In this document: positions 1-64,000 of the stretch, piece after piece | How the letters are laid out: each line of letters begins with the position of its first letter | How positions within the stretch are numbered: position 1 is the first letter of the stretch | NCBI GenBank assembly: GCA_045601825.1 | Contig: JAZSAI010000033.1 | Span: 57,946-121,945 of the forward strand | Direction of reading: 5' to 3' | Length of the DNA: 64,000 nt | Origin: Paludibacteraceae bacterium | Lineage (GTDB): Bacteria > Bacteroidota > Bacteroidia > Bacteroidales > Paludibacteraceae | Made by a program: the position numbers and the translations under genes | The notes under the pieces: model-generated | Database searches by the model: none | Told to the model about the DNA's origin: nothing | What the model saw: only the letters and a program-made list of their open reading frames with translations

Positions 1-1
1 T

Positions 2-2110
2 GTTAACCTCTCACCTTCGTTCTTCGACAAACACCTCAATATCAACTTCAATGCCAAGGGATTGTATATCTACAATAGTTATCCTGCTGGCGTAGTGGGT
101 TCTGCTTTGTCAATGGATCCTACATTGCCTATTAAGGGTGGCGCTACCAATATCTATGGTGAAGAGTACTTCTCCAAGGATGCTATGGATAAGTTCTTTG
201 GTGGATACAACCAACCTACTACTGGTGCTAACTACAACGACCCTGAATGGACACTCACTTTCGACCCTAATACAACCAACAACCCTGTGGCTGCACTCAA
301 TCAACAATCTTCTATTGCTAATTCAGGTGCTTTCGTAGGTAACTTGGAGTTGGATTACCAAATCCACGGATTTGAGGATTTGCGTCTCCATGCTAACTTT
401 GGTGCAGACTATAGTTATGGTCACCAACGCTATCAAAATAGTCCTTATGGTGTAGCGGGTCACTACTATGGTTGGGATGGTTACGATGTAAAGAATAAAT
501 ACAACCTCCAGTTCAACGCATACGCTCAATACTATAAAGACTTTTCTGATACCCAACACTTCGACATTATGGCAGGTTTTGAGTGGCAACATTTCTACAA
601 TGATTATTTCAACGAAGGAAATGGTATTATGCCTATGACCAACAACAACGTTGACTTGCGCGGTAAACCATATAACTATGCAGAGAGTTCCTCCAAAACA
701 GAGAGCCGTTTGATGTCTTTCTTTGGACGTGCAAACTATATCGGTTGGAACCAACTCATGCTTACTGCTACGGTACGTGCCGATGGTTCTTCACGTTTCG
801 CTCCTGATCATCGTTGGGGCATCTTCCCTTCTGTAGCGCTCGGTTGGAAGATTAAAGAGACTTTCCTACAAGATGTCAACGAAATCAATGATCTCAAACT
901 TCGTCTTGGTTATGGTATCACGGGTCAACAAGAAATCAACCAAGGTGACTACCCATACATGGCGCAATATTCTATCTCGCAAGATTATGCATATTATCCA
1001 GTGGGTGGCGAAAATAGTGTATTGAAGGATAACACTGGTACACCGATGTATGACGCAAGTGGTAACCCTATTTATTCTACTTATCGTCCTAATGCATACA
1101 ACGCGGATATTACTTGGGAGAAAACGACTACCTACAACGCAGGTATTGACTTCGGTTTCCTCAACAACCGTGTTAGCGGTAGCATCGATTATTACTATCG
1201 TCAAACCGATGACCTCTTGAACGTGGTTCCAGTGGCTGTAGGTACCAACTTCCGTAATAAGGTGATCTCTAACGTAGGTTCACTCACCAACCAAGGTGCT
1301 GAGTTCTCTATCAATGCGGTAGTTATCGACAAAAAGAACTTCAAATGGGATCTTGGATTCAACTTTACTTACAACGAGAACAAGATCATTCGTTTGAATA
1401 CGGGCGAGGATGAGACTCCTATCCCTACTGGTGGTATCTCTAACGGTACTGGTAATACGATCCAACGTCATGCTGTTGGTCTTCCTACCTCTTCTTTCTA
1501 TGTATATGAAACAGGTATGGGTACACGTGATAATGGCGAGAAATACTACTACGTAGTTGACCGCAACGAGGATGGTAAGATTACTGAGGACGACCAATAC
1601 TACTACCATAGTCCTAATGCGCCTATCACCATGGGCTTCCAAACTAAGTTCCAATTCTACGGATTTGACTTGGGTATCTCACTCCGCTCTAACGTAGGCA
1701 ACTATGTTTACAACGATGTATTGGCTGGTAACTTGCGCTATGCTAACCCTGGCGAAATTTATCGTAACGGATTCCATAATGTCATGAAGTCAGTTTATGA
1801 TACACACTATAACAAAGGTATGCAAAGCAACAAAGTTTATACCAGTCCTGATGGTACAGGATCTACCTTTACTGATTTCTTCCGTCTTGACTATTTCGTA
1901 GAGAATGCATCATTCGTGCGTATTGACAATATTACCTTGGGATACTCTTTCAAAGGTGACAAGATTTCTGGTCGTGCATACTTAACCGTACAAAACCCTT
2001 GCGTATTCACTCCATATTCTGGTCTTGACCCAGAGGTATTTGGCGGTATAGACAACAATATCTATCCTCGTTCCATGACTTCATTGGTAGGTTTGAGTCT
2101 GCAATTTTAA
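2..2110 (+). CDS. susC: SusC/RagA-family TonB-dependent outer-membrane transporter, C-terminal barrel part (5' end outside the window)
   Basis: The frame is open from the window edge, so the TTG at 62 is internal. The sequence is beta-strand rich and ends ...SLVGLSLQF, with a terminal Phe as in OM barrels. A SusD-like gene starts 30 nt downstream. Confidence 0.9.
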   Translation, partial: VNLSPSFFDKHLNINFNAKGLYIYNSYPAGVVGSALSMDPTLPIKGGATNIYGEEYFSKDAMDKFFGGYNQPTTGANYNDPEWTLTFDPNTTNNPVAALNQQSSIANSGAFVGNLELDYQIHGFEDLRLHANFGADYSYGHQRYQNSPYGVAGHYYGWDGYDVKNKYNLQFNAYAQYYKDFSDTQHFDIMAGFEWQHFYNDYFNEGNGIMPMTNNNVDLRGKPYNYAESSSKTESRLMSFFGRANYIGWNQLMLTATVRADGSSRFAPDHRWGIFPSVALGWKIKETFLQDVNEINDLKLRLGYGITGQQEINQGDYPYMAQYSISQDYAYYPVGGENSVLKDNTGTPMYDASGNPIYSTYRPNAYNADITWEKTTTYNAGIDFGFLNNRVSGSIDYYYRQTDDLLNVVPVAVGTNFRNKVISNVGSLTNQGAEFSINAVVIDKKNFKWDLGFNFTYNENKIIRLNTGEDETPIPTGGISNGTGNTIQRHAVGLPTSSFYVYETGMGTRDNGEKYYYVVDRNEDGKITEDDQYYYHSPNAPITMGFQTKFQFYGFDLGISLRSNVGNYVYNDVLAGNLRYANPGEIYRNGFHNVMKSVYDTHYNKGMQSNKVYTSPDGTGSTFTDFFRLDYFVENASFVRIDNITLGYSFKGDKISGRAYLTVQNPCVFTPYSGLDPEVFGGIDNNIYPRSMTSLVGLSLQF

Positions 2111-2139
2111 ATAAGTAACTATAAAAAACATAAAATAAT

Positions 2140-3789
2140 ATGAAGAAGTTTATTAAACATACATCAATTATTTGCTTCTTGCTGATAGGTTTCACTGCTT
2201 GTTTAGATTTGCAACCTATTGATAAAAACTCTACTACGGGTTTCAATCAAGATGCTGTATTTGCTAAGTGTTATGCGTCACTTGCACTTTCTGGACAACA
2301 AGGTGCAACTGGTCAAGGTGACGTAGATGATATCGATGAAGGTCAATCATCATTCTACCGTATCACATGGTACCTCAACGAGTTCCCTACCGAAGAAGGT
2401 TGGTGGATTTGGGCAAACGACCCAGGACACAAGGACGTGCTTACTCACAACTGGAATGGCGACAACATTCTTGTGAAAGGTTTGTACTATCGTTTGAACA
2501 TCAACATCCGTTTCTGCAACCACTTCTTGGCTCGTACAGAAGATTTGACAGATGAGAAAACCATCCAACAACGTGCTGAAGTGCGTTTCTTAAGAGCACT
2601 TTATTCCTGGTATATGTTGGATATGTTCAATTTGATTCCTTTCAATGAGAAAGAGAGTTCCGAACTACCAGAGTTCTATACACGTCCTCAAATGTATGAA
2701 TGGCTAGTAGGCGAATTGGAGAGCTTAATCAAAGACCTTCCTGAAAAACGTATCAACAAATATCGTGTGGACAAATATGCAGCATGGTTGCTTCTTGCAC
2801 GTGTATATCTCAACGCAGAGGTTTATACTGGTACACCTGCTTGGGCAGATGCACAAGCAGCCGCTGAAGAGGCTTTGAAAGGTCCTTACAAATTGCATAC
2901 CAATGGCTTTACTACCTCTGAAGGTTTGTACTATTCTGCTTACCAACAACTCTTCATGGGTGACAACCGTAGCAATGGTGCACAAGATGAGGCATTGCTC
3001 CTAATCTATCAAGATGGTGCTTTCTCACGCAGTTATTCTGGTCAAATGATCATCGCTGCTACTCGTGATAATGGCTTCGTTAAGTGGGGCTCAGACGCTA
3101 ACTGGAAGTGTTTCCGCACAAGTCCTGAGTTTGTTTATAAATTTACTACCAAGGAGGTTGCTGATACTATCAAAGCAAACGAGTACGAGATGCCTAAGAT
3201 TCTTAAGGATGATCGCGCAATCCTATGTTCTACCTACGATGGTAAGAACTTTGCAATTGACGGTAGCATGGCTGTAGAAGATGCTGGTTGGCTCAAGTGT
3301 TGGGCGGCTCCTAAGTTTACCAACGTTTACTCTAAGAGCAAATCACCTGCAGATTCTGAGCAATACTGCTCCGATAAATCTTGGCCTGATGTAAATATTC
3401 CTCTCTTCCGCTTGGCAGAGGCATACATGATTCAAGCAGAGGCACTCCTCCGTCAAGGTAAAAATGATCAGGCGTTGGATATTATCAACAACGTGATTCG
3501 TAAACGTGCAAATGCTACTCCTCTTGCTAAGTTGGATGAACAAACACTTTGCGATGAGTGGTGCCGTGAGTTCTATCAAGAAGGACGCCGTCGTTCTGAC
3601 TTGATTCGTTTCAACCGTTTTGCAGGTCCTAAGGCTGATGCGGCTGCATACAATTGGGAAGGACGCAATGGAGCTTCATCGAATGCTGGATACAAGACAA
3701 TGGAAGAGAAATTCAATTGGTATCCTATTCCAAACGATGATAAGGCATCCAATACAAATTACAAGAAAACCCAAGGTGACGGATATTAA
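2140..3789 (+). CDS. susD: SusD/RagB-family nutrient-binding outer-membrane lipoprotein
   Basis: Lipoprotein signal ...LLIGFTAC. SusD-like helical core (AEVRFLRALYSWYMLDMF, FRLAEAYMIQAEALLRQG, CREFYQEGRRRSDLIRF). It lies immediately after susC. Confidence 0.92.
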   Translation: MKKFIKHTSIICFLLIGFTACLDLQPIDKNSTTGFNQDAVFAKCYASLALSGQQGATGQGDVDDIDEGQSSFYRITWYLNEFPTEEGWWIWANDPGHKDVLTHNWNGDNILVKGLYYRLNINIRFCNHFLARTEDLTDEKTIQQRAEVRFLRALYSWYMLDMFNLIPFNEKESSELPEFYTRPQMYEWLVGELESLIKDLPEKRINKYRVDKYAAWLLLARVYLNAEVYTGTPAWADAQAAAEEALKGPYKLHTNGFTTSEGLYYSAYQQLFMGDNRSNGAQDEALLLIYQDGAFSRSYSGQMIIAATRDNGFVKWGSDANWKCFRTSPEFVYKFTTKEVADTIKANEYEMPKILKDDRAILCSTYDGKNFAIDGSMAVEDAGWLKCWAAPKFTNVYSKSKSPADSEQYCSDKSWPDVNIPLFRLAEAYMIQAEALLRQGKNDQALDIINNVIRKRANATPLAKLDEQTLCDEWCREFYQEGRRRSDLIRFNRFAGPKADAAAYNWEGRNGASSNAGYKTMEEKFNWYPIPNDDKASNTNYKKTQGDGY

Positions 3790-3842
3790 TCCCTATTATA
3801 TCATTAACAACTTTATTTATTAACTTTTAAATTTTATCAATT

Positions 3843-4835
3843 ATGAAAAAAATTTCTATGTTTTTTGCAGCATTGGTAGTAGCAGTAGCTTCTTTTGCAG
3901 CTCCTGCAACCACTCCTACTAAGAATGATCTCGCTGACTATTACGAGCCAGGTCAATTGTGCGTTTGCATTTACTTCGAGGCTGAGATTTGCAACGATGT
4001 TGTATTTATTGGTACCTACAACAACTGGGATTCTTCAAATCCTGCCTCTATGGCTAAATTCTCTCCACTCGAGGGCTTCGAGGGTTGGTACTATGTAGCT
4101 GTTACCGATACATGTGCGAATATCGAAGGTAAACCAGTTCAATTGACTGCTGATGGTTCTTTCTCTTGGGATAACCAAACAGGTGATGTGGCTTCTTGGG
4201 TACTTGTCGCAGGTACTGTAAACATTGAAGCAGGTTACGATGGTGAGTCTAACCTTAAGGGTTATTCTACTGCAGAGCCAGTTATCTTGATTTCTAAGTA
4301 TTTCAAGAATCACAAAGACCTTTGCTCTTATGTTGCTGAGTATGCAGATTACACTATCCGCCTTAACGCTCCTTTCTGCGCTGGTGCTGATGGTACATAC
4401 TACGATCCTGCTATCATTGGTGATTTCAATACTTGGTCAGAGGGTGTTGCTGCTAACTATGTAGATGAAACTACTTTCGAATATGTATTCGAACTCAAAC
4501 AAGCTGAGAAGACCAAAGCTTTCAAATTTAAAGCTCTTGGCGATACAGACTGGAGCAACCAAATTCAACTTCAAGAAGTTGATGAGAATGGTAACCCTGT
4601 ATTGGATGAGAATGGTGCAGAGAAGTGGTACGACAATCCAAACCTTACTTTAGGTGATGAGACCACTATCTCTATTGACTATTCTGCAGGTCGTTTCACT
4701 CTTTGCGTTGAAGGTACTACTGACGTAGAAGAGGTTGTAGTAGAGAAAACTGCTGTTAAGACTATCAAAGATGGCCAATTGGTTATTGAGATGAACGGCA
4801 AACTCTTCAACATCCTTGGTGCTGAGGTAAAATAA
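3843..4835 (+). CDS. Secreted or surface glycan-binding protein candidate (SusE/F position) with two CBM-like repeats
   Basis: Signal peptide MKKISMFFAALVVAVASFA. Two internal repeats carry G-x-[YF]-N-x-W motifs (FIGTYNNWDSSNP, IIGDFNTWSEGV), as in E-set/CBM20-48-type sandwiches. It is located between susD and GH53. Confidence 0.6.
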   Translation: MKKISMFFAALVVAVASFAAPATTPTKNDLADYYEPGQLCVCIYFEAEICNDVVFIGTYNNWDSSNPASMAKFSPLEGFEGWYYVAVTDTCANIEGKPVQLTADGSFSWDNQTGDVASWVLVAGTVNIEAGYDGESNLKGYSTAEPVILISKYFKNHKDLCSYVAEYADYTIRLNAPFCAGADGTYYDPAIIGDFNTWSEGVAANYVDETTFEYVFELKQAEKTKAFKFKALGDTDWSNQIQLQEVDENGNPVLDENGAEKWYDNPNLTLGDETTISIDYSAGRFTLCVEGTTDVEEVVVEKTAVKTIKDGQLVIEMNGKLFNILGAEVK

Positions 4836-4869
4836 TCATTGAATAATACATCTTTTATTCAAATAAATG

Positions 4870-4901
4870 GAAGCGTCCACTACTTGGACGCTTCTTTTTT
4901 T
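4870..4901 (+). terminator. Intrinsic terminator after the CBM-like gene
   Basis: GAAGCGTCCA-ctact-TGGACGCTTC followed by T7. Confidence 0.8.
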
Positions 4902-4936
4902 ATACCAAATTATTTGCATATCTCAATAATTTTTAC

Positions 4937-4944
4937 TACCTTTG
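4937..4944 (+). promoter_or_regulatory. Bacteroidota -7 box (TAnnTTTG) upstream of GH53
   Basis: TACCTTTG, 26 nt before the ATG at 4970 and just after the terminator at 4870-4901. Confidence 0.55.
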
Positions 4945-4969
4945 CGGCGATTTATTATACATAATAACC

Positions 4970-6037
4970 ATGAAAAAACTTCTGTTACTATTCGCTGTTG
5001 TGTCGCTCATAGCGTGTAACCCTCCCCAAGACACGTATCCTGATCCTGTAGTAGGCAGTTATGCTTATGGTGCTGATTGTTCTTGGATTAGTGAGCAAGA
5101 AGCAGATGGAGTGCTCTTCTATGATTCCCTTGGTATGGTCAAAAATGGCATGCATGTAATGCGTGATGCAGGTATGAATTCTGTACGCTTTCGTGTATGG
5201 GTAAACCATTCTACTGGGTGGAGCAACAAAGAGGATGTCATTCGTAATGCTCGTCGTGCGGACTCACTCAAACTGCGCGTAATGATAGATTTCCATTATT
5301 CCGACTTCTTCGCAGACCCTAGCCGTCAGAATATTCCTATTGCGTGGGCAGACTATGACCTTGAGCAAATGAAGCAAGCAGTAGCCAACCATACTACCGA
5401 TCTACTATCAGCACTCAAAGCAGAGGGCGTCAGCCCTGAATGGATTCAAGTGGGCAATGAGACGCGCAGTGGTATGCTCTGGCCAATGGGACGTTTCCAA
5501 GATGAGAACGGCGAGATAGAAGGTGGGTGGAGCCGTTATGCACAACTCACCACCGCTGGCTATGACGCATGTAAAGCAGTATTCCCAAATGCCCAAGTGA
5601 TTGTACATATTGATAATGCATATTTGGATAATAATTGGTTTTATCGCAATCTGTTGCAACATGGAGGTAAGTTTGATATGATAGGTCTTAGCCACTACCC
5701 AATGATGAAGCAATGGTCAGGCAAAGACTGGCAGGAGATGAATCAATTGGCGGCACAAAACATCGTTAATTTGCATAACGAGTTTCAATGCCCTGTGATG
5801 GTGGTGGAAATAGGTACCTATGCCAATGATTCTAACTCCGTGGATGTTATAACCGATTTCCGCCAACGTGTGGACACTATGGAGTATATGAAAGGAATCT
5901 TCTATTGGGAACCACAAGTCTATGGAGGTTGGCGCCCACAAGAATATATCCCATTAGGGTGGGGAGCATACCATATGGGAGCTTTCACATCAAACGGACA
6001 ACCTAATGAAGCCCTCAAAAACCTCTGGAAAAGATAA
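4970..6037 (+). CDS. GH53 arabinogalactan endo-beta-1,4-galactanase (lipoprotein)
   Basis: Lipoprotein signal ...VVSLIAC. GH53-type motifs are GADCSWISEQEADGVLFYD, NSVRFRVWVNH, IQVGNETRSGMLWP (acid/base Glu) and VMVVEIGT (nucleophile Glu). Confidence 0.88.
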   Translation: MKKLLLLFAVVSLIACNPPQDTYPDPVVGSYAYGADCSWISEQEADGVLFYDSLGMVKNGMHVMRDAGMNSVRFRVWVNHSTGWSNKEDVIRNARRADSLKLRVMIDFHYSDFFADPSRQNIPIAWADYDLEQMKQAVANHTTDLLSALKAEGVSPEWIQVGNETRSGMLWPMGRFQDENGEIEGGWSRYAQLTTAGYDACKAVFPNAQVIVHIDNAYLDNNWFYRNLLQHGGKFDMIGLSHYPMMKQWSGKDWQEMNQLAAQNIVNLHNEFQCPVMVVEIGTYANDSNSVDVITDFRQRVDTMEYMKGIFYWEPQVYGGWRPQEYIPLGWGAYHMGAFTSNGQPNEALKNLWKR

Positions 6038-6070
6038 TTCAAAATTCATAATTCAAAATTCATCATTCAA
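6036..6070. repeat. Five phased heptamers AATTCAW filling the GH53-stop to GH2-start spacer
   Basis: aattcaa aattcat aattcaa aattcat cattcaa. The TAA stop (6035-37) and ATG (6070-72) sit on the array edges. Confidence 0.9.
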
Positions 6071-8478
6071 TGACTATCCTGATTTTAGCAATCACTTCTC
6101 TGCTTACTTCTTGGCAATTTGCCAAAGAGCAAAATGACCACCAAATACCAGTGGCAGAAGACAAAAATTGGCAAGAAGTAACTATACCTCACGATTGGGC
6201 TATCTATGGACCATTTGACCGTGCGAATGACTTGCAAAACGTGACCGTTTGGCAAAATGGCGAGACCTTCCCAACAGAGAAGACAGGTCGCACTGGCGGT
6301 CTGCCATACATGGGTAGTGCATGGTACAAAACCATTCTTCCCCTTCAGGGGGAGTTAGAGGGGGCTTATTTTCTCCTCTTTGATGGAGCAATGAGTGAAG
6401 CCGAAGTATTTGTCAATGGACAGAAAGTATGCTTCTGGCCATATGGCTACAATGCGTTTCATTGTGATATTACATCTGCTTTGCAGGTTGGCGAAAACGA
6501 GATTGCTGTTCGTTTGCAAAATCGTGAGCAGAGTAGCCGTTGGTACCCTGGTGCAGGATTATACCGCAATGTACATCTGATTCAAAAACCACAAGTATAT
6601 GTACCTATATGGGGTACACATATCACTACTCCATACGTAACCGAGGAATTGGCAGCCGTGAATATCAAGACCACTGTGGCTAATGCCCTCAACAAGCATA
6701 TCGAATTGCGTACATCGCTCATTCACAAAGCAACAGGCGAAGTGGTGGATTCGCTCATAAGCCACTATGATGTGAAGCATAACTTGCCATTGGAGCAAAA
6801 TATCACAATCCAAAATCCTGCTCTTTGGTCGCCTGAAACACCAAACTTGTATATTGCTCGCACACGTGTGGTGGCAGACAACGTATATCAAGAAACAGTA
6901 GAAACTACTTTTGGTGTGCGCAGCGTGCAAATCGTACCAAATGTGGGCTTCTTGCTGAATGGCAAAGTGCGTAAGTTTCAAGGCGTATGTTTACACCATG
7001 ACCTTGGCCCTCTTGGTTCGGCAATTAGTAGGGATGCGCTACGACGTCAGTTGCTTATGCTCAAGGAGATGGGCTGCGATGCTATTCGTACTTCTCATAA
7101 TATGCCTGCACCCGAGCAAATCGAACTATGCGATGAACTCGGTTTGATGGTCATGTGCGAACCGTTTGATGAATGGGATTGGGCTAAGTGCAAAAATGGC
7201 TACCACCGTTTCTTCAACGAGTGGGCAGAGCGCGATATGGTGAATATGTTGCACCATTTCCGCAATAATCCAAGTATAGTGATGTGGTCTATCGGTAACG
7301 AAGTGCCTACACAGTGCGCCCCTGAGGGATATAAGATTGCCAAAATGCTCCAAGATATCTGCTTGCGCGAAGATGGCACACGTCCTTGTACCGCAGGTAT
7401 GGATCAAGTGACTTGTGTACTCGAGAATGGTTTTGCCAGTGTACTCCAAATCGTTGGTCTCAACTACAAGGCATACCGCTACGAGGAGTCCTACCAACGT
7501 ACCCCTCAACACCTGATTTTGGGTTCAGAGACAGCTTCCACTGTTTCTTCGCGCGGCGTCTATCTCTTGCCCGCAGTACCAGATAATACGGATCATATCA
7601 CCAATCGCAATCATCCAGGAGGCAATAGCCAAACCAATCAATGTTCGGGTTATGACCTGCAATATTGTCCATGGAGCAATGTGCCTGACGAGGACTTCCG
7701 CAATATGGATGACTATCCATGGACGATTGGTCAGTTCGTTTGGACAGGTTTTGACTATCTTGGCGAACCATCTCCATGGGATACCGATGCATGGCCAAGT
7801 CACTCTTCCTACTTCGGTATCATTGACCTTGCAGGTATTCCTAAAGATCGCTACTACCTCTATCGCTCTATGTGGCGCAAGGATGTACACACGGTACATC
7901 TCCTTCCTCATTGGAATTGGAATACGAGTGACACCCTCCCTGTTATGGCATATACCGATGCTGCTGAAGGCGAACTCTTTGTCAATGGCAAGAGTATGGG
8001 TAAGGTACGCAAACTCACCCGTGAGGAGTCAGAAGCTGCCATTAAAGCAGGCGACCCATTGGGCTTGCAACGCCGTTATCGCCTTATTTGGGATAATGTG
8101 CCATTCGAGGCAGGAGAAATTAAGGTGGTTACACCTGTTGGAGAGGCTATTCGCAAAACTGCAGGTACACCACACCATATAGAGATGTACGTGGAGGATA
8201 TTCCTGCAACAGACAATAAACCACTTCACTTCGTGCGTGTACGTGTTTGTGATAAGAACGGCAATGTTTGTCCACAAGCCAATCATCTCATTCGTTTCTC
8301 TACCAAAGGTGAAGGACGTTTCCGCGCGGCTGCCAATGGCGATGCTGCTAATCTTGACCTCTTCCATTTGCCTCAGCACCACGCTTTTGCTGGCGAATTG
8401 ACGGCTATTGTAGAAGGAAGTTGCACATTGACCGCTACAGCAAAAGGTTTGAAGAAAACCACAATAAGCATTCAATAA
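6070..8478 (+). CDS. GH2 beta-galactosidase
   Basis: 802 aa. GH2 sugar-binding, Ig-like and TIM-barrel pattern (FLLFDGAMSEAEVFVNG, IRTSHNMPAPEQIELCDELG, MWSIGNEVP). Context is the galactan locus. Confidence 0.85.
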   Translation: MTILILAITSLLTSWQFAKEQNDHQIPVAEDKNWQEVTIPHDWAIYGPFDRANDLQNVTVWQNGETFPTEKTGRTGGLPYMGSAWYKTILPLQGELEGAYFLLFDGAMSEAEVFVNGQKVCFWPYGYNAFHCDITSALQVGENEIAVRLQNREQSSRWYPGAGLYRNVHLIQKPQVYVPIWGTHITTPYVTEELAAVNIKTTVANALNKHIELRTSLIHKATGEVVDSLISHYDVKHNLPLEQNITIQNPALWSPETPNLYIARTRVVADNVYQETVETTFGVRSVQIVPNVGFLLNGKVRKFQGVCLHHDLGPLGSAISRDALRRQLLMLKEMGCDAIRTSHNMPAPEQIELCDELGLMVMCEPFDEWDWAKCKNGYHRFFNEWAERDMVNMLHHFRNNPSIVMWSIGNEVPTQCAPEGYKIAKMLQDICLREDGTRPCTAGMDQVTCVLENGFASVLQIVGLNYKAYRYEESYQRTPQHLILGSETASTVSSRGVYLLPAVPDNTDHITNRNHPGGNSQTNQCSGYDLQYCPWSNVPDEDFRNMDDYPWTIGQFVWTGFDYLGEPSPWDTDAWPSHSSYFGIIDLAGIPKDRYYLYRSMWRKDVHTVHLLPHWNWNTSDTLPVMAYTDAAEGELFVNGKSMGKVRKLTREESEAAIKAGDPLGLQRRYRLIWDNVPFEAGEIKVVTPVGEAIRKTAGTPHHIEMYVEDIPATDNKPLHFVRVRVCDKNGNVCPQANHLIRFSTKGEGRFRAAANGDAANLDLFHLPQHHAFAGELTAIVEGSCTLTATAKGLKKTTISIQ

Positions 8479-8514
8479 ATTTGTAATTATCAAACAACTA
8501 TAATACATACTCCC

Positions 8515-9681
8515 ATGAAAATTGAAGAATTAAAATCTGCTTACGAGGCAGCGTATCAAAAATCAGCAACCGACATTTTCTTCTCACCAGGTCGTGTCAA
8601 CTTAATCGGTGAACATACCGACTATAACGGTGGTTTTGTATTTCCATGTGCTCTCAGTTTTGGTACTTATCTATTGATTTCTCCCAATGGCGAACAGAAA
8701 ATTAATTTCCGTTCGTTGAATATGGAGGCAGTATATGCTTTAGGTTTGGATGAACTGACCGCGCCACTACCTGACAAAGCATGGGCAAATTATCCATTGG
8801 GTGTCTTTGCTCAATTCATTAAGCGTGGCGTAGCCATTACTCAAGGATACGATATCCTCTTCTGGGGCAATGTGCCTGCTGGTGCAGGATTGAGTAGTAG
8901 TGCTGCGATGGAAGTGGTGACTGCATATGCTCTGAACGAATTGTTAGGTACAGGATATGAACTGACTGAATTAGCTAAGATTGGTCGTGCTGCCGAGCAT
9001 GAGTTCGCAGGTGTTATGTGCGGAATAATGGACCAGTTTGCTTCTGCACACGGAAAAGCTGATCATGCTATCTATCTGAATTGTGATACATTGGAGTATG
9101 ACTTAGTGCCTGTGAAATTAGATGGCGTAAAGGTAGTTGTCACCAACACCCACTCACCTCACAAACTCGATTCAGGTTCTTTTAATGATCGTGTGCGCCA
9201 ATGTCAATTGGCTGTTGAGCAAATTAATGCTGTTCGCCCTACTCAATATCTTGCTGAACTCTCGCAAGCAGAGTTTGAGCAGGTAAAAGATGCTATTACA
9301 GACGAAGTAGCCTTTCGTCGTGCACGCCACGTCGTAGGCGAGGTACAACGTACCAAAGATGCTGTTGAGGCTTTGCAACAAGGCGATATCGTGAAGTTTG
9401 GTGTGTTGATGAACCAAAGCCATATCTCACTTCGTGATGATTATGAGGTAACAGGTCCTCAACTGGACGCATTGGCAGAAGCAGCATGGAAAGTAGAAGG
9501 CGTATTGGGTAGCCGTATGACGGGCGGTGGCTTTGGTGGCTGCACCGTATCATTGGTACGCGATGAAGCGATCCCTACTTTTATTGAGCAAGTAGGTGCT
9601 GAATATACCGAGAAGACGGGACTAAAAGCCGATTTCTATATCGCTGAGATTGGCGATGGAGCTCATCGTATTACTGAATAA
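8515..9681 (+). CDS. galK: Galactokinase
   Basis: GalK signature GRVNLIGEHTDYNGG. GHMP-kinase ATP motif PAGAGLSSSAA. C-terminal GGGFGGC. Confidence 0.95.
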   Translation: MKIEELKSAYEAAYQKSATDIFFSPGRVNLIGEHTDYNGGFVFPCALSFGTYLLISPNGEQKINFRSLNMEAVYALGLDELTAPLPDKAWANYPLGVFAQFIKRGVAITQGYDILFWGNVPAGAGLSSSAAMEVVTAYALNELLGTGYELTELAKIGRAAEHEFAGVMCGIMDQFASAHGKADHAIYLNCDTLEYDLVPVKLDGVKVVVTNTHSPHKLDSGSFNDRVRQCQLAVEQINAVRPTQYLAELSQAEFEQVKDAITDEVAFRRARHVVGEVQRTKDAVEALQQGDIVKFGVLMNQSHISLRDDYEVTGPQLDALAEAAWKVEGVLGSRMTGGGFGGCTVSLVRDEAIPTFIEQVGAEYTEKTGLKADFYIAEIGDGAHRITE

Positions 9682-9704
9682 TCACAGTTGGTTATCTATA
9701 TAAT

Positions 9705-9738
9705 AAACCACCTCTTTCGTATTTGAAAGGGGTGGTTT
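9705..9738. terminator. Bidirectional hairpin between convergent galK and gcvT
   Basis: AAACCACCTCTTTC-gtattt-GAAAGGGGTGGTTT, flanked by A/T runs on both sides. Confidence 0.7.
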
Positions 9739-9769
9739 GTTATTGTATATATAATTGAAATCTTTCTAA

Positions 9770-10837
9770 TTATACTATCTTAGCAGGAATCAGTTTCTCG
9801 CGAATTTTCACATAGATAATCGTCTCTTTCTTGGCAAACGCTGTTTGCACATAGCCCATCCCAATGCCCACTTTAGTAGTAGGCAGCATGATACCGCTGG
9901 TGACATTACCAATCGTATTGCCCTCGGCATCGCAAAGCTCATAGCCACAACGTGGAATAGCACGCTCTTGACACTCAAAATGCACCAGTTTGCGTTTTAC
10001 GCCTTCGGCTTTCTGCTGGAGCAAGTACTCTTTGTCGATAAAGTCCTTAGCATCAAACTTCGTAATCCAACCCAATCCTGCTTCCAATGGCGAAGTGGTG
10101 TCATCTATATCATGACCATAGAGGCAGTACCATTTCTCCAAACGCAAACTGTCGCGTGCGCCCAATCCGATAGGTGCCAAACCAAAGTCTTTGCCCACTT
10201 CGAAAAGCGCATCCCAGATTTGTTTGCTATGCTCTTTGGGGAAATACAATTCAAATCCGCCTGCGCCCGTATAGCCTGTATTACTGAGGATGACGCCCTG
10301 CGCGCCTGCGAATGACCATTCTCGGAAAGCATAATAAGGAATCGCACTCAAATCGGCGTCGGTAAGCAGTTGCAACATCTCTGTGGCTTTAGGTCCTTGC
10401 ACTGCCAATTGACCATAGCGATCGCTGGCGTTCTCCAATTGCACACCAAAGGTGTTGTGCTCGTTTACCCATGCCCAGTCCTTGTCGATATTGCCTGCAT
10501 TGACAACGAGGAGGTACTTAGTGGTGGAGTACTTGTAGATAATCAGGTCGTCCACAATACCGCCTTTGCCGTTAGGGAAGCAGGTGTATTGTGCTTTACC
10601 AGCTTCGAGTTTGCTCACATCATTGGTGGTGATATATTGCAGGAAGTCCAATGCCTTCTCACCTTTCACCCAAAACTCGCCCATGTGGCTCACATCGAAC
10701 ACGCCCACGCCTTCGCGCACGATGATGTGTTCTTGATTGATACCTGTAGGGTATTGAATAGGCATATTAAAGCCCGCAAAATCTGCCATCTTCGCTCCCA
10801 GAGCGATATGGATGTCTGTAAATGGAGTAGTTTTCAT
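9770..10837 (-). CDS. gcvT: Glycine cleavage system T protein (aminomethyltransferase)
   Basis: 355 aa, [29 protein letters not shown]...[12 protein letters not shown]...LAVQGPKA. This is the canonical GcvT layout. Confidence 0.93.
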
Positions 10838-10863
10838 ATAATTCTTTTAGTTCACTTTGTTTA

Positions 10864-10995
10864 CGTTATTGGTTCGCTTCGCTCACGAAAGTGGTTTCAC
10901 GTTAATGGCTTTGCGTTATTTACGTACCAAAGGTACCACTTTCGTCGAAGACCATTTTCGCTTTAGCCACTTTCGCGGCTCTGCCGCCATTTACG
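10864..10995. repeat. Word + mini-hairpin array (words CGTTAWTGG / CCAYTTWCG)
   Basis: Words alternate with GCTTCGC, CACGAAAGTG, GCTTTGC, TACCAAAGGTA, GTCGAAGAC and CGGCTCTGCCG. Confidence 0.9.
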
Positions 10996-11002
10996 AAAAT
11001 TG

Positions 11003-12214
11003 TTACGCTTTCTCAACAATTTTCAAAATCACCTCCATCGCCTTCTCCATGGATGGAATAGGCAAATACTCAAATCGGCTGTGGAAATTCACACCGCCTG
11101 CGAAGATGTTAGGGCATGGCAGTCCCTCAAACGACAGGCGTGCGCCGTCTGTTCCGCCACGGATAGGTTGTACCTTTGGTGTCACACCCACCTCTTTCAT
11201 CGCTTCCTCTACGAGGGTAACGATATGCATCACAGGTTCCACTTTCTCGCGCATGTTGTAGTATTGGTCGCGGAGCTCTACCTCTACGGTGCCTTCGCCA
11301 TATTCTTGATTAATCTTGCGTGCCAAGTGCTCCATCTCGCGTTTGCGGCTCTCAAAGCGTGCGCGGTCGTGGTCGCGGATAATATATTGCAAGGTAGTTT
11401 CTTCTACGCTACCGTTCATAGCGATGAGGTGATAAAATCCCTCATAACCTTGTGTGTGCTCTGGTGTCTCCCAACGAGGCAACATAGTGGCAAACTGATT
11501 AGCAATACGCATAGAGTTGATCATCTTATGGTAACCATATCCTGGGTGTACATTCACGCCATGCACTTTCACTTTGCAGCCCGCTGCGTTGAAATTCTCG
11601 TATTCCAGTTCGCCCACAGCACCACCGTCCATGGTGTAGGCAAAGTCGCATCCGAACTTCTCCACATCAAAGTGGTCGGCACCTTGACCAATCTCCTCAT
11701 CTGGCGTAAAGCCCACACGAATCTTGCCGTGTTGAATCTCAGGGTGTTGAATAAGGTACTCGCATGCGGTAACAATCTCCGCCAAGCCCGCTTTGTCGTC
11801 TGCGCCGAGCAGGGTCGTTCCGTCAGTCACGATAATGTCTTGCCCTTTGTAATCCAGTATCTCAGGGTATTTAGCCACTTCGAAGACGATGTTTTTCTCT
11901 GCATTGAGCACGATGTCATTGCCGTCGTAGTGGGTGACGATGCGTGCTTTTACGTTCTTGCCACTTGCATCAGGTGCAGTGTCCATATGGGCAATAAAAC
12001 CGATAACGGGCTTACCTTCCACGTTGGCGGGTAGGGTAGCCATCACATAGCCGTTCTCGTCCAATGTCACCTCTTGCATACCAATCTCTTTGAGTTCATT
12101 GGCGAGGTACTTTGCAAACTCCATCTGCCCTGGAGTAGAGGGCGTCATGTTGGTTTCTTCATCCGATGTGGTGCAGAAACTCACATACTTCAAAAATCGT
12201 TCTGTAATATTCAT
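11003..12214 (-). CDS. pepT: Peptidase T (tripeptide aminopeptidase, M20B)
   Basis: [20 protein letters not shown]... N-terminus. Metal-site motifs IAHMDT, GADDKAG, TPDEEIG. Confidence 0.93.
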
Positions 12215-12248
12215 ATCTTAAATGTTTTATATTCTTCTTTTGTCAGTT

Positions 12249-12342
12249 GCTTACCCCTTGCTTACCCCTTAGTTGCCCCTTACTCGCCCCCTATTTCCAT
12301 TGGAACCTCATTGGAACCTCATTGGAACCTGATTGGAACCTC
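12249..12342. repeat. Continuous 11-nt periodic array (4 x GCTTACCCCTT-like, then 4 x ATTGGAACCTC)
   Basis: Direct reading of the spacer between the 2-hydroxyacid dehydrogenase stop and the pepT start. Confidence 0.9.
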
Positions 12343-12351
12343 ACCGTATGA

Positions 12352-13269
12352 TCAAAGGATTATATCCATACTATCTATATCCTTTCTCTCCCACGCGAGG
12401 ATATTGTCGCACACATTCTCACACATGGCGATACGTCCTTCCCACGTACCTGTGCCCGTGTGGGGTGAGAGCACCACATTATCCATCTCAAGCAGTTCTG
12501 GAGTAATCTGTGGCTCGTGCTCATACACATCCATCGCAGCACCTGCTATCTCACCTTCTTTCAGTGCCTTCACCAACGCTTGTTCATCTACGTGCGCGCC
12601 GCGCGCGGTGTTGATAAGGTAGGCAGTGGATTTCATCATGCGCAATGCTTTGCCGTCAATGATATGCTTCACTTCAAGCGTATAAGGCAAATTCAAACTC
12701 ACAAAATCTGCCTCCATTAGCAACTCCTCTTTGCTCACATATCTTGCCTCGTAGCCTAATCGCCTCATCGCCTCATCGCCCAACGGACGACGATTGTGGT
12801 AAACAATTCGCATGCCGCTTGCCACCGCTCTTCTCGCCAATGCTTGTCCGATACGTCCCATGCCAATGATACCCAAGGTCTTGCCATAGAGCGAGTGGCT
12901 GAGGTTATTCATCACACCAAAGGGCTCTGCTTTGCCTTCTCTGAGTTTGCGGTCGAACTCTGTTGTACGTCTTGCCACATCGTGCATGAGCGCAAATGCC
13001 AGTTCGGCAGTGGGCTCAATCACAGGATTGGGGGTGTTGGTGACACGAATACCACGCTCTCGACATGCTTCTAAGTCAATATTGTTGAATCCGACACCAA
13101 AGTTTGTAACCAACTGTAGATGAGGTGCCGACATAATCATAGCCCGCGTCACGGGTTTATCAAAGGTGCTGACCAACACCTCTGCCTCTTCTAATGCGGC
13201 ATACAATTGGTGTGTGCGCAAGCGTTGAAATCCTTCTTCTGGTAGCGATGTGGTAAAAGCTATTTTCAT
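12352..13269 (-). CDS. D-isomer-specific 2-hydroxyacid dehydrogenase (glyoxylate/hydroxypyruvate reductase-like)
   Basis: Rossmann motif GIIGMGRIGQALARRA. Also LINTARGAHVDE and SPHTG, which give the catalytic Arg/Glu/His pattern. Confidence 0.85.
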   Translation of the reverse strand: MKIAFTTSLPEEGFQRLRTHQLYAALEEAEVLVSTFDKPVTRAMIMSAPHLQLVTNFGVGFNNIDLEACRERGIRVTNTPNPVIEPTAELAFALMHDVARRTTEFDRKLREGKAEPFGVMNNLSHSLYGKTLGIIGMGRIGQALARRAVASGMRIVYHNRRPLGDEAMRRLGYEARYVSKEELLMEADFVSLNLPYTLEVKHIIDGKALRMMKSTAYLINTARGAHVDEQALVKALKEGEIAGAAMDVYEHEPQITPELLEMDNVVLSPHTGTGTWEGRIAMCENVCDNILAWERKDIDSMDIIL

Positions 13270-13288
13270 GATGTGATTAGCCTAATGG

Positions 13289-14470
13289 TTACTGCTGTTT
13301 TTTCTTGTTCTTTCTAATGCGCATCCTTGTTTTCTGCCACCAAAGTGGTTTCACAGGTATAGAATGTGTCATATCATCAGACATATGCAGCACAAAACGC
13401 TTGTAATAGGAGATGAGCAGGGTAGTGACAGGCAAGGCAATAATCATACCTACAAAACCGAGCAACGATCCCCAAACCGACAAGCTGAGTAGAATCCAAG
13501 CGGGGCCCATACCAGTTACATTGCCCATGATTTTAGGTACTAATATCAAGTTTTCGACTAGTTGTACAAAGGCAAATACTGCGGCGATACATAATAGCAC
13601 CACCCATATTGGTCGTCCTGATTCTGCCGCCTGAATCAGACCGAGCAGCACAGCAGGCAATGCGCCCAAAATTTGCATGTATGGTACCAAATTGAGCACA
13701 CCAATCATCAGTCCTAAACCGATGCCCATAGGTAATCCAATAATCTGAAAACCAATGGCAAACAATACGCCATTGATACCTGCTATTATGGCTTGTCCAC
13801 GAAAATAGGCATTCATGTTGTTATCCAAATCACGAATCAGCATTTGTGTGCCTTCGCTGAAGCGTTTAGGGATATATCGATGCCAATTAGTAGTAATTTT
13901 CTCATAGTCAATCAGCAAGAAAATGATGTACATTAGGCAGATAAAAATCACAGTCAAACTCATTACTGCATTCACCCCATTAGTAATCCAACCGCCTAAG
14001 ACAGGTATAAATTCTTTGATACCTTGTTGCACCTCTTCTGACTGAAGCAATGTCTTAACATCCAGACTCTGAATAACTTTCTCTATCTGTTCGTTAACAC
14101 GTGGAGAGAAATATTCGTGTCCGTTCCGCTGAGTCACGTATTCCTTTACACTTCTGGATAGCGAAGTAGCTTGCTTACTGATGGCAGGTACTACTGCGGC
14201 TATTGCACCTGTTAGCAAACCCACAACCAATAGTATTGTAACTATTACTGACAGAACACGATTCTTCAGGCGGCACTTGTGTTGAAAGAAGTTCACGATA
14301 GGTGCCAACATATACGCCACCACAAAACTAATCAAAAATGGCAACAATACGCCGCTCAAACGACGTATCAACAGATACAACGCCGCCAATACTAACAACG
14401 TGATAACACCATGAATTATTGCGGAACGATTAATTGATTGTTGATTACTATTTTCACCTTGTTCTGTCAT
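13289..14470 (-). CDS. AI-2E family (PerM/UPF0118) membrane transporter
   Basis: 393 aa with multiple TM segments and an AI-2E-like C-terminal core (...LNLVPYMQILGALPAVLLG...VENLILVPKIMG...). Confidence 0.75.
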   Translation of the reverse strand: MTEQGENSNQQSINRSAIIHGVITLLVLAALYLLIRRLSGVLLPFLISFVVAYMLAPIVNFFQHKCRLKNRVLSVIVTILLVVGLLTGAIAAVVPAISKQATSLSRSVKEYVTQRNGHEYFSPRVNEQIEKVIQSLDVKTLLQSEEVQQGIKEFIPVLGGWITNGVNAVMSLTVIFICLMYIIFLLIDYEKITTNWHRYIPKRFSEGTQMLIRDLDNNMNAYFRGQAIIAGINGVLFAIGFQIIGLPMGIGLGLMIGVLNLVPYMQILGALPAVLLGLIQAAESGRPIWVVLLCIAAVFAFVQLVENLILVPKIMGNVTGMGPAWILLSLSVWGSLLGFVGMIIALPVTTLLISYYKRFVLHMSDDMTHSIPVKPLWWQKTRMRIRKNKKKQQ

Positions 14471-14608
14471 CTTTTTGTGCTGATAATAACGTTTTTTCTA
14501 TAAAAATCAAATTTGGCGCAAAGTTACAAAAAAGATTTGATATAAAAAAATAAAATAAAATTTTATTATGTTTTTTCTATTTTGCTTGTGTATATGCGAA
14601 AAATGTAG

Positions 14609-14616
14609 TATCTTTG
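14609..14616 (+). promoter_or_regulatory. -7 box upstream of the carboxyltransferase gene
   Basis: TATCTTTG, preceded by TTTGCTTGTGTATATGC (a -33-like TTTG). Confidence 0.55.
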
Positions 14617-14714
14617 CACGATAATTGTTGAGGGGTAAGAAAACTATTACAACTTTTAAAACCCTTACAGCTTTTTCAACTTAATATAATTGAACCCTTA
14701 AAACTAATTACAAT

Positions 14715-16622
14715 ATGGCTAAAAAAGAAATTCAATTCTCCCTCGTCTATCGCGACATGTGGCAGAGTAGTGGTAAGTATGTACCACGCAAAGATCAATT
14801 GGCAAAGATTGCTCCCGTCATTATCGACATGGGCTGTTTTGACCGCGTAGAAACCAATGGCGGTGCCAGCGAACAAGTCAATCTTCTCTATGGTGAGAAT
14901 CCAAATATAGCAGTACGCACCTTTACCAAGCCCTTCAACGAGGCAGGTATCAAGACCCACATGCTCGACCGTGGTCTCAACGCTTTGCGTATGAACCCTG
15001 TACCTGCAGATGTGCGCCAGCTCATGTATAAGGTGAAACATGCGCAAGGTGTGGACATCACGCGTATCTTCTGTGGACTCAACGACCCTCGCAATATCAT
15101 CCCATCCATCAAATGGGCAAAAGAGGCAGGTATGACCGCACAAGCGACCATGTGTATCACCTATTCTAAGGTGCACAATGCGGAATACTATATCAACCTC
15201 GCAGAGGAACTCATCGCCAATGGTGCACAAGAAATCTGTCTCAAGGATATGGCAGGTATTGGGCGCCCTGCAATGCTTGGTACTATTGTATCTGCGATCA
15301 AAGAGAAACATCCTGATATCATTATCCAATACCACGGGCACTCGGGTCCTGGTTTCTCAGTAGCAAGTATGTTGGAGGTGGCCAAAGCAGGTGGCGACGT
15401 GCTTGACGTAGCTATGGAGCCACTCAGTTGGGGTATGGTACACCCAGACGTAATTACTATCCAATCTATGCTCAAAGATGCGGGTTTCCTCGTGAAGGAT
15501 ATCAATATGAAAGCGTACATGGAGGCACGTTCGCTCACCCAATCGTTCATCGATGACTTCCTCGGCTACTGGATTGATCCACGCAACTCGAAGATGACTT
15601 CGCTCCTCGTAGGTTGTGGTCTGCCAGGTGGTATGATGGGCTCGCTCATGGCTGACCTCAAGGGTATGCATGCGGCTATCAACGCCAACCTCGTGAAACG
15701 TGGTCAAAGTGCCCTCAGCGAAGACGAACTCCTAGTAGAGCTCTTCGACGAAGTACAACGTATCTGGCCTATGCTCGGTACACCTTGTCTCGTGACACCA
15801 TTCTCTCAATATGTGAAGAATGCTGCGTTGATGAACCTCTACAGCAAGTCCATGGGCGAGAAACCATTCACTCGTATGGACCCTGCTATGTGGGGTATGA
15901 TTCTTGGCAAGTCGGGTAAGTTGCCTGGCGAACTCGCACCAGAGATCATCGAACTCGCTAAAGAGAAAGGCATGGAGTTCTACACCGATGACCCACAAGC
16001 CCTCTATCCAGATGTTCTCCCACAATTCATCGCCGAGATGGAAGAGAAAGGTTGGGATCGTGGTCAAGACGACGAGGAACTCTTTGAGTTCGCTATGCAC
16101 GAGAAGCAATACCGCGAATACAAATCGGGTCAAGCCAAAGAGCAGTTCAATAAAGATTTGCTAGAGCGCATGGAGAAAGCCGCACAAGGAGGCAAACAAG
16201 TTACCTTCATCTCTGCTGCCGACAAACGCGCCATCTTGCATCCTAACGCTGAACCATTGGAGGCAACGCTCTCTGGTAAAGTGCTTTGGGAACTTGACTT
16301 CAACGAGGACAGCAAAGCCCCTGCCTTGGGTACTTTCTACAAACAAGGCGATGTAGTATGCTACCTGCAAACACCTCATGGCATCGAGCCAATTCGTGCG
16401 TTTGAGCACTGCCGCATAGTGGCTATTGACAAAGAGCAAGGTGCTACTGCGGTCAAGGGCGATGCACTCTGCTGGGTGGAGAAAGCCGACCTCGTAGAGG
16501 AGATTATCACCGATGTCAAAGGTGCTGCCAAGAAGGTTAAAGATGCTATCAAAGACGCAGTCAAGAAAGCAGACGACCAAGTCATCGAAGCCCCTAAAAG
16601 CAAGTGGAAATTTACAAAATAA
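14715..16622 (+). CDS. Pyruvate/oxaloacetate carboxyltransferase (OadA/PycB-like) with a C-terminal biotinyl/lipoyl-like domain lacking the canonical MKM
   Basis: HMGL-like carboxyltransferase residues are present: VYRDMWQS (in place of RDAHQS), CLKDMAG (carbamyl-Lys motif) and IQYHGHSG (H-x-H). The C-terminal hybrid-barrel-like segment reads GDVVCYLQTPHGIEPIRA...GDALCWVEK. Confidence 0.75.
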   Translation: MAKKEIQFSLVYRDMWQSSGKYVPRKDQLAKIAPVIIDMGCFDRVETNGGASEQVNLLYGENPNIAVRTFTKPFNEAGIKTHMLDRGLNALRMNPVPADVRQLMYKVKHAQGVDITRIFCGLNDPRNIIPSIKWAKEAGMTAQATMCITYSKVHNAEYYINLAEELIANGAQEICLKDMAGIGRPAMLGTIVSAIKEKHPDIIIQYHGHSGPGFSVASMLEVAKAGGDVLDVAMEPLSWGMVHPDVITIQSMLKDAGFLVKDINMKAYMEARSLTQSFIDDFLGYWIDPRNSKMTSLLVGCGLPGGMMGSLMADLKGMHAAINANLVKRGQSALSEDELLVELFDEVQRIWPMLGTPCLVTPFSQYVKNAALMNLYSKSMGEKPFTRMDPAMWGMILGKSGKLPGELAPEIIELAKEKGMEFYTDDPQALYPDVLPQFIAEMEEKGWDRGQDDEELFEFAMHEKQYREYKSGQAKEQFNKDLLERMEKAAQGGKQVTFISAADKRAILHPNAEPLEATLSGKVLWELDFNEDSKAPALGTFYKQGDVVCYLQTPHGIEPIRAFEHCRIVAIDKEQGATAVKGDALCWVEKADLVEEIITDVKGAAKKVKDAIKDAVKKADDQVIEAPKSKWKFTK

Positions 16623-16697
16623 CGCTTTAGCCACTTTCGTGAGCGTAGCGAACCAATAACGCGAAGCCAATAACGTCGGCAAAGCCGACCAATAACG
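16623..16697. repeat. Word + mini-hairpin array (3 x CCAATAACG)
   Basis: CACTTTCGTG, GCGTAGC, GCGAAGC and TCGGCAAAGCCGA interleave with CCAATAACG. It shares the 17-mer CGCTTTAGCCACTTTCG with 10959-10975. Confidence 0.9.
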
Positions 16698-16720
16698 TGA
16701 GTTTTAACGAACTAAGAAGT

Positions 16721-17809
16721 ATGAAGAAATACAATTTCAATGCAGGACCAAGTATCCTGCCCGCAGAAGTAATCAAACAAACAGCAGAAGCTGTAGTTGA
16801 TTTTCAAGGCGAAGGCCTGAGTATCCTCGAGATTTCTCACCGCGCCAAGTATTTCCAACCCGTTGTGGATGAGGCAGAAGCACTCATGAAAGAGCTGCTG
16901 AATATCCCAGAGGGCTACCGCGTGATTTTCGTAGGCGGTGGTGCTAGTCTGCAATTCTGCATGGTGCCATTCAACAGTCTTGAGCACAAAGCCGCATATC
17001 TCAATACAGGCGTGTGGTCGAAGAAAGCCATCAAAGAGGCAAAGGCCTTTGGCGAAGTAGTAGAGGTGGCTACCTCTGCTGCGGAGAACTTCACCCATAT
17101 CCCTATGGATTTCGAAGTGCCACAAGATGCGGATTATCTGCATATCACTACCAACAATACCATTTATGGTACCGAGATCTCTGATGAGAAACTCCAAGCC
17201 ATCTACGACAAGAAAGGCAACGTGCCTCTCATCGCAGACATGTCTTCTGATATCCTCTCTCGCCCAATTGATGTGAGCAAATACGATATTATCTATGGTG
17301 GTGCACAAAAGAACCTCGCACCTGCAGGTGTCACCTTCGTGATCGTAAAAGAATCTTTCCTTGGCAAAGTCACTCGCCATATCCCAACAATGTTGGATTA
17401 CCGCACTCACGTAGAGAATGGCAGTATGTTCAATACCCCTCCTGTATTGCCAATCTATACCGCAATGCTTACTCTGCGTTGGCTGAAAGCCAATGGTGGA
17501 TTAGAGGCAGCATTAGAGCGCAACGTGGCTAAAGCAGAACTCCTCTACAACGCCATTGACGAGAGCAAGATTTTCGAGGGTACTGCCAAGAAAGAGGATC
17601 GCTCAATGATGAATATCTGCTTCGTGTTGAAACCAGAATATGCACACTTGCAAGACGACTTCTTTAAGTTTGCTACTGCCAAAGGTATGGTAGGTATCAA
17701 GGGACACCGCCTCGTAGGTGGCTTCCGCGCAAGTACTTATAATGCCATGACACTCGAAGGCGTACAAGCCCTTGTGGATTGCATGAAGGAGTACGAGCAA
17801 TCGCTCTAA
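16721..17809 (+). CDS. serC: Phosphoserine aminotransferase
   Basis: [14 protein letters not shown] start. The track ORF begins 8 codons upstream at a GTG inside a repeat array, which I did not use. Also GGGASLQF and the PLP-Lys motif [12 protein letters not shown]. Confidence 0.93.
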
Positions 17810-17828
17810 ATCACAAACGTAAATCATA

Positions 17829-17868
17829 ATACCCATCCATCTTGACAAAAAGAAGGATGGGTATTTGT
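17829..17868 (+). terminator. Hairpin terminator after serC
   Basis: ATACCCATCC-(16-nt loop)-GGATGGGTAT followed by TTTGT. Confidence 0.6.
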
Positions 17869-17907
17869 AAAATAATATGAGGTTGTAAAATTGTAAAGAA
17901 AAAACTT

Positions 17908-20058
17908 ATGAATGGTTTTAGATTGAGATACACAATTGTCATTGTTTCTCTGTTTATGTATTGTTCTTTGAATGCTCAGACATTTAAGCAACTCAGTTTA
18001 ATGGTTCCTCACTATTATCCTGGTGAAGTCTATTTTCAGGATGGAACGCATGAATCATATGCTGAGATTGAACTACCTCGCTCTGGAAAAGATAAATTAT
18101 CCGTAAAGAAAAATAAAGAAGATAAAAAACGAACGGATATTGAAGCAATAGATATTGTTGGAATCAAAATATGGCATGCGAGATTCCCAGAAAAAGCCCA
18201 TGAATTATATTATGTGAAAGCGAAGAAGGCTTTTATGCAAAATGATAACCAATGGGGAACGCCAATTATGGGTAATAGTTGGGGAATTGTATACCAATGT
18301 GAGATTAATTATGAAATAGACAAGAAGACGGGCGAACTTCATGTGGTGAAATTTGCAGGAGGAACTGGTCCGAGCACACCAACTTTGTATTATTTGAAGC
18401 GTCATGACCAACAGATTGCAGATTTGATAGGTTCGGATACTGGTATCAGGCGTTCAAAGAACAAGTTCTCGGAACTGTTTCAGGATAACGCAAAGATAAG
18501 CGAGGATATTCGCTCGGGAAGACTGGGGTTAGGCGATATGCAGTATATCTTGGATGAGATGGCTTCTAATATGGGGGCTAATATACCTTCTAATAGAGTG
18601 GAGACGGTAACAACTCAGGATGCTGAACCTTTAGGACTGCGCCGTAGCGTATGTGTTATTAAGCCCGAATACACCGCAGAGGAGCGTGAGCTGATGGAGG
18701 ATTATTCTTTGCATATGGCTCGCGCTGGTATGAAAGAAGCATCGCGCCGACTAGCAGCATACAAAAGTGATGATACCTTCGGGTCTGGTGTGCTAATAGA
18801 GCAAGATGGCGAAAAATATATCCTTACGAATTTGCATGTGGTAGGTTATGCAAAGAGTACAACTGTTAGTTTTCAATTGCAAGGCCAAACTGCTAGTTAT
18901 TCTCAATGTCCTGTACAGGCAGTATGCCCAAATAGTGATTTGGCATTAATCAAACTGCCACAGGATTCTAATTTGTTGGCATTGTCAGTCTATCAGTCAG
19001 ATATATCGGAAGAAATGGCGGTTGTCGCTGCTGGTTTTCCAGGTTTAAATAATGCTCCATCGTGGCAAGTAACCCGTGGTTTTGTTTCGAATGCTCGTTT
19101 GAGTGTATTGGACGATATGCGTTCCACTCATATTATCCAACATACTGCCCCTATAGATCCTGGAAGTAGTGGTGGGCCGCTTTTGTATAAAAATTTGAAC
19201 GGCACATACGAGATAGTAGGTATCAATACGTGGAAATATTTTGGTCGTGAGGGAGTCGGACTTGCAATTGGCACAAACGATATCGTATCATTCTTAGACA
19301 ATCTTCCTGATGTAGAAGTATCGCATAATGGCGATATACATTCGCTTGATGAAGTAAAGGCAGAAGATTGGTTGTTCGTGTATAATCAATTACCCGAACA
19401 GGAAAAAGAACAATTGCATAAAATGGATTGCTATTTGCCTCTAGATCAGGTTTTGCAAACATTGACGCTAAGAGATAGTATCATACAGGAAGATGCCAAA
19501 CTTGCAAAACGATATGACAAGTCTGCTGCTCGTATTACAGATGATATTCAAAAAATGTCTTTCAGATTGTTATACGAAAATTACTTTGGCATCGAACAGC
19601 AAGTAATTGCCCAGATTGGAGCAGATTGGATAGGGTATATACCTGCTGGATTGCAGTTTTCTGTACCAATCCTGAATTGTATGACGCATGACGAAGCTAC
19701 TAATATAGGATTAGGTTATGCCAACTGTGCGGGAGTAACATTTGGACTCTATCTAGGAGGGCAACTTCCTATATCAGTAGGTAAGAGTGTAGTTGTACCT
19801 CGTATCATTCAAAGCGCATCAGGAGGCTTTGTTCAGGCTGCTGGAGTAATTGAATCTGAGATATTCGCAACTGATACTCGTGTAGGGCTAGATTGGCGTA
19901 TACCTTTTTCCTATTGTGATATGTTAATAGGTATGCATTATAACATGAGGTGGTTCTGGACTAAACATCTATTGAGCATACAACCTAATAAAGATACAGA
20001 TAACTATGACCAATATTTACAACATGGTATTGGCATGTCTATTGGTATTGGCTTCTAA
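17908..20058 (+). CDS. Secreted trypsin-like (S1/S1C-type) serine protease with unknown N-domain and barrel-like C-terminal domain
   Basis: Signal peptide ...MYCSLNAQ. Catalytic triad context is LTNLHVVGY (His), NSDLALIKL (Asp) and DPGSSGGPLL (Ser). The last ~230 aa have alternating hydrophobic strands and end ...GIGMSIGIGF. Confidence 0.75.
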   Translation: MNGFRLRYTIVIVSLFMYCSLNAQTFKQLSLMVPHYYPGEVYFQDGTHESYAEIELPRSGKDKLSVKKNKEDKKRTDIEAIDIVGIKIWHARFPEKAHELYYVKAKKAFMQNDNQWGTPIMGNSWGIVYQCEINYEIDKKTGELHVVKFAGGTGPSTPTLYYLKRHDQQIADLIGSDTGIRRSKNKFSELFQDNAKISEDIRSGRLGLGDMQYILDEMASNMGANIPSNRVETVTTQDAEPLGLRRSVCVIKPEYTAEERELMEDYSLHMARAGMKEASRRLAAYKSDDTFGSGVLIEQDGEKYILTNLHVVGYAKSTTVSFQLQGQTASYSQCPVQAVCPNSDLALIKLPQDSNLLALSVYQSDISEEMAVVAAGFPGLNNAPSWQVTRGFVSNARLSVLDDMRSTHIIQHTAPIDPGSSGGPLLYKNLNGTYEIVGINTWKYFGREGVGLAIGTNDIVSFLDNLPDVEVSHNGDIHSLDEVKAEDWLFVYNQLPEQEKEQLHKMDCYLPLDQVLQTLTLRDSIIQEDAKLAKRYDKSAARITDDIQKMSFRLLYENYFGIEQQVIAQIGADWIGYIPAGLQFSVPILNCMTHDEATNIGLGYANCAGVTFGLYLGGQLPISVGKSVVVPRIIQSASGGFVQAAGVIESEIFATDTRVGLDWRIPFSYCDMLIGMHYNMRWFWTKHLLSIQPNKDTDNYDQYLQHGIGMSIGIGF

Positions 20059-20071
20059 ACTCTTGTCTATT

Positions 20072-20126
20072 CGCTTACCACTCCGTTATCACTCGCTACC
20101 CTTGCGCAACCTTTGCGCTACCCTTA
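20072..20126. repeat. Five phased 11-mers (CGCTTACCACT / CCGTTATCACT / CGCTACCCTTG / CGCAACCTTTG / CGCTACCCTTA)
   Basis: Immediately 3' of the protease stop, which itself lies in the word TTCTAAAC. Related to the 12249 family. Confidence 0.8.
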
Positions 20127-20134
20127 CGCATAAT

Positions 20135-20165
20135 AAATGCACCTCTCGAGGTGCATTTATTTGTA
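20135..20165 (+). terminator. Intrinsic terminator after the protease gene
   Basis: AAATGCACCTC-tc-GAGGTGCATTT followed by ATTTGTATTT. Confidence 0.75.
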
Positions 20166-20173
20166 TTTCTAGC

Positions 20174-20207
20174 TTCTAAACCCTAGCCCGCAAGGCGTCC
20201 TCTAAAC
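20174..20207. repeat. Composite CTAAAC-hairpin-CTAAAC spacer element (diverged copy)
   Basis: TTCTAAAC-CCTAG-CC CGCAA GG-CGTCCTCTAAAC. Confidence 0.7.
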
Positions 20208-20300
20208 TGAAAATAGCGAAAAAGTCACTATTCCTCTTGCTCAATCCAAAATAATTCACTTCATTTGCAGTCGCAAACCCAAAGTTTGTAGACATAACCT

Positions 20301-20789
20301 TTATGATAGTCGCTGGTACGCTATTCGGGGAGAATAGCTGCGGGGGTAGATGATACCGCACCAGGTGAATCCTTCGCGCTCGATGAGATGGATCATGCGG
20401 CTATTGTCTTGGTGGGTGTCAATGCGGATGTTGGCGCATTGGGCTGTGCACCATTCGAGGGCGGTGCGAAAGATGCCCTTGCAACTGCCATTCGAAGCAA
20501 TGCGGTGGATAGTGCCATAGTGCAAACTATCGTCCAACCACGCGCCGTCTTCTATCACATCGTAGGTAGGGTCATTACCGATGATAAAGACAAAAGTGCC
20601 GCATATATGTCCCTCGTGTTCAATGACATAGCTCACGCCTCGTTGGATGTCTTCTTCCAATTGCTCATGCTCAGGATAGCCGTCTCCCCATTGTGTAGGA
20701 TTGCCGTCTGTAGCCATCTGCCTTCTCGCGTGAGCGAAGATAGCAAGTAGCGCATCAATGTCGGCGTATGTAGTAGGGCAAATAAGCAT
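20301..20789 (-). CDS. GNAT-family N-acetyltransferase (paralog of 58035..58520)
   Basis: 162 aa, aligns end to end with the ORF at 58035..58520 (by eye about 70% identical; not computed). Its start overlaps the upstream stop as TAATG. Confidence 0.8.
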   Translation of the reverse strand: MLICPTTYADIDALLAIFAHARRQMATDGNPTQWGDGYPEHEQLEEDIQRGVSYVIEHEGHICGTFVFIIGNDPTYDVIEDGAWLDDSLHYGTIHRIASNGSCKGIFRTALEWCTAQCANIRIDTHQDNSRMIHLIEREGFTWCGIIYPRSYSPRIAYQRLS

Positions 20790-21295
20790 TATTTCTCTTT
20801 GATCTCGCAGAGGGTATTGAAGATAGAGTAGTCTTCAATGCTGACTACAACGGGTTGTTTGCTTCTGCGGGTGATGATACAAACATCTTTTGGATCGGTT
20901 ACCAACGAGAAGTGGCGACCACATTTGCTACTATCAAAAATACCGAGATTACCAAAGAATCCACCCGCTCCTACAATACGGTGCGAGTCGATGCCATTAG
21001 CATGGTGCTCGATACCTATAATCTCATCGGCAGGGATATGTACTTTGCCGAGTACCATGTGTATGTCTATAGCATTGTCCGTTACGACTGCTCTGCGAGG
21101 GAAAATGGCAATTGAGCTGAGCGTAGCGAGCAGGAGAATGCCCGTTGTAACCCAATACATGATGCGGGTGATATTATCGCTCGTAACTATTGTTCGTTGC
21201 ACCAGAATGGCAATAGAAACAACAATGATGATCGTGCCGATGATGGTCGTCCACAAAATAGCGGAACTTAATGGAAGGAAGAATGTTGTTTTCAT
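20789..21295 (-). CDS. Small membrane protein with bacterial PH-like domain
   Basis: Two N-terminal TM helices, then a soluble domain with ...GAGGFFGNLGIFDS...FSLVTDPKDVCIITR..., typical of bacterial PH-domain (YdbS/T-like) proteins. Confidence 0.55.
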   Translation of the reverse strand: MKTTFFLPLSSAILWTTIIGTIIIVVSIAILVQRTIVTSDNITRIMYWVTTGILLLATLSSIAIFPRRAVVTDNAIDIHMVLGKVHIPADEIIGIEHHANGIDSHRIVGAGGFFGNLGIFDSSKCGRHFSLVTDPKDVCIITRRSKQPVVVSIEDYSIFNTLCEIKEK

Positions 21296-21424
21296 ATATT
21301 TCCGATATGTTAGATAGGTGGTGTTGTTTGGGGATTCTGCTGCAAAGGTATGGATTTTTTGTGAGATATGTGTAATAATCAGATAGATAAATCTATCTTT
21401 TTTTGGAAATAATACTCGCTTTGC

Positions 21425-21455
21425 TTGTGTATGTGCATTTTTTATTGTACCTTTG
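21425..21455 (+). promoter_or_regulatory. 31-nt promoter cassette (-33 TTG ... -7 TACCTTTG) upstream of the nitroreductase gene
   Basis: TTGTGTATGTGCATTTTTTATTGTACCTTTG. 30 of 31 nt match 52110-52140. Confidence 0.6.
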
Positions 21456-21481
21456 CAGCCAAATTATTAATTTGACTGATT

Positions 21482-21991
21482 ATGCGTGATTTTCAAAGTT
21501 TGTGTCAAGAACGTCGTTCGTATCGTAAATATACAGATCAACCTGTAGAGCAGGAAAAATTGGACTACATCATGCGTTGTGCGCTGATGTCGCCTGCGGG
21601 CAAGCGTATGAACCCATGGCACTTCGTAGTGATTAAGAATGAGGCGATTCTTCGTCAGTTAGCAGGTTGCCGCACCTACGGTAGTGGTATGTTTGATACC
21701 GCTATGGCTGGTATCGTGGTGGCTGCGGATACCAGCGTGATTGATACATGGCAATGTGATGCTGCTATTGCTGCGCAAAATATCTGGCTCGCTGCTGCGG
21801 ACCAAGGACTGGGTGCTTGTTGGTGCCATGTGTATCAAAGAGAAGGCGCGGAGGACTTGGTGCGCAAGTTAACGGGGCTGCCAGAGAACTTCACGGTATT
21901 ATGCGTGATGTCGCTCGGCTACAAGAACGAAGAGCGCAAACCGTTTGATTTCGAGAAATTATCGTATGACAAAGTTACGCAAATAGATTAA
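21482..21991 (+). CDS. Nitroreductase-family protein
   Basis: 169 aa, RRSYRKYTDQPVE...SPAGKRMNPWHFVVI...AAIAAQNIWLAAADQGLGACW. This is the nitroreductase fold pattern. Confidence 0.85.
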   Translation: MRDFQSLCQERRSYRKYTDQPVEQEKLDYIMRCALMSPAGKRMNPWHFVVIKNEAILRQLAGCRTYGSGMFDTAMAGIVVAADTSVIDTWQCDAAIAAQNIWLAAADQGLGACWCHVYQREGAEDLVRKLTGLPENFTVLCVMSLGYKNEERKPFDFEKLSYDKVTQID

Positions 21992-22012
21992 AGTTTAGAG
22001 TTTAAAGGCAAG
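21992..22012. repeat. Short heptamer run AGTTTAG AGTTTAA AGGCAAG between the nitroreductase and pdxA genes
   Basis: Complement orientation of the CTAAAC word family. Confidence 0.6.
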
Positions 22013-22016
22013 GTAT

Positions 22017-23102
22017 ATGAAACCAATAATAGCAATTACAGCAGGCGATATCAATGGAGTAGGGTATGAGATTATCCTCAAGTCGTTGGTGAATCCGCAT
22101 ATCTGCGAGATTTGTCGCCCAATCGTGTATGGCAACGCCAAAGTAGCACGCCAACATATGCAAACCCTCGATGAGGAGTATCGTAATATCCAATGGAATA
22201 TCATCCAAGACCCCAAACAGGCGAAAGATGGGCGATTGAACCTCATCACTTGCTACCCCGATGACACGCCTGTGCAATTAGGTGTATCCACACCCGAAGC
22301 AGGAAAAGCTTCGCTCAAGAGCTTGCAACGAGCATGCCAAGACCTCAAGAACGGACTGGTACACGCTATCGTGACGGCACCTATCAACAAGGATAACATT
22401 CAATCGGATGAGTTCCGCTATTCAGGACACACCGAGTATCTGACACAACTATTTGGCGAAGGCAAAGATAGTCTGATGATGATGATTAGCGACCGTATGC
22501 GCGTAGCATTGGTATGTAACCATACACCTATCGCCAAAGTGGCAGAGACCATCAATGAGGAGCGTATCCTTAGCAAACTGGCAGTGCTCAACGACACCCT
22601 GAAGATGGACTTCACTTGTCGCAAGCCACGCATCGCTGTGTTGGCGCTCAACCCACACGCAGGCGATAACGGACTCATTGGAGAGGAAGAGACCAATATC
22701 ATTCGCCCTGCTATCGCCAAGGCGCAAGAGCAAGGTATTTGGGCTTTTGGTCCTTATTCGGCTGACGGCTTCTTTGGCGCGGGACAATACAATCACTTCG
22801 ATGCCGTGTTGGCTATGTACCACGACCAAGGGTTGGCGCCATTCAAGGCATTAGATATGAGTGGCGTGAACTTCACCGCAGGTCTGCCTGTAGTACGCAC
22901 CTCGCCCGATCACGGTACGGCATACAGTTTGGCAGGCAAGAACGAAGCCGATGCAACCAGCATTTTGCACGCTATCTATGCAGCCATAGACGTTCTGCGT
23001 CAGCGTGAAGAGAACGAGAAACTGCTCGCCAACCAACTCGTAGTGGAAGTCAAAGAAGTGAAGAAAGAGTACAAAGTAGAGAAATTTATACCACAAGATT
23101 AA
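22017..23102 (+). CDS. pdxA: 4-hydroxythreonine-4-phosphate dehydrogenase
   Basis: [19 protein letters not shown]..., GHTEYL and LNPHAGDNG motifs. Confidence 0.92.
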
Positions 23103-23103
23103 T

Positions 23104-25698
23104 ATGACAAGCAAAGAGATTAGAAAATCCTTTTTGGATTATTTTGAGAAGAAAGGACACAAGATTGTACCTTCAGCACCCATGGTTATCAAAGATGACC
23201 CAACACTGATGTTCACCAACGCAGGTATGAACCCATGGAAGGGTATCATCCTCGGTAATGACCCTATACAATATCCTCGCGTAGCGGACTCGCAGAAGTG
23301 TCTCCGCGTGAGCGGTAAGCACAACGACCTGGAGGAAGTAGGTCACGATACCTACCACCACACCATGTTCGAGATGCTCGGCAACTGGTCGTTTGGCGAT
23401 TACTTCAAAGCAGGTGCCATTGACTTCGCGTGGGAGTACCTCGTGGACGTGCTGAAACTTGACCCAAAGAACCTCTATGTAACCGTGTTCGAAGGTTCAC
23501 CTGAAGAGGGCATCGAGCGCGACAACGAGGCAGCAGAGATCTGGGCAAAGCACTTGCCTGCCGACCATATCCTCAACGGCAACAAGCACGACAACTTCTG
23601 GGAGATGGGCGATACAGGTCCTTGTGGTCCATGCTCTGAGATTCACGTGGATAGCCGTAGTGAGGAGGAGAAAGCGGCTCTCTCTGGTCGCGAACTGGTG
23701 AACAAAGACCACCCACAAGTGATTGAGATTTGGAACCTCGTGTTCATGCAATACAACCGCAAAGCCGATGGCTCGCTTGACACCTTGCCAAACAAAGTGA
23801 TAGATACAGGTATGGGCTTCGAGCGTTTGGTGCGCACTATGCAAGGCAAACAGTCGAACTACGATACCGACGTCTTCCAACCTATGCTGAAGAAGATTGG
23901 CGAAATCTGCGGCTCTGAGTATGGCAAAGAGGAGAAAGTGGATGTGGCTATGCGCGTGATTGCTGACCATATCCGTACTATCGCTTTCGCTATTGCTGAT
24001 GGTCAGTTGCCAAGCAATGAGAAGGCAGGTTATGTGATTCGCCGAATCCTCCGCCGTGCAGTGCGCTATGGCTATACCTTCCTCGGACAACGCGAGGCGT
24101 TTATGTACAAACTTGTGCCACAACTCATTGCCGATATGGGCGAGGCATATCCCGAATTGGTGAAGCAAGAGGCACAAATTACCCCTGTAATCAAGAGCGA
24201 GGAGGACGGTTTCCTCCGCACATTGGACAAGGGTATCACTCTGCTCGACAAACTGATGAAAGAGGCGAAAGGCAAAGAGATTTCGGGTGTGGATGTGTTC
24301 ACATTGAAAGATACATACGGTTTCCCTCTCGACCTTACTCAATTGATTTTGAGCGAGAACGGCTTTACCACCAACGAGGAAGAGTACAACAAGGCATTGG
24401 AGCACCAAAAAGAGATGGGTCGCCAAGCCAACAAACAAGAATTGGGCGACTGGGTAGTGATTAGCGAAGGTGAAACAGAGTTTGATGGATACGACGTGCT
24501 GCAATGCGAGACACAAGTGTTGCGCTACCGCAAAGTGAACCAAAAAGGCAAAGAACTCTATCAAGTAGTGCTCAGCCAAACACCATTCTACGCCGAGATG
24601 GGTGGTGAGGTAGGCGATTCGGGTACATTGGGCAATGTGCGCGTGTTGGATACCAAACGCGAGAACAATCTGGCAGTACACCTCTGTGCGGAATTGCCTG
24701 AGAATATCAAGAGCAAGATGATGGCTGAGGTAGATGTTACTCGCCGTCAAGCCATTGCTTGCAACCACACTGCTACGCATATCATACACTACGCATTGCG
24801 CCAAGTATTGGGCGAGCATGTGGAGCAAAAGGGTAGTTTCGTATCGGCAGACAGCTTGCGCTTCGACTTCTCACACTTCCAGAAAGTGAGTGCGGAGGAG
24901 CTTCGCCAAGTGGAGATGCTTGCCAACGAGATGATTCGCCAAGACTTGCCTCTTGAGGAATGTCGTAATACTCCAATAGAGAAAGCCAAAGAAATGGGTG
25001 CTATGGCACTCTTCGGCGAGAAATATGGTGATGAGGTACGTGTCATCAAGTACGGCCCATCCGCAGAGTTGTGCGGTGGTTGCCACGTAGCAAGTACAGG
25101 TAAGATTGGTGCGGTGCGCATTGTGATGGAGACCAGTGTAGCTGCGGGTATTCGCCGTATTGAGGCAGTGACAGCTGCCAAGGCCGATGAACTCTACTAC
25201 AAGCAAGTGGATATGATTGGTGGTCTGCGTGCGCTGTTCAATAACGCTCCAGACTTGGTGGGTGCTATCCGCAAAGCCATTGATGAAAACGCGGGCTTGA
25301 AGAAGCAGATAGAGGCCTTTATGGCAGAGAAAGTAGAACGCTTCCGTGATGAACTGATTGCAAAGGCAGAGGACTACAATGGCATTAAACTTGTGCGCGT
25401 AGAAGGCACCGTAGATGCTAACTTGCTGCGCAATGTGCCCATGTTGCTGAAAGGTAAGTTTACCGATGTGAAGTTCGCTGTAGTAGGTGCTACCGAGTGG
25501 GAAGGCAAACCAATGATTACCGTGGTACTGTCGCAACCATTGGTAGATGCGGGAAAGAACGCAGGTCAGATCATCAAGTCGGCTGCTAAGCATATCCAAG
25601 GCGGTGGCGGTGGTCAAGCATGGATGGCTACCGCAGGTGGCCGCAATGTAGCAGGATTAGGTGCTGCTATGGAGGAGATGCTTGGTGCATTGCTATGA
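23104..25698 (+). CDS. alaS: Alanine--tRNA ligase
   Basis: 864 aa. Has [30 protein letters not shown], the editing-domain motifs NHTATH / CGGCHV, and a DHHA1-like C-terminus GGGGGQ. Confidence 0.97.
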
Positions 25699-25757
25699 GA
25701 TCTAGTATCTGACACCATGTCTAATTCTCGACACCCGAATCCCGAATAAAATTGAAG

Positions 25758-26192
25758 ATGAAAACCCTTACAGGTCGTTTACCGATAAAATATCGTAGTG
25801 CAGTCCGTTTCGTGCTCGTAGGAGCATTAGGAACGGGGCTGCAATATGGTATTTATTACCTGTTGTTAGGGGTGTTTCAAACCAAATGGCCAGAGATTGC
25901 ATTGTTGACATCACTAGCTTTTACTGTGGGGTATGTGATAGAAATGGTAGTAAACTACTTCTTGACGAGTTTTTACACTTTCAAGAAACGCCCTAGTTGG
26001 AAGAATGCAGGAGGATTTTTGTTTGGGCGTGCACTCAACTATGGCATACAATTGCTACTTCTAAATGTGTTAATTTGGCTACATATGAGTGAAGAATGGG
26101 CAGGAATAGTAGCGATTATGTTGGCAGGTGTAATCAACTATTTCGTGCTCAGACCATTTTATAAAGATAAGAAAAAAGAGTCTCAAAACTAG
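25758..26192 (+). CDS. GtrA-family membrane protein
   Basis: Four TM helices, RFVLVGALGTGLQYGIYYLL. I chose the ATG at 25758 over the TTG at 25752. Confidence 0.75.
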   Translation: MKTLTGRLPIKYRSAVRFVLVGALGTGLQYGIYYLLLGVFQTKWPEIALLTSLAFTVGYVIEMVVNYFLTSFYTFKKRPSWKNAGGFLFGRALNYGIQLLLLNVLIWLHMSEEWAGIVAIMLAGVINYFVLRPFYKDKKKESQN

Positions 26193-26212
26193 ACTTTTTA
26201 TAAGTATATAGT

Positions 26213-28081
26213 ATGAAGAAAAAAACGTATTTAGATAATCAGGGTAAGGCATTACCATATCCTTGGTTAATCAATACTGCACTATGTTTGGTAGGTGGCA
26301 GTCAACGACTTAGATTGAACTATTGGAATCGTCACCCCAAGCAAGCAGCAGAAAGAACATTGCGAGATATTTTAACTATTTCGCGCGATACAGTTTACGG
26401 CAGAGAACATCATTTTGACCGTATTCTATCTGCTACCACTACAGAAGATTTGTTCCGTTTGTATCGCCAATATGTGCCCGTAAATGATAGTTTTGAGCCA
26501 TTGCGACCATATGTAGAACGTCATAAGAATGGCGAGGAGAATGTGCTCTTCCCTGGCAAACCAGATATGTATGCCACTACTTCGGGTACTACTTCTGAGC
26601 CTAAATGGGTGCCTATGACCCATAAGTATCTCAAGGATGTATATGGCAAGATGACCCACGTGTGGATATGGAATTTTATTACTCATCGTAGCCGTATTTT
26701 CGGAGGACATCTATTTACCACCGTAGGTAAGGAACTTGAGGGATACGCTCCAGATGGTACTATTTTTGGAGCGGTGAGTGGTGTACTCGTGCGCGATGTA
26801 CCTAAGATTATCAAGAAACACTATACCGCCCCAGCTTGTGTGATGTCGATTGATGATTATGCAGCGCGTAACTATACGTTGATGCGACTAGCAATGCAAT
26901 ATCGCGATGTGACTCTATGGGCAACTGCCAATCCATCTACTATCTTGGAATTGCTGCGTACGCTCAACGAGAACACTGAAGAAATGATTGATGATATTGA
27001 AAAAGGAACACTGAGTTGGAATTTCGATATATCCAATTATATCCGCGAGGAACTTGAGGCATACATGTCGCCTCAACCAGAGCGTGCTGAGGAACTTCGC
27101 CAATTGCTCAAAGAGCATGGAAAGTTAGAGCCGAAGCATTTCTGGCCATGGTTGCAACTACTATCAACGTGGAAATGTGGTAATACCAAAATTTATATGG
27201 ATAAGTATATGGATCAGTTCAATTGGGACAAAACCTTATATCAAGAATTAGGGTATATTGCCACGGAATGTCGTTTTGGTTTTGCATTGGATGAAACCAA
27301 TGAATCAGTACTTTTTCCACATTTCCACTACTATGAATTTGTAGAGGAGAGCGAATTGGATAAACCGCATAAGCGATTCTTGCAAATTTACGAATTAGAG
27401 AAAGGTAAACGATACTGCACGTATGTAACCACATATTCGGGCTTATTCCGCTACAACATGAACGACTTGGTGGAAGTGGGTGGTAAGTTCTACAATACAC
27501 CTACCGTACATATGGTGTCTAAGGTCAATGGTATTGTGTCTATGACGGGAGAAAAACTCTACGAGCCACAATTCATTGATGCTGTACATAAAACCGAAAA
27601 ATTGATGGATATCAAGACCAAGTTCTTTGTTGGTTTTGCCGATGTCAGAGAGTCTAGATACCACTTCTACTTTGAGTTTGAAGACGAAAGTATAAGTCAA
27701 GATATTGTGGATGAGTTCACAAAGGTAGTCGATCGTAAGTTGCAGGAAATCAATAATGAATACGAATCTAAGCGTTCATCATTCCGCCTCAAAGAACCGC
27801 AAGCGCACATCTTGCTGAGTAATGCATATTCTCGCTTTAAGGCGGCATGTTTACGCGATGGTTTCCGCGATGGGCAGTTTAAGTTCAATTTGCTTATGCA
27901 GGATGATAAGCGTCGCCGTAAATTTGATCAGATTGAACGTCATGAGACATTATCAGATAAGATTATGAATCTTGCGGATAATATTGATAACAATATTAAT
28001 CGCCGCAGAAAAGCGCGTGCAGAACGTCAGGAGCAACGTCAGGAACGACGTATCGAACGACAAATGAATCACTCTAAGTAG
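26213..28081 (+). CDS. GH3-family (JAR1-like) acyl-acid amido synthetase homolog with Arg/Glu-rich C-terminal tail
   Basis: Adenylate-forming motif TSGTTSEPKWVPMT. Layout matches the Bacteroidota 'GH3 auxin-responsive promoter family'. The tail ...RRRKARAERQEQRQERRIERQ is encoded by four 12-nt units at 28022-28069. Confidence 0.8.
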   Translation: MKKKTYLDNQGKALPYPWLINTALCLVGGSQRLRLNYWNRHPKQAAERTLRDILTISRDTVYGREHHFDRILSATTTEDLFRLYRQYVPVNDSFEPLRPYVERHKNGEENVLFPGKPDMYATTSGTTSEPKWVPMTHKYLKDVYGKMTHVWIWNFITHRSRIFGGHLFTTVGKELEGYAPDGTIFGAVSGVLVRDVPKIIKKHYTAPACVMSIDDYAARNYTLMRLAMQYRDVTLWATANPSTILELLRTLNENTEEMIDDIEKGTLSWNFDISNYIREELEAYMSPQPERAEELRQLLKEHGKLEPKHFWPWLQLLSTWKCGNTKIYMDKYMDQFNWDKTLYQELGYIATECRFGFALDETNESVLFPHFHYYEFVEESELDKPHKRFLQIYELEKGKRYCTYVTTYSGLFRYNMNDLVEVGGKFYNTPTVHMVSKVNGIVSMTGEKLYEPQFIDAVHKTEKLMDIKTKFFVGFADVRESRYHFYFEFEDESISQDIVDEFTKVVDRKLQEINNEYESKRSSFRLKEPQAHILLSNAYSRFKAACLRDGFRDGQFKFNLLMQDDKRRRKFDQIERHETLSDKIMNLADNIDNNINRRRKARAERQEQRQERRIERQMNHSK

Positions 28082-28083
28082 CA

Positions 28084-29013
28084 GTGAGAAAGATATTTCC
28101 TTACATAGCCATACTAACTGCCATGTTGATATGGGCTGGAGCGGGGATTGCAGTCAAAGAAGCATTGCTCGTATATCCACCGCTAACACTCATAGTCCTG
28201 CGTTTCACACTAGCGGTACTTTTGATGCTTGTTATAGGACTAATCTTTCGGCGTAATGAGATATTGGGATTGCAGTATATAGCTAAGAGGGATATTCCGC
28301 TATTTATATTAGGAGGATTGTTTCAACCGTTTCTGTACTTTATTTTTGAGACATATACCTACCAGAGTTTTGATTCGCCCACGATAGCTGAAGCATTATT
28401 GAGTACGCAACCTGTGCTTGCGCCAATATTTGCATTTGTGTTACTGCGTGAACATATTACGCGCAACAATATCATAGGTATTGTTTTATCCACCATAGGT
28501 ATGTTGATGTTGCTGCTGATGGGGGCGGAAAACTTTACTTTGGGCAATCCATGGGGAATATTACTGGCATTTCTAACCGTCAGTATGTCAGTTAGTTATT
28601 CTGTTGTATTGCGTCGTATACCTAGTCGCTATTCGCCATTATCTATTGTGTTTTATGTGCAGTTAATATCCCTTATCTTGTTCTACATACTTTGGGGAAC
28701 TACTCATCTTTCGCCTCTTACTTCACAACTCTCAACTTTTAATGCTCAACTCTCAACTCTCAATTCACTGCTAGCAGTATTATATTTAGCTGTATTAGCA
28801 TCTGTAGCAGCATTTATATTGTTTTGTTATACGGTACGTAAGATAGGTGTCACGCGCGCGAACGTATTTAATAATATTCGACCCGTATTTACTGCAATAT
28901 TGATGTGGTTGATGTTTGACGAACGACTACCAGTATGGAAGATGATAGGTATAATTGTTATCATTATTGGTTTATTTATTAGCCAAAAGCACGAAAAATA
29001 TAATAATAATTAA
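28084..29013 (+). CDS. DMT-superfamily (EamA-type) transporter
   Basis: GTG start 3 nt after the GH3 stop. About 10 TM segments forming two EamA halves. Contains an in-frame heptamer array (28728-28769). Confidence 0.8.
   Translation: MRKIFPYIAILTAMLIWAGAGIAVKEALLVYPPLTLIVLRFTLAVLLMLVIGLIFRRNEILGLQYIAKRDIPLFILGGLFQPFLYFIFETYTYQSFDSPTIAEALLSTQPVLAPIFAFVLLREHITRNNIIGIVLSTIGMLMLLLMGAENFTLGNPWGILLAFLTVSMSVSYSVVLRRIPSRYSPLSIVFYVQLISLILFYILWGTTHLSPLTSQLSTFNAQLSTLNSLLAVLYLAVLASVAAFILFCYTVRKIGVTRANVFNNIRPVFTAILMWLMFDERLPVWKMIGIIVIIIGLFISQKHEKYNNN
28728..28769. repeat. Six in-frame heptamers (ACTCTCA-like) inside the DMT transporter CDS
   Basis: actctca actttta atgctca actctca actctca attcact, 42 nt, encoding QLSTFNAQLSTLNS. 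Confidence 0.85.
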
Positions 29014-29043
29014 GATTTATTTGGATATTTCAAAAAAACTTTG

Positions 29044-29051
29044 TAACTTTG
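29044..29051 (+). promoter_or_regulatory. -7 box upstream of the 5-alpha-reductase operon
   Basis: TAACTTTG, 68 nt before the ATG at 29119. Confidence 0.5.
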
Positions 29052-29071
29052 TCGCCTAATTTGGTTCTAGT

Positions 29072-29103
29072 CTATCACCTTATTGCCTCGTAGCCTAGTA
29101 ACC
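29072..29103. repeat. Four phased octamers ending in CC (CTATCACC TTATTGCC TCGTAGCC TAGTAACC)
   Basis: Lies in the 5' leader of the 5-alpha-reductase operon. Same family as 39451-39490 and 12741-12780. Confidence 0.8.
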
Positions 29104-29118
29104 TAAAAAATATTGCTT

Positions 29119-29901
29119 ATGGAAATATCTACTGCTTTGGAATCATTTCATAATTTTCTTTTTATCCTATTTATTGTAGGATTGGTGGTCTTTGTGGCAT
29201 TGTACTTTGTAGATGCTGGCTACGGGAAAATGCGTACAGAAAAATGGGGACCTGCCATCAATAATAAAGTAGGGTGGTGTCTGATGGAAATGCCTGTGTT
29301 TGTGGTAATGCTGTACCTTTGGGCGATTTCTGATGTGAAATTTCAATTACCATATTTGATATTCTTCCTGATATTCCAATTCCACTATTTCCAACGCTCA
29401 TTTATTTTTCCACTTCTGCTGAAGGGCAATAGTAAGATGCCTATCATCATTATGGCATTTTCTGTGGTATGGAATTTGGTAAATGGCTATATTCAAGGAT
29501 ATTGGCTCTTCCATTTGGCACCTCAGTTTGCGCCATATGCTACTTCGTGGATGACCGATTGGCGATTTATTCTTGGAGTAGCGATTTTTGTATGTGGTTG
29601 GGTTATCAATATGCACTCTGACCATGTGATTCGTCATCTTCGCAAACCGGGTGACACCAATCACTACTTGCCTAAGAAAGGTATGTACAAGTATGTGACT
29701 AGTGCCAATTATCTCGGGGAGATTACCGAGTGGCTTGGCTTTGCTATTCTCACGTGGTCATGGGCTGGTTTGAGCTTCTTCTGGTTTTCATGCTGCAACC
29801 TCGTTCCTCGTGCGAACTCCATCTACCACCGCTACAAAGCAGAATTCGCAGACGAGTTCGACGAAAAGAAATTGAAACGTATTATTCCGTTTATATACTA
29901 A
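29119..29901 (+). CDS. 3-oxo-5-alpha-steroid 4-dehydrogenase (steroid 5-alpha-reductase family) membrane protein
   Basis: SRD5A-type C-terminal domain: NMHSDHVIRHLRKPGDTNHYLPKKGMYKYVTSANYLGEITEWLGFA...PRANSIYHRYKAEF...IIPFIY. Confidence 0.88.
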   Translation: MEISTALESFHNFLFILFIVGLVVFVALYFVDAGYGKMRTEKWGPAINNKVGWCLMEMPVFVVMLYLWAISDVKFQLPYLIFFLIFQFHYFQRSFIFPLLLKGNSKMPIIIMAFSVVWNLVNGYIQGYWLFHLAPQFAPYATSWMTDWRFILGVAIFVCGWVINMHSDHVIRHLRKPGDTNHYLPKKGMYKYVTSANYLGEITEWLGFAILTWSWAGLSFFWFSCCNLVPRANSIYHRYKAEFADEFDEKKLKRIIPFIY

Positions 29902-29904
29902 ACA

Positions 29905-31152
29905 ATGAGCAATAATCTCCTTTTTACCGAGCATAAACTCGGTCCTATTACTTTGCGCAACCGCGCCATCCGTAGTGCCGCTTTCGAGAACATGGCATAC
30001 GGCAACAAACCTAGTCAAGATCTCTATAATTATCATACTGCCGTAGCACGCGGTGGTGCAGCGATGACCACGGTGGCATACTGCTCTGTCACTCGTTCGG
30101 GTGTCTCTTTCGACGGTCAACTCTATATCCACGACGAAATCAAGGAAGACCTCAAAAAACTCACCGATGGCATTCATGCTGAGGGAGCAAAAGCAAGTAT
30201 TCAGCTTGGGCACTGCGGTAATATGACCCACTTCTATACTTGCAAATGTATGCCAGTTGGTGCTAGTACAGGTTTCAACCTCTATTCGCCAACTTTGCAT
30301 CGCGCACTGAAGAAAGAAGAAATCAAGGAGATTGTCAAGGCGTTTGGTCATGCGGTGGACTTCTGTCGCGAGTGCGGTTTCGACTGCGTAGAGATTCACG
30401 CGGGTCACGGTTATCTCATTTCGCAATTCCTCTCGCCATATACCAACCATCGTCGCGATGAGTACGGAGGTTCGCTTGAGAATCGTATGCGCTTCATGAA
30501 CGAAGTGATGGCAGAGGTGATGGAGCATGCAGGCGATGATATGGCTGTGGTAGTCAAGACCAATATGTACGATGGCTTCAAGTCTGGTCTCAAAGTAGAG
30601 GAGTGTATCCGTATCGCACAAGAGATTGAGAAACATGGTGTGCATGCGCTCGTACTCACCGCAGGCTTCGTGAGCAAAGCACCTTTCACCGTCATGGGTG
30701 GTGCTATGCCAATCAAAACTTTGGCTCACTACATGAACCCATGGTCATTCTGGTGGTTGCGTCTTGCGCTTCGCTTCGTGGGTCATTTGATGATTCCTAC
30801 TGTGCCTTTCAAAGAGCTCTTCTTCCTCGATACGGCTAAGCAATTCCGCAAAGCACTCAAGATGCCACTTATTTATGTCGGTGGTATCATGGGACGCGAG
30901 AACGCAGAGACAGCTCTGGCTGAGGGCTTTGATTTTGTGCAGATTGGACACGCTTTGGTGCGCGACACTGATTTCGTGAATAAGATGCGTGAGGAGCAAT
31001 ATCACTCTGAGTGCAAACGCTCTAACTATTGCGTAGCGCGTATGTACACCCTCGATATGAAGTGTCACGAGTGTGATAAGGATATCCCTAAATACCTCAA
31101 GAAAGAAGCACTCAAATACGAACAAATGTGGTATCCCTCCTCTAAACACTAA
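29905..31152 (+). CDS. Old-Yellow-Enzyme-family NADH:flavin oxidoreductase with C-terminal Cys cluster
   Basis: LGPITLRNRAIRSAAFE, IQLGHCGN, VEIHAGHGYLISQFLSPYTNHRRDEYGGSLENR (OYE signature). The tail is SECKRSNYCVARMYTLDMKCHEC. It starts 4 nt after the 5-alpha-reductase stop. Confidence 0.88.
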   Translation: MSNNLLFTEHKLGPITLRNRAIRSAAFENMAYGNKPSQDLYNYHTAVARGGAAMTTVAYCSVTRSGVSFDGQLYIHDEIKEDLKKLTDGIHAEGAKASIQLGHCGNMTHFYTCKCMPVGASTGFNLYSPTLHRALKKEEIKEIVKAFGHAVDFCRECGFDCVEIHAGHGYLISQFLSPYTNHRRDEYGGSLENRMRFMNEVMAEVMEHAGDDMAVVVKTNMYDGFKSGLKVEECIRIAQEIEKHGVHALVLTAGFVSKAPFTVMGGAMPIKTLAHYMNPWSFWWLRLALRFVGHLMIPTVPFKELFFLDTAKQFRKALKMPLIYVGGIMGRENAETALAEGFDFVQIGHALVRDTDFVNKMREEQYHSECKRSNYCVARMYTLDMKCHECDKDIPKYLKKEALKYEQMWYPSSKH

Positions 31153-31181
31153 ACACTAAACTCTAAACACTAAACTAGAAT
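31140..31181. repeat. Six phased heptamers CWCTAAA spanning the OYE stop to the SDR start
   Basis: ctctaaa cactaaa cactaaa ctctaaa cactaaa ctagaat. The last OYE codons (..SKH*) and the SDR ATG are inside the array. Confidence 0.9.
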
Positions 31182-32007
31182 GCTTGCACTCGTTACTGGC
31201 GCATCATCGGGTATTGGACTCCAATATGCCACCCAACTCGCGCGCGATTATCATACGGATCTTCTGTTGGTTAGTAACCAGCAGGAAGAACTCAACCAAG
31301 TAGCCACCGACTTGGCTACGCAATATGCTGTAAAGACTATTCCGCTCTACGCCGATCTCAGCAAACAAGACGCAGCGGAGCAATTGCATCAATACTGCAA
31401 GGACAACAACCTCGTAGTGGATATCCTTATCAATAACGCAGGTGTGTTCTTCTTCAATCCCTACTGTGAGACCAGTATGAAGCGCATTGACTTGATGCTC
31501 AACCTGCATATGATTACAGTGGCCAAACTCACTCGTCTTTTTGGCGAGGATATGATCAACCGCCAACTCACTGCAGAAGAACAAGCTCAAAAGATTTGCC
31601 GTAAACCACGCCGAAAGGGCTATATCTTGAATATGTCGTCTATGTCCGCATGGATGGCTATGCCGGGTATCCAGACCTATAATGCGACCAAGGCGTTTAT
31701 CTATAATTTCTCCAAGTCGCTTTGGTATGAATTCCGTCCTAAGGGAGTGAATATCACCGTGATGGCTCCAGGGGCTGTGGATACAGCTTTGTTTGGCTTG
31801 GCACCTCACCTGCGTCGTTTGGCAGTTAATCTGACGGTATCTATTCCACCAGAGAAATTGGTTAAGCGCGCCCTGAAGAAACTGTTCCGCGGCAAGAAAG
31901 CCGACACTCCTGGTTTCCTCAATTGGCTGGCAACGCCATTGCTCAAGCACACTCCCGACTGGCTGGTGTTCTGGGCAATTAAACTAGTCGGCAAGTTCCA
32001 AAAATAA
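31180..32007 (+). CDS. Short-chain dehydrogenase/reductase (candidate hydroxysteroid dehydrogenase)
   Basis: TGASSGIG, NNAG and the S...YNATK catalytic pattern. It is a paralog of 45763..46530 but carries an extra ~16-aa segment (NRQLTAEEQAQKICRKPR). Confidence 0.85.
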   Translation: MLALVTGASSGIGLQYATQLARDYHTDLLLVSNQQEELNQVATDLATQYAVKTIPLYADLSKQDAAEQLHQYCKDNNLVVDILINNAGVFFFNPYCETSMKRIDLMLNLHMITVAKLTRLFGEDMINRQLTAEEQAQKICRKPRRKGYILNMSSMSAWMAMPGIQTYNATKAFIYNFSKSLWYEFRPKGVNITVMAPGAVDTALFGLAPHLRRLAVNLTVSIPPEKLVKRALKKLFRGKKADTPGFLNWLATPLLKHTPDWLVFWAIKLVGKFQK

Positions 32008-32026
32008 ACTCTAAATAGTAGGTGAT

Positions 32027-32386
32027 TTGGGCACGTTATGTACCCGAAAAGAAGAACAAGAGATTCAACTTAATCGCAAACTGGCTCAGATAGTAATTGG
32101 CGTACGACGCAGTGGAAAATCTACATTGTGCCAAAAAGTTCTCTTGCAAAGTGGCGTACATTTCGCTTATGTAAATTTCGATGACGAACGCTTACAACGA
32201 GTGTCTGCAGAAGATTTAGATGATATATTGCAAGAACTATATGCTATCTATGGGGCATTCACACATCTATTCCTAGATGAGGTACAAAATGTCAGTGGTT
32301 GGTACTCGTTTGTGAATAGATTGCTTCGACAAGGGGTTAAATTGATACTTACGGGTAGTAATGCGAATTTACTTAGTGGAGAATGA
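32027..32386 (+). pseudogene. Fragment of an AAA ATPase (COG1373/DUF4143-type), truncated at both ends
   Basis: Only the Walker A (GVRRSGKST) and Walker B (LFLDEVQ) region is present, 119 codons from a TTG. Full-length relatives are about 400-450 aa, for example 34227..35561. Confidence 0.7.
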
Positions 32387-32521
32387 AGTACGCATCTGAC
32401 TAACCCTTAGAATTGACAATAATTGACGTCTTAATTGACGATAATTGTCTTTAAACATTGACCCTTGATTTATAAATATTTTTATAGCGAGTGTAACGAA
32501 GCGTATTTTTGTTTGAAAAAA

Positions 32522-33571
32522 ATGAAACAACTGCTCACATACCCCGACATAGCCCCCACCGCTTGGCAAGAGTTGGTGGACCGCTCACCCTACGCTACGT
32601 GGTTCCAAACGCCAGAGGCGTATGAATTCTATGCGTCACTCCCAGAGGAGATGACGCCGTTTGCCTATGCGGTAGCAGAAGATTCCTCATCGCCTTATCG
32701 CCTAAAAGCATTATGCGTGGGCTATATTACAAAAGAAAAGAGTGCTCTCAAGCAGTTCTTCACTCGCCGTGCGATTATCATCGGTGGACCATTGCTCGCC
32801 GAAGATGCAACCGCCGAAGAAATAGCCGCCTTGCTTAACGCAGTGAAAAAACTACAGCGAAGCAATCTACAGCCCGCAGGGCGATCTACAGCAAAGCGAT
32901 CTACAGGGCATAGCCCGATTTATGTAGAAACGCGTAATTTTCATAATTACAGTCACTGGAGAGATTCATTTGAAGCTTGTGGGTTCTTATACCAGCCACA
33001 CTATGATATTCATGTGCATTGCAATGCTACGCACACCATGAGTGAGCGACGTCAGCGCGAACTCAAGCGCGCTGTGAAAAACGGTGCGGAGATCGTAGAG
33101 GCATCATTCGAACAGGAGATACGCGATTGGTACCAGATTCTCAGTAAACTTTATCGCCAGAAAGTACGTACTCCGCTATGGAGCGAAGCGTTTTTCCTGC
33201 AATTCTATCGCAGTGGAGTAGGGAAGTACTTACTAGTGAAGTGCCAAGACAAAGTCATAGGCGGAATGATGTGCCCGATACTACAAGGAAAAGCGATATA
33301 CGAATGGTATGTATGTGGATTGGATGAGGAGTATCGCGACTTCTTCCCATCTGTGATGGCTACGCATGCTGCTATCGAATATGCCAAGACCAACGCTCTG
33401 CCTCTCTTTGATTTTATGGGCGCAGGCAAACCCAATGTGCCATACGGCGTGCGTGATTTCAAGATGGAGTTTGGTGGCGAACTGGTGGAGTATGGAAGAT
33501 TTCTTTGTATTCGCAAGCCACTGCTATATAAGATTGGAGAATGGGGAGTGAAATGGTTGAAGAGATGGTGA
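32522..33571 (+). CDS. FemAB-like / GNAT-fold peptidoglycan-bridge-type acyltransferase family protein
   Basis: 349 aa from the ATG at 32522. C-terminal GNAT-like core ...GKAIYEWYVCGLDEEYRDFFPSVMATHAAIEYAKTNALPLFDFMGAG...VRDFKMEFGG. Contains an in-frame word/hairpin array (32852-32916). Confidence 0.55.
   Translation: MKQLLTYPDIAPTAWQELVDRSPYATWFQTPEAYEFYASLPEEMTPFAYAVAEDSSSPYRLKALCVGYITKEKSALKQFFTRRAIIIGGPLLAEDATAEEIAALLNAVKKLQRSNLQPAGRSTAKRSTGHSPIYVETRNFHNYSHWRDSFEACGFLYQPHYDIHVHCNATHTMSERRQRELKRAVKNGAEIVEASFEQEIRDWYQILSKLYRQKVRTPLWSEAFFLQFYRSGVGKYLLVKCQDKVIGGMMCPILQGKAIYEWYVCGLDEEYRDFFPSVMATHAAIEYAKTNALPLFDFMGAGKPNVPYGVRDFKMEFGGELVEYGRFLCIRKPLLYKIGEWGVKWLKRW
32852..32916. repeat. In-frame word + mini-hairpin array (word GATCTACA) inside the FemAB-like CDS
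   Basis: Hairpins GCGAAGC, GCCCGCAGGGC, GCAAAGC and GGGCATAGCCC alternate with (A/G)ATCTACA. Encodes LQRSNLQPAGRSTAKRSTGHSP. Confidence 0.9.
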
Positions 33572-33678
33572 AATTCCTATTTTTGTGTAGTTTAGTCCCC
33601 TATTAATTACCTGTCTTTCCCGACGGTCACCCGACGGCTGAGCGACGGTCATATATACAAACACCGAAACATTACCCT

Positions 33679-34062
33679 ATGGCAAAGATTACACCAGTAG
33701 ATTACGTACAAGGAATTAGCGGTAAAGTCAGTGGCAAAAGCTCTGGCTATTTCTACCAATCCAAACAAACAGGCAAAACCTACTACCGCGAACGCGAAGA
33801 AACCTATCAAGCCAATCAGTCCCCACGTCAGAAGTGGAACTCTGCGGCTTTCGCCTATGCGCACCGCGAGCTCCGCAAGATTGAAGTTGACTACACGCAA
33901 AAGGAACAGATGGAGAAGGATTACGAACAATCCAACCATCGTGCTCCTAACGGCAAGTCTTACACCACTGCCCATGCTTGGAAATTCAATTGCCTTCTTC
34001 ACGAGTACAAATTAGCCAATCCCTTCGAAAATATTTTGGGGAAACACGGAAAAACGGACTAA
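33679..34062 (+). CDS. Hypothetical basic protein (127 aa)
   Basis: ATG-initiated ORF with soluble, Lys/Tyr/Gln-rich composition. The overlapping antisense ORF 33649..34002 looks like mirror-frame noise. The last 8 codons and the stop lie in unit 1 of a 33-bp tandem repeat. Confidence 0.45.
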   Translation: MAKITPVDYVQGISGKVSGKSSGYFYQSKQTGKTYYREREETYQANQSPRQKWNSAAFAYAHRELRKIEVDYTQKEQMEKDYEQSNHRAPNGKSYTTAHAWKFNCLLHEYKLANPFENILGKHGKTD

Positions 34063-34132
34063 AAAGTTTTGGGGAAACACGGTAAAATGGACTAAAAAGT
34101 TTTGGGGGAAATGGAAATTGTCTGAAAACCAG
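34034..34132. repeat. 33-bp tandem repeat, about 3 units (third unit degenerate)
   Basis: TTTTGGGGAAACACGGAAAAACGGACTAAAAAG, then the same with 2 mismatches, then a decayed copy. Unit 1 contains the stop of the 127-aa ORF. Confidence 0.85.
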
Positions 34133-34167
34133 TAGTTTATGAGTTTTATTCAACTTTTCTTGTAAAA

Positions 34168-34209
34168 ATACTTGCAAAATCCCTGAAAAAGTAGTACCTT
34201 TGCAGCGAA
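34168..34209 (+). repeat. 42-nt promoter-bearing direct repeat, copy 1
   Basis: ATACTTGCAAAATCCCTGAAAAAGTAGTACCTTTGCAGCGAA. 40 of 42 nt match 35900-35941. Confidence 0.9.
34195..34202 (+). promoter_or_regulatory. -7 box upstream of the AAA ATPase gene
   Basis: TACCTTTG inside the 42-nt repeat 34168-34209. Confidence 0.55.
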
Positions 34210-34226
34210 TATTAGTTGTTTTCGTT

Positions 34227-35561
34227 ATGAGTACACCTATTTTTAAACGAAAGTTATACGACCAATTATTGGCTTGGAAACAAACAAATATCGGTCAAAC
34301 AGCTCTTTTGATAGAGGGGGCTCGCCGTGTGGGTAAATCTACATTGGTTTCGCTATTTGCCAAAAACGAGTATCGTTCGGCAATTATTATTGATTTTAAT
34401 AATGTACCTCAGCATATTATTGATTTGTTTGATGATTATTCTAACTTGGACTTCTTATTTTTGAATCTTCAAACGCACTATCATGTACAATTATTTGAGC
34501 GTGAATCTGTAATCATATTTGATGAGGTGCAGCAATGTCCTCGTGCACGACAGGCAATAAAATATTTAGTAGCAGACGGCAGATATGATTATATAGAGAC
34601 TGGCTCTTTAATTCGTTTACACAAAACTACAAAAGACATCACTATCCCTAGTGAGGAAAAACATATTACACTATATCCTCTTGATTATGAGGAATTCTGC
34701 TGGGCTTTAGGTGATACACTAACAATGAATCTCGTTCGTCAGCAATTTAGCCAACAACGTGGTTTCGGTGGTGCACATCGTGATTTGATACGCGACTTGC
34801 GATTATATATGTTAGTGGGTGGTATGCCGCAAGCAGTAAAGGCATATATCGAAACGAATAATTTTGCTCAGGTTGATGCTATCAAAAGGGATATTTTGAC
34901 TCTTTATGCGGATGATTTTCGGAAAATAGACTCTACTGGAAGAATCTCCAAGTTGTTTATGTCGATTCCTGCTCAGTTGAGCAAAAACGCTATTCGCTAT
35001 ATAGCATCAAGTGTGGTAGGAGAAATAGATTCTAATCGATTATTGGAGATGCTTGCGCAGATGGAAGATAGTCAGGTTGTGAATTTTGCATACCATGCTA
35101 ATGATCCAAATGTGGGTATGTTTCTGAATAGCAATCATGGACAATATAAAATGTTTTTATGTGATACAGGATTATTTGTTACATTGGCATTTTGGGATAA
35201 AGATTTTACAGAAAATGTGATATATAAGCAATTATTATCAAATAAATTATCTGCTAATATGGGATATGTGTATGAAAACTTGGTTGCTCAAATGTTAGTA
35301 ACTGCAGGAAATAAGTTGTTTTATTATACCTTTCCCAAAGATAATAAGCATTACTACGAGATTGATTTCCTTATTTCAAGAGGAAAGAAAATATGTCCTA
35401 TAGAGGTAAAATCGGGTAATTATCGCACACATGTTTCATTGGATGTTTTTATAGGTAAATTTAGTGATAGAATAGAACGTTCGTATATTTTACACACCAA
35501 AGATACAGAGAAGAAAGGTAATATTCTCTGCCTCCCAATGTATATGACACCATTGTTGTAG
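34227..35561 (+). CDS. AAA ATPase, COG1373-type (AAA_14 + DUF4143-like C-terminal domain)
   Basis: Walker A GARRVGKST and Walker B IIFDEVQ. The C-terminus ...YEIDFLISRGKKICPIEVKSG is typical of this family. AT-rich compared with neighbouring genes. Confidence 0.8.
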   Translation: MSTPIFKRKLYDQLLAWKQTNIGQTALLIEGARRVGKSTLVSLFAKNEYRSAIIIDFNNVPQHIIDLFDDYSNLDFLFLNLQTHYHVQLFERESVIIFDEVQQCPRARQAIKYLVADGRYDYIETGSLIRLHKTTKDITIPSEEKHITLYPLDYEEFCWALGDTLTMNLVRQQFSQQRGFGGAHRDLIRDLRLYMLVGGMPQAVKAYIETNNFAQVDAIKRDILTLYADDFRKIDSTGRISKLFMSIPAQLSKNAIRYIASSVVGEIDSNRLLEMLAQMEDSQVVNFAYHANDPNVGMFLNSNHGQYKMFLCDTGLFVTLAFWDKDFTENVIYKQLLSNKLSANMGYVYENLVAQMLVTAGNKLFYYTFPKDNKHYYEIDFLISRGKKICPIEVKSGNYRTHVSLDVFIGKFSDRIERSYILHTKDTEKKGNILCLPMYMTPLL

Positions 35562-35702
35562 ACATAAGTAACCTATTTTTATATAGTCTTATTGGTATAA
35601 TTCAAATCTACTTTCGTACTGTGAATTTGAGATAATATATTGAAAAGTGTAATAAATTGACCGTAAATTATATTGAAAAGTGTGTTAAGATATGCTAAAG
35701 AA

Positions 35703-36042
35703 CAAGATGGAACATGGCGGCGAACTGGTAGAGCATTACTTTATTTTATCACGATAATACAAAGTTCTACTTTAGATTGTCATAATACTTAAACACGATG
35801 AATAATCGCAATTCGCGTATGTTGAATGGAGTGGAGGTACTACCTGCGATGTAATTTCTCAAATTGCTTTGGGAAGGAAAAATTTGTTAATCATTTTAGA
35901 TACTTGCAAAATCCATGAAAAAGTAGTACTTTTGCAGCGAAAATCGCGAAAATGTGTATTGCAAACCACTGCTATATAAGATAGGTAAATTGGGAGTGAA
36001 GTGGTTGAAGAGATAGTAAAAATCCTATTTTTGTGCAGTTTG
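35703..36042 (+). pseudogene. Two remnants of a second copy of the 3' end of the FemAB-like gene, split by ~214 bp
   Basis: 35703-35739 matches 33460-33495, and 35954-36042 matches 33506-33593 (by eye about 80-85% identity; not computed). No intact ORF remains. Confidence 0.7.
35900..35941 (+). repeat. 42-nt promoter-bearing direct repeat, copy 2 (orphan, inside the FemAB-like remnant)
   Basis: ATACTTGCAAAATCCATGAAAAAGTAGTACTTTTGCAGCGAA. Confidence 0.9.
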
Positions 36043-36164
36043 ATTTGCATATGTTAAAGATTTTCAGCGTTTTATTAGCAGAATGGCTATTGCAATGTAA
36101 ATAACATATATAAGGATATGGAAATGCTGGTAAAAATAAAATATTCAATAAAAAATAGATAATC

Positions 36165-37247
36165 ATGAAGGTATTAATAGATGTCAATCATCCTGCTCAC
36201 GTCCATTATTTTAGAAATCTAATCAAAATTATGACGACCAATGGGCATGAATTTATCGTGATAAATCGAGATGATAAAATGATAAATGAGTTGCTCGATT
36301 ACTATGACATAAAACACGTCATTCGTAATAAGCGGCCAGAAAAGAAAAATTCCTTCATCTCACTGTGCTATTTGATGGGATGTATATGGGGATGTATCAA
36401 AGCGACATTAAAATATAAACCTAATATGTATCTTGGGTTTGGTTCTTCTGCAGCTTCTATTACAGCGTTATTATTCCGTAAACCTTGTATTCTATTGGAT
36501 GACACAGAGCATAATAAATTGAATCATAAATTATATATGCCAGGTGCATCAGTTGTTTTAACTCCGTTCTATTACAATATAGAGTTGGGTAAAAAACAAG
36601 TTAGGTTCAATGCTTATGTAGAGCAATTATATATGCATAGTAACTATTTCAGCATGAATGAAAATGTGATAGAGGAACAAGATGTAAAAAACAATGAATA
36701 CGTATTGGTTCGTTATATAGCATATGATGCTCATCATGATAAAGATGTTAAACCACTTTGCGAAGAGCAAAAAAAATCTATTGTACAGTTGTTGGCAAAG
36801 AAATATAAGGTGCTTCTTTCGTTAGAAAAAAATATTAAGGATGAGTTTTATAAACCTTATTTAGTGCGTTTTTCACCAGAGAAGATGCACGATATTGAAG
36901 CAGGAGCAAAATTCTTGGTGACAGAAGGTGCTACGATGGCTAGCGAGGCATTTGTGAATGGTATCCCATATGTCTATCTAAATCCTTTACGAGTAGGATA
37001 TGTCGATCAACAAGAAAAAATGATGCCTCAATATTTTACTCAAACAACTGATTATGAGAATGTGGTGGATTATATTGAAAGATTGTCATCAATGAAGGTG
37101 GATAATGAGTTAATAAAATCAGAGATTGAATCCACGACAATTGACCCAACGCGTTTCTTGGTTTGGTTTGTAGAAAACTATCCAGAGAGTGTACAGCAAA
37201 CCCGCGAGAACCAAAAGAACGATGCCTTCTGGGCAAAGTTTAAGTAA
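36165..37247 (+). CDS. DUF354-family protein (glycosyltransferase/epimerase-like fold, usually partnered with UDP-GlcNAc 2-epimerase)
   Basis: MKVLIDVNHPAHVHYFRNLIKIM..GHEF N-terminus is characteristic of DUF354. 360 aa. Confidence 0.7.
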   Translation: MKVLIDVNHPAHVHYFRNLIKIMTTNGHEFIVINRDDKMINELLDYYDIKHVIRNKRPEKKNSFISLCYLMGCIWGCIKATLKYKPNMYLGFGSSAASITALLFRKPCILLDDTEHNKLNHKLYMPGASVVLTPFYYNIELGKKQVRFNAYVEQLYMHSNYFSMNENVIEEQDVKNNEYVLVRYIAYDAHHDKDVKPLCEEQKKSIVQLLAKKYKVLLSLEKNIKDEFYKPYLVRFSPEKMHDIEAGAKFLVTEGATMASEAFVNGIPYVYLNPLRVGYVDQQEKMMPQYFTQTTDYENVVDYIERLSSMKVDNELIKSEIESTTIDPTRFLVWFVENYPESVQQTRENQKNDAFWAKFK

Positions 37248-37343
37248 ACTCAAATTTACAGATTTCTACATGTTTGGCGAAAATTAATTTGCGGATTTAT
37301 GCAATTTAATTATGAAAAATTTGTGTATATCAAAAATAAATAC

Positions 37344-37351
37344 TAACTTTG
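37344..37351 (+). promoter_or_regulatory. -7 box upstream of abiEi
   Basis: TAACTTTG, 60 nt before the TTG start. A near-palindrome CGAAAATTAATTTGCG lies at 37278-37293 upstream. Confidence 0.5.
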
Positions 37352-37410
37352 CAGCCAGAATTTGAATAGTTAAACGATTTTTTCTCGTTTTACTGTTGAA
37401 ATATTAGCTA

Positions 37411-38055
37411 TTGAGTATATTGTCACAATTAAGAAACATAGGATGTTTGCCTTTTGATAAGGGATGGCTGCAATCGGTCTTCCCTAATAATATACATCTC
37501 ACGGATAAAGTACGTCAATTAGTGGCAACAGGACAAATCATACGCCTCAAAAGAGGCATGTATGTTCTCAGCGAAGAACTAACTCAAAAACCTATTAACC
37601 GATTTATAGTGGCTAATCACTTGTATGGTCCTAGTTATGTGTCGCAGCAAACTGCTCTGCGCTATTATGGACTAATCCCTGAAACTGTATATTCTGTACA
37701 ATCGGTGACAACTAAAGCAACGCGTTCGTTTAATACGCCAATAGGAACGTTCTTCTACACTTCGGCACAACCGCAATGGTTTCCTATTGGCGTACATATG
37801 CATACGGAAACGGATCTGTCCTATTTAATCGCTACTCCTGAGAAAGCACTGCTGGATGTAGTGCAGTTTACGGCAGGTGTATCTATGCGCTACGCGAAGG
37901 AAGTAGGTGAATGGTTGGAAGAAGATTTGCGCTTTGATATGGATTGGTTAGCCGAAATCAATATGGATATACTTAAGCAACTAGCACCTCTATCACATAA
38001 ACAAAGAACAATAGAAACTATCATTCGATTTATAGAAAATGAACGACGTGTTTAG
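37411..38055 (+). CDS. abiEi: AbiEi-family antitoxin / transcriptional regulator (type IV TA, abortive infection)
   Basis: TTG start. ...QLVATGQIIRLKRGMYVLSEE... wHTH N-domain, then the AbiEi C-domain. Overlaps the downstream toxin gene by 17 nt. Confidence 0.8.
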   Translation: MSILSQLRNIGCLPFDKGWLQSVFPNNIHLTDKVRQLVATGQIIRLKRGMYVLSEELTQKPINRFIVANHLYGPSYVSQQTALRYYGLIPETVYSVQSVTTKATRSFNTPIGTFFYTSAQPQWFPIGVHMHTETDLSYLIATPEKALLDVVQFTAGVSMRYAKEVGEWLEEDLRFDMDWLAEINMDILKQLAPLSHKQRTIETIIRFIENERRV

Positions 38056-38863
38056 TCAAATGTTAGCTGTGCACACCATGCAAGGTACAGATGGTCAGCG
38101 CAATGCGCTATACGAGGTTATGCAACAGGTGGCATTGGCTGGTTTAGCGCGGGGTGGGTTCTTTCAAGAAGCTGCCTTCTATGGTGGCACATGTTTGCGC
38201 CTATTTCATGGACTGAAACGTTATTCGGAAGACATGGACTTCTTGCTGATACAAAAGAACCTTGATTTTCAGTTTGAGAAATATTTTCCTGCCATTATTG
38301 AGGAAGCACGTTTGTTGGGACGAGAGGTGTCTATCACCAAAAAAGACAAACGCAATTTTGGTCGTGTAGAGTCTGCATTTTTGAAGGATACAACAGATGT
38401 GTACAACCTCAGTTTCCAAACAGATCGCTCTGTGCGGATAAAGATAGAAGTTGATACCAATCCTCCAATGTCGTTCACGACCGAACAACGACTGATGGTG
38501 CAACCCTATTCGTTTATGGTACAATGCATGACTTTGCCTTGTCTGTTTGCAGGTAAGATGCATGCATTAGTTTACTGCCAATGGAAAAATCGCGTCAAAG
38601 GGCGCGATTGGTATGACTTTGAGTGGTATGTAAGGTGGAACCATCCTTTGAACTGGGCACATCTGCATGAACGTATTGTGGAGTTCTCGGGAAAGGAATG
38701 TACAAAAAATGAGTTCATAGGACTCCTCAACGAACGATTAGCAACGACCGATATAAATCAAGTGAAAACAGATGTGCTGCCATTTGTGCACCATCCAAGA
38801 GAATTAGATATCTGGTCTAATGATTACTTTTTGCAACTAGCTCAGCGTATTCGCTGGGAATAA
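38039..38863 (+). CDS. abiEii: AbiEii/AbiGii-family nucleotidyltransferase toxin
   Basis: NTase motif FYGGTCLRLFHGLKRYSEDMDF and the downstream ...KIEVDTNPP... pattern of the AbiEii family. Confidence 0.85.
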   Translation: MNDVFSQMLAVHTMQGTDGQRNALYEVMQQVALAGLARGGFFQEAAFYGGTCLRLFHGLKRYSEDMDFLLIQKNLDFQFEKYFPAIIEEARLLGREVSITKKDKRNFGRVESAFLKDTTDVYNLSFQTDRSVRIKIEVDTNPPMSFTTEQRLMVQPYSFMVQCMTLPCLFAGKMHALVYCQWKNRVKGRDWYDFEWYVRWNHPLNWAHLHERIVEFSGKECTKNEFIGLLNERLATTDINQVKTDVLPFVHHPRELDIWSNDYFLQLAQRIRWE

Positions 38864-38888
38864 TCCTGTTTTGATTCAAGAAAATCAC

Positions 38889-38896
38889 TAATTTTG
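38889..38896 (+). promoter_or_regulatory. -7 box upstream of wecB
   Basis: TAATTTTG, 54 nt before the ATG at 38950. Confidence 0.5.
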
Positions 38897-38949
38897 CAGA
38901 GTTTTTGAAATAAAATGCTATATCACACGACAATCATCGAACCAATCAT

Positions 38950-40134
38950 ATGCTCATAACACTTATCGCAGGCGCACGCCCTAACTTCATGAAGATTGCG
39001 CCACTCATCAAAGCCATACAAGCCGCTGAGGCAGCAGGCAAAGATATCCACTATCGTCTAGTACACACTGGACAACACTACGACAAGAATATGTCCGACA
39101 CCTTCTTCGAGGAACTCGGCATACCAATGCCCGACGTGAACCTAGGATGTGGTGGCGGTACACAAGCCGAACAGACAGCCAACATCATGGTGGCTTTTGA
39201 ACGTGATCTAATGGCTAATCCTACCGACTTGGTACTAGTCGTAGGCGACGTGACGAGTACTATGGCGTGCTCCATTGTGGCGAAGAAACTCAATACCAAA
39301 GTATGCCACGTAGAGGCCGGCATACGCAGTTGGGACCTAACTATGCCTGAAGAAATCAATCGTATGGTTACTGACTCATTGGCGGATTATATGTTTACGA
39401 CGAGCGAAGTGGCCAATAAGAACTTAGTTCTTAGTGGCTGCAGTTTAGAAAATGTGCCTAATAGCCTTATTGCCTCATCACCTGATAGCCTTCCCGAAGA
39501 AGGTTACACTTTCGAACGCATCAAACAGCGCGTATGGTATGTAGGCAATGTAATGATTGACACATTATTGGCTAATCACAGTCGCTTCCGCAAACCTGAG
39601 GTATATGATGCGCTCGGACTAGAGGAAAAACAATACATTGTCATGACCATGCACCGACCAGCGAACGTGGACGAAGAGGCGCACCTCAAAGCCCTCATGG
39701 AGCAGATAATTACCAACGTGCACGGATTGCCTATCATCTTTCCAATACATCCTCGTACTGCCAAGATTTTTTACAACCTATGGGGGGATGAAGAGCGACT
39801 AAAACAACTATTTCCTAATCTGCATATTGTAGCTCCAATGGGCTATCTGGAGTTTAACTATCTAGTAGAGCGTGCCAAAGCCGTAGTCACTGACTCGGGC
39901 GGCATCACCGAAGAGACCACCGTGATGGGTGTACCATGTATCACCTTGCGCGACAACACAGAGCGCCCAGAGACTTGCACTGTGGGTACCAACGAACTGA
40001 TAGGTACTGACCCTACAGCCGTGAAACCTGCACTGGATTTATTATTTAGTGGACAATGGAAGAAAGGCGCCATCCCTCCACTCTGGGACGGACACACCGC
40101 TGAACGCATTGTGGAGATATTGCTTAGTGTTTAG
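38950..40134 (+). CDS. wecB: UDP-N-acetylglucosamine 2-epimerase (non-hydrolysing)
   Basis: ARPNFMKIAPL, HTGQHYD, VVGDVTSTMA, HVEAGIRS, DSGGITEETTVMGVPCITLRDNTERPE. Carries a ~26-aa extra segment encoded by an octamer array. Confidence 0.9.
   Translation: MLITLIAGARPNFMKIAPLIKAIQAAEAAGKDIHYRLVHTGQHYDKNMSDTFFEELGIPMPDVNLGCGGGTQAEQTANIMVAFERDLMANPTDLVLVVGDVTSTMACSIVAKKLNTKVCHVEAGIRSWDLTMPEEINRMVTDSLADYMFTTSEVANKNLVLSGCSLENVPNSLIASSPDSLPEEGYTFERIKQRVWYVGNVMIDTLLANHSRFRKPEVYDALGLEEKQYIVMTMHRPANVDEEAHLKALMEQIITNVHGLPIIFPIHPRTAKIFYNLWGDEERLKQLFPNLHIVAPMGYLEFNYLVERAKAVVTDSGGITEETTVMGVPCITLRDNTERPETCTVGTNELIGTDPTAVKPALDLLFSGQWKKGAIPPLWDGHTAERIVEILLSV
39451..39503. repeat. In-frame octamer array plus hairpin inside wecB
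   Basis: aatgtgcc taatagcc ttattgcc tcatcacc tgatagcc, then CCTTC-ccgaa-GAAGG. Encodes NVPNSLIASSPDSLPEEG. Confidence 0.85.
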
Positions 40135-40169
40135 GAACGGCGCATAGCGCCTACTGTTTAGAGTTTAAA
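40127..40169. repeat. Composite CTAAAC-hairpin-CTAAAC spacer element, inverted orientation
   Basis: GTGTTTAG-gaac-GGCGC ATA GCGCC-tac-TGTTTAGAGTTTAA. The wecB stop TAG is inside the first word. Confidence 0.85.
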
Positions 40170-40180
40170 GATAAAAATAT

Positions 40181-40729
40181 ATGATACTACCAATTTATTT
40201 ATATGGGCAACCAGTATTGCGTAAGCCCACTGAAGACATTACACCCGAGTCAGTTGACCTAAAGCAACTGATTGCAGATATGTGGGAGACACTAGCCGTA
40301 GCAGAAGGATGTGGACTTGCAGCTCCGCAGATAGGCAAAGCTATTCGTCTTTTCATCGTGGATGGTACTGAATTGGCAGAAGACTATCCTGAGTGTCAGG
40401 ATTTTAAGAAGGTCTTTATCAATCCAGAGATTATCGAGGAAAGCGAAGATGATGCCACTTTCTCTGAGGGCTGTCTTTCGTTGCCTGGTATATCCGAGAA
40501 TGTCATCCGTCCTGCTAGCATCACGATTCGCTACATGGATGAGAACTTCACCGAGCATACCGAAACCTATGATGGGTTTGCAGCACGTATTATCCAACAC
40601 GAGTATGATCACTTGGAGGGACATGTCTTCACCGACCGTATCTCGCCTATCCGCAAACAGTTTGTTCGTACCAAACTCACCAACATCGCCAAAGGCAAGG
40701 TAGCCGCTCGCTATCGCACCAAACGATGA
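40181..40729 (+). CDS. def: Peptide deformylase
   Basis: GCGLAAPQIG, EGCLSLPG and QHEYDHLEG motifs. Confidence 0.95.
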   Translation: MILPIYLYGQPVLRKPTEDITPESVDLKQLIADMWETLAVAEGCGLAAPQIGKAIRLFIVDGTELAEDYPECQDFKKVFINPEIIEESEDDATFSEGCLSLPGISENVIRPASITIRYMDENFTEHTETYDGFAARIIQHEYDHLEGHVFTDRISPIRKQFVRTKLTNIAKGKVAARYRTKR

Positions 40730-40740
40730 TGCATATGAAT

Positions 40741-40807
40741 GTTTAGTGAACGCACCTCAAGAGTCACAATTTAGTGTAAAGAGATCAGCACAAAGTGCCT
40801 TAAAAGG
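40741..40807. repeat. Heptamer-phased spacer with GTTTAGT/ATTTAGT words and a GCAC-AAA-GTGC hairpin (def to GT32)
   Basis: gtttagt gaacgca cctcaag agtcaca atttagt gtaaaga gatcagc acaaagt gccttaa aaggATG. Confidence 0.7.
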
Positions 40808-41527
40808 ATGATACCAAAGGTAATCCATTATTGTTGGTTCGGAAAAGGTGATATGCCCGAATTGGCGCAAAACTGCATCACCTCATGGCATGCTCATATG
40901 CCTAATTGGGAATTCCGGCTTTGGTCAGAAGATAATTTCGATATTACTTCTGCACATCCATACGTTCAAGAGGCATATGCTGCTCAGAAATATGCGTTTG
41001 TGAGCGATTATGTACGATTGTGGGCATTAGAACGAGAGGGAGGCATATATCTAGATGTCGATGTGGAAGTGCTACGCCCAATGGATAACTTGCTAGCAGA
41101 TATAGCCTTTATAGGGATGGAAGAGTCGCTAGAACTACTGCCTGGCACATGCGTGATGGGATGTGAAGCACATTGCCAATGGGTGAAAGATATGTTGGCA
41201 ACCTATAATGATGCACATTTCTTTAGGAATGGTTCGCTAGATATGACTACCAATGTAGTGCGACTAGGTAAACGAATGGTGGTAGGTGGATTGCAACAAT
41301 ATGTGCGTGAGGTACAATATTTGCCCCAATGGGGACTGCGCGTATATACCCACGACTACTTCTCACCCATCACTGCTGCTCGCATTATGCGCCAGTCTTA
41401 CCAAACATATGCCATACATCGCTTTGCAGGTAGTTGGGTGGAGAAAAAAGGTTTCAAATGGTATAATTGGTGGATATTGCGGCAAATGATGCAGGGATTG
41501 ATTGCTTGGAGGCGAATAATGTTATGA
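40808..41527 (+). CDS. GT32-like glycosyltransferase (DXD sugar-binding region, capsular/LPS type)
   Basis: IPKVIHYCWFG...SDYVRLWALEREGGIYLDVDVEV (DxD). Confidence 0.75.
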   Translation: MIPKVIHYCWFGKGDMPELAQNCITSWHAHMPNWEFRLWSEDNFDITSAHPYVQEAYAAQKYAFVSDYVRLWALEREGGIYLDVDVEVLRPMDNLLADIAFIGMEESLELLPGTCVMGCEAHCQWVKDMLATYNDAHFFRNGSLDMTTNVVRLGKRMVVGGLQQYVREVQYLPQWGLRVYTHDYFSPITAARIMRQSYQTYAIHRFAGSWVEKKGFKWYNWWILRQMMQGLIAWRRIML

Positions 41528-41555
41528 GGTGAGGAAGTATCACACAATAAGAAAG

Positions 41556-42122
41556 ATGAGTTTACTGACGATTATATTAATGGCAATTGGATTGGCGATG
41601 GATTGCTTCGCCGTATCGGTGTGCAAGGGATTGACATCGCCGCATGGCTATGTGCCTCGCTATATCAAACCCATGCTCATGGCATTGTTGTTTGGTGTGT
41701 TTCATGCGGGCATGCCGCTGATTGGCTATTTCGCTGGCAGTCTGTTTGCCTCGTTCTTCGAGCGCTTTGCGCCATGGATAGCACTACTATTGCTTGGTTT
41801 TATTGGTGGTAAGATGATTTACGATTCGTTGAAAGAGGACAATGATGAAACGCATTTAGCCGATTTCTCTTTCTTGGGTTTGTTGTCATTGGCATTTGCC
41901 ACATCAATGGATACTTTGGCAACAGGTGTGATTTTTATTCCTCATCCAGAAGTATTGTGGATAGCTGTGGGCATTATAGCAGCGACATGTTTCTTGTTTT
42001 CTATGACGGGTTTTGTGATTGGTCATTTAGTAGGCGCTCGCCTGAGAATGAACGTAACAATTCTCGGTGGAGTGATACTTATTCTTATTGGTGTGAAAAT
42101 TTTTCTTGAAGGAATCCTATAA
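41556..42122 (+). CDS. mntP: Manganese efflux pump MntP
   Basis: MSLLTIILMAIGLAMDCFAVS N-terminus and the second half ...ATSMDTLATGV. I preferred the ATG at 41556 to the GTG at 41529. Confidence 0.85.
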   Translation: MSLLTIILMAIGLAMDCFAVSVCKGLTSPHGYVPRYIKPMLMALLFGVFHAGMPLIGYFAGSLFASFFERFAPWIALLLLGFIGGKMIYDSLKEDNDETHLADFSFLGLLSLAFATSMDTLATGVIFIPHPEVLWIAVGIIAATCFLFSMTGFVIGHLVGARLRMNVTILGGVILILIGVKIFLEGIL

Positions 42123-42123
42123 T

Positions 42124-42164
42124 CACTAAACAGTAGCGCTTTAGCGCGTTCTCTAAACACAAAA
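42124..42164. repeat. Composite CTAAAC-hairpin-CTAAAC spacer element (mntP to DUF3109)
   Basis: CACTAAACAGTA-GCGC TTTA GCGC-GTTCTCTAAACACAAAA, then ATATG. Confidence 0.85.
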
Positions 42165-42166
42165 AT

Positions 42167-42748
42167 ATGTTTTTGATTCAGAATACATTAGTTAGTTTGG
42201 ATGTCTTGGAGAAGGACTTTTGTTGCGATTTGGATAAATGTCGCGGATGTTGCTGTATCGAAGGCGATGCTGGCGCACCACTGACCGATGAAGAAGAGGA
42301 GAAAATACGCGAGATACTACCTATACTGCTGCCCGATATGACCAAAGAGGCGCGTGCCGTGGTGGAAGCGCAAGGGGTATCGTATCTTGACCCTTCAGGC
42401 GAAAAAGTCACTTCAATTGTCAATGACAAAGATTGTGTCTTTGCCCGAACTGACCACAATGGGTGGTGCTACTGCCTGATAGAAAAAGCATACAACGCAG
42501 GCAAGATTGATTTCAAGAAACCTATCTCTTGTCATTTATATCCTATACGATTGAACAAAGTGGGCGATATGATTGGGGTGGAGTACCATCGTTGGGATAT
42601 TTGCCATTGCGCACGACAACTGGGCAAGAAACTGCATCTGCCTATCTATCAATTTCTGAAAGAGCCACTTATTCGACGTTTTGGACAAGAGTGGTATGAT
42701 GAGCTTTGCCTTGTTGCCTATGAATGGCACAAGCAGGTTAAAGGTTAG
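42167..42748 (+). CDS. DUF3109-family Cys-rich protein
   Basis: Cys cluster FCCDLDKCRGCCCIEGDAGAPLT plus later CYC/CH.C motifs typical of DUF3109. Confidence 0.7.
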   Translation: MFLIQNTLVSLDVLEKDFCCDLDKCRGCCCIEGDAGAPLTDEEEEKIREILPILLPDMTKEARAVVEAQGVSYLDPSGEKVTSIVNDKDCVFARTDHNGWCYCLIEKAYNAGKIDFKKPISCHLYPIRLNKVGDMIGVEYHRWDICHCARQLGKKLHLPIYQFLKEPLIRRFGQEWYDELCLVAYEWHKQVKG

Positions 42749-42758
42749 AAGCATGGAT

Positions 42759-44060
42759 ATGAAGGCTGAGATTATAACAATAGGCGATGAACTGCTGATT
42801 GGGCAAGTGGTGGATACCAACTCGGCTTGGATGGCAGAGCGACTCAATGAGGCGGGGATTGAACTCTACCAAATAACATCTGTGCACGATGACCGAGAAC
42901 ATATACTGAAGGCATTAGACGAAGCCTTCTCGCGTGCAGATATAGTGCTGACTACGGGAGGACTGGGTCCTACCAAAGATGATATTACCAAGCACGTTAT
43001 GTGTGAGTATTTTGGCACTACACTGGTGGAAGATTCGCGCGTGCGTGAGCATATACACGAGTTGTATAAGGAGCGACCTGATGTACTCAATCGCTTGACT
43101 GCTACCCAATGGCTCGTTCCCGAATCGGCTACCATACTGCCTAATCGGGTAGGTAGTGCACCGATTATGGTGTTTGAGAATGAGGTTAAAGGTGAGAGGT
43201 TAGAGGTTAGAGGCGAGGGACAAAATTCAAAATTCCTCATTGCCATGCCTGGTGTACCCCATGAGATGAAGATTGCGATGAGGGAGCAGGTACTTCCGTT
43301 TATTAGGTTAAAGGTGAGAGGTGAGAGGTTAGAGGTGAGCGGTGAGATTATTCATCGCACAATGATGTTGTATGGCATAGCGGAATCGACATTGGCACTA
43401 AAAATAGAGGAATGGGAGAATGCTCTGCCACAATCAATGCATTTGGCATACTTGCCTAAGGACGGTATTATTCGCCTGCGATTGAGCAGTTATGGCGAAG
43501 CAACAAAAGAAGAAATAGAGCAGCAATTAGCTAATCTAAAGCCACTGATAGCAGACTATCTGATAGCCACCGAAGATTTGCCTTTAGAAACGATATTGGG
43601 CAATCTACTCAAACAACGTCATCAGACTATTGCCACGGCAGAGAGTTGTACAGGTGGACGTTTGGCAGCCGCACTCAATGCGCAGTCGGGCGCATCGGCA
43701 TACTATATGGGTTCGGTAGTGGCATACGACAATACCATCAAGGAGCAAGTGCTGGGCGTGAAGCATGATACATTGGAAAAATACGGTGCCGTCAGCGAAC
43801 AAACTGTGCGTGAGATGGCTGAAGGTGTACGCGCACTAATGAACACGGATTATGCAATTGCCACATCAGGTATAGCTGGCCCTACTGGGGGAACACCAGA
43901 CAAGCCCGTAGGTACAGTATGGATAGCATGGGCTACGCCAAAGGGTACGACGGCGGAGTGTTATCACTTTGGTGTTGCGCGTGAACGCGAACAAATCACC
44001 CAGCGTGCAGTCACTGCTGCTTTGGTAGAACTAATCAAATCACTAAACACTAAACAGTAG
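42759..44060 (+). CDS. cinA: CinA-family competence/damage-inducible protein (MoCF-binding domain + PncC-like nicotinamide-nucleotide amidase domain)
   Basis: MKAEIITIGDELLIGQVVDTNS start (an ATG also occurs at 42753). C-terminal domain ATAESCTGG...IATSGIAGPTGG. Contains two in-frame heptamer arrays. Confidence 0.9.
   Translation: MKAEIITIGDELLIGQVVDTNSAWMAERLNEAGIELYQITSVHDDREHILKALDEAFSRADIVLTTGGLGPTKDDITKHVMCEYFGTTLVEDSRVREHIHELYKERPDVLNRLTATQWLVPESATILPNRVGSAPIMVFENEVKGERLEVRGEGQNSKFLIAMPGVPHEMKIAMREQVLPFIRLKVRGERLEVSGEIIHRTMMLYGIAESTLALKIEEWENALPQSMHLAYLPKDGIIRLRLSSYGEATKEEIEQQLANLKPLIADYLIATEDLPLETILGNLLKQRHQTIATAESCTGGRLAAALNAQSGASAYYMGSVVAYDNTIKEQVLGVKHDTLEKYGAVSEQTVREMAEGVRALMNTDYAIATSGIAGPTGGTPDKPVGTVWIAWATPKGTTAECYHFGVAREREQITQRAVTAALVELIKSLNTKQ
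43182..43237. repeat. In-frame heptamer array 1 inside cinA
   Basis: gaggtta aaggtga gaggtta gaggtta gaggcga gggacaa aattcaa aattcct. Encodes ..EVKGERLEVRGEGQNSKF.. Confidence 0.85.
43304..43345. repeat. In-frame heptamer array 2 inside cinA
   Basis: taggtta aaggtga gaggtga gaggtta gaggtga gcggtga, 42 nt, encoding RLKVRGERLEVSGE. Confidence 0.85.
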
Positions 44061-44087
44061 CCCGCAGGGCGTTCACTAAACACCAAA
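44041..44087. repeat. Composite CTAAAC-hairpin-CTAAAC spacer element (cinA to transporter)
   Basis: CACTAAA CACTAAA CAGTA-GCCC GCA GGGC-GTT CACTAAA CACCAAA, then TATG. The cinA C-terminus SLNTKQ* is encoded by the words. Confidence 0.9.
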
Positions 44088-44088
44088 T

Positions 44089-45750
44089 ATGGAATATATA
44101 CGCGAATTGTTTTTAATACCTTCGGTGACGCAATCTATAGTGTTGCTCACGTTGGTTGTATGCCTTGGTCTGTGGGCAGGAGAACATCTGCGTATCAAAA
44201 ACTTCTCGTTGGGTATCACGTGGATACTGTTTGTGGGTATTATCTTCTCGTCTTTTGGCATTACGATTGATCCGCAGGTTAGCCATTTTGCCAAGAACTT
44301 CGGACTGATACTCTTTGTCTATTCCATCGGTTTGCAAGTTGGACCTTCCTTCTCACCCTTTGGCAAGAGTGGTTTGCGATTGAATATGTTGGCAGTGGCA
44401 ATCGTGTTGCTGGGTTGTGGTATTACCATCGCTCTGCACTATATCACAGGTATTGAGATGACGACCATGGCAGGTATCATGTCGGGTGCGGTGATGAATA
44501 CCCCTTCGCTGGGTGCAGTGCAACAGACGGCAGCCGATATGATGGGTGAAGTGTCGCCTGATATAGCGATGGGTTATGCCTTGGCTTATCCGCTCAGTAT
44601 CGTGGGTTTGATATTGTCGTTTGAGTTGATACGTTTTTGCTGCCGTGTGAACCTGCGTCAAGAAGATGAGAAGTTACGCCAAGAGCATGTGTCGGATGAT
44701 GATCCAATCTGTGTGGATATTCGTTTGATGATAGATCATGCAATCACACTGAAGGAATTGCATGACCTTTGCCCCGTGGATAAGATGTTAGTCAGCCGCG
44801 TAACGCATGAGGATGGACGAGATGAATTGGTAAATGCGACTACCGTATTGTATCCCAATGATGTGATTCGTATCGTGAGTGATAAGCGTCATGAGAAAGA
44901 CTTGCAGGTATTGGGTGAGGTGACGCATTACGGTTTTCGTGGTCGCGAACGCTCCGACCACTTGATTTCGCGTCGTGTGGTGGTTACTCGCACAGAGTGC
45001 AATGGCAAGCGTTTGAGCAGTTTTGACGTGCGCCACCGCTATCATGCCACTATCACACGTATCAATCGTGCAGGTGTGGAGTTGTTGGCGACTCCTGATT
45101 TCGTATTGCAATTGGGCGACCGTATCATGGTGGTGGGCGATAAGGAAGATGTGCGCCATGTGGCGGAGATGTTTGGTAATGAGCTCAAGCGTTTGGACTT
45201 GCCTAACTTGATGCCCATCTTCTTTGGCATCTTCTTGGGTGTATTGTTGGGCTCTTTGCCAATTGCGATACCAGGTATGAACCAGTCCTTCAAGTTGGGT
45301 TTGGCAGGTGGGTCACTGATTGTGGCGTTGCTGATTGGTCGTTTTGGTCCGTATTATAGTATGGTGACATTTGCCACGACAAGTGCCAATATGATGTTGC
45401 GTCAGGTGGGTTTGACGTTGTTTTTGGCTGCAGTGGGCTTGAGCGTAGGGGATGGTTTTGTGCATACGATCATCAATGGTGGATATATGTGGGTAGTGTA
45501 TGGTGTGCTGATTACCATGATACCGCTCGTAGTCGTAGGATTGATAGCCTATAAAGGAATGAAGATCAACTTCTTTAAGGTGGTGGGTCTGCTGATAGGT
45601 GCTATGACTGGTGCGCCAGCATTAGGATATGCGGAGAGTCTTTCGTCGCACAATGACCAAGCATCGGTGGTATATGCTACGGTATATCCATTGACCATGT
45701 TCTTGCGCGTGATGGGGGGACAATTGCTAGTATTGTTATTCTGTTCGTAA
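44089..45750 (+). CDS. YidE/YbjL-type (AAE family) transporter with two central TrkA_C/RCK_C domains
   Basis: 553 aa. Duplicated membrane halves flank two soluble repeats (...VSRVTHEDGRDELVNATTVLYPNDVIRIV..., ...ITRINRAGVELLATPDFVLQLGDRIMVVG...). Confidence 0.8.
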   Translation: MEYIRELFLIPSVTQSIVLLTLVVCLGLWAGEHLRIKNFSLGITWILFVGIIFSSFGITIDPQVSHFAKNFGLILFVYSIGLQVGPSFSPFGKSGLRLNMLAVAIVLLGCGITIALHYITGIEMTTMAGIMSGAVMNTPSLGAVQQTAADMMGEVSPDIAMGYALAYPLSIVGLILSFELIRFCCRVNLRQEDEKLRQEHVSDDDPICVDIRLMIDHAITLKELHDLCPVDKMLVSRVTHEDGRDELVNATTVLYPNDVIRIVSDKRHEKDLQVLGEVTHYGFRGRERSDHLISRRVVVTRTECNGKRLSSFDVRHRYHATITRINRAGVELLATPDFVLQLGDRIMVVGDKEDVRHVAEMFGNELKRLDLPNLMPIFFGIFLGVLLGSLPIAIPGMNQSFKLGLAGGSLIVALLIGRFGPYYSMVTFATTSANMMLRQVGLTLFLAAVGLSVGDGFVHTIINGGYMWVVYGVLITMIPLVVVGLIAYKGMKINFFKVVGLLIGAMTGAPALGYAESLSSHNDQASVVYATVYPLTMFLRVMGGQLLVLLFCS

Positions 45751-45762
45751 ATACGTACATAT

Positions 45763-46530
45763 ATGTTTGCATTAGTTACAGGAGCTAGTTCGGGTTGTGG
45801 GTATGAATATGCCCGAATAATGGCACAGAAAGGTTATAAGCTGCTCATAGTCAGCAATGAAGAAGCAATACACGACAAAGCACTGCTTCTTCGCCAAGAT
45901 TTTGGTGTGGAGGTGGTTGCGTTGGTTCGCAATTTGGGAGTACAAGATGCTGCCAAAGAATTGTATGACTATTGCAAGGCAGCAAACATACAAGTAGAAG
46001 TACTCATCAATAATGCAGGTGTATATCACGATTGCGATTTCTTGGCTGATTCTGAGGGATTTAACCAATTGATATTCAATCTTCATATGCATACGCCCGC
46101 TATGTTGATGTACTATTTCGCTCAAGACATGGTCCAACGTGGCAAAGGATATATCCTCAATATGTGTTCAATCACTGCGGATATTGCCGTGCAACGTTTG
46201 AGCACCTACGGTGCAACCAAAGCATTTTTGAGCAACTTTACCCGTTCGGTGCATATCGAATTGAAGGAGAAGGGAGTGTATGTGACCAATGTCACTCCAG
46301 GAGCTATCAATACGGGATTGTACAATATCCGTCCGTGGCTCACAAAGATGGGATTGGTGTTGGGCTATATTGTACAACCTGATTATTTAGCTCGCCGTGG
46401 TGTGAGAGCCATGATGAAGGGTAGGGCAAAAGTTTCGGTGCCTGGCGTATGGAATAGTATATTGCTGTTTTTTGTGGCGTTGATACCTACATGTGTGCTC
46501 AGATTGATTCGTAAACTGAAAATATTTTGA
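45763..46530 (+). CDS. Short-chain dehydrogenase/reductase
   Basis: TGASSGCG, NNAG, S...YGATK. Paralog of 31180..32007. Confidence 0.85.
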   Translation: MFALVTGASSGCGYEYARIMAQKGYKLLIVSNEEAIHDKALLLRQDFGVEVVALVRNLGVQDAAKELYDYCKAANIQVEVLINNAGVYHDCDFLADSEGFNQLIFNLHMHTPAMLMYYFAQDMVQRGKGYILNMCSITADIAVQRLSTYGATKAFLSNFTRSVHIELKEKGVYVTNVTPGAINTGLYNIRPWLTKMGLVLGYIVQPDYLARRGVRAMMKGRAKVSVPGVWNSILLFFVALIPTCVLRLIRKLKIF

Positions 46531-46531
46531 T

Positions 46532-47083
46532 ATGATTGAGAAACTAGAAAATAGAGCTTGGAAAGTACTCAAGTCGGAGAATATATTGAATCTTGGTCCT
46601 TGGTTGAATGTGCGCAAAGAGTTGGTGGAGTTGCCTTCGGGTAAGCAGATTCCGACATGGTTTGTGTTGGATTTTCCGGATTGGATCAATGTGATAGCGA
46701 TTACCAAAGATGGTGATTTTGTGCTGGAAGATCAATACCGCCATGGTCTAGGAGAGACGCATTATGAATTGGTGGCAGGTGTGATTGACCCAGGAGAAAC
46801 ACCCCTGCAAGCCGCTCAGAGAGAACTAAGCGAAGAGACAGGATTTGGTGGGGGAGAGTGGCAATTGTTTATGACCTTATCACCTAACCCAACTAATCAT
46901 AAGAATCTGAGTTATACGTTCTTAGCAACGGGAGTAGAGCGATTGCGAGAGCAACATCAAGAGCCTACAGAAGATATCCGAGTGCATGTGCTGAAACGTG
47001 AGGAAGTGAGGCACCTGCTCGAAAAGGGAGAGATAGTTCAGGCACTGCATGCTGCGCCACTGTGGAAGTATTTTGCGCAGTAG
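46532..47083 (+). CDS. NUDIX hydrolase
   Basis: Nudix box GVIDPGETPLQAAQRELSEETGF. Starts 1 nt after the upstream stop. Confidence 0.88.
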   Translation: MIEKLENRAWKVLKSENILNLGPWLNVRKELVELPSGKQIPTWFVLDFPDWINVIAITKDGDFVLEDQYRHGLGETHYELVAGVIDPGETPLQAAQRELSEETGFGGGEWQLFMTLSPNPTNHKNLSYTFLATGVERLREQHQEPTEDIRVHVLKREEVRHLLEKGEIVQALHAAPLWKYFAQ

Positions 47084-47111
47084 TGCGTTAGGTGTTTATG
47101 GTTTTGGGAAT

Positions 47112-47140
47112 GGTGTAGCAAAAATGCTACACCATTTTCT
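47112..47140 (+). terminator. Hairpin terminator after the NUDIX gene, overlapping the last ALDH codons on the other strand
   Basis: GGTGTAGCA-aaaa-TGCTACACC followed by ATTTTCTTT. Confidence 0.65.
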
Positions 47141-48536
47141 TTATAAGTTTGAATAGCTTATACGGCATGTAGCGGAAAGGCATGTCCACGAAGGTTGGGG
47201 TAGAGACTACCGAACGGCGGTGGGAGAAAGTTATGAAACTCTCCTTGCCATGATATGACCCCATACCCGAATTGCCTACACCGCCAAAGGGCACGTCGTG
47301 ATTCACTATGTGCATAATCACATCATTCACACAAGCACCGCCTGAAGATGTGTGGCGCAATACATAATTGCCATTGGTGCCGAAATAATACAATGCCAAT
47401 GGCTTCTCACGGTCGGTAACAAAAGTGATAACCTCATCTATCTCCTTGAATGTTAGCACGGGGAAGATTGGACCAAAAATCTCTTCTTGCATGACAGGGG
47501 CGTCTGGACTGACATCCGTCAAGATTGTTGGACTCATATAACGTTCGGCGCGGTCATAGTGACCGCCGTAATAGATGGACGCTTCGCTATGGGACGGCGT
47601 TCCGCCTATTGGACGCCCTGACGGGCTATTGGATATAGGCAAGTAACTAATCAAACGCTCCAATGCTTTGTCGCTGACAATACGCACGAAGTGTTTTGCC
47701 TTTTGTGGGTCTTTGGTTAGTAGGTGTTTCCACTCTTTGACAAGCAGTTTGAGGAACTGATCTTTTACGTCCTCATGAATCATCAGATAATCAGGTGCAA
47801 TACATGTCTGTCCTGCGTTGAGTGCTTTGCCCCATGCCACGCGTTTGGCTGCCACTTTAAGGTCGGCGGACTTGTCAATGATACATGGGCTCTTGCCACC
47901 CAACTCAAGCACGACAGGAGTGAGGTGCTTGGAAGCGGCTTCCATAACCATCTTTCCTAGCGAAGGGCTTCCTGTGAAGAATATTAAGTCCCATCGCTCA
48001 GCAAGCAGCATTTGATTAACCTGACGGTTACCCTCAACAATAGCGATATACTCCTCGGGGAAAGTGGCGCGAATCATCTCAGTAAGTACTGCCGATACAT
48101 GTGGTACGTATGGCGAGGGCTTGAGCATGGCTGTACAGCCTGCAGAAATGGCACCTACCAATGGATTGAGCAGCAATTGCACAGGGTAGTTCCATGGCGC
48201 AATGATGAGGGTATTGCCAAGCGGCTCTTTGATAACCTTGCTGGTAGCAGGCATAATCGCAATAGGCGAACATTTGCGTTCGGGGCGCGCCCAACGGCGC
48301 ATATGCTTGAGGTGATTGCGAATCTCACCATAGACAATGCTCAGTTCGGTGAGGTATGCCTCTTCGTAGGACTTGTGAAGGTCGGTCCAAAGGGCTTCAG
48401 CAAGTGGCTTCTCATATTGGTGCATGGCGTCGGATAACTTGCGTAGCATTTGCTTGCGGAAAGGTAGCGCAAGGGTAGCGCCAGAGCGGAAATACGCTTG
48501 TTGCTTGCTGCGAGTCGTTGAAATGTATTCTTTCAT
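47127..48536 (-). CDS. Aldehyde dehydrogenase (ALDH3-like class)
   Basis: FTGSPSLGK, LELGGKSP, CIAPDY (catalytic Cys), EEIFGPI. Has a ~17-aa extra loop encoded by a word/hairpin array. Confidence 0.9.
   Translation of the reverse strand: MKEYISTTRSKQQAYFRSGATLALPFRKQMLRKLSDAMHQYEKPLAEALWTDLHKSYEEAYLTELSIVYGEIRNHLKHMRRWARPERKCSPIAIMPATSKVIKEPLGNTLIIAPWNYPVQLLLNPLVGAISAGCTAMLKPSPYVPHVSAVLTEMIRATFPEEYIAIVEGNRQVNQMLLAERWDLIFFTGSPSLGKMVMEAASKHLTPVVLELGGKSPCIIDKSADLKVAAKRVAWGKALNAGQTCIAPDYLMIHEDVKDQFLKLLVKEWKHLLTKDPQKAKHFVRIVSDKALERLISYLPISNSPSGRPIGGTPSHSEASIYYGGHYDRAERYMSPTILTDVSPDAPVMQEEIFGPIFPVLTFKEIDEVITFVTDREKPLALYYFGTNGNYVLRHTSSGGACVNDVIMHIVNHDVPFGGVGNSGMGSYHGKESFITFSHRRSVVSTPTFVDMPFRYMPYKLFKLIKKMV
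47581..47633. repeat. In-frame word + mini-hairpin array inside the ALDH CDS (minus-strand gene)
   Basis: GCTTCGC, GGCG-TTC-CGCC and GCCC-TGAC-GGGC alternate with TATTGGA/TATGGGA words. Encodes PISNSPSGRPIGGTPSHSEA. Confidence 0.9.
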
Positions 48537-48585
48537 ATTGATTTAATGAGGATAATCTGATAGTTTTCTCTTAGTAAAGTCTGCT

Positions 48586-48618
48586 GTCGTTGCCGTCTCG
48601 TTGCCGTCTCGTTGCCGT
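48586..48618. repeat. Three tandem 11-mers (C/G)TCGTTGCCGT
   Basis: gtcgttgccgt ctcgttgccgt ctcgttgccgt, followed by the GAAA hairpin at 48622-48637. Confidence 0.9.
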
Positions 48619-48621
48619 GTT

Positions 48622-48637
48622 TGTCTCGAAAGAGACA
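48622..48637 (-). terminator. GAAA-loop hairpin between the SDR stop and the ALDH start
   Basis: TGTCTC-GAAA-GAGACA. There is no clear U-run, so it may be an attenuator or processing hairpin rather than a full terminator. Confidence 0.4.
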
Positions 48638-48664
48638 GGCAAAATACAGCGGAAATATGGGTAA

Positions 48665-49468
48665 TTATTTGCGACCAGTAAAGTGGTCCATTGTACGATA
48701 GATGCCAAAAACTGTGCCAAAGAGCCAATCAAATACACGCAATGGCAGAATAGCTTGCCAGAAACGTATGAAATGATAGCCAAAAGGTATGCCTGCAAAG
48801 ATGGTATTGCGTTCGATGGCACGGATAATCTTCTTTGCCGTTGGTTCGGGCTTGAGGATAGGGAAGATAGAACGCACACCTTGGAACATGCCCGTGCTGA
48901 TGAAGTAAGGTGCGACGGTAGTGACATGTACGTTGGCTTTGCGTTGCTGTAGTTCGATGCGCATGCTCTCGCTCCAACCGATTACTGCCCATTTGCTAGC
49001 ACCATAGACCGACATTTTGGGATTCCCCAACATACCTCCTGCCGAAGCGATATTGCAGATATGTCCGCGATTGCGCTTGAGCATATCGGGCAATACTTGC
49101 AAGGTGAGCACCATGGGTGCGACAGTATTGACGTCCATCGTGAGGCGGATATCTTGGATAGTTTGGTGGTCAAACGTATTGTTACCGCGAACGATGCCTG
49201 CGCAGTTGATGAGGATGTCCACATTGCCACATTCTTCTTTCACACGCTGGTAAGCAGCAATGACCGCATCGCTATCTGCCACATTCACGGCATAGGTAAA
49301 GACCGTGCCTAAAGTGGCAAACTCGGCTTTGGTGGACTCGAGGTTATCTGGATTGATATCCCATATAATCAGTGATTTCGCGCCTTTCTCCAGAGCAAGA
49401 CGTCCCATTATTTTTCCTATTCCTGATGCACCTCCCGTGATCAGTATATTTGTATTCTTGATTTTCAT
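48665..49468 (-). CDS. Short-chain dehydrogenase/reductase
   Basis: Start taken at MKIKNTNILITGGASGIGK. The 54 upstream codons of the track ORF run through the promoter region. Also NCAG and S...YGASK. Confidence 0.85.
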   Translation of the reverse strand: MKIKNTNILITGGASGIGKIMGRLALEKGAKSLIIWDINPDNLESTKAEFATLGTVFTYAVNVADSDAVIAAYQRVKEECGNVDILINCAGIVRGNNTFDHQTIQDIRLTMDVNTVAPMVLTLQVLPDMLKRNRGHICNIASAGGMLGNPKMSVYGASKWAVIGWSESMRIELQQRKANVHVTTVAPYFISTGMFQGVRSIFPILKPEPTAKKIIRAIERNTIFAGIPFGYHFIRFWQAILPLRVFDWLFGTVFGIYRTMDHFTGRK

Positions 49469-49519
49469 ATTAAAATAGTTTTTATTAATATTACTACAAT
49501 TTCTGTACCAAATCGGCGA

Positions 49520-49527
49520 CAAAGGTA
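49520..49527 (-). promoter_or_regulatory. -7 box (minus strand) for the SDR gene at 48665..49468
   Basis: Plus-strand CAAAGGTA equals TACCTTTG on the minus strand, 52 nt before the start. Confidence 0.5.
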
Positions 49528-49540
49528 GTGCATTATTTTC

Positions 49541-49552
49541 GAACAAACGTTC
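49541..49552. promoter_or_regulatory. Candidate TetR operator GAACAAACGTTC
   Basis: Inverted half-sites GAAC/GTTC. Lies between the divergent SDR and tetR -7 boxes. A second copy is at 50301-50312. Confidence 0.45.
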
Positions 49553-49593
49553 AGTTTTTTGCAAAAAAATTTGCGAGTATAAAATATTTTTAA

Positions 49594-49601
49594 TACCTTT
49601 G
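49594..49601 (+). promoter_or_regulatory. -7 box upstream of the TetR gene
   Basis: TACCTTTG, 31 nt before the ATG at 49632. Confidence 0.55.
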
Positions 49602-49631
49602 CAGCCGAAAAAGCATAAAATCGAATGCATT

Positions 49632-50234
49632 ATGGTAGAAGATAGACGAGAAAAAATACTGCTGAAAGCAATCGAATTATATATGATTGAGGGCTATGCC
49701 AATGTGTCAATCACAGACTTGCAAGCAGCATTGAACATGGGGCGTGGTACGTTGTATTACTATTTTAAGGATAAAGAGGAACTATTTCAAGAAGCTGTGA
49801 GCATGTATCTTATCCAACCTAAACAACGTGCCTTGAGTAGAGTAAAGGATACTGATACCATTCCTGAGATGATAGATACTATGTTGTACTACATCAATCA
49901 GTTACAAGAGATATATAATCAAGTTGAGAATAAAAACATTAATATTTCCAATGTGGTGACGGTGATGTACACGGCTTATAGTCGATTTCCTGAACTGCAC
50001 AAGAAAGCGCGTAAATTGTACGAACACGAATTGAGTCTTTGGGTACAAGCTGTTAAAAATAGTATGCGCGCAGGCGCGATACGCGGAGATGTACCTATCG
50101 AAACAACGGCACTGATGTTTTTGCATATCAAAGACGGTTGGGACCCAGGTCGAACCAGTGTGCCTATCAATTTTGATATTTTTCCACAGCAGTATAACTA
50201 CTTATATGAATTGATTAAGAAGCAAAACTCTTAA
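49632..50234 (+). CDS. TetR/AcrR-family transcriptional regulator
   Basis: N-terminal HTH ...YANVSITDLQAALNMGRGTLYYYFKDKEELF. Divergent from the SDR gene. Confidence 0.88.
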   Translation: MVEDRREKILLKAIELYMIEGYANVSITDLQAALNMGRGTLYYYFKDKEELFQEAVSMYLIQPKQRALSRVKDTDTIPEMIDTMLYYINQLQEIYNQVENKNINISNVVTVMYTAYSRFPELHKKARKLYEHELSLWVQAVKNSMRAGAIRGDVPIETTALMFLHIKDGWDPGRTSVPINFDIFPQQYNYLYELIKKQNS

Positions 50235-50300
50235 AAATATTTGCATATTTCAAAAAAAAACGCTAATTTTGCAAAAAATGTTATAAAACACATTCTTTTT

Positions 50301-50312
50301 GAACAGGCGTTC
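50301..50312. promoter_or_regulatory. Candidate TetR operator GAACAGGCGTTC
   Basis: Same GAAC-N4-GTTC palindrome, 14 nt upstream of the acyl-CoA ligase -7 box. Confidence 0.45.
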
Positions 50313-50325
50313 GAAAAATATGTTG

Positions 50326-50333
50326 TACCTTTG
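50326..50333 (+). promoter_or_regulatory. -7 box upstream of the acyl-CoA synthetase gene
   Basis: TACCTTTG, 30 nt before the ATG at 50363. Confidence 0.55.
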
Positions 50334-50362
50334 CAGCCGATAATTCATAAAATACACATAAT

Positions 50363-52015
50363 ATGGAATTAAAACATTATTTGGAGTATCTCCAAAACAC
50401 GATTGTCAACAAGTGGAACGTGTTGGCAATGAAGGATTTAGATGGTAATACATCTTATACATATGGCGAAATGGCAAACGAAATTGCTCGTTTGCACACT
50501 ACTTTCCGCGAACTAGGTCTTAAGGAAGGCGATAAGATTGCACTTTGCGGTCGCAACTGCGCTAATTGGGGTTTGACATTCTTAGCTATTGAGACTTACA
50601 AGGCAGTTGCTGTAAGTATTCTTCCAGACTTTACTGCTGAAGGCGTGCATGCGTTGGTTAATCACTCTGAGGCGAAGTTGCTATATGTAGGCCCTAATGT
50701 GTTGAAGAAGGTTGATGCCAACGAAATGCCTGGTCTAATAGCAATGGTATTCATGGATGATTTCTCGTTGAAACATGCTGCATCCGAAGAGGTGGAGAAG
50801 AAGTATGCTGCTGTGGATGAGGTATTTAAGAAAGAATGGCCAGAAGGCGTGAAAGCAGCAGATGTAAAATATCCTACTGATAATATTGATGAGTTGGCAT
50901 TGATCAACTATACATCGGGCTCAACAGGTAATCCTAAGGGCGTGATGATCAGCCATAAGAACTTGAGCGGAAATATCGACTTTGCAGTGAAACGTATTCC
51001 TCACCAAGCAGGTGATAAAGTGCTGAGTATGTTGCCTATCGCGCATATGTTTGGTTTGATGTTTGAGTTCTTGTACCAAGTATGCGATGGCGCAGAGGTG
51101 TATTTCTTGACCAAAGCACCAACTCCATCGGTTTTGATGCGCGCATTTGCACAAGTGCATCCATTTATGATTTTGACTGTACCTTTGGTTATCGAGAAGA
51201 TTATCAAGGGCAAAGTGTTGCCTGTAATCAATAAACCATTGATGAAAGTACTTTGGAAAACGCCAGGTATCAACAAACTATTGCATAAGAAAGTGGGCAA
51301 TACTTTGTTGCAAGCCTTCGGTGGTAAGTTGCGTTTCTTGATTATTGGTGGTGCAGCGCTCAACGAAGAAGTGGAGAAATGTATGCATGATATGCACTTC
51401 ATGTATTGCGTAGGTTATGGTATGACCGAGTGCGCTCCGCTTATCACTTACGAAGATTGGTACAAGTATGTATATCGCTCATGCGGTAAAGGTATTGTGG
51501 GAATGGAAATGCGTATTGACTCGGAAGATCCTGCTACCAAAGAGGGTGAGTTGCAAGTACGCGGCGTAAACGTGATGATGGGTTACTATAAGAACGAAGA
51601 AGCCACTAAAGAAGCGTTTACCGAAGATGGTTGGATGCGTACGGGTGACCTAGGTATTATTGATAAAGAGGGTAACCTCTTCCTTCGCGGTCGTAGCAAG
51701 AATATGTTGCTTGGTCCTAGCGGACAAAATATTTACCCAGAGGAGATTGAGGACAAACTCAATAGTTTGCCATTCGTACTAGAGTCAGTGGTAGTGCAAC
51801 GCGACCAAAAATTGGTAGCATTGGTTTATCCAGACAACTCAGAGGCTGCTAAAAAGCAATTGGCTGGCAAAAATATCTTTGAGGTGATGGATAGCAACCG
51901 TCTGGAGCTCAATAAGCAATTGCCTCAGTATAGCCAAGTGACTGCTATTGAGGTGGTAGAGAAAGAGTTCGAGAAGACTCCAAAGCGTAGTATCAAACGA
52001 TTCATGTATAGTTAA
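50363..52015 (+). CDS. AMP-dependent acyl-CoA synthetase (long-chain-fatty-acid--CoA ligase-like)
   Basis: AMP-binding motif YTSGSTGNPKGVMISH, plus GYGMTE and TGDLG. Confidence 0.88.
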   Translation: MELKHYLEYLQNTIVNKWNVLAMKDLDGNTSYTYGEMANEIARLHTTFRELGLKEGDKIALCGRNCANWGLTFLAIETYKAVAVSILPDFTAEGVHALVNHSEAKLLYVGPNVLKKVDANEMPGLIAMVFMDDFSLKHAASEEVEKKYAAVDEVFKKEWPEGVKAADVKYPTDNIDELALINYTSGSTGNPKGVMISHKNLSGNIDFAVKRIPHQAGDKVLSMLPIAHMFGLMFEFLYQVCDGAEVYFLTKAPTPSVLMRAFAQVHPFMILTVPLVIEKIIKGKVLPVINKPLMKVLWKTPGINKLLHKKVGNTLLQAFGGKLRFLIIGGAALNEEVEKCMHDMHFMYCVGYGMTECAPLITYEDWYKYVYRSCGKGIVGMEMRIDSEDPATKEGELQVRGVNVMMGYYKNEEATKEAFTEDGWMRTGDLGIIDKEGNLFLRGRSKNMLLGPSGQNIYPEEIEDKLNSLPFVLESVVVQRDQKLVALVYPDNSEAAKKQLAGKNIFEVMDSNRLELNKQLPQYSQVTAIEVVEKEFEKTPKRSIKRFMYS

Positions 52016-52019
52016 TCCG

Positions 52020-52082
52020 GGTATCGGTTATCGGATATTGGTTATCGGTTATCGGATATCGGTTATCGAATATCGGATATTG
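52020..52082. repeat. Nine tandem heptamers GWTATYG
   Basis: ggtatcg gttatcg gatattg gttatcg gttatcg gatatcg gttatcg aatatcg gatattg. Starts 5 nt after the acyl-CoA ligase stop. Confidence 0.92.
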
Positions 52083-52109
52083 AAAAGTATTGGAAAATGC
52101 GCATACCGT

Positions 52110-52140
52110 TTGTGTATGTGCATTTTTTTTTGTACCTTTG
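52110..52140 (+). promoter_or_regulatory. 31-nt promoter cassette upstream of the MATE gene
   Basis: TTGTGTATGTGCATTTTTTTTTGTACCTTTG. Near-identical to 21425-21455. The -7 box ends 4 nt before the ATG. Confidence 0.55.
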
Positions 52141-52144
52141 TGCC

Positions 52145-53479
52145 ATGAAATCACAGTCACTTAATTATCAAATATTGCGCCTTGCTATTCCAAGCATTTT
52201 AGCAAACATTACTATTCCGTTGGTTGGATTGGTGGATACGGCTATTGTAGGTCATATCTCCAATGCTACTGCTATTGGTGGTATTGCTATTGGCACTATG
52301 CTCTTCGATTTGCTCTACTGGAACTTCGGTTTTCTGCGTGTAGGTACTAGCGGTATAACGGCCCAAGCTTATGGTCGTGGAGATCGGGTGGAGTGTTCGC
52401 GAATCTTCAGTCAAAGTATCGGAATAGCATTGATTGGAGCTGTATTGATTTGGCTGATCCAGTGGCTATTTGTGAATGTGGTGTTGATGTTGGTCCCCTG
52501 TTCTCCTGAGGTAGCTAGTTTTGCCCGTGAATACTTCTTTATCCGTATTTGGGCTGCTCCAGCCACCTTGTCGCTGATGGCTTTCAAGGGGTGGTTTATC
52601 GGCATGCAAGATACGGTCAGTCCGATGATTACAGATATAGCTGTCAATGTGGTGAATATGGTGGTTAGTTATGTGCTGGCAGTCTATACGCCAATGGGCG
52701 CATTGGGTGTGGCATTAGGTACGGTGATAGCACAATTTACAGGTTTAACAATAGCTGCGATGATACTAGTAGCGAAATATCGCCATCTTTGGAAGGGGCT
52801 ATCGCCTTGGCGTTTGGCATTTGATGGGAAGGGCATGCGTCGCCTGCTTTCGCTCAATGGTAATATATTTATCCGTTCATTATGCTTTATGGTCGTCTAT
52901 GTAGGTTTCACTTCGTTGGCAGCTAAATATGGTGATGTAGAATTGGCAGTCAGCACCATCATGATGAAACTCTTTATGCTCTTCTCTTATTTCGTAGATG
53001 GTTTTGCCTATGCAGGTGAAGCGTTGGTGGGAAAATATGTGGGTTTGGGTCAGGAGTCAGGAACCAAGAACCAAGATAAATCAGATATATCTCGTGTTGT
53101 TCGTTTGTTATTTGTCTGGTCTTTAGGAGTAGGTGTGATCTTTACATTGATTTTTGCCCTTTGGTCGGGAGAATTTTATCGTGCCATGACTTCTGATTCC
53201 ATTGTTTTGGGACGGTTAGCCGATTACACTGGTTGGTTGATTGCTATGCCAATTGTATCTACCTTGGCATTTATGTGGGATGGTATTTATACGGGTGCAA
53301 CAGCAGGCAAACAGATTCGCAATGGCATGATTTACGCTGCAGTTAGTTTTGTGGTTTGTTATTTGTTAACCTATCATTGGTTAGGAATTCAGGGATTATA
53401 TGTTGCTTACTTTGCCCACTTAGCGGCGCGGGTGTTATACCTTACTTTTGCGTGGAAGACAGTACGAAAAGCGATATGA
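52145..53479 (+). CDS. MATE-family efflux transporter (DinF-like)
   Basis: ILRLAIPSILANITIPLVGLVDTAIVGH N-terminus and 12 TM. The ATG at 52145 lies only 5 nt after a TAnnTTTG box. Confidence 0.85.
   Translation: MKSQSLNYQILRLAIPSILANITIPLVGLVDTAIVGHISNATAIGGIAIGTMLFDLLYWNFGFLRVGTSGITAQAYGRGDRVECSRIFSQSIGIALIGAVLIWLIQWLFVNVVLMLVPCSPEVASFAREYFFIRIWAAPATLSLMAFKGWFIGMQDTVSPMITDIAVNVVNMVVSYVLAVYTPMGALGVALGTVIAQFTGLTIAAMILVAKYRHLWKGLSPWRLAFDGKGMRRLLSLNGNIFIRSLCFMVVYVGFTSLAAKYGDVELAVSTIMMKLFMLFSYFVDGFAYAGEALVGKYVGLGQESGTKNQDKSDISRVVRLLFVWSLGVGVIFTLIFALWSGEFYRAMTSDSIVLGRLADYTGWLIAMPIVSTLAFMWDGIYTGATAGKQIRNGMIYAAVSFVVCYLLTYHWLGIQGLYVAYFAHLAARVLYLTFAWKTVRKAI
53048..53089. repeat. Six in-frame heptamers inside the MATE CDS
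   Basis: ggtcagg agtcagg aaccaag aaccaag ataaatc agatata, 42 nt, encoding GQESGTKNQDKSDI. Confidence 0.8.
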
Positions 53480-53511
53480 GATACCTATAAAACTAATTAG
53501 AAATAATAAAT

Positions 53512-53534
53512 GGACTGCAATTTGCGGTCCTTTT
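53512..53534 (+). terminator. Intrinsic terminator after the MATE gene
   Basis: GGACTGCA-att-TGCGGTCC (one G-T pair) followed by TTTTATTATTT. Confidence 0.65.
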
Positions 53535-53615
53535 ATTATTTCTAGCAACTTCTTGCTCGAGTACGATTTAATAATTTTTTAATATTTTCTTAATACCTAT
53601 ATAATGATATGGCAG

Positions 53616-53623
53616 TACTTTTG
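53616..53623 (+). promoter_or_regulatory. -7 box upstream of the Na/Pi transporter gene (implies a ~190-nt leader)
   Basis: TACTTTTG. The leader contains the word/hairpin array 53646-53782. Confidence 0.5.
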
Positions 53624-53645
53624 CACAGGATTTGAGATAAAGAAG

Positions 53646-53782
53646 TTAGATCGCTGCGCTTGTAGATGGTAGATCGCCACTGAAGTGGCTGTAGATCGGG
53701 CTAAAAGCCCTGTAGATGGTAGAATGCAGCGTTATGCTACACAATCCTACACGTACGCAAAGCGATCGTTTGAGCGCTAGCG
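53646..53782. repeat. Word + mini-hairpin array (word GTAGATCG/GTAGATGG) in the leader of the Na/Pi transporter gene
   Basis: Hairpins GCTGCGC, CCAC-TGAA-GTGG, GGGC-TAAAA-GCCC, CGC-AAA-GCG and the palindrome CGCTAGCG. The words are the reverse complement of the GATCTACA words at 32852-32916. Confidence 0.9.
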
Positions 53783-53819
53783 AAATAAGAATACTATACA
53801 AAACAATTATAATACATTT

Positions 53820-55544
53820 ATGGGAATTTTACAGATCTTTACGCTCCTTGGAGCACTCGGAATGTTCCTCTACGGAATGAACCTAATGTCATCGGGCTTG
53901 CAAAAAGCTGCAGGTGATAAACTACGCGGATTCTTGTCTGCCATGACATCTAATCCGTTCAAAGGTGTACTTACAGGACTGGGCATCACCTCCATCATCC
54001 AATCTTCTTCTGCCACAACGGTGATGGTGGTGAGCTTTGTCAATGCAGGACTGCTGACCCTCACGCAAGCAATAGGCGTGATTATGGGTGCGAATATCGG
54101 TACGACCGTTACCGCATGGATGGTGGCGTGGCTCGGATTCAAAGCCGACATCTCTATTCTGGCTATTCCATTGATGCTGTTCGGTTTCTTGTTCTCTAAC
54201 TCGAAGAAGAACAAACATCAAAACATTGGCGAACTCATCGTGGGCTTCTCGCTGTTGTTCCTCGGTTTGTCGTTCATGAAAGAGTCAGTGCCAGATTTGC
54301 GCGAGACACCACAAGTGCTTGAGTTCGTGCGCAACTGGTCAAGTTATGGCTTTGGTTCGGTACTGCTATTCTTAGCGTTTGGTACAATATTGACATTGGT
54401 GCTGCAATCTTCTTCTGCCACTATGGCAATCACACTCATCATGCTGAGCATGGGGTGGATACCTTTCCACATGGCGTGTGCGATGGTGTTGGGTGAGAAC
54501 ATCGGTACAACAATCACCGCGAATATCGCAGCAGCAGTGGGCAATACGCAAGCTAAGCGTGCCGCGATGTCGCACACGATTTTCAATGTGTTTGGTGTGA
54601 TTTGGGCATTGATTCTGTTTAAGCCATTTACAGCGTTGGTGGGTAAGGTCATCGAACTCTTTGGTTTACCTAACCCAGCAGCAGAGGGTTTTGCAGTAGT
54701 GGAAGGCGATATGGGTAGCAGTACGGCGGCGTTGTACGGATTGAGTATGTTGCACACGATGTTCAATACCATTAACACCTTACTTCTCGTATGGTTTATC
54801 AAGTACATAGAGAAAGCGGTGGTATGGATTATCAAGCCAAAGAACCAAGAAGCAGAACCATTCCGCCTCAAATATATCTCTGCGGGACCATTGGCTACAC
54901 CAGAACTCGCTGCTGCACAAGCGTTTGACGAGATTGTACACTTTGCAGAGATCTCTCGCAATGGTTTGGGCTATGCCAAGCAAGCGATTGCAGCCGATGC
55001 AAAGCATTTTGATGAGCTGCGCGAGAAACTGGTGAAGTACGAGGAGATTTCTGACCGTATCGAATATGAGATTGCTGCCTTCCTCAACGGTGTGTCCGCA
55101 GGCGACATCAGTGAGGCAACGCGTGTGAAAATCAAGGCAATGTATAAGATTATCGGTGAGTTGGAGTCGCTGGGTGATTCGGGCGAGGCGATTAGTCGTA
55201 TGCTTAGCCGCAGGAATGAGCACAAGAAGAGTTTTGATACAGCGACTATCGAGAAGATTAACATGATGATAGCAAAAGTGGATAGCGCGTATGAGGTGAT
55301 GATTGCCAATCTGATTGCTGCGCACGAGGGTACGCTGACCAGCATTGCGAATGCGTATGATGCAGAGGAACAGATCAATGCGCTGCGCAACGAGCTGCGC
55401 GAGGCTGAGATTGAGGCGTTGGATAACAACGACAAGAACTACCAAACGAGCGTGTATTACATCGACATTATCAACGAGCTTGAGCACATGGGCGACTTCA
55501 TGATTAACATCTCGCAAAGCTTGGAGAGAGCGTTTGTACATTAA
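53820..55544 (+). CDS. Na+/phosphate cotransporter family protein with PhoU-like C-terminal domain
   Basis: Duplicated GANIGTT / GENIGTT motifs and QSSSATT repeats, followed by a helical PhoU-like tail. Confidence 0.88.
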   Translation: MGILQIFTLLGALGMFLYGMNLMSSGLQKAAGDKLRGFLSAMTSNPFKGVLTGLGITSIIQSSSATTVMVVSFVNAGLLTLTQAIGVIMGANIGTTVTAWMVAWLGFKADISILAIPLMLFGFLFSNSKKNKHQNIGELIVGFSLLFLGLSFMKESVPDLRETPQVLEFVRNWSSYGFGSVLLFLAFGTILTLVLQSSSATMAITLIMLSMGWIPFHMACAMVLGENIGTTITANIAAAVGNTQAKRAAMSHTIFNVFGVIWALILFKPFTALVGKVIELFGLPNPAAEGFAVVEGDMGSSTAALYGLSMLHTMFNTINTLLLVWFIKYIEKAVVWIIKPKNQEAEPFRLKYISAGPLATPELAAAQAFDEIVHFAEISRNGLGYAKQAIAADAKHFDELREKLVKYEEISDRIEYEIAAFLNGVSAGDISEATRVKIKAMYKIIGELESLGDSGEAISRMLSRRNEHKKSFDTATIEKINMMIAKVDSAYEVMIANLIAAHEGTLTSIANAYDAEEQINALRNELREAEIEALDNNDKNYQTSVYYIDIINELEHMGDFMINISQSLERAFVH

Positions 55545-55545
55545 T

Positions 55546-55686
55546 GTTTAGTGGACGCTCGCGTTCGGCAATTGAAGCGCACAGAACTCGCTTGGCGAGT
55601 TGAAAGCGCTCAATGCCTCCGCTCTCCCCACTCGCTCACGAGGCTCGTGGGGCCCCCGATTGATGGCTATTGTTTAGTGTTTAGAG
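55546..55686. repeat. Expanded GTTTAG-flanked element with a GC-rich nested-hairpin core
   Basis: GTTTAGTG at 55546 and GTTTAGTGTTTAGAG at 55672 flank AGCGC-[AACTCGC-TTG-GCGAGTT]-GCGCT (55576-55610) and CACGA-GGC-TCGTG (55637-55649). Confidence 0.8.
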
Positions 55687-55687
55687 A

Positions 55688-55720
55688 AACAATGCACAAG
55701 CATGGGGCTTGTGCATTGTT
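55688..55720. terminator. Strong bidirectional hairpin between the convergent Na/Pi transporter and C45 hydrolase genes
   Basis: AACAATGCACAAGC-atggg-GCTTGTGCATTGTT (14-bp stem). Confidence 0.8.
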
Positions 55721-55749
55721 ATTGTATGAGATATTTCACTCTCTCTGTA

Positions 55750-56793
55750 TTACAATTCGATGGTGTAAGGCGTTGAGAAGTTTGCATTGAAATAATACGT
55801 TGCTTTGCGCTGAGAAGGGTGAAAGAGTACTGACCAACGTGTCCAACCGTCAAATGCGACATCTTGTATGCTGTTTAATAATGACTTGCTATTTGGTGCT
55901 GCAAGCAATTGCTCAAGGCGCTGATGTGAATTAGAGATAGCAGGTTGCAGAGTAGTGTCGGTGGGGTGGGCATTGCACGTCAAACGGTGGTTGGTACATG
56001 CCATAGATTCTTTTACTACCAATTGATTATCAACGTATTCTACTACCGCGTATTTGCCTGTAGTATCGCACAAAGCAAAGTGGTGTGCTACGTTCATAGA
56101 GGCATGCATATCGTATTGTTGCAGCAATGCAATGGCTTCATCTACGTTAGCGGCATAGTCCAACATCAGTCGAATGGCAGCCACAGTAGTGATAGGTGTC
56201 TTACCTGTGTTTTGATGTGCTGCTTCGCCATCTATCTCAATCAGATCGGCTACGCATAGTCCACACTCGTTCATGCCGTCAAGTGGCACATAGATTGCTG
56301 CTATAGCAGGCATACGCATGACGATATTGTCCGCAGGTTGCCATGTGTCGCCGTAGCCTAAGAAGAGGATACTATTGGTGGCAATGGAAGCATAACCATC
56401 TTTAGGATAGGTACGTGTAATCATTGTTTGCCCATGATGCTCGTAATCGAAATTGCGTCCCATGCAAATGCTTGATTCTGTTTTGCGTATCAATGATGAG
56501 CAGCCAAAAGGTTCTTGCTCAGGTGCTTCAGCTTGGGCAGTAGGAATGATACCATGTGTGAGAAATTGACCGATATACACAGCCATGGCCGAGTCGGTAG
56601 TAGCACCGCCAGACGCAAGGAAGTCGGCAAAACCATAATCTCCTTCGTAGGTCATGGTATATACATTGGGAGCAACTTGCTCAATAGACTTAACCGCTTT
56701 GACTTGAGGAGCAAAAATATACATGAAGTAGGTGCCAAAAGTAGCAGCACCAATCATCAGTAGGATAAAGAATATTCGTAGTATCTTTTTCAT
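55750..56793 (-). CDS. Ntn-hydrolase, peptidase C45 / choloylglycine-hydrolase-like (acyltransferase/amidase) with N-terminal membrane anchor and propeptide
   Basis: TM anchor, then EPFG|CSSL at Cys98 followed by MGRNFDYE. This resembles the Gly-Cys autoprocessing site and R-N-x-D motif of C45/CGH enzymes. Confidence 0.6.
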   Translation of the reverse strand: MKKILRIFFILLMIGAATFGTYFMYIFAPQVKAVKSIEQVAPNVYTMTYEGDYGFADFLASGGATTDSAMAVYIGQFLTHGIIPTAQAEAPEQEPFGCSSLIRKTESSICMGRNFDYEHHGQTMITRTYPKDGYASIATNSILFLGYGDTWQPADNIVMRMPAIAAIYVPLDGMNECGLCVADLIEIDGEAAHQNTGKTPITTVAAIRLMLDYAANVDEAIALLQQYDMHASMNVAHHFALCDTTGKYAVVEYVDNQLVVKESMACTNHRLTCNAHPTDTTLQPAISNSHQRLEQLLAAPNSKSLLNSIQDVAFDGWTRWSVLFHPSQRKATYYFNANFSTPYTIEL

Positions 56794-56804
56794 CGTTTAA
56801 TGTG

Positions 56805-57971
56805 TTAGTAGCATGCTTTGAGGATAGCCAGAATATCTTCGGCGTTGAGTTGTTTGTAGCCGCCGCCGAGGGCAGTGGAGTTGGCAATGAGCGGTAGCAT
56901 TTCTTCGGTTGCACCCACTTCGCGGAGGGTAGCAGGAATGCCTAATTCAGCGATAAATGCTTCGAGGCGATTGATACCCTCTAATGCAATCGCTTCGTCG
57001 CCCTGACCGTGGTCTTCTACGCCCCAGATATGCTTGGCATAGCGCACAAAACGGTGCAAGCCGTCGCGGTAGATATAGCGATAGTAGGCAGGCGAGATGA
57101 TAGCCAGACCAATGCCATGTGCGCAGTCGGTATAGGCACCCAATTGGTGCTCAATCATGTGCACTTCCCAGTCTTGCGTCTTGCTCAGTCCGAGTATTTT
57201 GTTGAGTCCCATAGTGGCGCACCACATGATATTGCTGCGTGCCTCGTAATCTTCTTGATTGACAATAGCTTTGCGCGATGCAGAGATAAGCGAGAGCATC
57301 AGTCCTTCGATGAGGTAGTCGCTGGTGCAGTCGTCATCGCCAGAGAAATACTGTTCCATTAGGTGGGAGAAGATGTCGAAGATACCGCTAATCATCTGAT
57401 ATTTAGGCACGGAGTAGGTGTATTCGGGGTTGAGGATAGAGAAACGTGGAGTGACCAATGCCAATGGATAGACACGACCAATCTTCAGATTCTCTGCCTC
57501 GTTGGTGATGACTGAGCCAGAGTTCATTTCGCTGCCAGTGCCTGCCATCGTGAGGATACTACCTACAGGTATGACGCGGTTGGTCACGGGTTCTTGATTG
57601 ACGTAGTAGCGTTGCCATACATCGCCTTCGGCGTAGGCAGCACAAGCGATACCTTTGGCGCAGTCGATGACCGAACCGCCACCCACAGCGAGGATAAGGT
57701 CGATATTGTGCTCACGCACGAGACGTGCACCTTCGAGCAACTGGGTATAACGAGGATTGGCATTGATGCCTGCTAGTTCCACGACATGCTTGCCTTCGGC
57801 TTGCAGGATATTGATGACTTGGTCGTAGAGACCTATTTTCTTGATAGCAGCTTTGCCGTAAACGAGTAGGATGTTATTGCCGTACTCACGGAGTTCGCCA
57901 GCAAGCTTGTTGATGGCTTTCTTGCCAAAGTGAATCCGCGTAGGATTCTGATAGGTGAAGTCGTATAACAT
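56805..57971 (-). CDS. Iron-containing (group III) alcohol dehydrogenase, butanol-dehydrogenase-like
   Basis: LAVGGGSVIDCAKG, plus the metal-site histidines of the Fe-ADH family (...HMIEHQLGAYTDCAHG...). Confidence 0.88.
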   Translation of the reverse strand: MLYDFTYQNPTRIHFGKKAINKLAGELREYGNNILLVYGKAAIKKIGLYDQVINILQAEGKHVVELAGINANPRYTQLLEGARLVREHNIDLILAVGGGSVIDCAKGIACAAYAEGDVWQRYYVNQEPVTNRVIPVGSILTMAGTGSEMNSGSVITNEAENLKIGRVYPLALVTPRFSILNPEYTYSVPKYQMISGIFDIFSHLMEQYFSGDDDCTSDYLIEGLMLSLISASRKAIVNQEDYEARSNIMWCATMGLNKILGLSKTQDWEVHMIEHQLGAYTDCAHGIGLAIISPAYYRYIYRDGLHRFVRYAKHIWGVEDHGQGDEAIALEGINRLEAFIAELGIPATLREVGATEEMLPLIANSTALGGGYKQLNAEDILAILKACY

Positions 57972-58026
57972 GTTTTGTGTTTAGTTTAAAGTTTATAGTT
58001 TTAAGGGAGGGAGGCGGTTGTGCCGC
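57972..58026. repeat. Five phased heptamers (minus strand CTNTAAA-like) plus a GCGG-TTGTG-CCGC hairpin, between the GNAT stop and the ADH start
   Basis: Plus strand reads gttttgt gtttagt ttaaagt ttatagt tttaagg. The ADH ATG abuts the array. Confidence 0.8.
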
Positions 58027-58034
58027 TTATCACC

Positions 58035-58520
58035 TTATATTCTCTGATACGCAATTCTGGGGGAATGATCTCGTGTGTAGATGATACCACAATGCGTGAA
58101 ATGGTTTTGCTCGATGAGGTGAAGCATGCGGGTGTTGGCTTGGTGGGTGTCAATGCGGATGTTGCTACATTGTGCTGAGCACCAGTCGAGTACGGTACGG
58201 AAAATTCCTCGTAGCTGCCCATTAGAGGCGATGCGATGAATGGTGCCGTAGGGTAGCGTGTCGTCTAACCATTGACCGTCCTCAATATATTGATAAGTAG
58301 GGTCTGCTCCTATGATAAAAACGAAAGTAGCACAGGGCACTCCTTCGTGCACAATGACATAACTCACGCCGCGTTGGATGTCGTTCTCCAACTGCTCGCG
58401 GGTAGGGTAACCATCGCCCCATTGCGTAGGATTGCCATCAGCAGCCATCTGCGCACGAGCATAAGCGAAGATTGCTGTAAGAGCGTCAAGGTCGGCGTAT
58501 GTCGTAGGTCGGATGGTCAT
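58035..58520 (-). CDS. GNAT-family N-acetyltransferase (paralog of 20301..20789)
   Basis: 161 aa, collinear with the other copy (TTYAD.DAL.AIFA.AR.QMA.DGNPTQWGDGYP...YGTIHRIASNG...IRIDTH). Confidence 0.8.
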   Translation of the reverse strand: MTIRPTTYADLDALTAIFAYARAQMAADGNPTQWGDGYPTREQLENDIQRGVSYVIVHEGVPCATFVFIIGADPTYQYIEDGQWLDDTLPYGTIHRIASNGQLRGIFRTVLDWCSAQCSNIRIDTHQANTRMLHLIEQNHFTHCGIIYTRDHSPRIAYQRI

Positions 58521-58523
58521 AGA

Positions 58524-58543
58524 TTTTTTTTTTTGGGGGGGGG
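58524..58543. repeat. Back-to-back homopolymers T11 G9 (C9 A11 on the coding strand)
   Basis: agaTTTTTTTTTTTGGGGGGGGGagg. Occupies most of the 33-nt spacer between the TolC-like stop and the GNAT start. Confidence 0.95.
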
Positions 58544-58553
58544 AGGAATGCAG

Positions 58554-59954
58554 TTACTCCGTCCAACCACCACCGAGAGATTTGTAGAGCGTAATCATGG
58601 CAATGTACTCATCTCGGATGGCATTGGAGAGATCAATCTCTGCATTCAAATAACTACGTTGTGCGTCTAGGACATCCATATAACTGATATGGCCATTGAT
58701 GTGCTGGAAGTTAGCTAATTCTACATACTTCAGTGCTGCATCGTGCAAGTTCTGCATGAGCACCACTTTCTCACTAGCAGATGAATACCCCACCACAGCA
58801 TTATTCACTTCTTGGAAACACTGTAGTACTTTTTTCTCATACTGATAGCGTTGAGCATCGTATGCCTTAACGGCTGCGTTGTAGCGAGCTTTGCGTTTGC
58901 CAAAAGAGAAGATAGGTGAGGTTAGTTCACCAATCATATATGTCCATGGAGCAGCTAAGAACCCTCTAAAAGCATCGTTCTCCAAACCACCTTGTAGGTT
59001 TATCGTAAAGCGTGGAAATCTATCTGCCCACGCTATTCCCGCACGAGCCATTGCTGCTTTGAGATTTTGTTCTTCAGCACGCATGTCGGGTCGGCGTTTG
59101 AGCAGATCGGATGGGAAACCGACAGCCAATTCTACTTGATTCTTTTGATAGGTACGTATATCAGATCGTTCAATAGCCATAGGCATTTGTCCTGTGAGTA
59201 AGGCAATATGGTTCTCCTTGCTCTCAATCTTGCGTTGTAGATCAGGAATAAGGGCGGCAGTACTAGCATACTCTACCTCTGCCTGTTGGTAAGGTATTTC
59301 GGAGGTGAGTCCTCCTTCAAAACGCAGCTTGGCTTTGTCGCGGTCTTCCTTACGTGTTTCTACTGTGCGCGTGATGATACGTAGCTCATTGTCGAGTGCC
59401 ATCAGTTCCACATATGCAGTTACTACTTCTGCCACCAATGTCATCTGCAAAGCGCGTTGGCCTTCTACACTTGCCAAGTATTTGGCCAGGGCTTCGCGAT
59501 TGGCCCAACGTACTCTACCGAAGAAATCTACCTCCCAAGAGAGCGTTCCTACGGCAGCTACCTCAAGGTCGTTGGCAGGGGTAGAATTGGTATGACGGGT
59601 GGTTTCGTAGTCTATATGCGCTTCCGCATTCAGCGATGGGAAGAAATCAGCTTTGGCCACGCGATGAAGTTTCTCTAACTCCTGCATGCGTGCGGCTGCG
59701 GCAAGCAGGTCTTTGTTGTAAGTCAGTGTTTGTTGTACCAATGACTGCAAAAGGGTATCAGCAAATATTTCTGACCAATGCAAGTCTGCCAGCGACATTG
59801 AGTCTGATGCGATAGTATCAATAATCTGCTCTGGTAAGGTGACTTGAGGATCTACGCAATGCTTACGCAAGGAGCAACTTGCCATACTGAATACTACAAG
59901 AATAGATAGAATGACATAGCGGCTTGCTGTGTGATATAGTGTGGTAGGTCTCAT
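58554..59954 (-). CDS. Efflux outer-membrane factor lipoprotein (TolC/NodT family)
   Basis: Lipobox ...VFSMASC. Two coiled TolC repeats. C-terminal ...LYKSLGGGW. Overlaps the RND pump stop (ATGA). Confidence 0.88.
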   Translation of the reverse strand: MRPTTLYHTASRYVILSILVVFSMASCSLRKHCVDPQVTLPEQIIDTIASDSMSLADLHWSEIFADTLLQSLVQQTLTYNKDLLAAAARMQELEKLHRVAKADFFPSLNAEAHIDYETTRHTNSTPANDLEVAAVGTLSWEVDFFGRVRWANREALAKYLASVEGQRALQMTLVAEVVTAYVELMALDNELRIITRTVETRKEDRDKAKLRFEGGLTSEIPYQQAEVEYASTAALIPDLQRKIESKENHIALLTGQMPMAIERSDIRTYQKNQVELAVGFPSDLLKRRPDMRAEEQNLKAAMARAGIAWADRFPRFTINLQGGLENDAFRGFLAAPWTYMIGELTSPIFSFGKRKARYNAAVKAYDAQRYQYEKKVLQCFQEVNNAVVGYSSASEKVVLMQNLHDAALKYVELANFQHINGHISYMDVLDAQRSYLNAEIDLSNAIRDEYIAMITLYKSLGGGWTE

Positions 59955-62900
59955 TTTTTCTTTCTCCTATTTTTGAGGTACTCTTTCAACTTGTGAATAC
60001 AAACGAAGAAGAAAGGCACTAATACTATTCCAACTGTGATAGCCACCAACATGCCGAAGAATACACCGATACCGATACTCTGACGGCTGGCAGAGCCAGG
60101 ACCAGTAGCCCATACTAGCGGTAGCATGCCCAATATAAAGGTCAGCGAGGTCATCACGATAGGGCGGAATCGTAGGGTAGCAGCGTGTATGGCTGCTTGT
60201 ACTACCTCCACGCCATTCTGTACCTGCTCCTGTGCAAATTCTACGATAAGAATAGCATTTTTAGCTGCCAAACCAATGAGCATCACTAATCCGATTTGGA
60301 AATAAATATTATTCTCTATTCCGCAAATGGCTATACCAACGAAAGCACCCAAACAAGCAATAGGCAATGATAGCAGTACAGCCAATGGCACAGACCAACT
60401 CTCGTATTGAGCTGCTAAGAAAAGGAAGACAAAGAGAAATGCTAACAGGATGACTATACCTGTTTGTCCGCTCTGTTGCTTCTCTTGGAATGAGAATCCA
60501 CTCCATTCCACACCTGCCTCTTGTGGTAATCGTTCGCGTACAATCTCCTCCAGCACATCCATCGCTTGTCCCGAACTATAGCCATTGGCGGCTTCGCCAG
60601 TGATTGAAGCGGCATAGTACATATTGAAGCGTTTGATAGTACCAGGACCTGTAGTATAGGTGGTCGTGCCGAGCGAAGTAATAGGTATCATTTGTCCACC
60701 ATTGCCCTTCACGAAGTAGAGGTTCATATTATTGCGGTGTGCACGATAGCGCTCATCGGCTTGCAGATAGACGCGATAGACACGATTGAAAAGGTTGAAA
60801 TCATTGACATATACAGAGCCCGTGTAGGTCTTCATCGTGGTGAAGATATCTGCTACAGATACACCCATAAGTTTAGCCATATCACGATCCACATTGATAT
60901 AGAGTTGAGGTATCTCATCCTGCATTGAGGAAGATACACGCGCCAACTCTTTGCGTTGCGAAGCATAGTGTAGTAGAGTATCGGCGGCTGCTTGCAAGTC
61001 ACCATAAGTCATATTTCCTTTGGCCTCAATAGCCATCTCAAAGCCGCCCGATGATCCCAGTCCAGGGATTACAGGTGGAGAGTTGAGATAAACTTTTGCC
61101 TCTGGATATTGGCTTAAGTGCTCGCGTACAATCTCCATCGTCTGACTCAGGTCTTTCTCCTTGCGCTCGTCCCATGGGTGCATGATGACAGTGAGTTGGC
61201 TATGCGACTGGCTGGTACCTAATCTAGGACTGCTACCCGTCACATTTAGCACATGCTCCACATCGGGTAGAGTCATTAGGTACTCCATCGCGCGATTAGT
61301 CACTTCACGAGTACGCTCCAGCGATGCGCCTTCTGGTAACTCCAACTCTACCGTGAAATAGCCTTGGTCTTCGCTCGGAATGAAACTCTGTGGAATAAAC
61401 CGCATCATCACAAAGATAAGCACTATGCTGACAATATAGCCGCTGAAAATACGTTTGGGGTGTGCTACGGCACGGCGTATCATATTACCATACACCACAT
61501 TACCTTTGTCCAACCAGCGGTTGATAGCACGGAAGAGTGCATTCTTTGGGGTTTCTAAATGTGCAGGGCGCAAGAATTTGGAGCACATAACAGGGCTTAA
61601 TGTTAGCGCCACCACGGTGGAGATAATCACAGACACTGCAATGGTAATGGTAAACTGACGATAGAGCATGCCTGATATGCCTGATAAGAAACTCACAGGC
61701 ACAAAGACGGCGCAGAGCACTAGCGAAGTGGCTATCAGTGCCCCACCGATATTGCGCATCGCTTTTTTGGTGGCTTCATAGGGGGTGAGATGCTCGGTTC
61801 GCATCAACATATCCACACTCTCTACCACTACGATAGCGTCATCCACCACTGTGCCGATAGCCAGCACTAATCCCAAGAGAGTCAGCGTGTTGAGTGTGAA
61901 CCCGAAAGCCAACATTACGCCGAAAGTACCTATCAGCGAGATAGGCACGGCGATAGCGGGAATTAGCGTAGCACGCCAACTTTGTAGTGAGAGGAATACC
62001 ACCAAAATGACTAACAATAATGCTTCGAAAAGCGTCTTATATACCTCGTTGATAGACTGCGAGATATAATCGGTCATGTCAAATGGAATGTCGTATGTGA
62101 TACCTTGAGGAAAACGTTTGCTGATTTCCTTCATGGTTTTCTTAACTTGTTTGGATACCTGCATGGCATTCATGCCTGGCAACATCTTGATTTCAAGCAC
62201 AGCAGCGTTCTCACCATTGATACCACTCTCTGTGGTGTACGATTGTGCCTCTAATGCTACATCTGCCACATCGCGCAGACGCAGAATTGAACCATCGCTA
62301 TTGGCTTTGATAACAATGTCCTCAAACTCGTTGATGTTCGATAATCGTCCGCGGGCTACAATAGGGATAGTGATATCGATGCCCTCCATCGGTTGCTGTC
62401 CCATTACACCAGCTGCCGACTCGCGGTTCTGCTCCTTGATGGCATTGGTCACATCCTGCACTGTCAATCCCATAGCTGCCAAACTCTCAGGACGAACTTT
62501 GATTTGCATGGCGTAGTAGCGACTACCAATATTGGAAACTTGACCCACACCATTCACACGACGCAGCGCGTCCAGCACATTCAGTGTGGCGTAGTTACTC
62601 AGATATATCTCATCAAACTTGGGGTCATTGGATTTGAGCGTGATAGTCATCAGTTTGCTTGATGCTTGCTTGTCAATGGAAATACCATTTTGCACCACCT
62701 CTTGCGGTAGGCGGGCTTCGGCATCTTTCACCCGATTTTGCACCTCCACTGCTGCTAAGTCAGCATCGGTGTCAATGTCAAAAGTCAACGTGGCGGAGAA
62801 GGTTCCATTGTTCGAACTGCGAGATTCCATATACAACATACCTGGTGTACCATTCAGCACCTGTTCAATAGGTGTAGCTACAGCTTGCGATACTGTTTCT

Positions 62901-63064
62901 GCACCTGCGCCAGGGTATGATGCCGACACTTTCACCACAGGAGGGACTATATTAGGGTATTGGTCAATAGGCAATAATGCCAAACCAATACATCCCACCA
63001 GCACGATGATGATGGAGATGACAGTAGAGAATATCGGTCTATCTATAAAAAAATCACTCTTCAT
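59951..63064 (-). CDS. RND multidrug efflux permease (AcrB/MexB type)
   Basis: 1037 aa, FFIDRPIFSTVISIIIVLVG N-terminus, 12 TM with two large periplasmic loops. Confidence 0.95.
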   Translation of the reverse strand: MKSDFFIDRPIFSTVISIIIVLVGCIGLALLPIDQYPNIVPPVVKVSASYPGAGAETVSQAVATPIEQVLNGTPGMLYMESRSSNNGTFSATLTFDIDTDADLAAVEVQNRVKDAEARLPQEVVQNGISIDKQASSKLMTITLKSNDPKFDEIYLSNYATLNVLDALRRVNGVGQVSNIGSRYYAMQIKVRPESLAAMGLTVQDVTNAIKEQNRESAAGVMGQQPMEGIDITIPIVARGRLSNINEFEDIVIKANSDGSILRLRDVADVALEAQSYTTESGINGENAAVLEIKMLPGMNAMQVSKQVKKTMKEISKRFPQGITYDIPFDMTDYISQSINEVYKTLFEALLLVILVVFLSLQSWRATLIPAIAVPISLIGTFGVMLAFGFTLNTLTLLGLVLAIGTVVDDAIVVVESVDMLMRTEHLTPYEATKKAMRNIGGALIATSLVLCAVFVPVSFLSGISGMLYRQFTITIAVSVIISTVVALTLSPVMCSKFLRPAHLETPKNALFRAINRWLDKGNVVYGNMIRRAVAHPKRIFSGYIVSIVLIFVMMRFIPQSFIPSEDQGYFTVELELPEGASLERTREVTNRAMEYLMTLPDVEHVLNVTGSSPRLGTSQSHSQLTVIMHPWDERKEKDLSQTMEIVREHLSQYPEAKVYLNSPPVIPGLGSSGGFEMAIEAKGNMTYGDLQAAADTLLHYASQRKELARVSSSMQDEIPQLYINVDRDMAKLMGVSVADIFTTMKTYTGSVYVNDFNLFNRVYRVYLQADERYRAHRNNMNLYFVKGNGGQMIPITSLGTTTYTTGPGTIKRFNMYYAASITGEAANGYSSGQAMDVLEEIVRERLPQEAGVEWSGFSFQEKQQSGQTGIVILLAFLFVFLFLAAQYESWSVPLAVLLSLPIACLGAFVGIAICGIENNIYFQIGLVMLIGLAAKNAILIVEFAQEQVQNGVEVVQAAIHAATLRFRPIVMTSLTFILGMLPLVWATGPGSASRQSIGIGVFFGMLVAITVGIVLVPFFFVCIHKLKEYLKNRRKKK

Positions 63065-64000
63065 CTGTAGTCTTGTTTACGATATTAACTTGCATACCAT
63101 GTGAGAGTTTGTGGAAACCCTCTACGATAATCATCTCATCTCTACCTAAACCGCGCTCTACCACCACTTTGTTCGGAATCTCTGGTCCGAGTTCAATGAA
63201 ACGCTTCTCCACAATATTATCTTGGCGCACCACAAAGACAAATGCACCACCTTTCTCAATCACCAAGGCCTTTGTGGGGACCACGATAGCATCTTCGCGC
63301 ACATCCAACAGCAGTCGCACACGGGTCAACTGACCTGGCAATAGGATATGGTCAGGGTTAGGCATCTGCGCACGCACAGAGAAGGTGCCTGTGTTGGGAT
63401 CTACTTGTGGGTCAGCAAAATCCACAATACCTATAAAAGGATATTCTGTGTTGTCTGCTAGCGTGATAGTGATGTATGGGTTCCAATTGCGCTCTTCTAT
63501 TTTCTGTCCGAGTTTTACATTTCGCTCCTTGCTACGTAGATAGTCCAAACCAGTCATGCTGAAGTTTACTTGCACGGTATCGCTATTGACAATCGTTGCT
63601 AGGAGTGATTTTCCGCCAGGTCCTACCAGCGTACCAATGTCTGCACTACTCTCGCTGATAAAACCTGAGATAGGCGAACGAACGGTGGTGTAACTCAGCG
63701 CAATCTCGGCTTGCACTAAGTCGGCTTCGCTCATGATTACTTCAGCTTTAGCGCTCTCATAGGCAGCAATAGCGTTGTCCAAATCAAGCTTGCTGGCTGC
63801 ATTCTGCTCGTATAGCGGTTGGATACGCGCCAAGTTGCGCTCCGCTTTTTGTGCATTAGCTTGATTCTTATTGAGTTGTGCTTTTGCTTTCTCTACACGT
63901 GCTCGGTAGAGCTTAGGGTCGATGGTGAAGAGAATATCATTCTTCTCCACATATCCACCTTCCGAGAAATGCATGCGCTCCAAATAACCCTCCACGCGTG
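63054..64000 (-). CDS. RND efflux periplasmic adaptor (membrane-fusion protein), 5' end beyond window
   Basis: Frame open to the window edge. Lipoyl, coiled-coil and beta-barrel MFP pattern (...VRSPISGFISE...). Overlaps the pump start by 11 nt. Confidence 0.88.
   Translation of the reverse strand, partial: RVEGYLERMHFSEGGYVEKNDILFTIDPKLYRARVEKAKAQLNKNQANAQKAERNLARIQPLYEQNAASKLDLDNAIAAYESAKAEVIMSEADLVQAEIALSYTTVRSPISGFISESSADIGTLVGPGGKSLLATIVNSDTVQVNFSMTGLDYLRSKERNVKLGQKIEERNWNPYITITLADNTEYPFIGIVDFADPQVDPNTGTFSVRAQMPNPDHILLPGQLTRVRLLLDVREDAIVVPTKALVIEKGGAFVFVVRQDNIVEKRFIELGPEIPNKVVVERGLGRDEMIIVEGFHKLSHGMQVNIVNKTTDEE

Follow-up and report, generated by a model that had tools for sequence, protein, structure and literature searches.

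Small interspersed repeats are poorly catalogued in Bacteroidota. The ERIC or IRU sequences of enterobacteria are reportedly imperfect palindromes of about 127 nt, located in transcribed intergenic regions; they are said to be conserved between species, to be present or absent at orthologous sites and to follow a single consensus in either orientation, and an effect at the RNA level has reportedly been suspected. Rickettsia palindromic elements (RPEs), of fixed sequence and 100-150 nt long, are also known as in-frame palindromic insertions. Roles in mRNA stabilisation and attenuation have been proposed for the REP and BIME sequences (PMC3733652), and segments of BrickBuilt, a MITE of Porphyromonas gingivalis, display promoter activity (PMC4596501). 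It is against this background that we tentatively interpret the pepT-gcvT spacer described below as a single copy from a family of modular interspersed repeats, low in copy number and restricted in lineage, of gut Paludibacteraceae.

The spacer lies in a stretch of 64 kb (hereafter the window) of a Paludibacteraceae gut genome, between two genes of the same strand:

9770-10837, minus strand: gcvT (glycine cleavage T protein), the downstream cistron (NCBIfam NF001567, 438.8 bits).
10838-11002: the pepT-gcvT spacer, 165 bp.
11003-12214, minus strand: pepT (tripeptide aminopeptidase), the upstream cistron (NCBIfam NF003976, 638.7 bits), its TAA stop codon at 11003-11005.

The lineage in question is known from metagenome bins only, and exact-protein look-ups with the window's GcvT and PepT found no record. 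The window's genome is designated WIN, and the relatives' contigs or alleles compared with it bear L-numbers. The original prediction had read most of this spacer as an array of nine-letter words alternating with tiny hairpins, and every one of its words was recovered in place:

10864-72, plus-strand reading: word CGTTATTGG.
10900-08, plus-strand reading: word CGTTAATGG.
10936-44 and 10967-75, plus-strand reading: word CCACTTTCG, two copies.
10952-60, plus-strand reading: word CCATTTTCG.
10987-95, plus-strand reading: word CCATTTACG.

As pepT and gcvT are both on the minus strand, this reading is antisense. The idea that the words run one way has also to be abandoned: CCACTTTCG has its reverse complement, CGAAAGTGG, at 10886-94, and the spacer as a whole forms a nested inverted repeat. 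In the sense orientation its parts are the following:

10995-11024, minus strand: stop-codon hairpin of 10 bp, GAAAATTGTT / AACAATTTTC, an inverted repeat that is recovered in the predicted folds, with arms at 11015-11024 and 10995-11004.
10915-11002, minus strand: 5' module (sense nucleotides 1-88), four G-rich words split by small hairpins.
10987-95, minus strand: word CGTAAATGG of the 5' module.
10975-87, minus strand: hairpin GCGGCAGAGCCGC of the 5' module.
10967-75 and 10936-44, minus strand: word CGAAAGTGG of the 5' module, two copies.
10952-60, minus strand: word CGAAAATGG of the 5' module.
10944-52, minus strand: hairpin GTCTTCGAC of the 5' module.
10924-36, minus strand: central hairpin GTACCTTTGGTAC.
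10895-10914, minus strand: variable linker of the 3' arm, with GCAAAGC (10908-14), the word CCATTAACG (10900-08) and TGAAA.
10873-10894, minus strand: one copy of a 22-nt minisatellite unit, CCACTTTCGTGA-GCGAAGC-GAA, with its mini-hairpin at 10876-82.
10838-10872, minus strand: degenerate last unit CCAATAACGTAAACAAAGTGAAC, then the A-rich tail TAAAAGAATTAT, which ends at the gcvT start codon.
10864-10995, minus strand: long imperfect hairpin of about 130 nt, made of the 5' and 3' word modules (RNA folding).

The word of the 22-nt unit is the reverse complement of the words of the 5' module. Because the 5' and 3' words are mutually reverse-complementary, the whole spacer is predicted to fold as one imperfect hairpin of about 130 nt, at -42.3 kcal/mol (z = -2.7) for the sense RNA and -48.1 kcal/mol (z = -5.1) for the antisense. 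The core of this fold is kept in the predictions for all alleles, and the last 25 nt of the tail are predicted to be unpaired in five alleles out of five (mean pairing probability 0.14-0.26). The original prediction had overlooked the hairpin over the pepT stop codon, the variable number of the 22-nt unit and the presence of a second copy at 16623-16720.

That such a pattern might be due to chance, or to faulty assembly, deserved to be considered, since the density of mini-hairpins in the spacer is marginal by itself: 10 hairpins with stems of at least 3 bp and loops of 3-4 nt, against 5.3 +/- 2.4 in shuffles (p~0.05), or 5 against 1.4 with stems of at least 4 bp (p~0.02). Among the six hairpins originally listed, GCTTCGC and GCTTTGC have stems of 2 bp only, and hairpin density alone is weaker evidence than word repetition. 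The words, for their part, leave little room for chance. Direct-repeat 8-mers (at most one mismatch) cover 0.83 of the spacer against 0.43 +/- 0.12 in 1000 dinucleotide shuffles (p<0.001), inverted repeats cover 0.60 of it against 0.26 in shuffles (p=0.005), and CGWWARTGG is matched eight times in the whole 64-kb window, six of them inside 10886-10995. The original prediction had staked itself on shuffled sequence being poorer in the succession word-hairpin-word, and this is what was found: with words of 8 nt and at most one mismatch, the whole window contains 99 matches, against 33.4 +/- 8.0 (maximum 51) in 40 dinucleotide shuffles. As the same sequence was retrieved from five independent assemblies, the element is not an assembly artefact, and it is present at other loci. 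The pepT-gcvT spacer is confirmed as a real, non-random repeat element, the grammar of which is seen again, with other words, elsewhere in the window; chance or artefact, already refuted by these results, keeps practically no credence. A general intergenic enrichment of GCGNAGC mini-hairpins is ruled out as well, their density being 0.8 per kb in intergenic DNA and 0.7 per kb in coding DNA.

Alleles from five species differ first by the number of 22-nt units, with 1 copy in WIN, 2 in L003, 4 in L011, 4 in L104 and 6 in L106, counts taken from short-read metagenome assemblies, in which arrays may be collapsed. The array starts at spacer position 109 in all five, and its units sit between the conserved 5' module and the conserved tail. 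A unit of variable number could serve as a strain marker; short-read assemblies may mis-size word/hairpin arrays more generally. The sense-strand 7-mer, GCGAAGC here and GCGCAGC or GCGTAGC in relatives, matches the published mini-hairpin consensus d(GCGNAGC), which is extraordinarily stable as DNA and weak as RNA (PMC13037366). In the unit variants ACGAAGT, ACAAAGT, GTGAAAC and GTAAAAC, both base pairs are retained by compensatory double changes. The claim that structure is conserved and sequence is not could hardly be sustained from a single copy, as originally made, but it is borne out when copies are compared. Otherwise the five alleles show few substitutions; their 3' arms are rearranged, not substituted, L104 and L106 having another 20-nt version of the linker.

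The family extends beyond this junction:

16623-16720, plus strand: second family copy, sense-oriented, lying between serC and the gene for an OadA-like carboxylase subunit.

The components of this copy are CGCTTTAGCCACTTTCG, a single 22-nt unit carrying GCGTAGC, three CCAATAACG words with GCGAAGC and GTCGGCAAAGCCGAC between them, and a tail. The copy is identical at 98 of 98 positions in L103, where the flanks are 95% and 93% identical, and it is absent from L133-L140, the serC-junction spacers of which measure 1 or 4 nt; we have there a filled and an empty orthologous site, with no clear target-site duplication. The window contains these two copies only. With the copies recovered from metagenomes, family loci amount to six junctions (pepT>gcvT, oadA-like>serC, FKBP>polysaccharide synthesis protein, guaB>guaA, UPF0029>coaD-like, unknown>small ORF), all in sense orientation and directly upstream of a start codon; in L101 the same words and linkers come in a changed order. 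Family word clusters in 895 kb scanned were the known copies only, while a pattern scan of metagenomes gave 23 matches, about half of them high-GC chance matches. About 70 kb scanned of a relative about 90% identical contained no family copy, a blastn search of plasmids and phages with the element gave no match, and among viral contigs the pattern scans yielded a single unrelated match, in a freshwater-type contig, and none to the 5' module.

The element is 97-100% identical between species in which synonymous sites differ by 23-48%, and the 5' module shows 0-2 differences in 88 nt among five carrier genomes for the same range at 4-fold sites. It is missing from closer relatives, and its distribution is at odds with the tree of the flanking genes: most relatives have pepT-gcvT spacers of 0-60 nt or of unrelated sequence, the carriers do not form one clade, and among them fall L105 and L111, the short spacers of which are identical with spacers from distant clades. 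At this junction the entire spacer is replaced between genomes, not interrupted. It appears from these comparisons that family members are exchanged between lineages, their length varying between species, and that spacers may travel between species independently of the flanking genes. Relatives with spacers of 0-60 nt or of unrelated sequence, and with serC junctions of 1 or 4 nt, indicate that the element is not essential. The arms of the stop-codon hairpin covary across unrelated spacer alleles (L002, L012, L004, L010, where it reaches 16 bp, and L001), the pepT stop codon changing from TAA to TGA in L012, and a permutation control gave 0.21 observed against 0.06. In L104 and L011, pepT ends in the form that is complementary to the short spacer, so that the hairpin is disrupted, a further sign of lateral exchange. 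An exceptional conservation of the first 90 nt of gcvT was also considered and set aside, as it proved only mild in a wider set (third-position diversity of 0.25-0.28 against about 0.40 otherwise).

We may now propose how the preferred reading, that of a modular interspersed repeat family, would work. Read on the sense strand, from the stop-codon hairpin through the G-rich word module, the central hairpin, the C-rich reverse-complement module and the 22-nt unit, the element leads to an A-rich tail, predicted to be unpaired, carrying the gcvT translation start region. Units would be gained and lost by slipped-strand mispairing between words, aided by mini-hairpins that are stable in single-stranded DNA, and short-tract recombination would carry the element from genome to genome, and probably from locus to locus, as a cassette with the stop codon and the start region as its limits. 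The element would be tolerated, and perhaps mildly useful, in that by folding upon itself in a polycistronic mRNA it would leave the downstream start region open, uncoupling the translation of gcvT from that of pepT; the structured block might also serve as a processing site or as an exonuclease barrier, as proposed for REP, ERIC and BOX. We infer that the element is neither essential nor a gene-specific regulator. A role at the RNA level may be inferred, and one feature of the predicted folds sits badly with it: in all alleles the antisense fold is better than the sense one, by 1-6 kcal/mol, which is a poor fit with selection on the sense RNA. Other points seem to weigh against the preferred reading where dispersal is concerned, namely the lack of terminal inverted repeats, the lack of a clear target-site duplication and the replacement of the spacer as a whole. 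The small number of copies, two in the 64-kb window and not one in the roughly 70 kb scanned from a relative about 90% identical, is a further point against it.

The same observations bear on the idea of a non-autonomous transposable element, of the MITE, BOX, RPE or BrickBuilt type, which would be mobilised in trans, by a transposase encoded at another place in the genome, and would insert at junctions and occasionally, in frame, within genes. Related copies dispersed over unrelated loci, orthologous sites filled or empty at the serC junction and in a GNAT gene (see below), and near-identity between diverged species speak for it, and in-frame palindromic insertions are indeed known from the RPEs of Rickettsia. 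The plan of a leader, 22-nt tandem units and a tail recurs, furthermore, in BrickBuilt, a MITE from a different species of the Bacteroidales (PMC4596501). Against this stand the want of a clear target-site duplication, the resident pepT-gcvT spacer being replaced and not interrupted, and the ends of the element: no allele matches the IS5-like terminal repeat GAGNCCNTYGCA or its complement, and the terminal CGTAAATGG and CCAATAACG, both ordinary array words, match as an inverted repeat at 7 of 9 positions only. The pepT-gcvT copy has neither a GTAG nor a CGTC tag; at 16623-16720 both motifs occur once, within a word or a stem. Among the window's 51 ORFs there is no transposase, reverse transcriptase or HUH domain, and no RAYT (IS200/IS605-like) transposase domain; searches of plasmid and phage collections found no copy, and that each array has a word of its own is not explained by a sequence-specific transposase. 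We consider this origin unlikely.

A promoter, or an array of DNA sites for a regulator or a nucleoid protein controlling gcvT, was a candidate as well. The central hairpin contains TACCTTTG, a match to the Bacteroidetes -7 box TAnnTTTG, which is seen at real promoters in the window, and BrickBuilt segments do act as promoters (PMC4596501). This box, however, reads TACCTTCG in L003 and L011, there is no TTTG at the -33 position, and a sigma-70-type promoter scan of the region gave nothing above background; family copies lie moreover upstream of unrelated genes, in strictly sense orientation, so that this view is very improbable. Rfam, run on the whole window at gathering score, returned no family, and in the spacer region at E up to 10 only chance matches (mir-1255 and RAGATH-12). 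A glycine riboswitch, the usual gcvT leader, or another known leader is rejected for want of an Rfam match above gathering score, and annotators should expect no glycine riboswitch upstream of gcvT here. No intrinsic terminator (a G+C-rich hairpin with a T run) was found on either strand of 10500-11400. A small sense-strand ORF of 24 codons, from an ATG in the first word to a TAA in CGTAAATAACG, is rejected because L011 has ATA for ATG and the sole other substitution is non-synonymous.

The grammar of words and mini-hairpins is not restricted to this family. It fills other spacers of the window, which also contains plain tandem word arrays (6034-6070, 31142-31175, 52018-52082), and operon junctions of gut Paludibacteraceae are often occupied by word arrays with a recognisable grammar. 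It is also found within genes, where the same repeat DNA can be read through as protein:

32850-32924, plus strand: array inside a GNAT/FemAB-like gene, in frame, built on a different word.
47572-47636, minus strand: array inside an aldehyde dehydrogenase gene, in frame, with TCCAATA-type words.

In the first, GATCTACA words alternate with GCGAAGC, GCCCGCAGGGC, GCAAAGC and GGGCATAGCCC; in the second, TCCAATA-type words alternate with GCCCGTCAGGGC, GGCGGAACGCC and GCGAAGC. Words are wholly different between arrays of one genome (CGAAAGTGG, GATCTACA, TCCAATA, GTAGATCG, GAGGTTCCAAT and others). When the array of the GNAT/FemAB-like gene is compared with orthologues, in which 4-fold sites of the gene differ by 40-43%, loops differ at 4 of 12 positions and words and stems at 1 of 53 (Fisher p=0.003). 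The orthologue L144 lacks 51 nt of this array, an empty site without clear duplication. Loops are thus near neutral drift while words and stems are almost invariant, which speaks for a constraint at the nucleotide level or a correction process, not for mere recency; this near-invariance favours a functional element and counts against the preferred reading.

It is here that another reading draws its strength, in which the spacer acts in cis on the polycistronic transcript and is kept by selection, the words being recognition sites for an RNA- or single-stranded-DNA-binding factor (S1, a cold-shock or RRM-type protein, or a nuclease) that the hairpins present or space; how stable the downstream cistron is, or how it is processed or translated, would be tuned by the count of 22-nt units, in a host without Shine-Dalgarno pairing. 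Besides words and stems conserved far above synonymous sites while loops drift, the sense orientation of all six loci and their position immediately before a start codon, the compensatory changes in the mini-hairpin and in the stop-codon hairpin, and a tail predicted to be unpaired in all alleles are consistent with it. A post-transcriptional binding role has been proposed for forward direct repeats upstream of start codons, including those of Paludibacter propionicigenes (PMC4679880). Yet a single factor cannot read all the words, which differ completely between arrays of one genome; close relatives, whose genes abut or overlap, lack the element; the flanking genes have unrelated housekeeping functions; arrays are found in frame inside enzymes; and mini-hairpins of 2 bp are unstable as RNA (PMC13037366). 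We hold this reading to be possible, and somewhat doubtful.

More speculatively, arrays of a constant word and variable GC-stem micro-hairpins might be made by, or serve as substrate for, a dedicated, strand-specific system of Paludibacteraceae: this could be an enzyme-driven process by which stop/start junctions and permissive protein linkers are seeded with arrays, or else a code, read after transcription, of words and stems. Were it true, it would explain invariant words and stems next to neutral loops, copies that are all sense, and the exchange between species of whole spacers as cassettes; we regard it as decidedly unlikely. To return to the modular repeat family that we prefer, what it would teach us depends on constraint. 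If words and stems are truly constrained, they would suggest an unrecognised layer of intercistronic control, in bacteria without Shine-Dalgarno-led initiation; if they are not, the family offers a clean natural case of hairpin-assisted slippage and template switching building sequence de novo.

It remains to place the family among known systems. The original prediction did not recognise a CRISPR, REP or MITE, and this holds: CRISPR is excluded, and the element does not pass the REP and MITE tests on end tags and terminal repeats. A CRISPR, as understood here, alternates repeats of 23 nt or more with unique, non-palindromic spacers of comparable length, usually accompanied by cas genes, whereas words are here of 8-9 nt, the 'spacers' are palindromes of 5-13 nt, and the window has no cas domain. 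As in ERIC, we find an imperfect palindrome conserved between species, present or absent at orthologous sites and suspected of an effect at the RNA level; ERIC is not known to have an internal minisatellite or a word grammar, and is said to be found in either orientation. RPEs differ by being fixed-sequence elements of 100-150 nt. Together with the tandem repeats of Borgs (PMC9879509), RPEs recall the arrays at 32850-32924 and 47572-47636, in that repeats are found both between genes and in frame, adding peptide segments; Borg repeats are nevertheless perfect tandem repeats without hairpin fillers (PMC9879509).

REPs and BIMEs have in common with the present arrays clustered small extragenic palindromes, in alternating orientation, inside operons and sometimes intragenic (PMC3733652). 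REPs, however, are palindromes of 20-40 nt with a conserved family sequence and a GTAG/CGTC tag, often linked to RAYTs (PMC3733652), whereas the hairpins are here of 7-13 nt, each different, and the pepT-gcvT copy is untagged; neither a conserved many-copy palindrome of 20-40 nt nor an unpaired GTAG/CGTC end tag was found. Closer in position are the start-codon direct repeats (TAACTGA heptamers, long simple sequence repeats), reported in few Bacteroidetes including Paludibacter, where forward words also stand a few nucleotides from the start codon and close relatives have short, repeat-free spacers (PMC4679880). These are heptamers placed head-to-tail, while our words are spaced by hairpins, half of them inverted, with a 22-nt unit; words of 7-11 nt arranged head-to-tail, which define that class (PMC4679880), are found in other spacers of the window and not between pepT and gcvT.

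To state that the architecture has no described parallel, as was first done, goes too far, since the plan of a leader, tandem 22-23-nt units and a tail is known from BrickBuilt (PMC4596501) and BOX (PMC3049150). Pneumococcal BOX (boxA-boxB(n)-boxC) is modular, with an internal unit in variable number, occupies transcribed intergenic positions, folds stably and is patchy between strains; it belongs to another phylum, has modules of 45-59 nt in more than 100 copies per pneumococcal genome, and lacks the alternation of a constant word with variable micro-hairpins (PMC3049150). With BOX and ERIC the element shares a structured length of 100-300 nt in transcribed intergenic DNA, conserved yet patchy; the resemblance is one of kind only. 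BrickBuilt is flanked by IS5-like terminal inverted repeats, GAGACCTTTGCA, shows target-site duplications in some cases, and has a leader and a tail of up to about 300 nt that are non-repetitive (PMC4596501). No terminal inverted repeats like those of an insertion sequence and no clear duplication were found here, and our flanks are mutually pairing word/hairpin arrays; the present unit is of 22 nt with a GCGNAGC mini-hairpin, always in sense orientation right upstream of a start codon. The likeness lies elsewhere: in a host that is also of the Bacteroidales, in a strictly intergenic position with predicted secondary structure, in a low-copy family (19 copies for BrickBuilt) and in a leader, a tail and, between them, tandem units (23 nt in BrickBuilt) that vary in number between loci and strains (PMC4596501), as they do here with 1, 2, 4, 4 and 6 units. 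By analogy, the family may be seen as resembling BOX, BrickBuilt and ERIC elements.

The stretch comes from an uncultured gut member of the Paludibacteraceae, and the best matches of its GcvT are found in metagenome bins of the same family. The array of words and micro-hairpins considered here, the element, fills the space between two genes:

9770-10837, minus strand: gcvT, full-length NCBIfam match
10838-11002: pepT-gcvT spacer, 165 bp, location of the element
11003-12214, minus strand: pepT, full-length NCBIfam match

As both genes lie on the minus strand, the original prediction, which read the plus strand, described the antisense of the probable pepT-gcvT transcript. All the words that it listed are present at the coordinates it gave, and six of the eight CGWWARTGG matches of the window fall inside 110 bases of the element. 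Direct-repeat words cover 0.83 of the spacer, against 0.43 ± 0.12 in 1000 dinucleotide shuffles (p<0.001), and inverted repeats 0.60 against 0.26 in shuffles (p=0.005). The mini-hairpins placed between the words are marginal taken alone (10 against 5.3 ± 2.4 in shuffles, two of the six listed having 2-bp stems); the succession word-hairpin-word, submitted to the shuffle control that had been proposed, was borne out, with 99 matches in the window against 33.4 ± 8.0 (maximum 51). Given this coverage and this excess over shuffles, the pattern is real and beyond chance, and an explanation by accident or artefact deserves hardly any weight. The strongest word-hairpin-word clusters are the element and its relative at 16623-16720, together with a number of other spacers and two intragenic sites. 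What a one-way reading of the words had missed is their inverted nature: CCACTTTCG has its reverse complement in CGAAAGTGG (10886-94, plus strand).

Within the spacer the words form nested inverted repeats, and the whole is predicted to fold as a single long imperfect hairpin (-42.3 kcal/mol for the sense RNA, z = -2.7; -48.1 kcal/mol for the antisense, z = -5.1). Its parts, in sense order, are the following:

10995-11024, minus strand: part 1, at the 5' end, a 10-bp hairpin around the pepT stop codon
Minus strand: part 2, four G-rich words, CGTAAATGG, CGAAAGTGG, CGAAAATGG and CGAAAGTGG, with small hairpins between them
Minus strand: part 3, central hairpin GTACCTTTGGTAC
Minus strand: part 4, C-rich words, complementary to the four G-rich words
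10873-10894, minus strand: part 5, one 22-nt unit, CCACTTTCGTGA-GCGAAGC-GAA (word, 7-nt mini-hairpin, GAA)
Minus strand: part 6, a degenerate last unit, then an A-rich tail reaching the gcvT ATG

Fold prediction leaves the A-rich tail unpaired as far as the gcvT ATG in all alleles. Rfam returned no match at threshold, the glycine riboswitch being absent, and no terminator-like site was found at the element. A 24-codon sense ORF in the spacer was rejected as not conserved, and a TAnnTTTG box of the central loop as absent from two alleles.

The length of the pepT-gcvT spacer varies from 0 to 231 nt in a set of 80 related genomes, some of which have inserted genes there. Besides the window, carriers of the element are two of the relatives' genomes or contigs used for comparison, L003 and L011, and two additional assemblies, L104 and L106. 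Between carriers, the 5' 88 nt of the element show 0-2 differences and its last 35 nt 0-3, while 4-fold degenerate sites differ by 23-48%; the pepT end is diverged as far as the stop codon, and the DNA 3' of gcvT is unalignable. What mainly distinguishes the alleles is the number of 22-nt units (1, 2, 4, 4 and 6), in an array whose start is fixed at spacer position 109; a 20-nt linker also exists in two versions. The mini-hairpin itself varies (GCGAAGC, GCGCAGC, GCGTAGC, ACGAAGT, ACAAAGT, GTGAAAC, GTAAAAC), both its pairs being kept via two kinds of compensatory double change. Its GCGNAGC forms correspond to the published consensus of a very stable DNA mini-hairpin, the RNA counterpart of which is weak (PMC13037366). 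That the element works as a promoter or binding-site array at the DNA level seems to us very unlikely.

In relatives the pepT-gcvT junction is a hot spot at which whole genes are inserted (L013-L024, L115-L124), and these differ from one relative to another: an alpha/beta hydrolase, a T5orf172/MUG113 protein, or a DNA methylase with a HaeII-type restriction enzyme. Among the closest relatives the first ~90 nt of gcvT (10747-10837) carry 0-2 synonymous differences per 90 nt, and the rest of the gene 3-5 per 30 nt, an effect that is only mild across a broader set of 23 genomes.

Carriers are not monophyletic in the pepT and gcvT trees, L011 being distant. Two relatives, L105 and L111, nest among them, yet have short spacers of the GTTTARWG type, 100% identical to those of clades whose coding DNA is ~15% diverged. 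Each spacer allele opens with the reverse complement of the last pepT codons, and the arms of this stop-codon hairpin covary between alleles, in one case with the stop changed from TAA to TGA (permutation control, 0.21 vs 0.06). In both L104 and L011 the element follows a pepT end of the kind that pairs with the short spacer; both are recombinants, their breakpoint lying at the stop codon. Together with the identical spacers of distant clades, these alleles indicate that spacers behave as cassettes swapped between species. The near-identity of the element between species may reflect short-tract recombination, strong constraint or both.

The element also belongs to a dispersed family, the other members of which are:

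16623-16720: second copy, between an OadA-like gene and serC
Metagenome scan: between FKBP and a polysaccharide synthesis gene
Metagenome scan: between guaB and guaA
Metagenome scan: between UPF0029 and a coaD-like gene
Metagenome scan: 5' of a small ORF

The second copy has CCACTTTCGTGAGCGNAGCGAACCAATAACG in common with the element, and CGCTTTAGCCACTTTCG in common but inverted; it is 98/98 identical in one metagenome contig, where the flanks are just 93-95% identical, and is absent from relatives, whose OadA-like gene-serC gap is 1 or 4 nt. Words and linkers of the element recur in changed order in the guaB-guaA copy, so that the family is a mosaic. It is low-copy, word clusters occurring at the known copies only in the 895 kb of sequence examined. 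Mobilization by a transposase, as a MITE, is improbable: neither terminal repeats nor clear target duplications were found for the element, and no transposase was found in the window. Plasmid and phage collections gave no match to the element.

Direct word repetition at p<=0.01 was seen in 8 of 35 window spacers, against 1 of 70 coding controls, and other arrays stand out:

~53640-53760: five GTAGATSG words alternating with hairpins GCCACTGAAGTGGC and GGGCTAAAAGCCC, in the leader of a Na/Pi cotransporter gene, 3' of a TAnnTTTG promoter-like box
32850-32924: word/micro-hairpin array, in frame, inside a GNAT/FemAB-like gene
47572-47636: word/micro-hairpin array, in frame, inside an aldehyde dehydrogenase gene

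All three follow the grammar of the element, a constant word plus a variable GC-stem micro-hairpin. Exactly 51 nt of the GNAT array are missing from one orthologue; compared with two others, words and stems differ at 1/53 and loops at 4/12 (Fisher p=0.003), a loop divergence close to the 40-43% seen at 4-fold sites. It is an argument for words and stems being kept constant, whether by selection or through a correction process, with the loops free. (GNAT homologues run from 328 to 408 aa, owing to a second repeat hot spot past residue ~54.) Drift confined to loops, like the strict sense orientation of the family (6/6 loci, each directly upstream of a start codon; two-sided binomial p~0.03), speaks for a serious rival, that of a cis-acting element under selection, with a factor reading its words; yet the word differs from array to array and close relatives manage without the element, and we hold this rival to be possible but doubtful.

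Several other repeats deserve mention. Four GAGGTTCCAAT precede four AAGGGGYAAGY in the spacer separating pepT from a 2-hydroxyacid dehydrogenase (serA-like) gene (12215-12351), an arrangement confined to the window, L003 and L011 (both genes overlap by ATGA in most relatives); in L003 the words are altered in concert, to two GAGGTTCCGAT and two GAGGTCACGAT. About ten tandem heptamers (CGGATAT / CGGTTAT) separate AMP-binding enzyme and MatE transporter genes (52016-52096). GTTTARWG words stand right 5' of start codons at several junctions (21992-22016, 40135-40180; complement at 31153-31179, 42123-42166, 44061-44088, 57972-58034) and constitute the short pepT-gcvT spacers of many relatives, in varying number (44-nt vs 51-nt alleles). 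A 33-nt unit occurs in 2.2 copies, 95% identical, that run across the end of a 127-aa ORF of unknown function (34034-34107). A C9 run then an A11 run, which could be slippage-prone, lie upstream of an efflux-pump operon, between two genes of the minus strand (58521-58553). Also in the window are an AbiEii toxin gene preceded by a small ORF, an AAA_14/DUF4143 ATPase gene and, in a long 'intergenic' stretch, an apparent fragment of a second P-loop ATPase gene (coordinates given jointly for these entries: 38039-38863, 34227-35561, 32008-32400). In the relative L133, the 350-nt gap after serC (11093-11441) contains five or six 14-nt words of the TTAGTGATTAGTTAG type along with CCTTAAACCCTAAACC, and a TAnnTTTG box follows downstream; word arrays are therefore a trait of the lineage, beyond one genome.

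Best supported, though still tentative, is the reading of the element as a lineage-specific modular interspersed repeat. Its minisatellite would change length through slippage, the element would spread through recombination, and it would be tolerated in the transcript because, folding on itself, it keeps the start region of the next gene open. REP, MITE and CRISPR, classes in which the original prediction had not recognised it, each have defining tests that the element fails; its general kind is nevertheless that of known repeats. The closest of these are BrickBuilt of Porphyromonas gingivalis, built as a leader, 23-nt tandem units and a tail (PMC4596501), pneumococcal BOX (PMC3049150), ERIC, and REP/BIME (PMC3733652). 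A relevant comparison, again of the same general kind, is with the unexplained short direct repeats located 5' of start codons that were reported in Paludibacter among others (PMC4679880).

Follow-up and report, generated by a model that had tools for sequence, protein, structure and literature searches.

Why does an acyltransferase gene of a Paludibacteraceae bacterium carry, within its reading frame, an array of short words and mini-hairpins of a type that also lies between genes, and is it the encoded peptide or the DNA itself that accounts for it? In the window, by which we mean the whole 64,000-nucleotide stretch of DNA analyzed, positions 32852-32916 (65 bases) read CTACA-GCGAAGC-AATCTACA-GCCCGCAGGGC-GATCTACA-GCAAAGC-GATCTACA-GGGCATAGCCC, letter for letter as in the original prediction, which had described them as four different mini-hairpins separated by a word. 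Every inter-word segment was indeed a perfect palindrome of stem, 3-nt loop, and stem, and the naive probability of four such palindromes is approximately (1/16)^2 x (1/256)^2. The gene and the parts of the array are as follows.

32522-33571, + strand: host gene, a FemAB/FemX-like tandem-GNAT acyltransferase (from the ORF, Pfam, the structure match, and ortholog starts)
32852-32856, + strand: word 1, core CTACA, codons L-Q, matching the native L-Q/H codons of array-free orthologs
32857-32863, + strand: mini-hairpin 1, GCGAAGC, the canonical extraordinarily stable DNA mini-hairpin sequence
32864-32871, + strand: word 2, AATCTACA, which is GATCTACA in all relatives
32872-32882, + strand: mini-hairpin 2, GCCC-GCA-GGGC (GCCCGCAGGGC), by direct reading
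32883-32890, + strand: word 3, GATCTACA, by direct reading
32891-32897, + strand: mini-hairpin 3, GCAAAGC, by direct reading and ortholog comparison
32898-32905, + strand: word 4, GATCTACA, by direct reading
32906-32916, + strand: mini-hairpin 4, GGGC-ATA-GCCC (GGGCATAGCCC), homologous with its flanking words to the opposite-strand unit at 53688-53717
32917-32924, + strand: word 5, decayed to GATTTATG, native codons (P)-I-Y-V, by ortholog comparison

The array is real and lies far beyond chance. Chains of at least two word-palindrome-word units occurred at three loci of the window (16654-16695, 32852-32916, and 53669-53717), compared to an expectation of 0.05 per shuffle in dinucleotide-type shuffles, and the 11-mer of mini-hairpin 2 recurs at 44060-44070, flanked there by CACTAAACA words. 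The word GATCTACA alone was not over-represented in the 64-kb window (4 exact copies compared to 1.9 expected), and an Rfam scan of the whole window gave no family at its gathering score. Minimum-free-energy folding of the array was no better than that of shuffles (z of -1.4 as RNA and -0.85 as DNA), and therefore its signal is one of grammar and not of bulk thermodynamic stability; under standard energy models, a hairpin whose stem is 2 bp long is not expected to be stable. The array is in frame and, as had been proposed, would be translated inside the acyltransferase, where it reads LQRSNLQPAGRSTAKRSTGHSP. By direct reading, its word has no stop in any of the three sense frames and contains TAG in its reverse complement, and within the array it is read in three frames, as L-Q, S-T, and I-Y. 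The last word coincides with native, conserved P-I-Y-I codons: relatives have ...GCCC GATCTACA TTGAAACC, read S-P-I-Y-I-E, with word 5 either intact GATCTACA or GATCTATA inside P-I-Y-I. Tryptic peptides predicted from the region are SNLQPAGR and STGHSPIYVETR.

The host ORF is intact and spans 32465-33571. Its mechanical start is TTG 32465; the gene probably starts at ATG 32522, giving 349 aa, and the orthologs begin with MxxLLTYP. That the host is a FemAB-like acyltransferase was borne out by Pfam FemAB (38 bits, cutoff of 24) and Acetyltransf_6 (36.7 bits, cutoff of 22) and by Foldseek searches with an AlphaFold2 model (pTM of 0.74) that has a two-GNAT-domain fold. These searches returned FemX and aminoacyl-tRNA-dependent peptide synthases (E of 7e-11 to 1e-8), with Sbb17/Sba18 and W. 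viridescens FemX among the structural matches (TM of 0.56 to 0.74). In the model, the array site is placed at the junction of the two GNAT-like halves, and the array-bearing loop is predicted to be disordered, the pLDDT falling below 50 exactly across aa 133-150, right after a helix at 117-128. The gene is highly mosaic and recombining, and mosaic breakpoints were seen; in the window gene, one of them borders the array on its 3' side, just beyond word 5. At one further locus, L198, the host gene stops at the array and is fused there to another word/hairpin array, a junction that could be an assembly chimera.

The distance between the IIGGP and ETRNFH anchors was 56 aa in the window, compared to a baseline of 39 to 40 aa, with no array and no nucleotide periodicity, in 18 of 40 species loci. 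An indel of approximately 22 aa had been predicted; these 18 array-free loci establish the indel, but its net size is 17 aa, 22 residues having replaced 5. Protein-level conservation of the segment in distant orthologs without the periodicity was not found, the 18 loci having neither the length nor the periodicity. Among the best 120 homologs, at least 52 carried the four-hairpin array, 1 a three-hairpin form, and 10 no array, and the remaining homologs had other inserts, such as CKVESLKCKG...TLHPTP, PILNPSLKGR..., PSLQGGAGGRL, and ASRLSPFASRL. The DNA of these alternative inserts itself consists of word arrays with central mini-hairpins. At least six unrelated word arrays occupy the array position in other orthologs, and the site is an insertion hot spot. 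The window gene also carries an array at another such site.

32685-32708, + strand: second in-frame word array, at hot spot 1, CCTCATCG CCTTATCG CCTAAAAG, read SSSPYRLK (ortholog comparison)

This SSSPYRLK array is what is left of the C-rich arm that composite arrays have in orthologs. Alleles without the main array read CTACAC-CGCAAAGC-AATATATATC, and word-like native codons were seen in a few array-free orthologs (L022 and L025), other array-free alleles having CTGCAG or TTGCAA. Protein searches found the array peptide in no other protein family: the 30-aa peptide matched, among 1.84 billion representatives, only two truncated relatives of the same gene and a spurious ankyrin protein, and no match to the array's two other sense frames was found in 5.8 billion proteins. 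A metagenome scan with the host protein returned 13 loci only, which added little. The source lineage is uncultured gut Paludibacteraceae.

The array has a counterpart outside genes.

53646-53782, - strand: non-coding array, its words opposite to the + strand, flanked by a terminator-like hairpin on one side and by the ATG of a Na/Pi cotransporter gene on the other

In reverse complement, the array reads ATCTACA-GGGCTTTTAGCCC-GATCTACA-GCCACTTCAGTGGC-GATCTACC-ATCTACAA-GCGCAGC-GATCTAAC, and its words at 53646-53782 are TGTAGATC, TGTAGAT, GGTAGATC, and GTTAGATC, with GC-rich hairpins between them. The original prediction had this array formed by the reverse complement of the coding word, which was correct in part: the exact TGTAGATC is present, but only once, and the other copies are one-base variants. 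Its broader claim, that one repeat family occupies both coding and non-coding DNA, stands, as the coding unit ATCTACA-GGGC(loop)GCCC-GATCTACAG agrees, outside the loop, position for position with 53688-53717 read in reverse complement, and the two window loci with this unit in common are 20 kb apart and in opposite orientations. The conserved tail of the array at 53.7 kb has a single further copy among the fetched loci, in L075, where another gene follows it; an exact look-up of the Na/Pi transporter downstream of the array gave no record. The family of GATCTACA plus GC-clamped hairpins is low-copy and dispersed. Most of the intergenic spacers of this Paludibacteraceae lineage consist of word/mini-hairpin and heptamer-word arrays, among which this family is one of many. 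Direct-repeat-flanked GC mini-hairpins numbered 138 in 599 kb, compared to 19 to 37 in shuffles. Other arrays with the same grammar use words without GTAG (CCAATAAC, CACTAAACA, GTCCCATA, and ATACAT), and a second gene, CinA-like, contains two in-frame heptamer arrays that are absent from approximately 30 of 120 close homologs. A scan of viral contigs for GATCTACAG-N(5-13)-GATCTACAG gave more than 120 matches, none with a palindrome between the words and all of them coding repeats of 9/18-nt period in unrelated viruses. Literature searches found no description of such arrays in Bacteroidales.

Across 12 orthologous copies of the array, words and stems were nearly fixed and loops were free to vary. 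Mini-hairpin 1 was kept as GCGAAGC in 10 of the 12, the loops of mini-hairpin 2 among relatives were GCA, AAA, GTA, and CAA, and mini-hairpin 3 in the 11 other orthologous arrays was GCGAAGC in 5, GCAACGC in 3, GCAAAGC in L075, GCGCAGC in L051, and absent from L068. When variability was counted over 8 non-recombinant orthologs, 6 of 53 word and stem positions were variable compared to 8 of 12 loop positions (p=2e-4). Third-codon positions of words and stems were variable at 1 of 17, compared to 7 of 20 and 12 of 30 neighboring synonymous positions within 30 to 45 nt (p=0.048 and 0.017, respectively). Stem cells were paired in 98.6% of cases, compared to 20 to 40% in slid controls. Covariation support for the stems was thin, with one clean event: a true compensatory change from C-G to U-A in L051, where the stem of mini-hairpin 2 is GTCC..GGAC. 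One further stem change was from C-G to U-G. The array haplotypes were tree-like and position-specific across species. Unit number was stable in at least 113 of approximately 115 alleles, comprising 52 of the top 120 matches and 61 members of a cluster of 64, in which the remaining three are fragments, and the sole length variant was an in-frame loss of one 15-nt unit, that of mini-hairpin 3, in L068/P0036. Synonymous diversity also dipped sharply at the array. The interpretation of this dip as strong purifying selection was withdrawn, since the dip is graded over +/-90 nt and recurs for every array type; it is largely identity by descent, an ascertainment effect of choosing, in a recombining gene, alleles that have one unique insertion in common. 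With identity by descent allowed for, constraint on words and stems was marginal (p of about 0.02 to 0.05). The near fixation of words and stems beside free loops suggests actual hairpin formation, with single-stranded DNA as the most plausible setting.

No known family fits the array among those compared, namely REP/BIME sequences, Rickettsia palindromic elements (RPEs), MITEs, CRISPR, and contingency repeats. RPEs, REPs in genes, and Coxiella MITEs are dispersed repeats of non-coding type that lie between genes and also in frame inside ORFs, and the array resembles the RPEs in being in frame, at a surface or disordered position where it is tolerated, and absent from some orthologs. RPEs and MITEs, however, are single elements of 100 to 150 bp whose palindromic arms are long and whose consensus is fixed, whereas here an 8-nt word alternates with four different 7- to 11-nt hairpins in a 65-nt array that is not a single element, at a site that also hosts unrelated arrays and whose 3' word consists of native codons. 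Unlike MITEs, the array has no terminal inverted repeats, and its sole flanking direct repeat is the word, with those native codons as the 3' copy. CRISPR repeats are 23 to 55 nt with unique spacers of similar length, whereas the repeat here is 8 nt and the spacers are 7- to 11-nt palindromes. As in contingency loci, direct repeats lie inside a gene of polysaccharide loci (in relatives) and some unit lengths would shift the frame, but the units are not identical tandem copies and their number is near invariant over the approximately 115 alleles. REP/BIME sequences are similar in forming clusters of small GC-rich stem-loops at gene boundaries, with occasional intragenic copies and variation in loops and in compensated stems, and on one strand of the array a GTAG-containing candidate tag lies near each stem. 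REP stems are 5 to 13 bp long (feature table, PMC3733652) and are common to the members of a family, whereas in the array the stem length is 2 or 4 bp and no two of the four stems are alike. The array also conserves the inter-hairpin word and not the hairpin, its copy number is low, and its sister arrays are GTAG-free. Known natural examples of the d(GCGNAGC) type are single hairpins in phages and plasmids, at sites where replication or transcription starts on single-stranded DNA, whereas here arrays occur in chromosomal coding DNA. The d(GCGAAGC) DNA hairpin has a Tm of 76.5 C, and the consensus for DNA mini-hairpins is GCGNAGC or GCGNNAGC (PMC13037366). Hairpin 1 has exactly the sequence GCGAAGC, five relatives have that sequence as hairpin 3, and GCGCAGC is present in L051 and in the non-coding array, but hairpins 2 and 4 and the window's hairpin 3 (GCAAAGC) are off consensus. 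GCGAAGC is approximately 2-fold enriched in the window (15 compared to 7.0+/-2.7). As this motif is stable only as DNA, it points to a DNA-level structure, and the array may form hairpins at that level.

Several explanations were weighed against these data. That the encoded R/S/T/G/P/Q-rich peptide is a selected flexible linker or interaction motif, its nucleotide pattern being incidental, is hardly probable at all. The peptide is nearly invariant in approximately 110 alleles and lies between the two halves of the fold, but its conservation reaches synonymous third positions (the 1 variable of 17), its amino acid changes fall in loop-encoded residues (A/K/V/Q, K/T, and H/L), the word is read in three frames, the segment is predicted to be disordered, and orthologs function without the insert or with unrelated ones. 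It is possible, although doubtful, that purifying selection keeps a functional nucleic acid element of REP/BIME-like kind in the coding sequence, its hairpins presenting single-stranded CTACAG words to a protein or RNA or affecting mRNA stability, processing, or translation pausing. Such an element would concern the maintenance of the array and is compatible with the origin proposed below. Words and stems being approximately 6-fold less variable than nearby synonymous sites, with loops like neutral sites, argues for it, as do the compensatory and G-U-type stem changes. The pattern of variable loop and constant stem also recurs elsewhere, in an intercistronic hairpin that is GCGC-TTTA-GCGC in the window and GCGC-TATG-GCGC in L076 and in the central CAGC-NNN-GCTG hairpins of other array types, which vary in the loop only. 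GC mini-hairpins moreover lie between stop and start of three consecutive gene pairs (40135-40180, 42123-42166, and 44061-44088). Against such an element, many alleles have no array or unrelated arrays, making it dispensable for the gene, and, relative to transcription, the word points one way in the coding array and the other way in the 5'-UTR array, which argues against a common reader at the RNA level. Different words in different arrays would require many readers, there was no Rfam match and no folding better than shuffles, and the constraint statistics became marginal once identity by descent was allowed for.

Insertion as one or more miniature mobile elements, REP/REPIN- or MITE-like, by a dedicated enzyme such as a RAYT/IS200-type Y1 transposase that recognizes a GTAG-tagged hairpin is decidedly unlikely. 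On the complementary strand TGTAGATC precedes each hairpin, with GTAG 3 nt from the stem, and in GTAG-1/2 REP families, too, unpaired bases separate the tag from the stem; REPs are clustered and occasionally lie inside genes (PMC3733652). It would also fit that two loci, separated by 20 kb and oriented oppositely, share one unit and that the tail of the array at 53.7 kb reappears ahead of a different gene. Yet the stems are 2 to 4 bp and not 5 to 13 bp, each hairpin has its own stem where REP families have a common stem sequence, only 4 exact copies of the word were counted over the 64 kb, and arrays of the same grammar have GTAG-free words. The order of the four hairpins is orthologous and tree-like across species, as opposed to repeatedly re-inserted, the peptide is in no other protein family, and terminal inverted repeats are lacking. 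Direct repeats flanking palindromes are classic slippage substrates, and the hairpins here are flanked by 8-nt direct repeats, so that a contingency (phase-variation) switch might be imagined in which slipped deletion or duplication of 15-nt (in-frame) or 19-nt (frameshift) units toggles an enzyme that modifies surface polysaccharide. The gene lies in polysaccharide biosynthesis loci of relatives, exactly one 15-nt unit was lost in L068/P0036, and a heptamer array (52016-52096) shows a difference of three units between the window and L076. Such a switch is nonetheless highly unlikely: unit number was constant in at least 113 of the approximately 115 alleles, none of the alleles showed a frameshift that a 19-nt change would account for, and in the window no obvious polysaccharide locus surrounds the gene.

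The explanation that we favor, with moderate confidence, is that the array is a DNA-level repeat and not a functional peptide, installed once in a permissive disordered loop and inherited vertically thereafter. For how it was generated and is maintained, we infer the following course. Native codons would have held two word-like microhomologies approximately 17 nt apart, CTACA(C/G) encoding L-Q/H and ATCTA(C/T)A encoding I-Y. Template switching anchored on these microhomologies, or short-patch recombination, could then have placed a copy of an existing array between them, or the array could have grown from them by hairpin-assisted slippage. Survival would have required the one orientation without a stop in any of the three frames and a total length that keeps the frame. 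Loops would later have drifted freely while words and stems stayed nearly fixed, pairing and words presumably being under some constraint at the nucleic acid level, and the array would also serve as a recombination junction in the mosaic gene. An unlikely, wider reading is that the arrays are the footprint of an undescribed, lineage-specific DNA-level process in which a short local word is duplicated and an ultra-stable GC mini-hairpin is placed between the copies. Candidates for such a process would be an enzyme or an idiosyncrasy of replication or repair; intergenic spacers would be its products, tolerant protein loops would be reshaped by it time and again, and words and stems would persist because the arrays stay its substrates.

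For annotation, array peptides such as LQPAGRSTAKRSTG, CKVESLKCKG, TPYTLHPTP, and GDEAMRQLGDK are artefacts of DNA repeats of the lineage and not protein motifs, and arrays coincide with recombination or assembly junctions. The combination of free loops, fixed stems and words, and a recurrent exact d(GCGAAGC) offers a tractable place in which to test the formation and importance of ultra-short DNA hairpins in bacterial chromosomes. Repeat DNA of non-coding type can repeatedly remodel the same enzyme loops: among the orthologs, the two hot spots of the host gene together hold over eight different arrays, and a second window gene behaves alike. The arrays thereby map, in a natural way, where insertions are tolerated, and they supply disordered linker sequence.

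The DNA at window positions 32852-32916 reads CTACA GCGAAGC AATCTACA GCCCGCAGGGC GATCTACA GCAAAGC GATCTACA GGGCATAGCCC, followed by GATTTATG, and all four inter-word segments are perfect palindromes with a 3-nt loop, which confirmed the word and four mini-hairpin array of the original prediction. Its 8-mer word was not enriched in the window (4 copies versus 1.9 expected), and its predicted folding energy was no better than that of shuffled sequences. Word-palindrome-word chains of at least two units were found at three window loci (16654-16695, 32852-32916, and 53669-53717) versus 0.05 per shuffle; the non-random feature of the array is its grammar. The array lies in frame within an open reading frame at 32465-33571, with a probable start at ATG 32522, and is translated as LQRSNLQPAGRSTAKRSTGHSP. 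The orientation of the word in coding DNA is explained by its three sense frames being free of stops (D-L, I-Y, and S-T) and its reverse complement containing TAG.

The host was proposed to be a FemAB-like acyltransferase, and this assignment held: the product scored above the curated cut-offs for Pfam FemAB and Acetyltransf_6, and its AlphaFold2 model (pTM 0.74) matched FemX and aminoacyl-tRNA-dependent peptide synthases. The sole long internal stretch with pLDDT <50 was the array-encoded one, residues 133-150, placed after helix 117-128 and before the conserved IY(I/V)ETRNFH strand. Relatives came from animal-gut metagenome-assembled genomes of Paludibacteraceae/Bacteroidales, where the usual gene neighbors are glycosyltransferases, WbsX, SDR, deacetylase, and hexapeptide acetyltransferase; the window neighbors are SDR, OYE, steroid-dehydrogenase-like, and AAA_14 ATPase genes. 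A truncated AAA_14 ATPase reading frame (119 aa, 32027-32386) lies directly upstream of the acyltransferase and a full-length AAA_14/DUF4143 paralog downstream (34200-35561), and this family also flanks the gene in several relatives (loci L070, L072, and L075).

The distance separating two invariant anchors, IIGGP and ETRNFH, was 56 aa in the window versus 39 to 40 aa, without periodicity, in 18 species-level loci, so the array is an insertion, as expected from the original prediction. The segment is not conserved at the protein level in distant orthologs, because the most distant loci are among these 18 and because the site accepts other inserts. Among the best 120 homologs, at least 52 carried the four-hairpin array, 1 a three-hairpin version, 10 no insert, and the rest other inserts. 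At the DNA level these inserts likewise proved to be word arrays, in many of which a CAGC-NNN-GCTG mini-hairpin occupied the center, between a G-rich and a C-rich word arm. The array site is an insertion hot spot. A second hot spot, approximately 55 codons upstream, held inserts of 0 to 57 aa among orthologs and retains an in-frame remnant in the window (32685-32708, CCTCATCG CCTTATCG CCTAAAAG, SSSPYRLK). In orthologs this second site holds composite elements whose G-rich and C-rich word arms are separated by a (C/A)GC-NNN-GC(C/T)G mini-hairpin at the center.

Comparison of 12 orthologous array copies gave the canonical form AAA-CTACA-GCGAAGC-GATCTACA-GCCC(NNN)GGGC-GA(T/A)CTACA-GC(NNN)GC-GATCTACA-GGGC(NNN)GCCC-GATCTACA-TTGAAACC, the final word of which is native P-I-Y-I codons and has decayed to GATTTATG in the window. 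The array of locus L068 lacked exactly one 15-nt unit, and that of L069 had a different first hairpin (GGCGTAGCC) and 5' flank. Some array-free alleles read CTACAC-CGCAAAGC-AATATATATC (L-H-R-K-A-I-Y-I), and the pre-insertion site may thus have offered two word-like microhomologies and a GCAAAGC-like core; this reading is suggestive only, since other array-free alleles have CTGCAG or TTGCAA instead.

In a first analysis, of alleles chosen by array presence, third-codon-position diversity fell from 0.3 to 0.6 along the gene to 0.04 to 0.13 over the array. Closer inspection showed that the dip was graded with distance.

Variable third-codon positions by distance from the array
More than 90 nt from the array: 37 of 40
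31 to 90 nt from the array: 31 of 40
Within 30 nt of the array: 7 of 20
Words plus stems: 1 of 17

Because the dip is graded, recurs at three other array types, lies in a recombined gene, and was measured on alleles picked for carrying the array, most of it reflects identity by descent surrounding an insertion that occurred once. Recombination has made the gene a mosaic: up to the array the window copy is ~95% identical to L075, whereas immediately 3' of it the sequence is of the L005/L007/L057 type; in L069 and L074 the switch falls at the array's 5' edge. Against L075, L005, L007, and L057, 60-nt windows of 32522-33571 ranged from ~50% to 100% identity, and switches lay at both array edges. 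In the relative L198 (340-560), acyltransferase homology stops exactly after the last array word, beyond which lie a different word/hairpin array (GCGAAGC-GTCCTGTAG-GCGAAGCC-GTCCTGTAG-...) and then a sigma-70 gene; one array may have been rearranged onto another here, or the assembly may be chimeric at the repeat.

Read as its reverse complement, 53646-53730 is ...TCTACC-ATCTACA-GGGCTTTTAGCCC-GATCTACA-GCCACTTCAGTGGC-GATCTACC-ATCTACAA-GCGCAGC-GATCTAAC; this array forms part of the leader preceding a Na/Pi cotransporter gene. Its unit ATCTACA-GGGC(loop)GCCC-GATCTACAG equals the coding unit at all non-loop positions (90% over 30 nt by blastn via L198), and its GCGCAGC is the L051 variant of hairpins 1 and 3. 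The proposal that one repeat family occupies both coding and non-coding DNA was thereby upheld, and this identity, in opposite orientations relative to transcription, shows that sequence was probably copied between the loci. No more GATCTACA arrays were found outside the acyltransferase gene in ~600 kb of related loci, nor was the array-encoded peptide found in other protein families by protein searches that included 1.84 billion representatives; the GATCTACA family is apparently low-copy. At its 3' end the non-coding array has a tail (GTAYGCRAAGCGATCGTWTGAGCGCTAGCGAAATAAGAAYACTATACAA, 53725-53800) that is found again in a related genome (L075 15700-15780), upstream of a Gfo/Idh/MocA oxidoreductase gene and after different word arms, and looks like a portable leader module.

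Nearly all short intergenic spacers of the window consist of 7- to 11-nt words, often with a GC mini-hairpin between direct repeats of the local word.

Word/hairpin arrays of the window
16623-16696: CCAATAAC alternating with the hairpins GCGAAGC and GTCGGCAAAGCCGAC, directly upstream of a GTG start
40135-40180: hairpin GGCGCATAGCGCC with CTAAACA-type words, intercistronic spacer
42123-42166: CACTAAACA with hairpin GCGCTTTAGCGC, intercistronic spacer
44040-44088: CACTAAACA with hairpin GCCCGCAGGGC, end of a CinA-like gene plus spacer

Three consecutive spacers (40135-40180, 42123-42166, and 44061-44088) each hold one GC-rich mini-hairpin with CTAAACA-type flanks and the next ATG directly after, and GTTATTGG, the reverse complement of the word CCAATAAC, makes up together with hairpins the spacer between two minus-strand genes (10838-11002). 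Such mini-hairpins between direct repeats numbered 138 in 599 kb (window plus loci) versus 19 to 37 in shuffles. GCGAAGC, an extraordinarily stable DNA mini-hairpin whose 2-bp stem is meaningful at the DNA level only (PMC13037366), was enriched ~2-fold (15 copies versus 7.0 ± 2.7 expected). Within the CinA-like gene (42681-44060) lie two heptamer arrays of GAGGTTA/AGGTGAG, both in frame (43181-43216, NEVKGERLEVRGEG, and 43305-43347, LKVRGERLEVSGE), that are missing in ~30 of 120 close homologs; the gene's C-terminal codons and stop merge into CACTAAACA words around GCCCGCAGGGC, the 11-mer of hairpin 2 in the acyltransferase array. Between the window and L076 (93% nucleotide identity), arrays differ by one loop change (TTTA versus TATG in the 42123-42166 hairpin, stem kept) and a three-unit indel, the (CGGTTAT/CGGATAT)n array between two plus-strand genes (52016-52096) being 21 nt longer in the window. 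Other genomes use the same grammar with other words, as well as long (CCCTACA/CTCTACA)n arrays; very long, pure ones of 100 to 160 nt occur in other Paludibacteraceae genomes at L010 1833-2040 and 5643-5836 and L038 5193-5484, with words akin to the acyltransferase array's TCTACA core. Tandem arrays also occupy other intergenic stretches (12247-12343, 34034-34107, and 48587-48618); their periods are 11 and 33 nt, and they comprise TTGCTTACCCC, CATTGGAACCT, TCGTTGCCGTC, and 2.2 copies of a 33-mer. The spacer between two minus-strand genes at 58521-58553 contains T11 then G9 (AGATTTTTTTTTTTGGGGGGGGGAGG), homopolymer tracts of a potentially length-variable kind.

The account that we consider most likely, with about an even chance of being correct, is that two native microhomologies resembling the word took up between them, by copying or by expansion, an array of a dispersed DNA repeat of low copy number. 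The site would be a permissive, disordered inter-domain loop, where selection would have kept the reading frame and the stop-free orientation. Vertical inheritance would have followed, during which the loops drifted while the words and stems were retained, and the array would now form a junction in a mosaic gene. A selected, REP/BIME-like nucleic-acid element is compatible with this same origin but is rather unlikely. Within the block shared by descent a residual contrast remained: 8/12 loop positions varied versus 6/53 in words plus stems (p=2e-4), and third positions of words and stems varied less (1/17) than nearby synonymous ones (7/20, p=0.048, or 12/30, p=0.017). Stem pairing was retained in 98.6% of cells versus 20 to 40% in slid controls; compensation was genuine in one case (L051, GCCC/GGGC to GTCC/GGAC), L073 had one C-G to U-G change, and in L055 two stems were weakened.

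Mobilization of a mini-element by an enzyme seems improbable to us; array haplotypes are tree-like and position-specific (e.g., L070, L073, L055, and L008 share GAACTACA as their third word), which argues that the copies are orthologous and neither re-inserted nor homogenized. A contingency switch acting by slippage is more doubtful still, unit number being constant across ~115 alleles, and we give the least credence to a peptide linker under selection. Membership in REP, RPE, MITE, CRISPR, or contingency loci was excluded by the features tested, and the array resembles these only in function and architecture. In-frame repeat insertions are already known for RPEs, intragenic REPs, and MITEs; no earlier description of such arrays was found in the Bacteroidales literature searched. 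Three features are new: a grammar in which a short word is conserved but the mini-hairpins alternating with it are not, the hot spots that host multiple array types, and the building of spacers from such arrays throughout the lineage.

Follow-up and report, generated by a model that had tools for sequence, protein, structure and literature searches.

Repeat copies at the gene junctions of the window

The window, i.e., the whole stretch of 64,000 nucleotides from a Paludibacteraceae bacterium that was analysed here, contains the genes wecB (Epimerase_2), def (Pep_deformylase), mntP (Mntp), DUF3109 (Rv0495c), cinA (CinA) and a gene for an Asp-Al_Ex transporter, which were named after Pfam matches on the near-identical locus L001. 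An initial annotation had described five copies of a hairpin-containing spacer element in this DNA, and all five were recovered with unchanged coordinates and stems. It had missed the three tandem units at 47577-47628 (- strand) and the truncated unit at 40741-40774 (- strand). The copies and related arrays are the following:

20176..20207 (within 20174-20207), + strand: diverged unit; covariance-model match of 27.2 bits, E 7e-4
21981..22012, - strand: short heptamer array at a gene junction; the + strand reads AAAGTTTAGAGTTTAAAG
31142..31175, + strand: pure heptamer array, 5 x CTAAACN, without hairpin, filling a gene junction
40129..40168 (within 40127-40169), - strand: inverted unit, wecB to def junction; covariance-model match of 43.4 bits on the - strand
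40741..40774, - strand: truncated or degenerate inverted unit, def to glycosyltransferase junction; weak covariance-model match, 11.3 bits
42126..42158 (within 42124-42164), + strand: unit, mntP to DUF3109 junction; covariance-model match of 44.3 bits, E 2.7e-7
43173..43345, + strand: two in-frame heptamer arrays inside cinA
44043..44081 (within 44041-44087), + strand: unit, cinA to transporter junction; covariance-model match of 41.3 bits
47577..47628, - strand: three head-to-tail units inside an aldehyde dehydrogenase (ALDH) gene
55546..55686, - strand: large cassette (the "expanded" copy), tags around a structured core of ~110 nt (55552-55672)
57967..58003, - strand: short degenerate heptamer array TATAAAC TTTAAAC TAAACAC, directly 5' of the ATG of a - strand gene

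The unit between mntP and DUF3109 consists of CTAAAC (42126-31), A, GTAG (42133-36), the hairpin GCGC-TTTA-GCGC (42136-47), CGTTC (42147-51), T and CTAAAC (42153-58), and is framed by the mntP stop codon TAA (42120-22) and the DUF3109 ATG (42167). The cinA to transporter unit begins with two copies of CTAAACA (44043-56), followed by GTAG (44057-60), the hairpin GCCC-GCA-GGGC (44060-70), CGTTC (44070-74), A and CTAAAC (44076-81), with the transporter ATG at 44089. The inverted unit, of which L001 has an identical copy, reads on the + strand GTTTAG (40129-34), GAACG, the hairpin GGCGC-ATA-GCGCC (40139-51), CTAC, T, GTTTAG (40156-61), A and GTTTAA (40163-68), and the def ATG is located at 40181. 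These three start codons thus lie close behind the elements, as had been proposed, and it is also correct that two upstream genes end inside the element: the cinA stop codon (ORF 42681..44060) is the TAG of GTAG, and the wecB stop codon (ORF 38950..40134) is the TAG at 40132-34 within GTTTAG. The diverged unit (CTAAAC-CC-TAG, hairpin GCC-CGCAA-GGC, CGTCC-T-CTAAAC) is flanked by convergent genes, a peptidase gene (17908-20058, +) and a GNAT gene (20301-20789, -), and has a terminator-like hairpin upstream (~20136-20160). The truncated unit is TGTTTAGTGAACG followed by unrelated sequence, and ORF 29905..31152 ends within the pure heptamer array, with the next ATG at 31180.

On the - strand, the large cassette comprises two copies of CTAAACA, ATAG, the ~110 nt core, CGTCC, A and CTAAAC. 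It carries the tags of the small units, but its core is a separate covarying structured repeat: a 5' hairpin, the invariant AGAGCGGAG, a long covarying stem topped by an apical hairpin, and the invariant CGAACGCGA. Compensatory changes are found in 17 of its 29 predicted pairs among seven copies of the large core, which has no match in Rfam. Locus L155 contains identical tags around a 141-nt core; the core of these rare cassettes is a structured element of ~110-140 nt. Cores of very different size between identical tags fit the principle of non-autonomous elements, which are defined by their ends.

The repeated unit and its family

The conserved element proper is RTAG (mostly GTAG), a G+C hairpin of 4-6 bp and CGT(T/C)C. 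The composite element described initially is real, but its supposedly fixed CTAAAC flanks are a 7-nt tandem repeat, (CTAAACN), of variable copy number, and a two-layer description fits better: tagged hairpin cassettes inserted in phase into a microsatellite of heptamers. On its own, the hexamer CTAAAC shows no enrichment in the window (33 vs 27.8 expected), whereas the architecture CTAAACNNTAG-N6-36-CGTYCNCTAAAC occurs three times vs none in 100 shuffles. A covariance-model search, run with filters off and with a model built from copies outside the window, retrieved the four small window copies with E = 3e-7 to 7e-4. The commonest unit has 21 nt, which equals three heptamers, and about half of the units have CGTC(C) immediately beside the stem. 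The smallest units are GCGAAGC, GCGCAGC, GCGTAGC and GCGGAGC; GCGNAGC is a DNA mini-hairpin of extraordinary stability (PMC13037366), and by analogy these units may be a sign of DNA-type hairpins.

The family is dispersed, as had been assumed, since the flank pattern matched >115 stretches, spread over at least 44 species-level MAGs of which nearly all carry the label Paludibacteraceae. Among the 115 loci listed, 114 originate from MAGs labelled Paludibacteraceae, Bacteroidales, one Bacteroidaceae or Candidatus Aphodosoma (44 assemblies), and the remaining one is a chance match in Vibrio. In loci picked by a neighbouring protein, covariance-model matches were restricted to the closest relatives, and the viral contigs searched gave no matches. 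Its range is limited to one group of uncultured Bacteroidales of the gut.

Compensatory variation of the stems was confirmed with an alignment of 60 distinct units delimited by flanks alone, in which 99% of the stem cells pair compared to 69% after shuffling, with 77 vs 28 double-sided cells and a covariation score of 0.644 vs 0.147; none of 500 shuffles reached the observed values, and slid controls were 20-63% paired. The pairing and the double-sided changes show that the covariation is real. Moreover, 93 of 110 distinct flank-defined units have at least four perfect Watson-Crick pairs. Since the individual hairpins are weak (-2.3 to -6 kcal/mol, z -0.8 to -2.4), the evidence is comparative and not thermodynamic, and covariation in a palindrome looks the same for an RNA hairpin and a single-stranded DNA hairpin. 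Lone non-Watson-Crick pairs on the GTAG strand are G:T in nine and A:C in one case (p = 0.02, based on only these 10 cases), a strand asymmetry that favours the REP-like reading discussed below.

Turnover at junctions and inside genes

At the mntP to DUF3109 junction the element is missing and the genes overlap in L001, L117, L119, L124, L126 and most relatives, L131 has heptamers only, and four different hairpins are present across the window, L118, L120 and L122. The cinA to transporter hairpin is unchanged in four lineages (window, L001, L054, L120) with varying flanks, while L119 has no element there and L052, L017 and L130 have other units. L001 lacks the glycosyltransferase gene, and its def to mntP junction contains an intact inverted unit plus a long heptamer array. 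Units were gained, lost or replaced at one junction among relatives in which the neighbouring protein is 93-96% identical. The cassettes come and go as whole units and are added head-to-tail in one mutual orientation (40 adjacent pairs head-to-tail vs 1 inverted, p = 4e-11), preferentially in phase between the units of a 7-nt microsatellite, here (CTAAACN)n, and the heptamer microsatellites build short spacers between genes whose ancestral state was overlapping or abutting.

Coding sequences are also invaded by cassettes and heptamers where the frame permits. In the ALDH gene (47127-48536, -; Pfam Aldedh) the units read TAGCCCGTCAGGGCGTCC aa TAGGCGGAACGCCGTCC ca TAGCGAAGCGTCC on the - strand and are translated in frame to ...SPSGRPIGGTPSHSEAS..., and compared to PDB 6k0z the window protein has a 12-residue insertion. 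At this one codon position ALDH orthologs have zero, one or three units, or three heptamers: L112 only a GCGAAGC unit, L054 none and L025 the heptamers. The arrays in cinA consist of AGGTTAG/AGGTGAG units at ~43173-43215 (site 1) and ~43303-43345 (site 2) and encode the peptides KGERLEVRGEG and RGERLEVSGE. Site 1 contains direct hairpin units in L130, L127 and L017, and site 2 two inverted ones in L120, so that units occur inside ORFs (ALDH, cinA) in both orientations.

A REP-like reading and its alternatives

We consider it the most probable reading, with a probability of roughly 0.5, that these repeats are a lineage-specific, tag-delimited family of miniature hairpin cassettes resembling REP-type selfish repeat DNA. 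The window copies are a local sample of this large family and would not be a dedicated gene-junction signal. The conserved non-palindromic tags would be read as sequence and the stem as shape, the latter on a single strand of the DNA, the one with GTAG; this would explain that the stems drift in a compensatory manner with perfect hairpins kept. The reader would most likely be a trans-acting HUH/Y1 enzyme (RayT or IS200-IS605-like) or a functional equivalent. Any influence on mRNA, be it from a hairpin at the stop codon or from heptamer stops in all three frames, would be a consequence and not the reason for the element. In the searched loci no transposase linked to the units was found: ORFs flanked by inverted units were not transposase-like, and there was no ORF-bearing version between the tags. 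In 1.5 Mb, Y1_Tnp was traced only to one truncated gene (L079), which has a different palindrome at its flanks; near the homologues of this gene in other Bacteroidales, units are absent.

In published REPs a GTAG tag precedes the G+C-rich stem-loop by 0-2 nt, and a second REP superfamily is tagged with CGTC (PMC3733652; PMC6006769). Like GTAG-superfamily REPs (Di Nocera et al., 2013, PMC3733652; PMC2817692, PMC6006769), the units are short, abundant and mostly extragenic stem-loops in which (G)TAG immediately precedes a G+C-rich stem. Both show sub-families whose stem residues differ but stay complementary, G:T pairs included, as well as clusters, occasional intragenic copies and lineage-specific expansion. 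However, their stems have 4-6 bp instead of 6-13 bp (REP finders need at least 7), they have a second conserved 3' tag, CGT(T/C)C, and stem diversity within one tag family is far higher than in REP-RAYT pairs. Moreover, they form head-to-tail arrays (40:1) with REP-typical inverted dimers (BIME/REPIN) essentially absent, they are embedded in phase in heptamer microsatellites, and a cognate RAYT was not identified. The strict in-phase tie to the heptamer arrays lacks an explanation from known HUH chemistry and speaks against the REP reading. CGTC-tagged REPs are reported from alpha-Proteobacteria and few Bacteroidetes without a known transposase (PMC3733652); here, too, CGTC(C) touches the stem in about half of all units, without an evident dedicated transposase, but the described CGTC REPs have 8-9 bp stems beginning with A-T pairs, 4-5 nt loops, CCA tails and head-to-head dimers, whereas the tag here is 3' of the hairpin on the strand with the 5' GTAG.

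The heptamers resemble the TAACTGA repeats (MacGregor, 2015, PMC4679880). These, too, are tandem 7-nt units with stop codons inside; most of them lie in short spacers between genes, a few nt from a start codon, occasional arrays are found inside ORFs, and their spread is sporadic and includes Bacteroidetes, with Paludibacter propionicigenes listed. In contrast, the heptamer here is different and lineage-variable (CTAAACN; GGTTAGA, AGTTGAA, AATTAAG and others in relatives), occurs in both orientations and hosts tagged hairpin cassettes, which are not described for TAACTGA. Rickettsia palindromic elements (cited in PMC3733652 as CGTC-1/CGTC-4 members) likewise insert in frame into housekeeping protein genes and add a short peptide, but have ~100-150 bp, are not made of 17-23-nt units or heptamers and belong to another phylum. 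Non-autonomous elements derived from IS200/IS605 have ends set by small subterminal hairpins and behave strand-specifically, and an insertion of this kind, beside a short specific sequence and without inverted repeats, would place copies head-to-tail in one orientation (PMC6006769). No TnpA was found here, and the elements are far smaller. The mobile GC clusters of yeast mitochondria may be a further parallel; they are short G+C-rich palindromes scattered in A+T-rich spacers, reported to have TAG/AG borders and to be polymorphic between strains, but they are organellar, longer (~30-40 bp) and without heptamer arrays.

It is possible, if rather unlikely, that the units spread without any transposase, as passengers of replication slippage and ectopic gene conversion among heptamer arrays that have enough identical sequence in common at many loci. 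Units would be copied from array to array by homology-directed repair, and intrastrand (quasipalindrome) template-switch correction would keep the stems perfect without a reader protein. The exact phase of the units with the heptamers, the modal length of 21 nt and the unsuccessful transposase search are consistent with this, as are the array lengths among close relatives (5 vs 9 heptamers in L120 and L053), the tandem duplication of higher-order 29-nt and 43-nt modules (L120; L052) and the dominance of period 7 in 1.48 Mb (197 arrays vs 1 of period 5 and 15 of period 6). Among the long simple repeats of prokaryotes, those with heptanucleotide units are the most frequent, and they are ascribed to polymerase slippage (Mrazek, 2007, as cited in PMC4679880). 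However, many units have no CTAAAC heptamers and form tandem hairpin arrays joined only by CGTCC-NN-TAG, as inside ALDH, a homology too short for RecA-type conversion. Furthermore, the tags are invariant across at least 44 species with variable stems, which suggests sequence-specific recognition, and array growth is not explained by simple duplication because adjoining units of one array usually differ in stem.

The REP-like reading also has to be weighed against a selected intercistronic signal in polycistronic mRNA, which we regard as improbable. The hairpin with its flanks might protect the upstream cistron as a 3' stabiliser or RNase barrier, mark a processing site, act as a weak terminator, or serve as a spacer that uncouples termination from SD-less initiation on an A/C-rich leader without structure. 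The spacers filled by units are very short; where a junction unit is co-oriented, the upstream gene stops at the TAG itself or at a heptamer TAA 5, 12, 19, 26 or 33 nt upstream, the next ATG follows 12-20 nt past CGTYC in 28 of 55 cases, G:T wobbles are tolerated, and the cinA to transporter hairpin is constant in four lineages despite flank variation. For other bacteria, some Bacteroidetes among them, a role as translational regulator sites was proposed for heptamer repeats just 5' of start codons (PMC4679880), and 3'UTR effects exist for E. coli REPs (bioRxiv 10.64898/2026.03.23.713779). Yet the processing, termination or coupling role initially envisaged is not supported: despite asymmetric flanks, 55 units between co-directional genes are co-oriented with transcription and 61 anti-oriented (p = 0.64), units lie in frame within ORFs in both orientations, after terminators (20176) and between convergent genes (18 cases), orthologous junctions turn over fast from an ancestral state without spacer, the weak hairpins have no U-tract, and no Rfam family matched. 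A permissive scan flagged only the inverted wecB to def copy, on the + strand, as terminator-like. Chance resemblance or an assembly artefact, for which the unenriched hexamer and single hairpins no more stable than shuffles could be cited, is effectively refuted by the full pattern (3 vs 0 in 100 shuffles), the strong covariation statistics, hundreds of copies in MAGs of many independent studies and hosts, and orthologous copies common to independent assemblies.

Hairpin units in the window and in related genomes

The initial annotation had described five copies of a covarying mini-hairpin between CTAAAC flanks, and all five stretches are present with exactly the sequence it gave. The window holds about eight units (RTAG, a G+C hairpin and CGT(T/C)C, in the following CGTYC) within its 64 kb; the heptamer is a 7-nt tandem repeat, CTAAACN. 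Gene identities were taken from Pfam matches on the near-identical public contig L001, one of the related loci (L numbers) compared with the window, and from our own window scan.

42126-42158: unit between mntP and DUF3109, CTAAAC-A-GTAG-CGC-TTTA-GCG-CGTTC-T-CTAAAC
44043-44081: unit between cinA and the transporter gene, with two CTAAACA heptamers, GTAG, CCC-GCA-GGG and CGTTC-A-CTAAAC; its TAG is the cinA stop
44043-44056: heptamer array at the cinA to transporter junction
40129-40168: inverted unit between wecB and def; GTTTAG supplies the TAG stop of wecB
20176-20207: diverged unit
55546-55686, - strand: long version
40741-40774: degenerate remnant of a unit, found by the covariance model from alignment A1 (flank-defined units)
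31142-31175: heptamer array of five copies without any hairpin, ATG 5 nt downstream

The hexamer CTAAAC by itself is not enriched in the window (33 occurrences versus 27.8 expected); the architecture CTAAACNNTAG-N6-36-CGTYCNCTAAAC occurs three times, versus 0 in 100 shuffles. Since the single hairpins of the window copies are weak (-2.3 to -6 kcal/mol, z -0.8 to -2.4), the case rests on comparison from copy to copy. Further copies do exist beyond the window, as a flank-pattern scan with one genome per species recovered at least 115 stretches. Among the matches listed, 114 are found in 44 MAG assemblies and one is a chance match in Vibrio, and within these matches the family is confined to one clade, the 44 MAGs being labeled Paludibacteraceae, Bacteroidales, Candidatus Aphodosoma and, in one case, Bacteroidaceae, and originating from ruminant, horse and other guts. 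Hundreds of units are present across 1.5 Mb of related DNA, and viral contigs gave no match for the hairpin unit. Most units are intergenic; 57 of 219 lie within predicted ORFs, and some of these ORFs are caller artefacts.

Read from all copies in 848 kb of scan-recovered stretches, the conserved unit consists of NN-TAG, a hairpin and CGT(T/C)C, with the G of TAG and the C of CGTYC forming the closing pair. TAG is invariant. Of 60 heptamer-flanked units, at least 90% have a G before it, whereas CCAATA-type arrays have an A; the stem begins with the final G of GTAG. Stems comprise 4-6 bp including the closing G-C pair and are nearly pure G/C, and loops have 3-5 nt, mostly 3 nt. The smallest units, GCGAAGC, GCGCAGC, GCGTAGC and GCGGAGC, represent the motif GCGNAGC, a DNA mini-hairpin known for its extraordinary stability (PMC13037366). 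Some units stand alone and others form head-to-tail arrays with CGTYC-NN-TAG joints, and they are flanked by CTAAAC(A/T) heptamers or by other short repeats such as CCAATA and CCCATA. The heptamer copy number is variable, with five copies in the array without a hairpin and up to nine in L053. Therefore the annotated "conserved CTAAAC flanks" exist as sequence, but not as fixed flanks: they belong to a 7-nt microsatellite whose copy number varies. The units reside exactly in phase within it, as taking out A-GTAG...CGTTC leaves a perfect CTAAACA repeat, and the modal unit of 21 nt (11-nt core, tags and linker) equals three heptamers.

The hairpins form a tag-delimited family with true covariation. 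For alignment A1, 60 distinct 34-nt units were picked by their flanks alone to avoid circularity. Its 5-bp helix has standard pairs in 99% of cells versus 69% in shuffles, and double-sided changes in 77 cells versus 28. The covariation score of 0.644 versus 0.147 for shuffled alignments was reached by none of 500 shuffles, and sliding the partner by 1-3 columns as a control left 20-63% paired, so that the earlier claim of textbook compensatory variation holds. When distinct flank-defined units of all lengths are counted, 93 of 110 have at least four perfect Watson-Crick pairs, and a covariance model from A1 (filters off) recovers the four small window copies with E values of 3e-7 to 7e-4. The dominant stems are few (GCGC, CGCC, CGGC, GCAC, CCGC, GTGC), a pattern resembling the sub-families described for repetitive extragenic palindromes (REPs). 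Among flanked units, 176 of 188 have perfect stems; the single mismatches on the GTAG strand comprise nine G:T and one A:C (p = 0.02), the imperfect stems being too few for a split of this asymmetry by transcription direction. An extended pairing of AAC in the heptamer with GTT in the tag was rejected, as it has no supporting covariation: the T/C of the tag varies and the A is invariant.

Orientation, turnover and units within genes

Transcription direction is irrelevant to the units: of the non-redundant ones between co-directional genes, 55 are oriented with transcription and 61 against it (p = 0.64), and a further 18 lie between convergent and eight between divergent genes. The arrays are polar, neighboring units within 100 nt being head-to-tail in 40 cases versus one inverted (p = 4e-11), and the stems of adjacent units usually differ. 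Where unit and transcription are co-oriented, the upstream gene stops at the unit TAG (four cases) or at a heptamer TAA located 5, 12, 19, 26 or 33 nt upstream, and the next ATG follows 12-20 nt past CGTYC in 28 of 55, which means that the repeats supply the stop and form almost the entire spacer. L120 (5215-5375) carries five 29-nt tandem modules of two heptamers and one unit with progressively different hairpins, and L052 (4312-4432) three identical 43-nt tandem modules.

An intrinsic (rho-independent) terminator consists of a G+C-rich hairpin with a U-tract directly after it. Here the hairpin is followed by CGTTCNCTAAAC without a U-tract, and the terminator reading was rejected for this reason; the sole pass of a permissive terminator scan, the inverted copy at 40139-40151, is due to the GTTTAG repeats that follow. 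Ordinary terminator-like hairpins with T-runs adjoin one copy each at 20136-20160 (aaatgcacctctcgaggtgcattta ttt) and 55690-55725 (aaacaatgcacaagc...gcttgtgcattgtt), which places these two copies outside operon junctions. Integron attC sites lie at the 3' ends of cassettes and have an inverse core RYYYAAC and a core GTTRRRY, inverted repeats that enclose an imperfect palindrome. This identity was rejected as well, since the flanks here are direct repeats (CTAAAC ... CTAAAC), the sequence GTTCTCT departs from GTTRRRY and the neighbors are housekeeping genes in conserved synteny. A CRISPR-like anatomy was dismissed because the "spacers" are palindromic, and footprints of hairpin opening (P nucleotides) on the ground that the stems do not repeat the flanks in inverted orientation.

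Whole units are gained and lost. At the mntP-DUF3109 junction, the majority and most distant state among 80 metagenomic relatives is an overlap of the two genes (...GAAGGNNATGTT). Of the relatives with DUF3109 93-96% identical, four have the overlap and one has heptamers only, and within the same identity range the window, L118, L120 and L122 each carry a different hairpin. L001 and the window have the wecB-def and cinA-transporter copies in common, but in L001 the mntP-DUF3109 copy is missing and def-mntP holds an additional inverted one. Turnover of this kind is also seen at the cinA-transporter and def junctions, whose spacers are filled in more distant lineages by other stop-containing 7-8-nt repeats, namely GGTTAGA, GGATTAGA, AGTTGAA, AATTAAG and CGTTAAAN. 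Across the rumen and gut Bacteroidales loci L117-L196 (mntP-DUF3109, ruvX/wecB-def, cinA-transporter), ancestrally overlapping genes are now separated by lineage-specific 7-8-nt tandem repeats, among them also GTGTAAG and AAATGGT; the majority of these repeats carry a stop codon in every unit. TRF over 1.48 Mb returned 197 arrays of period 7 versus one, 15 and 68 of periods 5, 6 and 8, respectively.

Units also invade genes in frame. The aldehyde dehydrogenase (ALDH) gene of the window (47127-48536, - strand) contains three tandem units at 47577-47628 that are translated as SPSGRPIGGTPSHSEAS and represent an insertion of 12-13 residues compared to PDB 6k0z and the ortholog in L112; at the same codon, L112 has a GCGAAGC unit only, L054 none and L025 three heptamers. 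In cinA of the window, in-frame AGGTTAG/AGGTGAG heptamer arrays at 43173-43215 and 43303-43345 (+ strand) encode KGERLEVRGEG and RGERLEVSGE, and at these two sites relatives carry direct units (L130, L127, L017) or two inverted units (L120). These in-frame insertions are reminiscent of the Rickettsia palindromic elements.

The large core of the expanded copy

On the - strand, the copy at 55546-55686 reads CTAAACA-CTAAACA-ATAG, 109 nt, CGTCC-A-CTAAAC. It shares tags, heptamers and architecture with the small copies, as expected for the "expanded copy" of the initial annotation, but it is not a swollen hairpin: its large core, a structured insert of about 110 nt, is a separate structured repeat. 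The core (55552-55672, - strand) comprises a 5' hairpin, the invariant AGAGCGGAG, a long stem with an apical hairpin and a GA/GAA internal loop, and the invariant CGAACGCGA. Further copies, not always tagged, were found as follows.

L064: 4908-5044
L107: 4975-5115 and 2793-2930
L090: 3671-3811
L012: 461-600
L034: 670-812
L155: 4185-4366
L205: 6330-6450

Seven copies show compensatory changes in 17 of 29 predicted pairs. In all data, only two long inserts lie between tags, and both are large cores. One copy on viral contigs is located directly upstream of the start codon of a gene. Rfam gave no matches at gathering score for the whole window and, at E <= 10, only noise (E > 2) around the large core, which might represent either an RNA motif not described before or a master form of the hairpin cassettes. 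In L155, units, heptamers and two large cores form a mosaic of about 700 nt (4020-4760).

Origin of the units and comparison with known repeat families

The preferred reading is REP-like: a trans-acting enzyme would recognize the tags by their sequence and the stem by its shape, on one DNA strand. The nearest precedent is the recognition of REPs by RayT-type Y1 HUH transposases, which need GTAG 5' of the hairpin (PMC3733652, PMC6006769). The sequence comparisons are also consistent with a more novel reading, an undescribed insertion system, to which we give a probability of a little under one in five. Hairpin cassettes marked by RTAG and CGTYC, with a core of 5 nt to about 140 nt, would be added head-to-tail and in register with 7-nt microsatellites by some enzyme. 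Together with the heptamers they would produce the spacers between cistrons, as well as variable peptide inserts in housekeeping proteins, across an entire clade of gut Bacteroidales; the core of about 110 nt might be a functional RNA or DNA partner or a master copy.

REPs of the GTAG superfamily go with a cognate RAYT gene (Y1 HUH transposase) that has the same REPs on its flanks. A tblastn search with E. coli RayT against all loci (1.5 Mb) found only a truncated Y1_Tnp in L079. This RayT-like gene (3560-4180; relatives of PF01797, motif YIHANPVKAG, C-terminal HTH) closely follows wecB and is flanked by copies of a 29-nt palindrome, AACACAGAGGGACAGTCCCCGTGTGTT, unrelated to the hairpin units. 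As the loci of its homologs elsewhere contain no units, this lead was dropped. The ORFs flanked by units on both sides encode def, cinA, a histidine kinase, a SUF-type protein and a hypothetical protein, with no nuclease or transposase among them, and no ORF-bearing "autonomous" version was found between tags, where only the two large non-coding cores are present.

A serious rival is spread without any transposase, by slippage and ectopic conversion between heptamer arrays, which accounts for the phase and the microsatellite behavior but leaves both the units without heptamer flanks and the invariance of the tags unexplained. The weakest rival, that the hairpin units act as RNA signals, suffers from their orientation relative to transcription (55 versus 61), the turnover at orthologous junctions, the units within the ALDH and cinA coding regions and the missing U-tract. 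Secondary effects of the units on mRNA, by analogy with E. coli REPs, are nevertheless likely. The family is a concrete case in which textbook covariation does not by itself prove RNA function.

REPs of the GTAG superfamily carry GTAG or GTGG 0-2 nt 5' of a stem-loop with a fully paired basal stem of at least 6-7 bp (6-13 bp in PMC3733652). The units resemble them in the (G)TAG tag at a G+C stem-loop, in abundance, in being mostly extragenic and in having sub-families and intragenic copies. However, the stems here have 4-6 bp, inverted dimers or clusters (BIME, REPIN) are typical of REPs whereas arrays here are head-to-tail (40 versus one), and stems are conserved within a REP family but not here. 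Two features are peculiar to the units, the CGTYC tag on the 3' side and the setting in heptamers. REPs of the CGTC superfamily have a CGTC tag at one end, an 8-9 bp stem starting from A-T pairs, a loop of 4-5 nt, a CCA tail and head-to-head dimers; here CGTCC or CGTTC is present, but with 4-6 bp G/C stems, mostly 3-nt loops, no CCA tail and head-to-tail arrays. In Beggiatoaceae, Cyanobacteria and a few Bacteroidetes, TAACTGA direct repeats precede start codons (PMC4679880), and the heptamer layer is similar to them. It shows the at least two tandem 7-nt copies in an intergenic spacer, a few nt at most from a start codon, that define heptanucleotide repeats of the MacGregor 2015 type. Our literature searches found no earlier description of the family in Paludibacteraceae, which is not proof of absence.

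If the REP-like reading is right, tagged palindromes of this kind reach uncultured gut Bacteroidales, and they are unusual in carrying two tags, in having hypervariable stems and in their polar, head-to-tail growth within heptamer microsatellites. Such palindromes would escape standard REP finders because these require stems of at least 7 bp (range 7-20 bp; PMC6006769). The family illustrates how operon spacers arise de novo from overlapping genes and how short repeats remodel housekeeping proteins (ALDH, cinA) within a genus. It offers a cheap strain-typing marker for these MAGs and calls for caution in gene callers, as the repeats contain stops and starts.

Between def and mntP, the window (40729-41556) contains a Gly_transf_sug glycosyltransferase gene (40808-41527) that is missing from L001 (10551-10639). 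The left border of this segment cuts an inverted unit at the foot of its hairpin, with TGTTTAGTGAACG followed by unrelated sequence, which suggests that the units are recombination or breakpoint sites.
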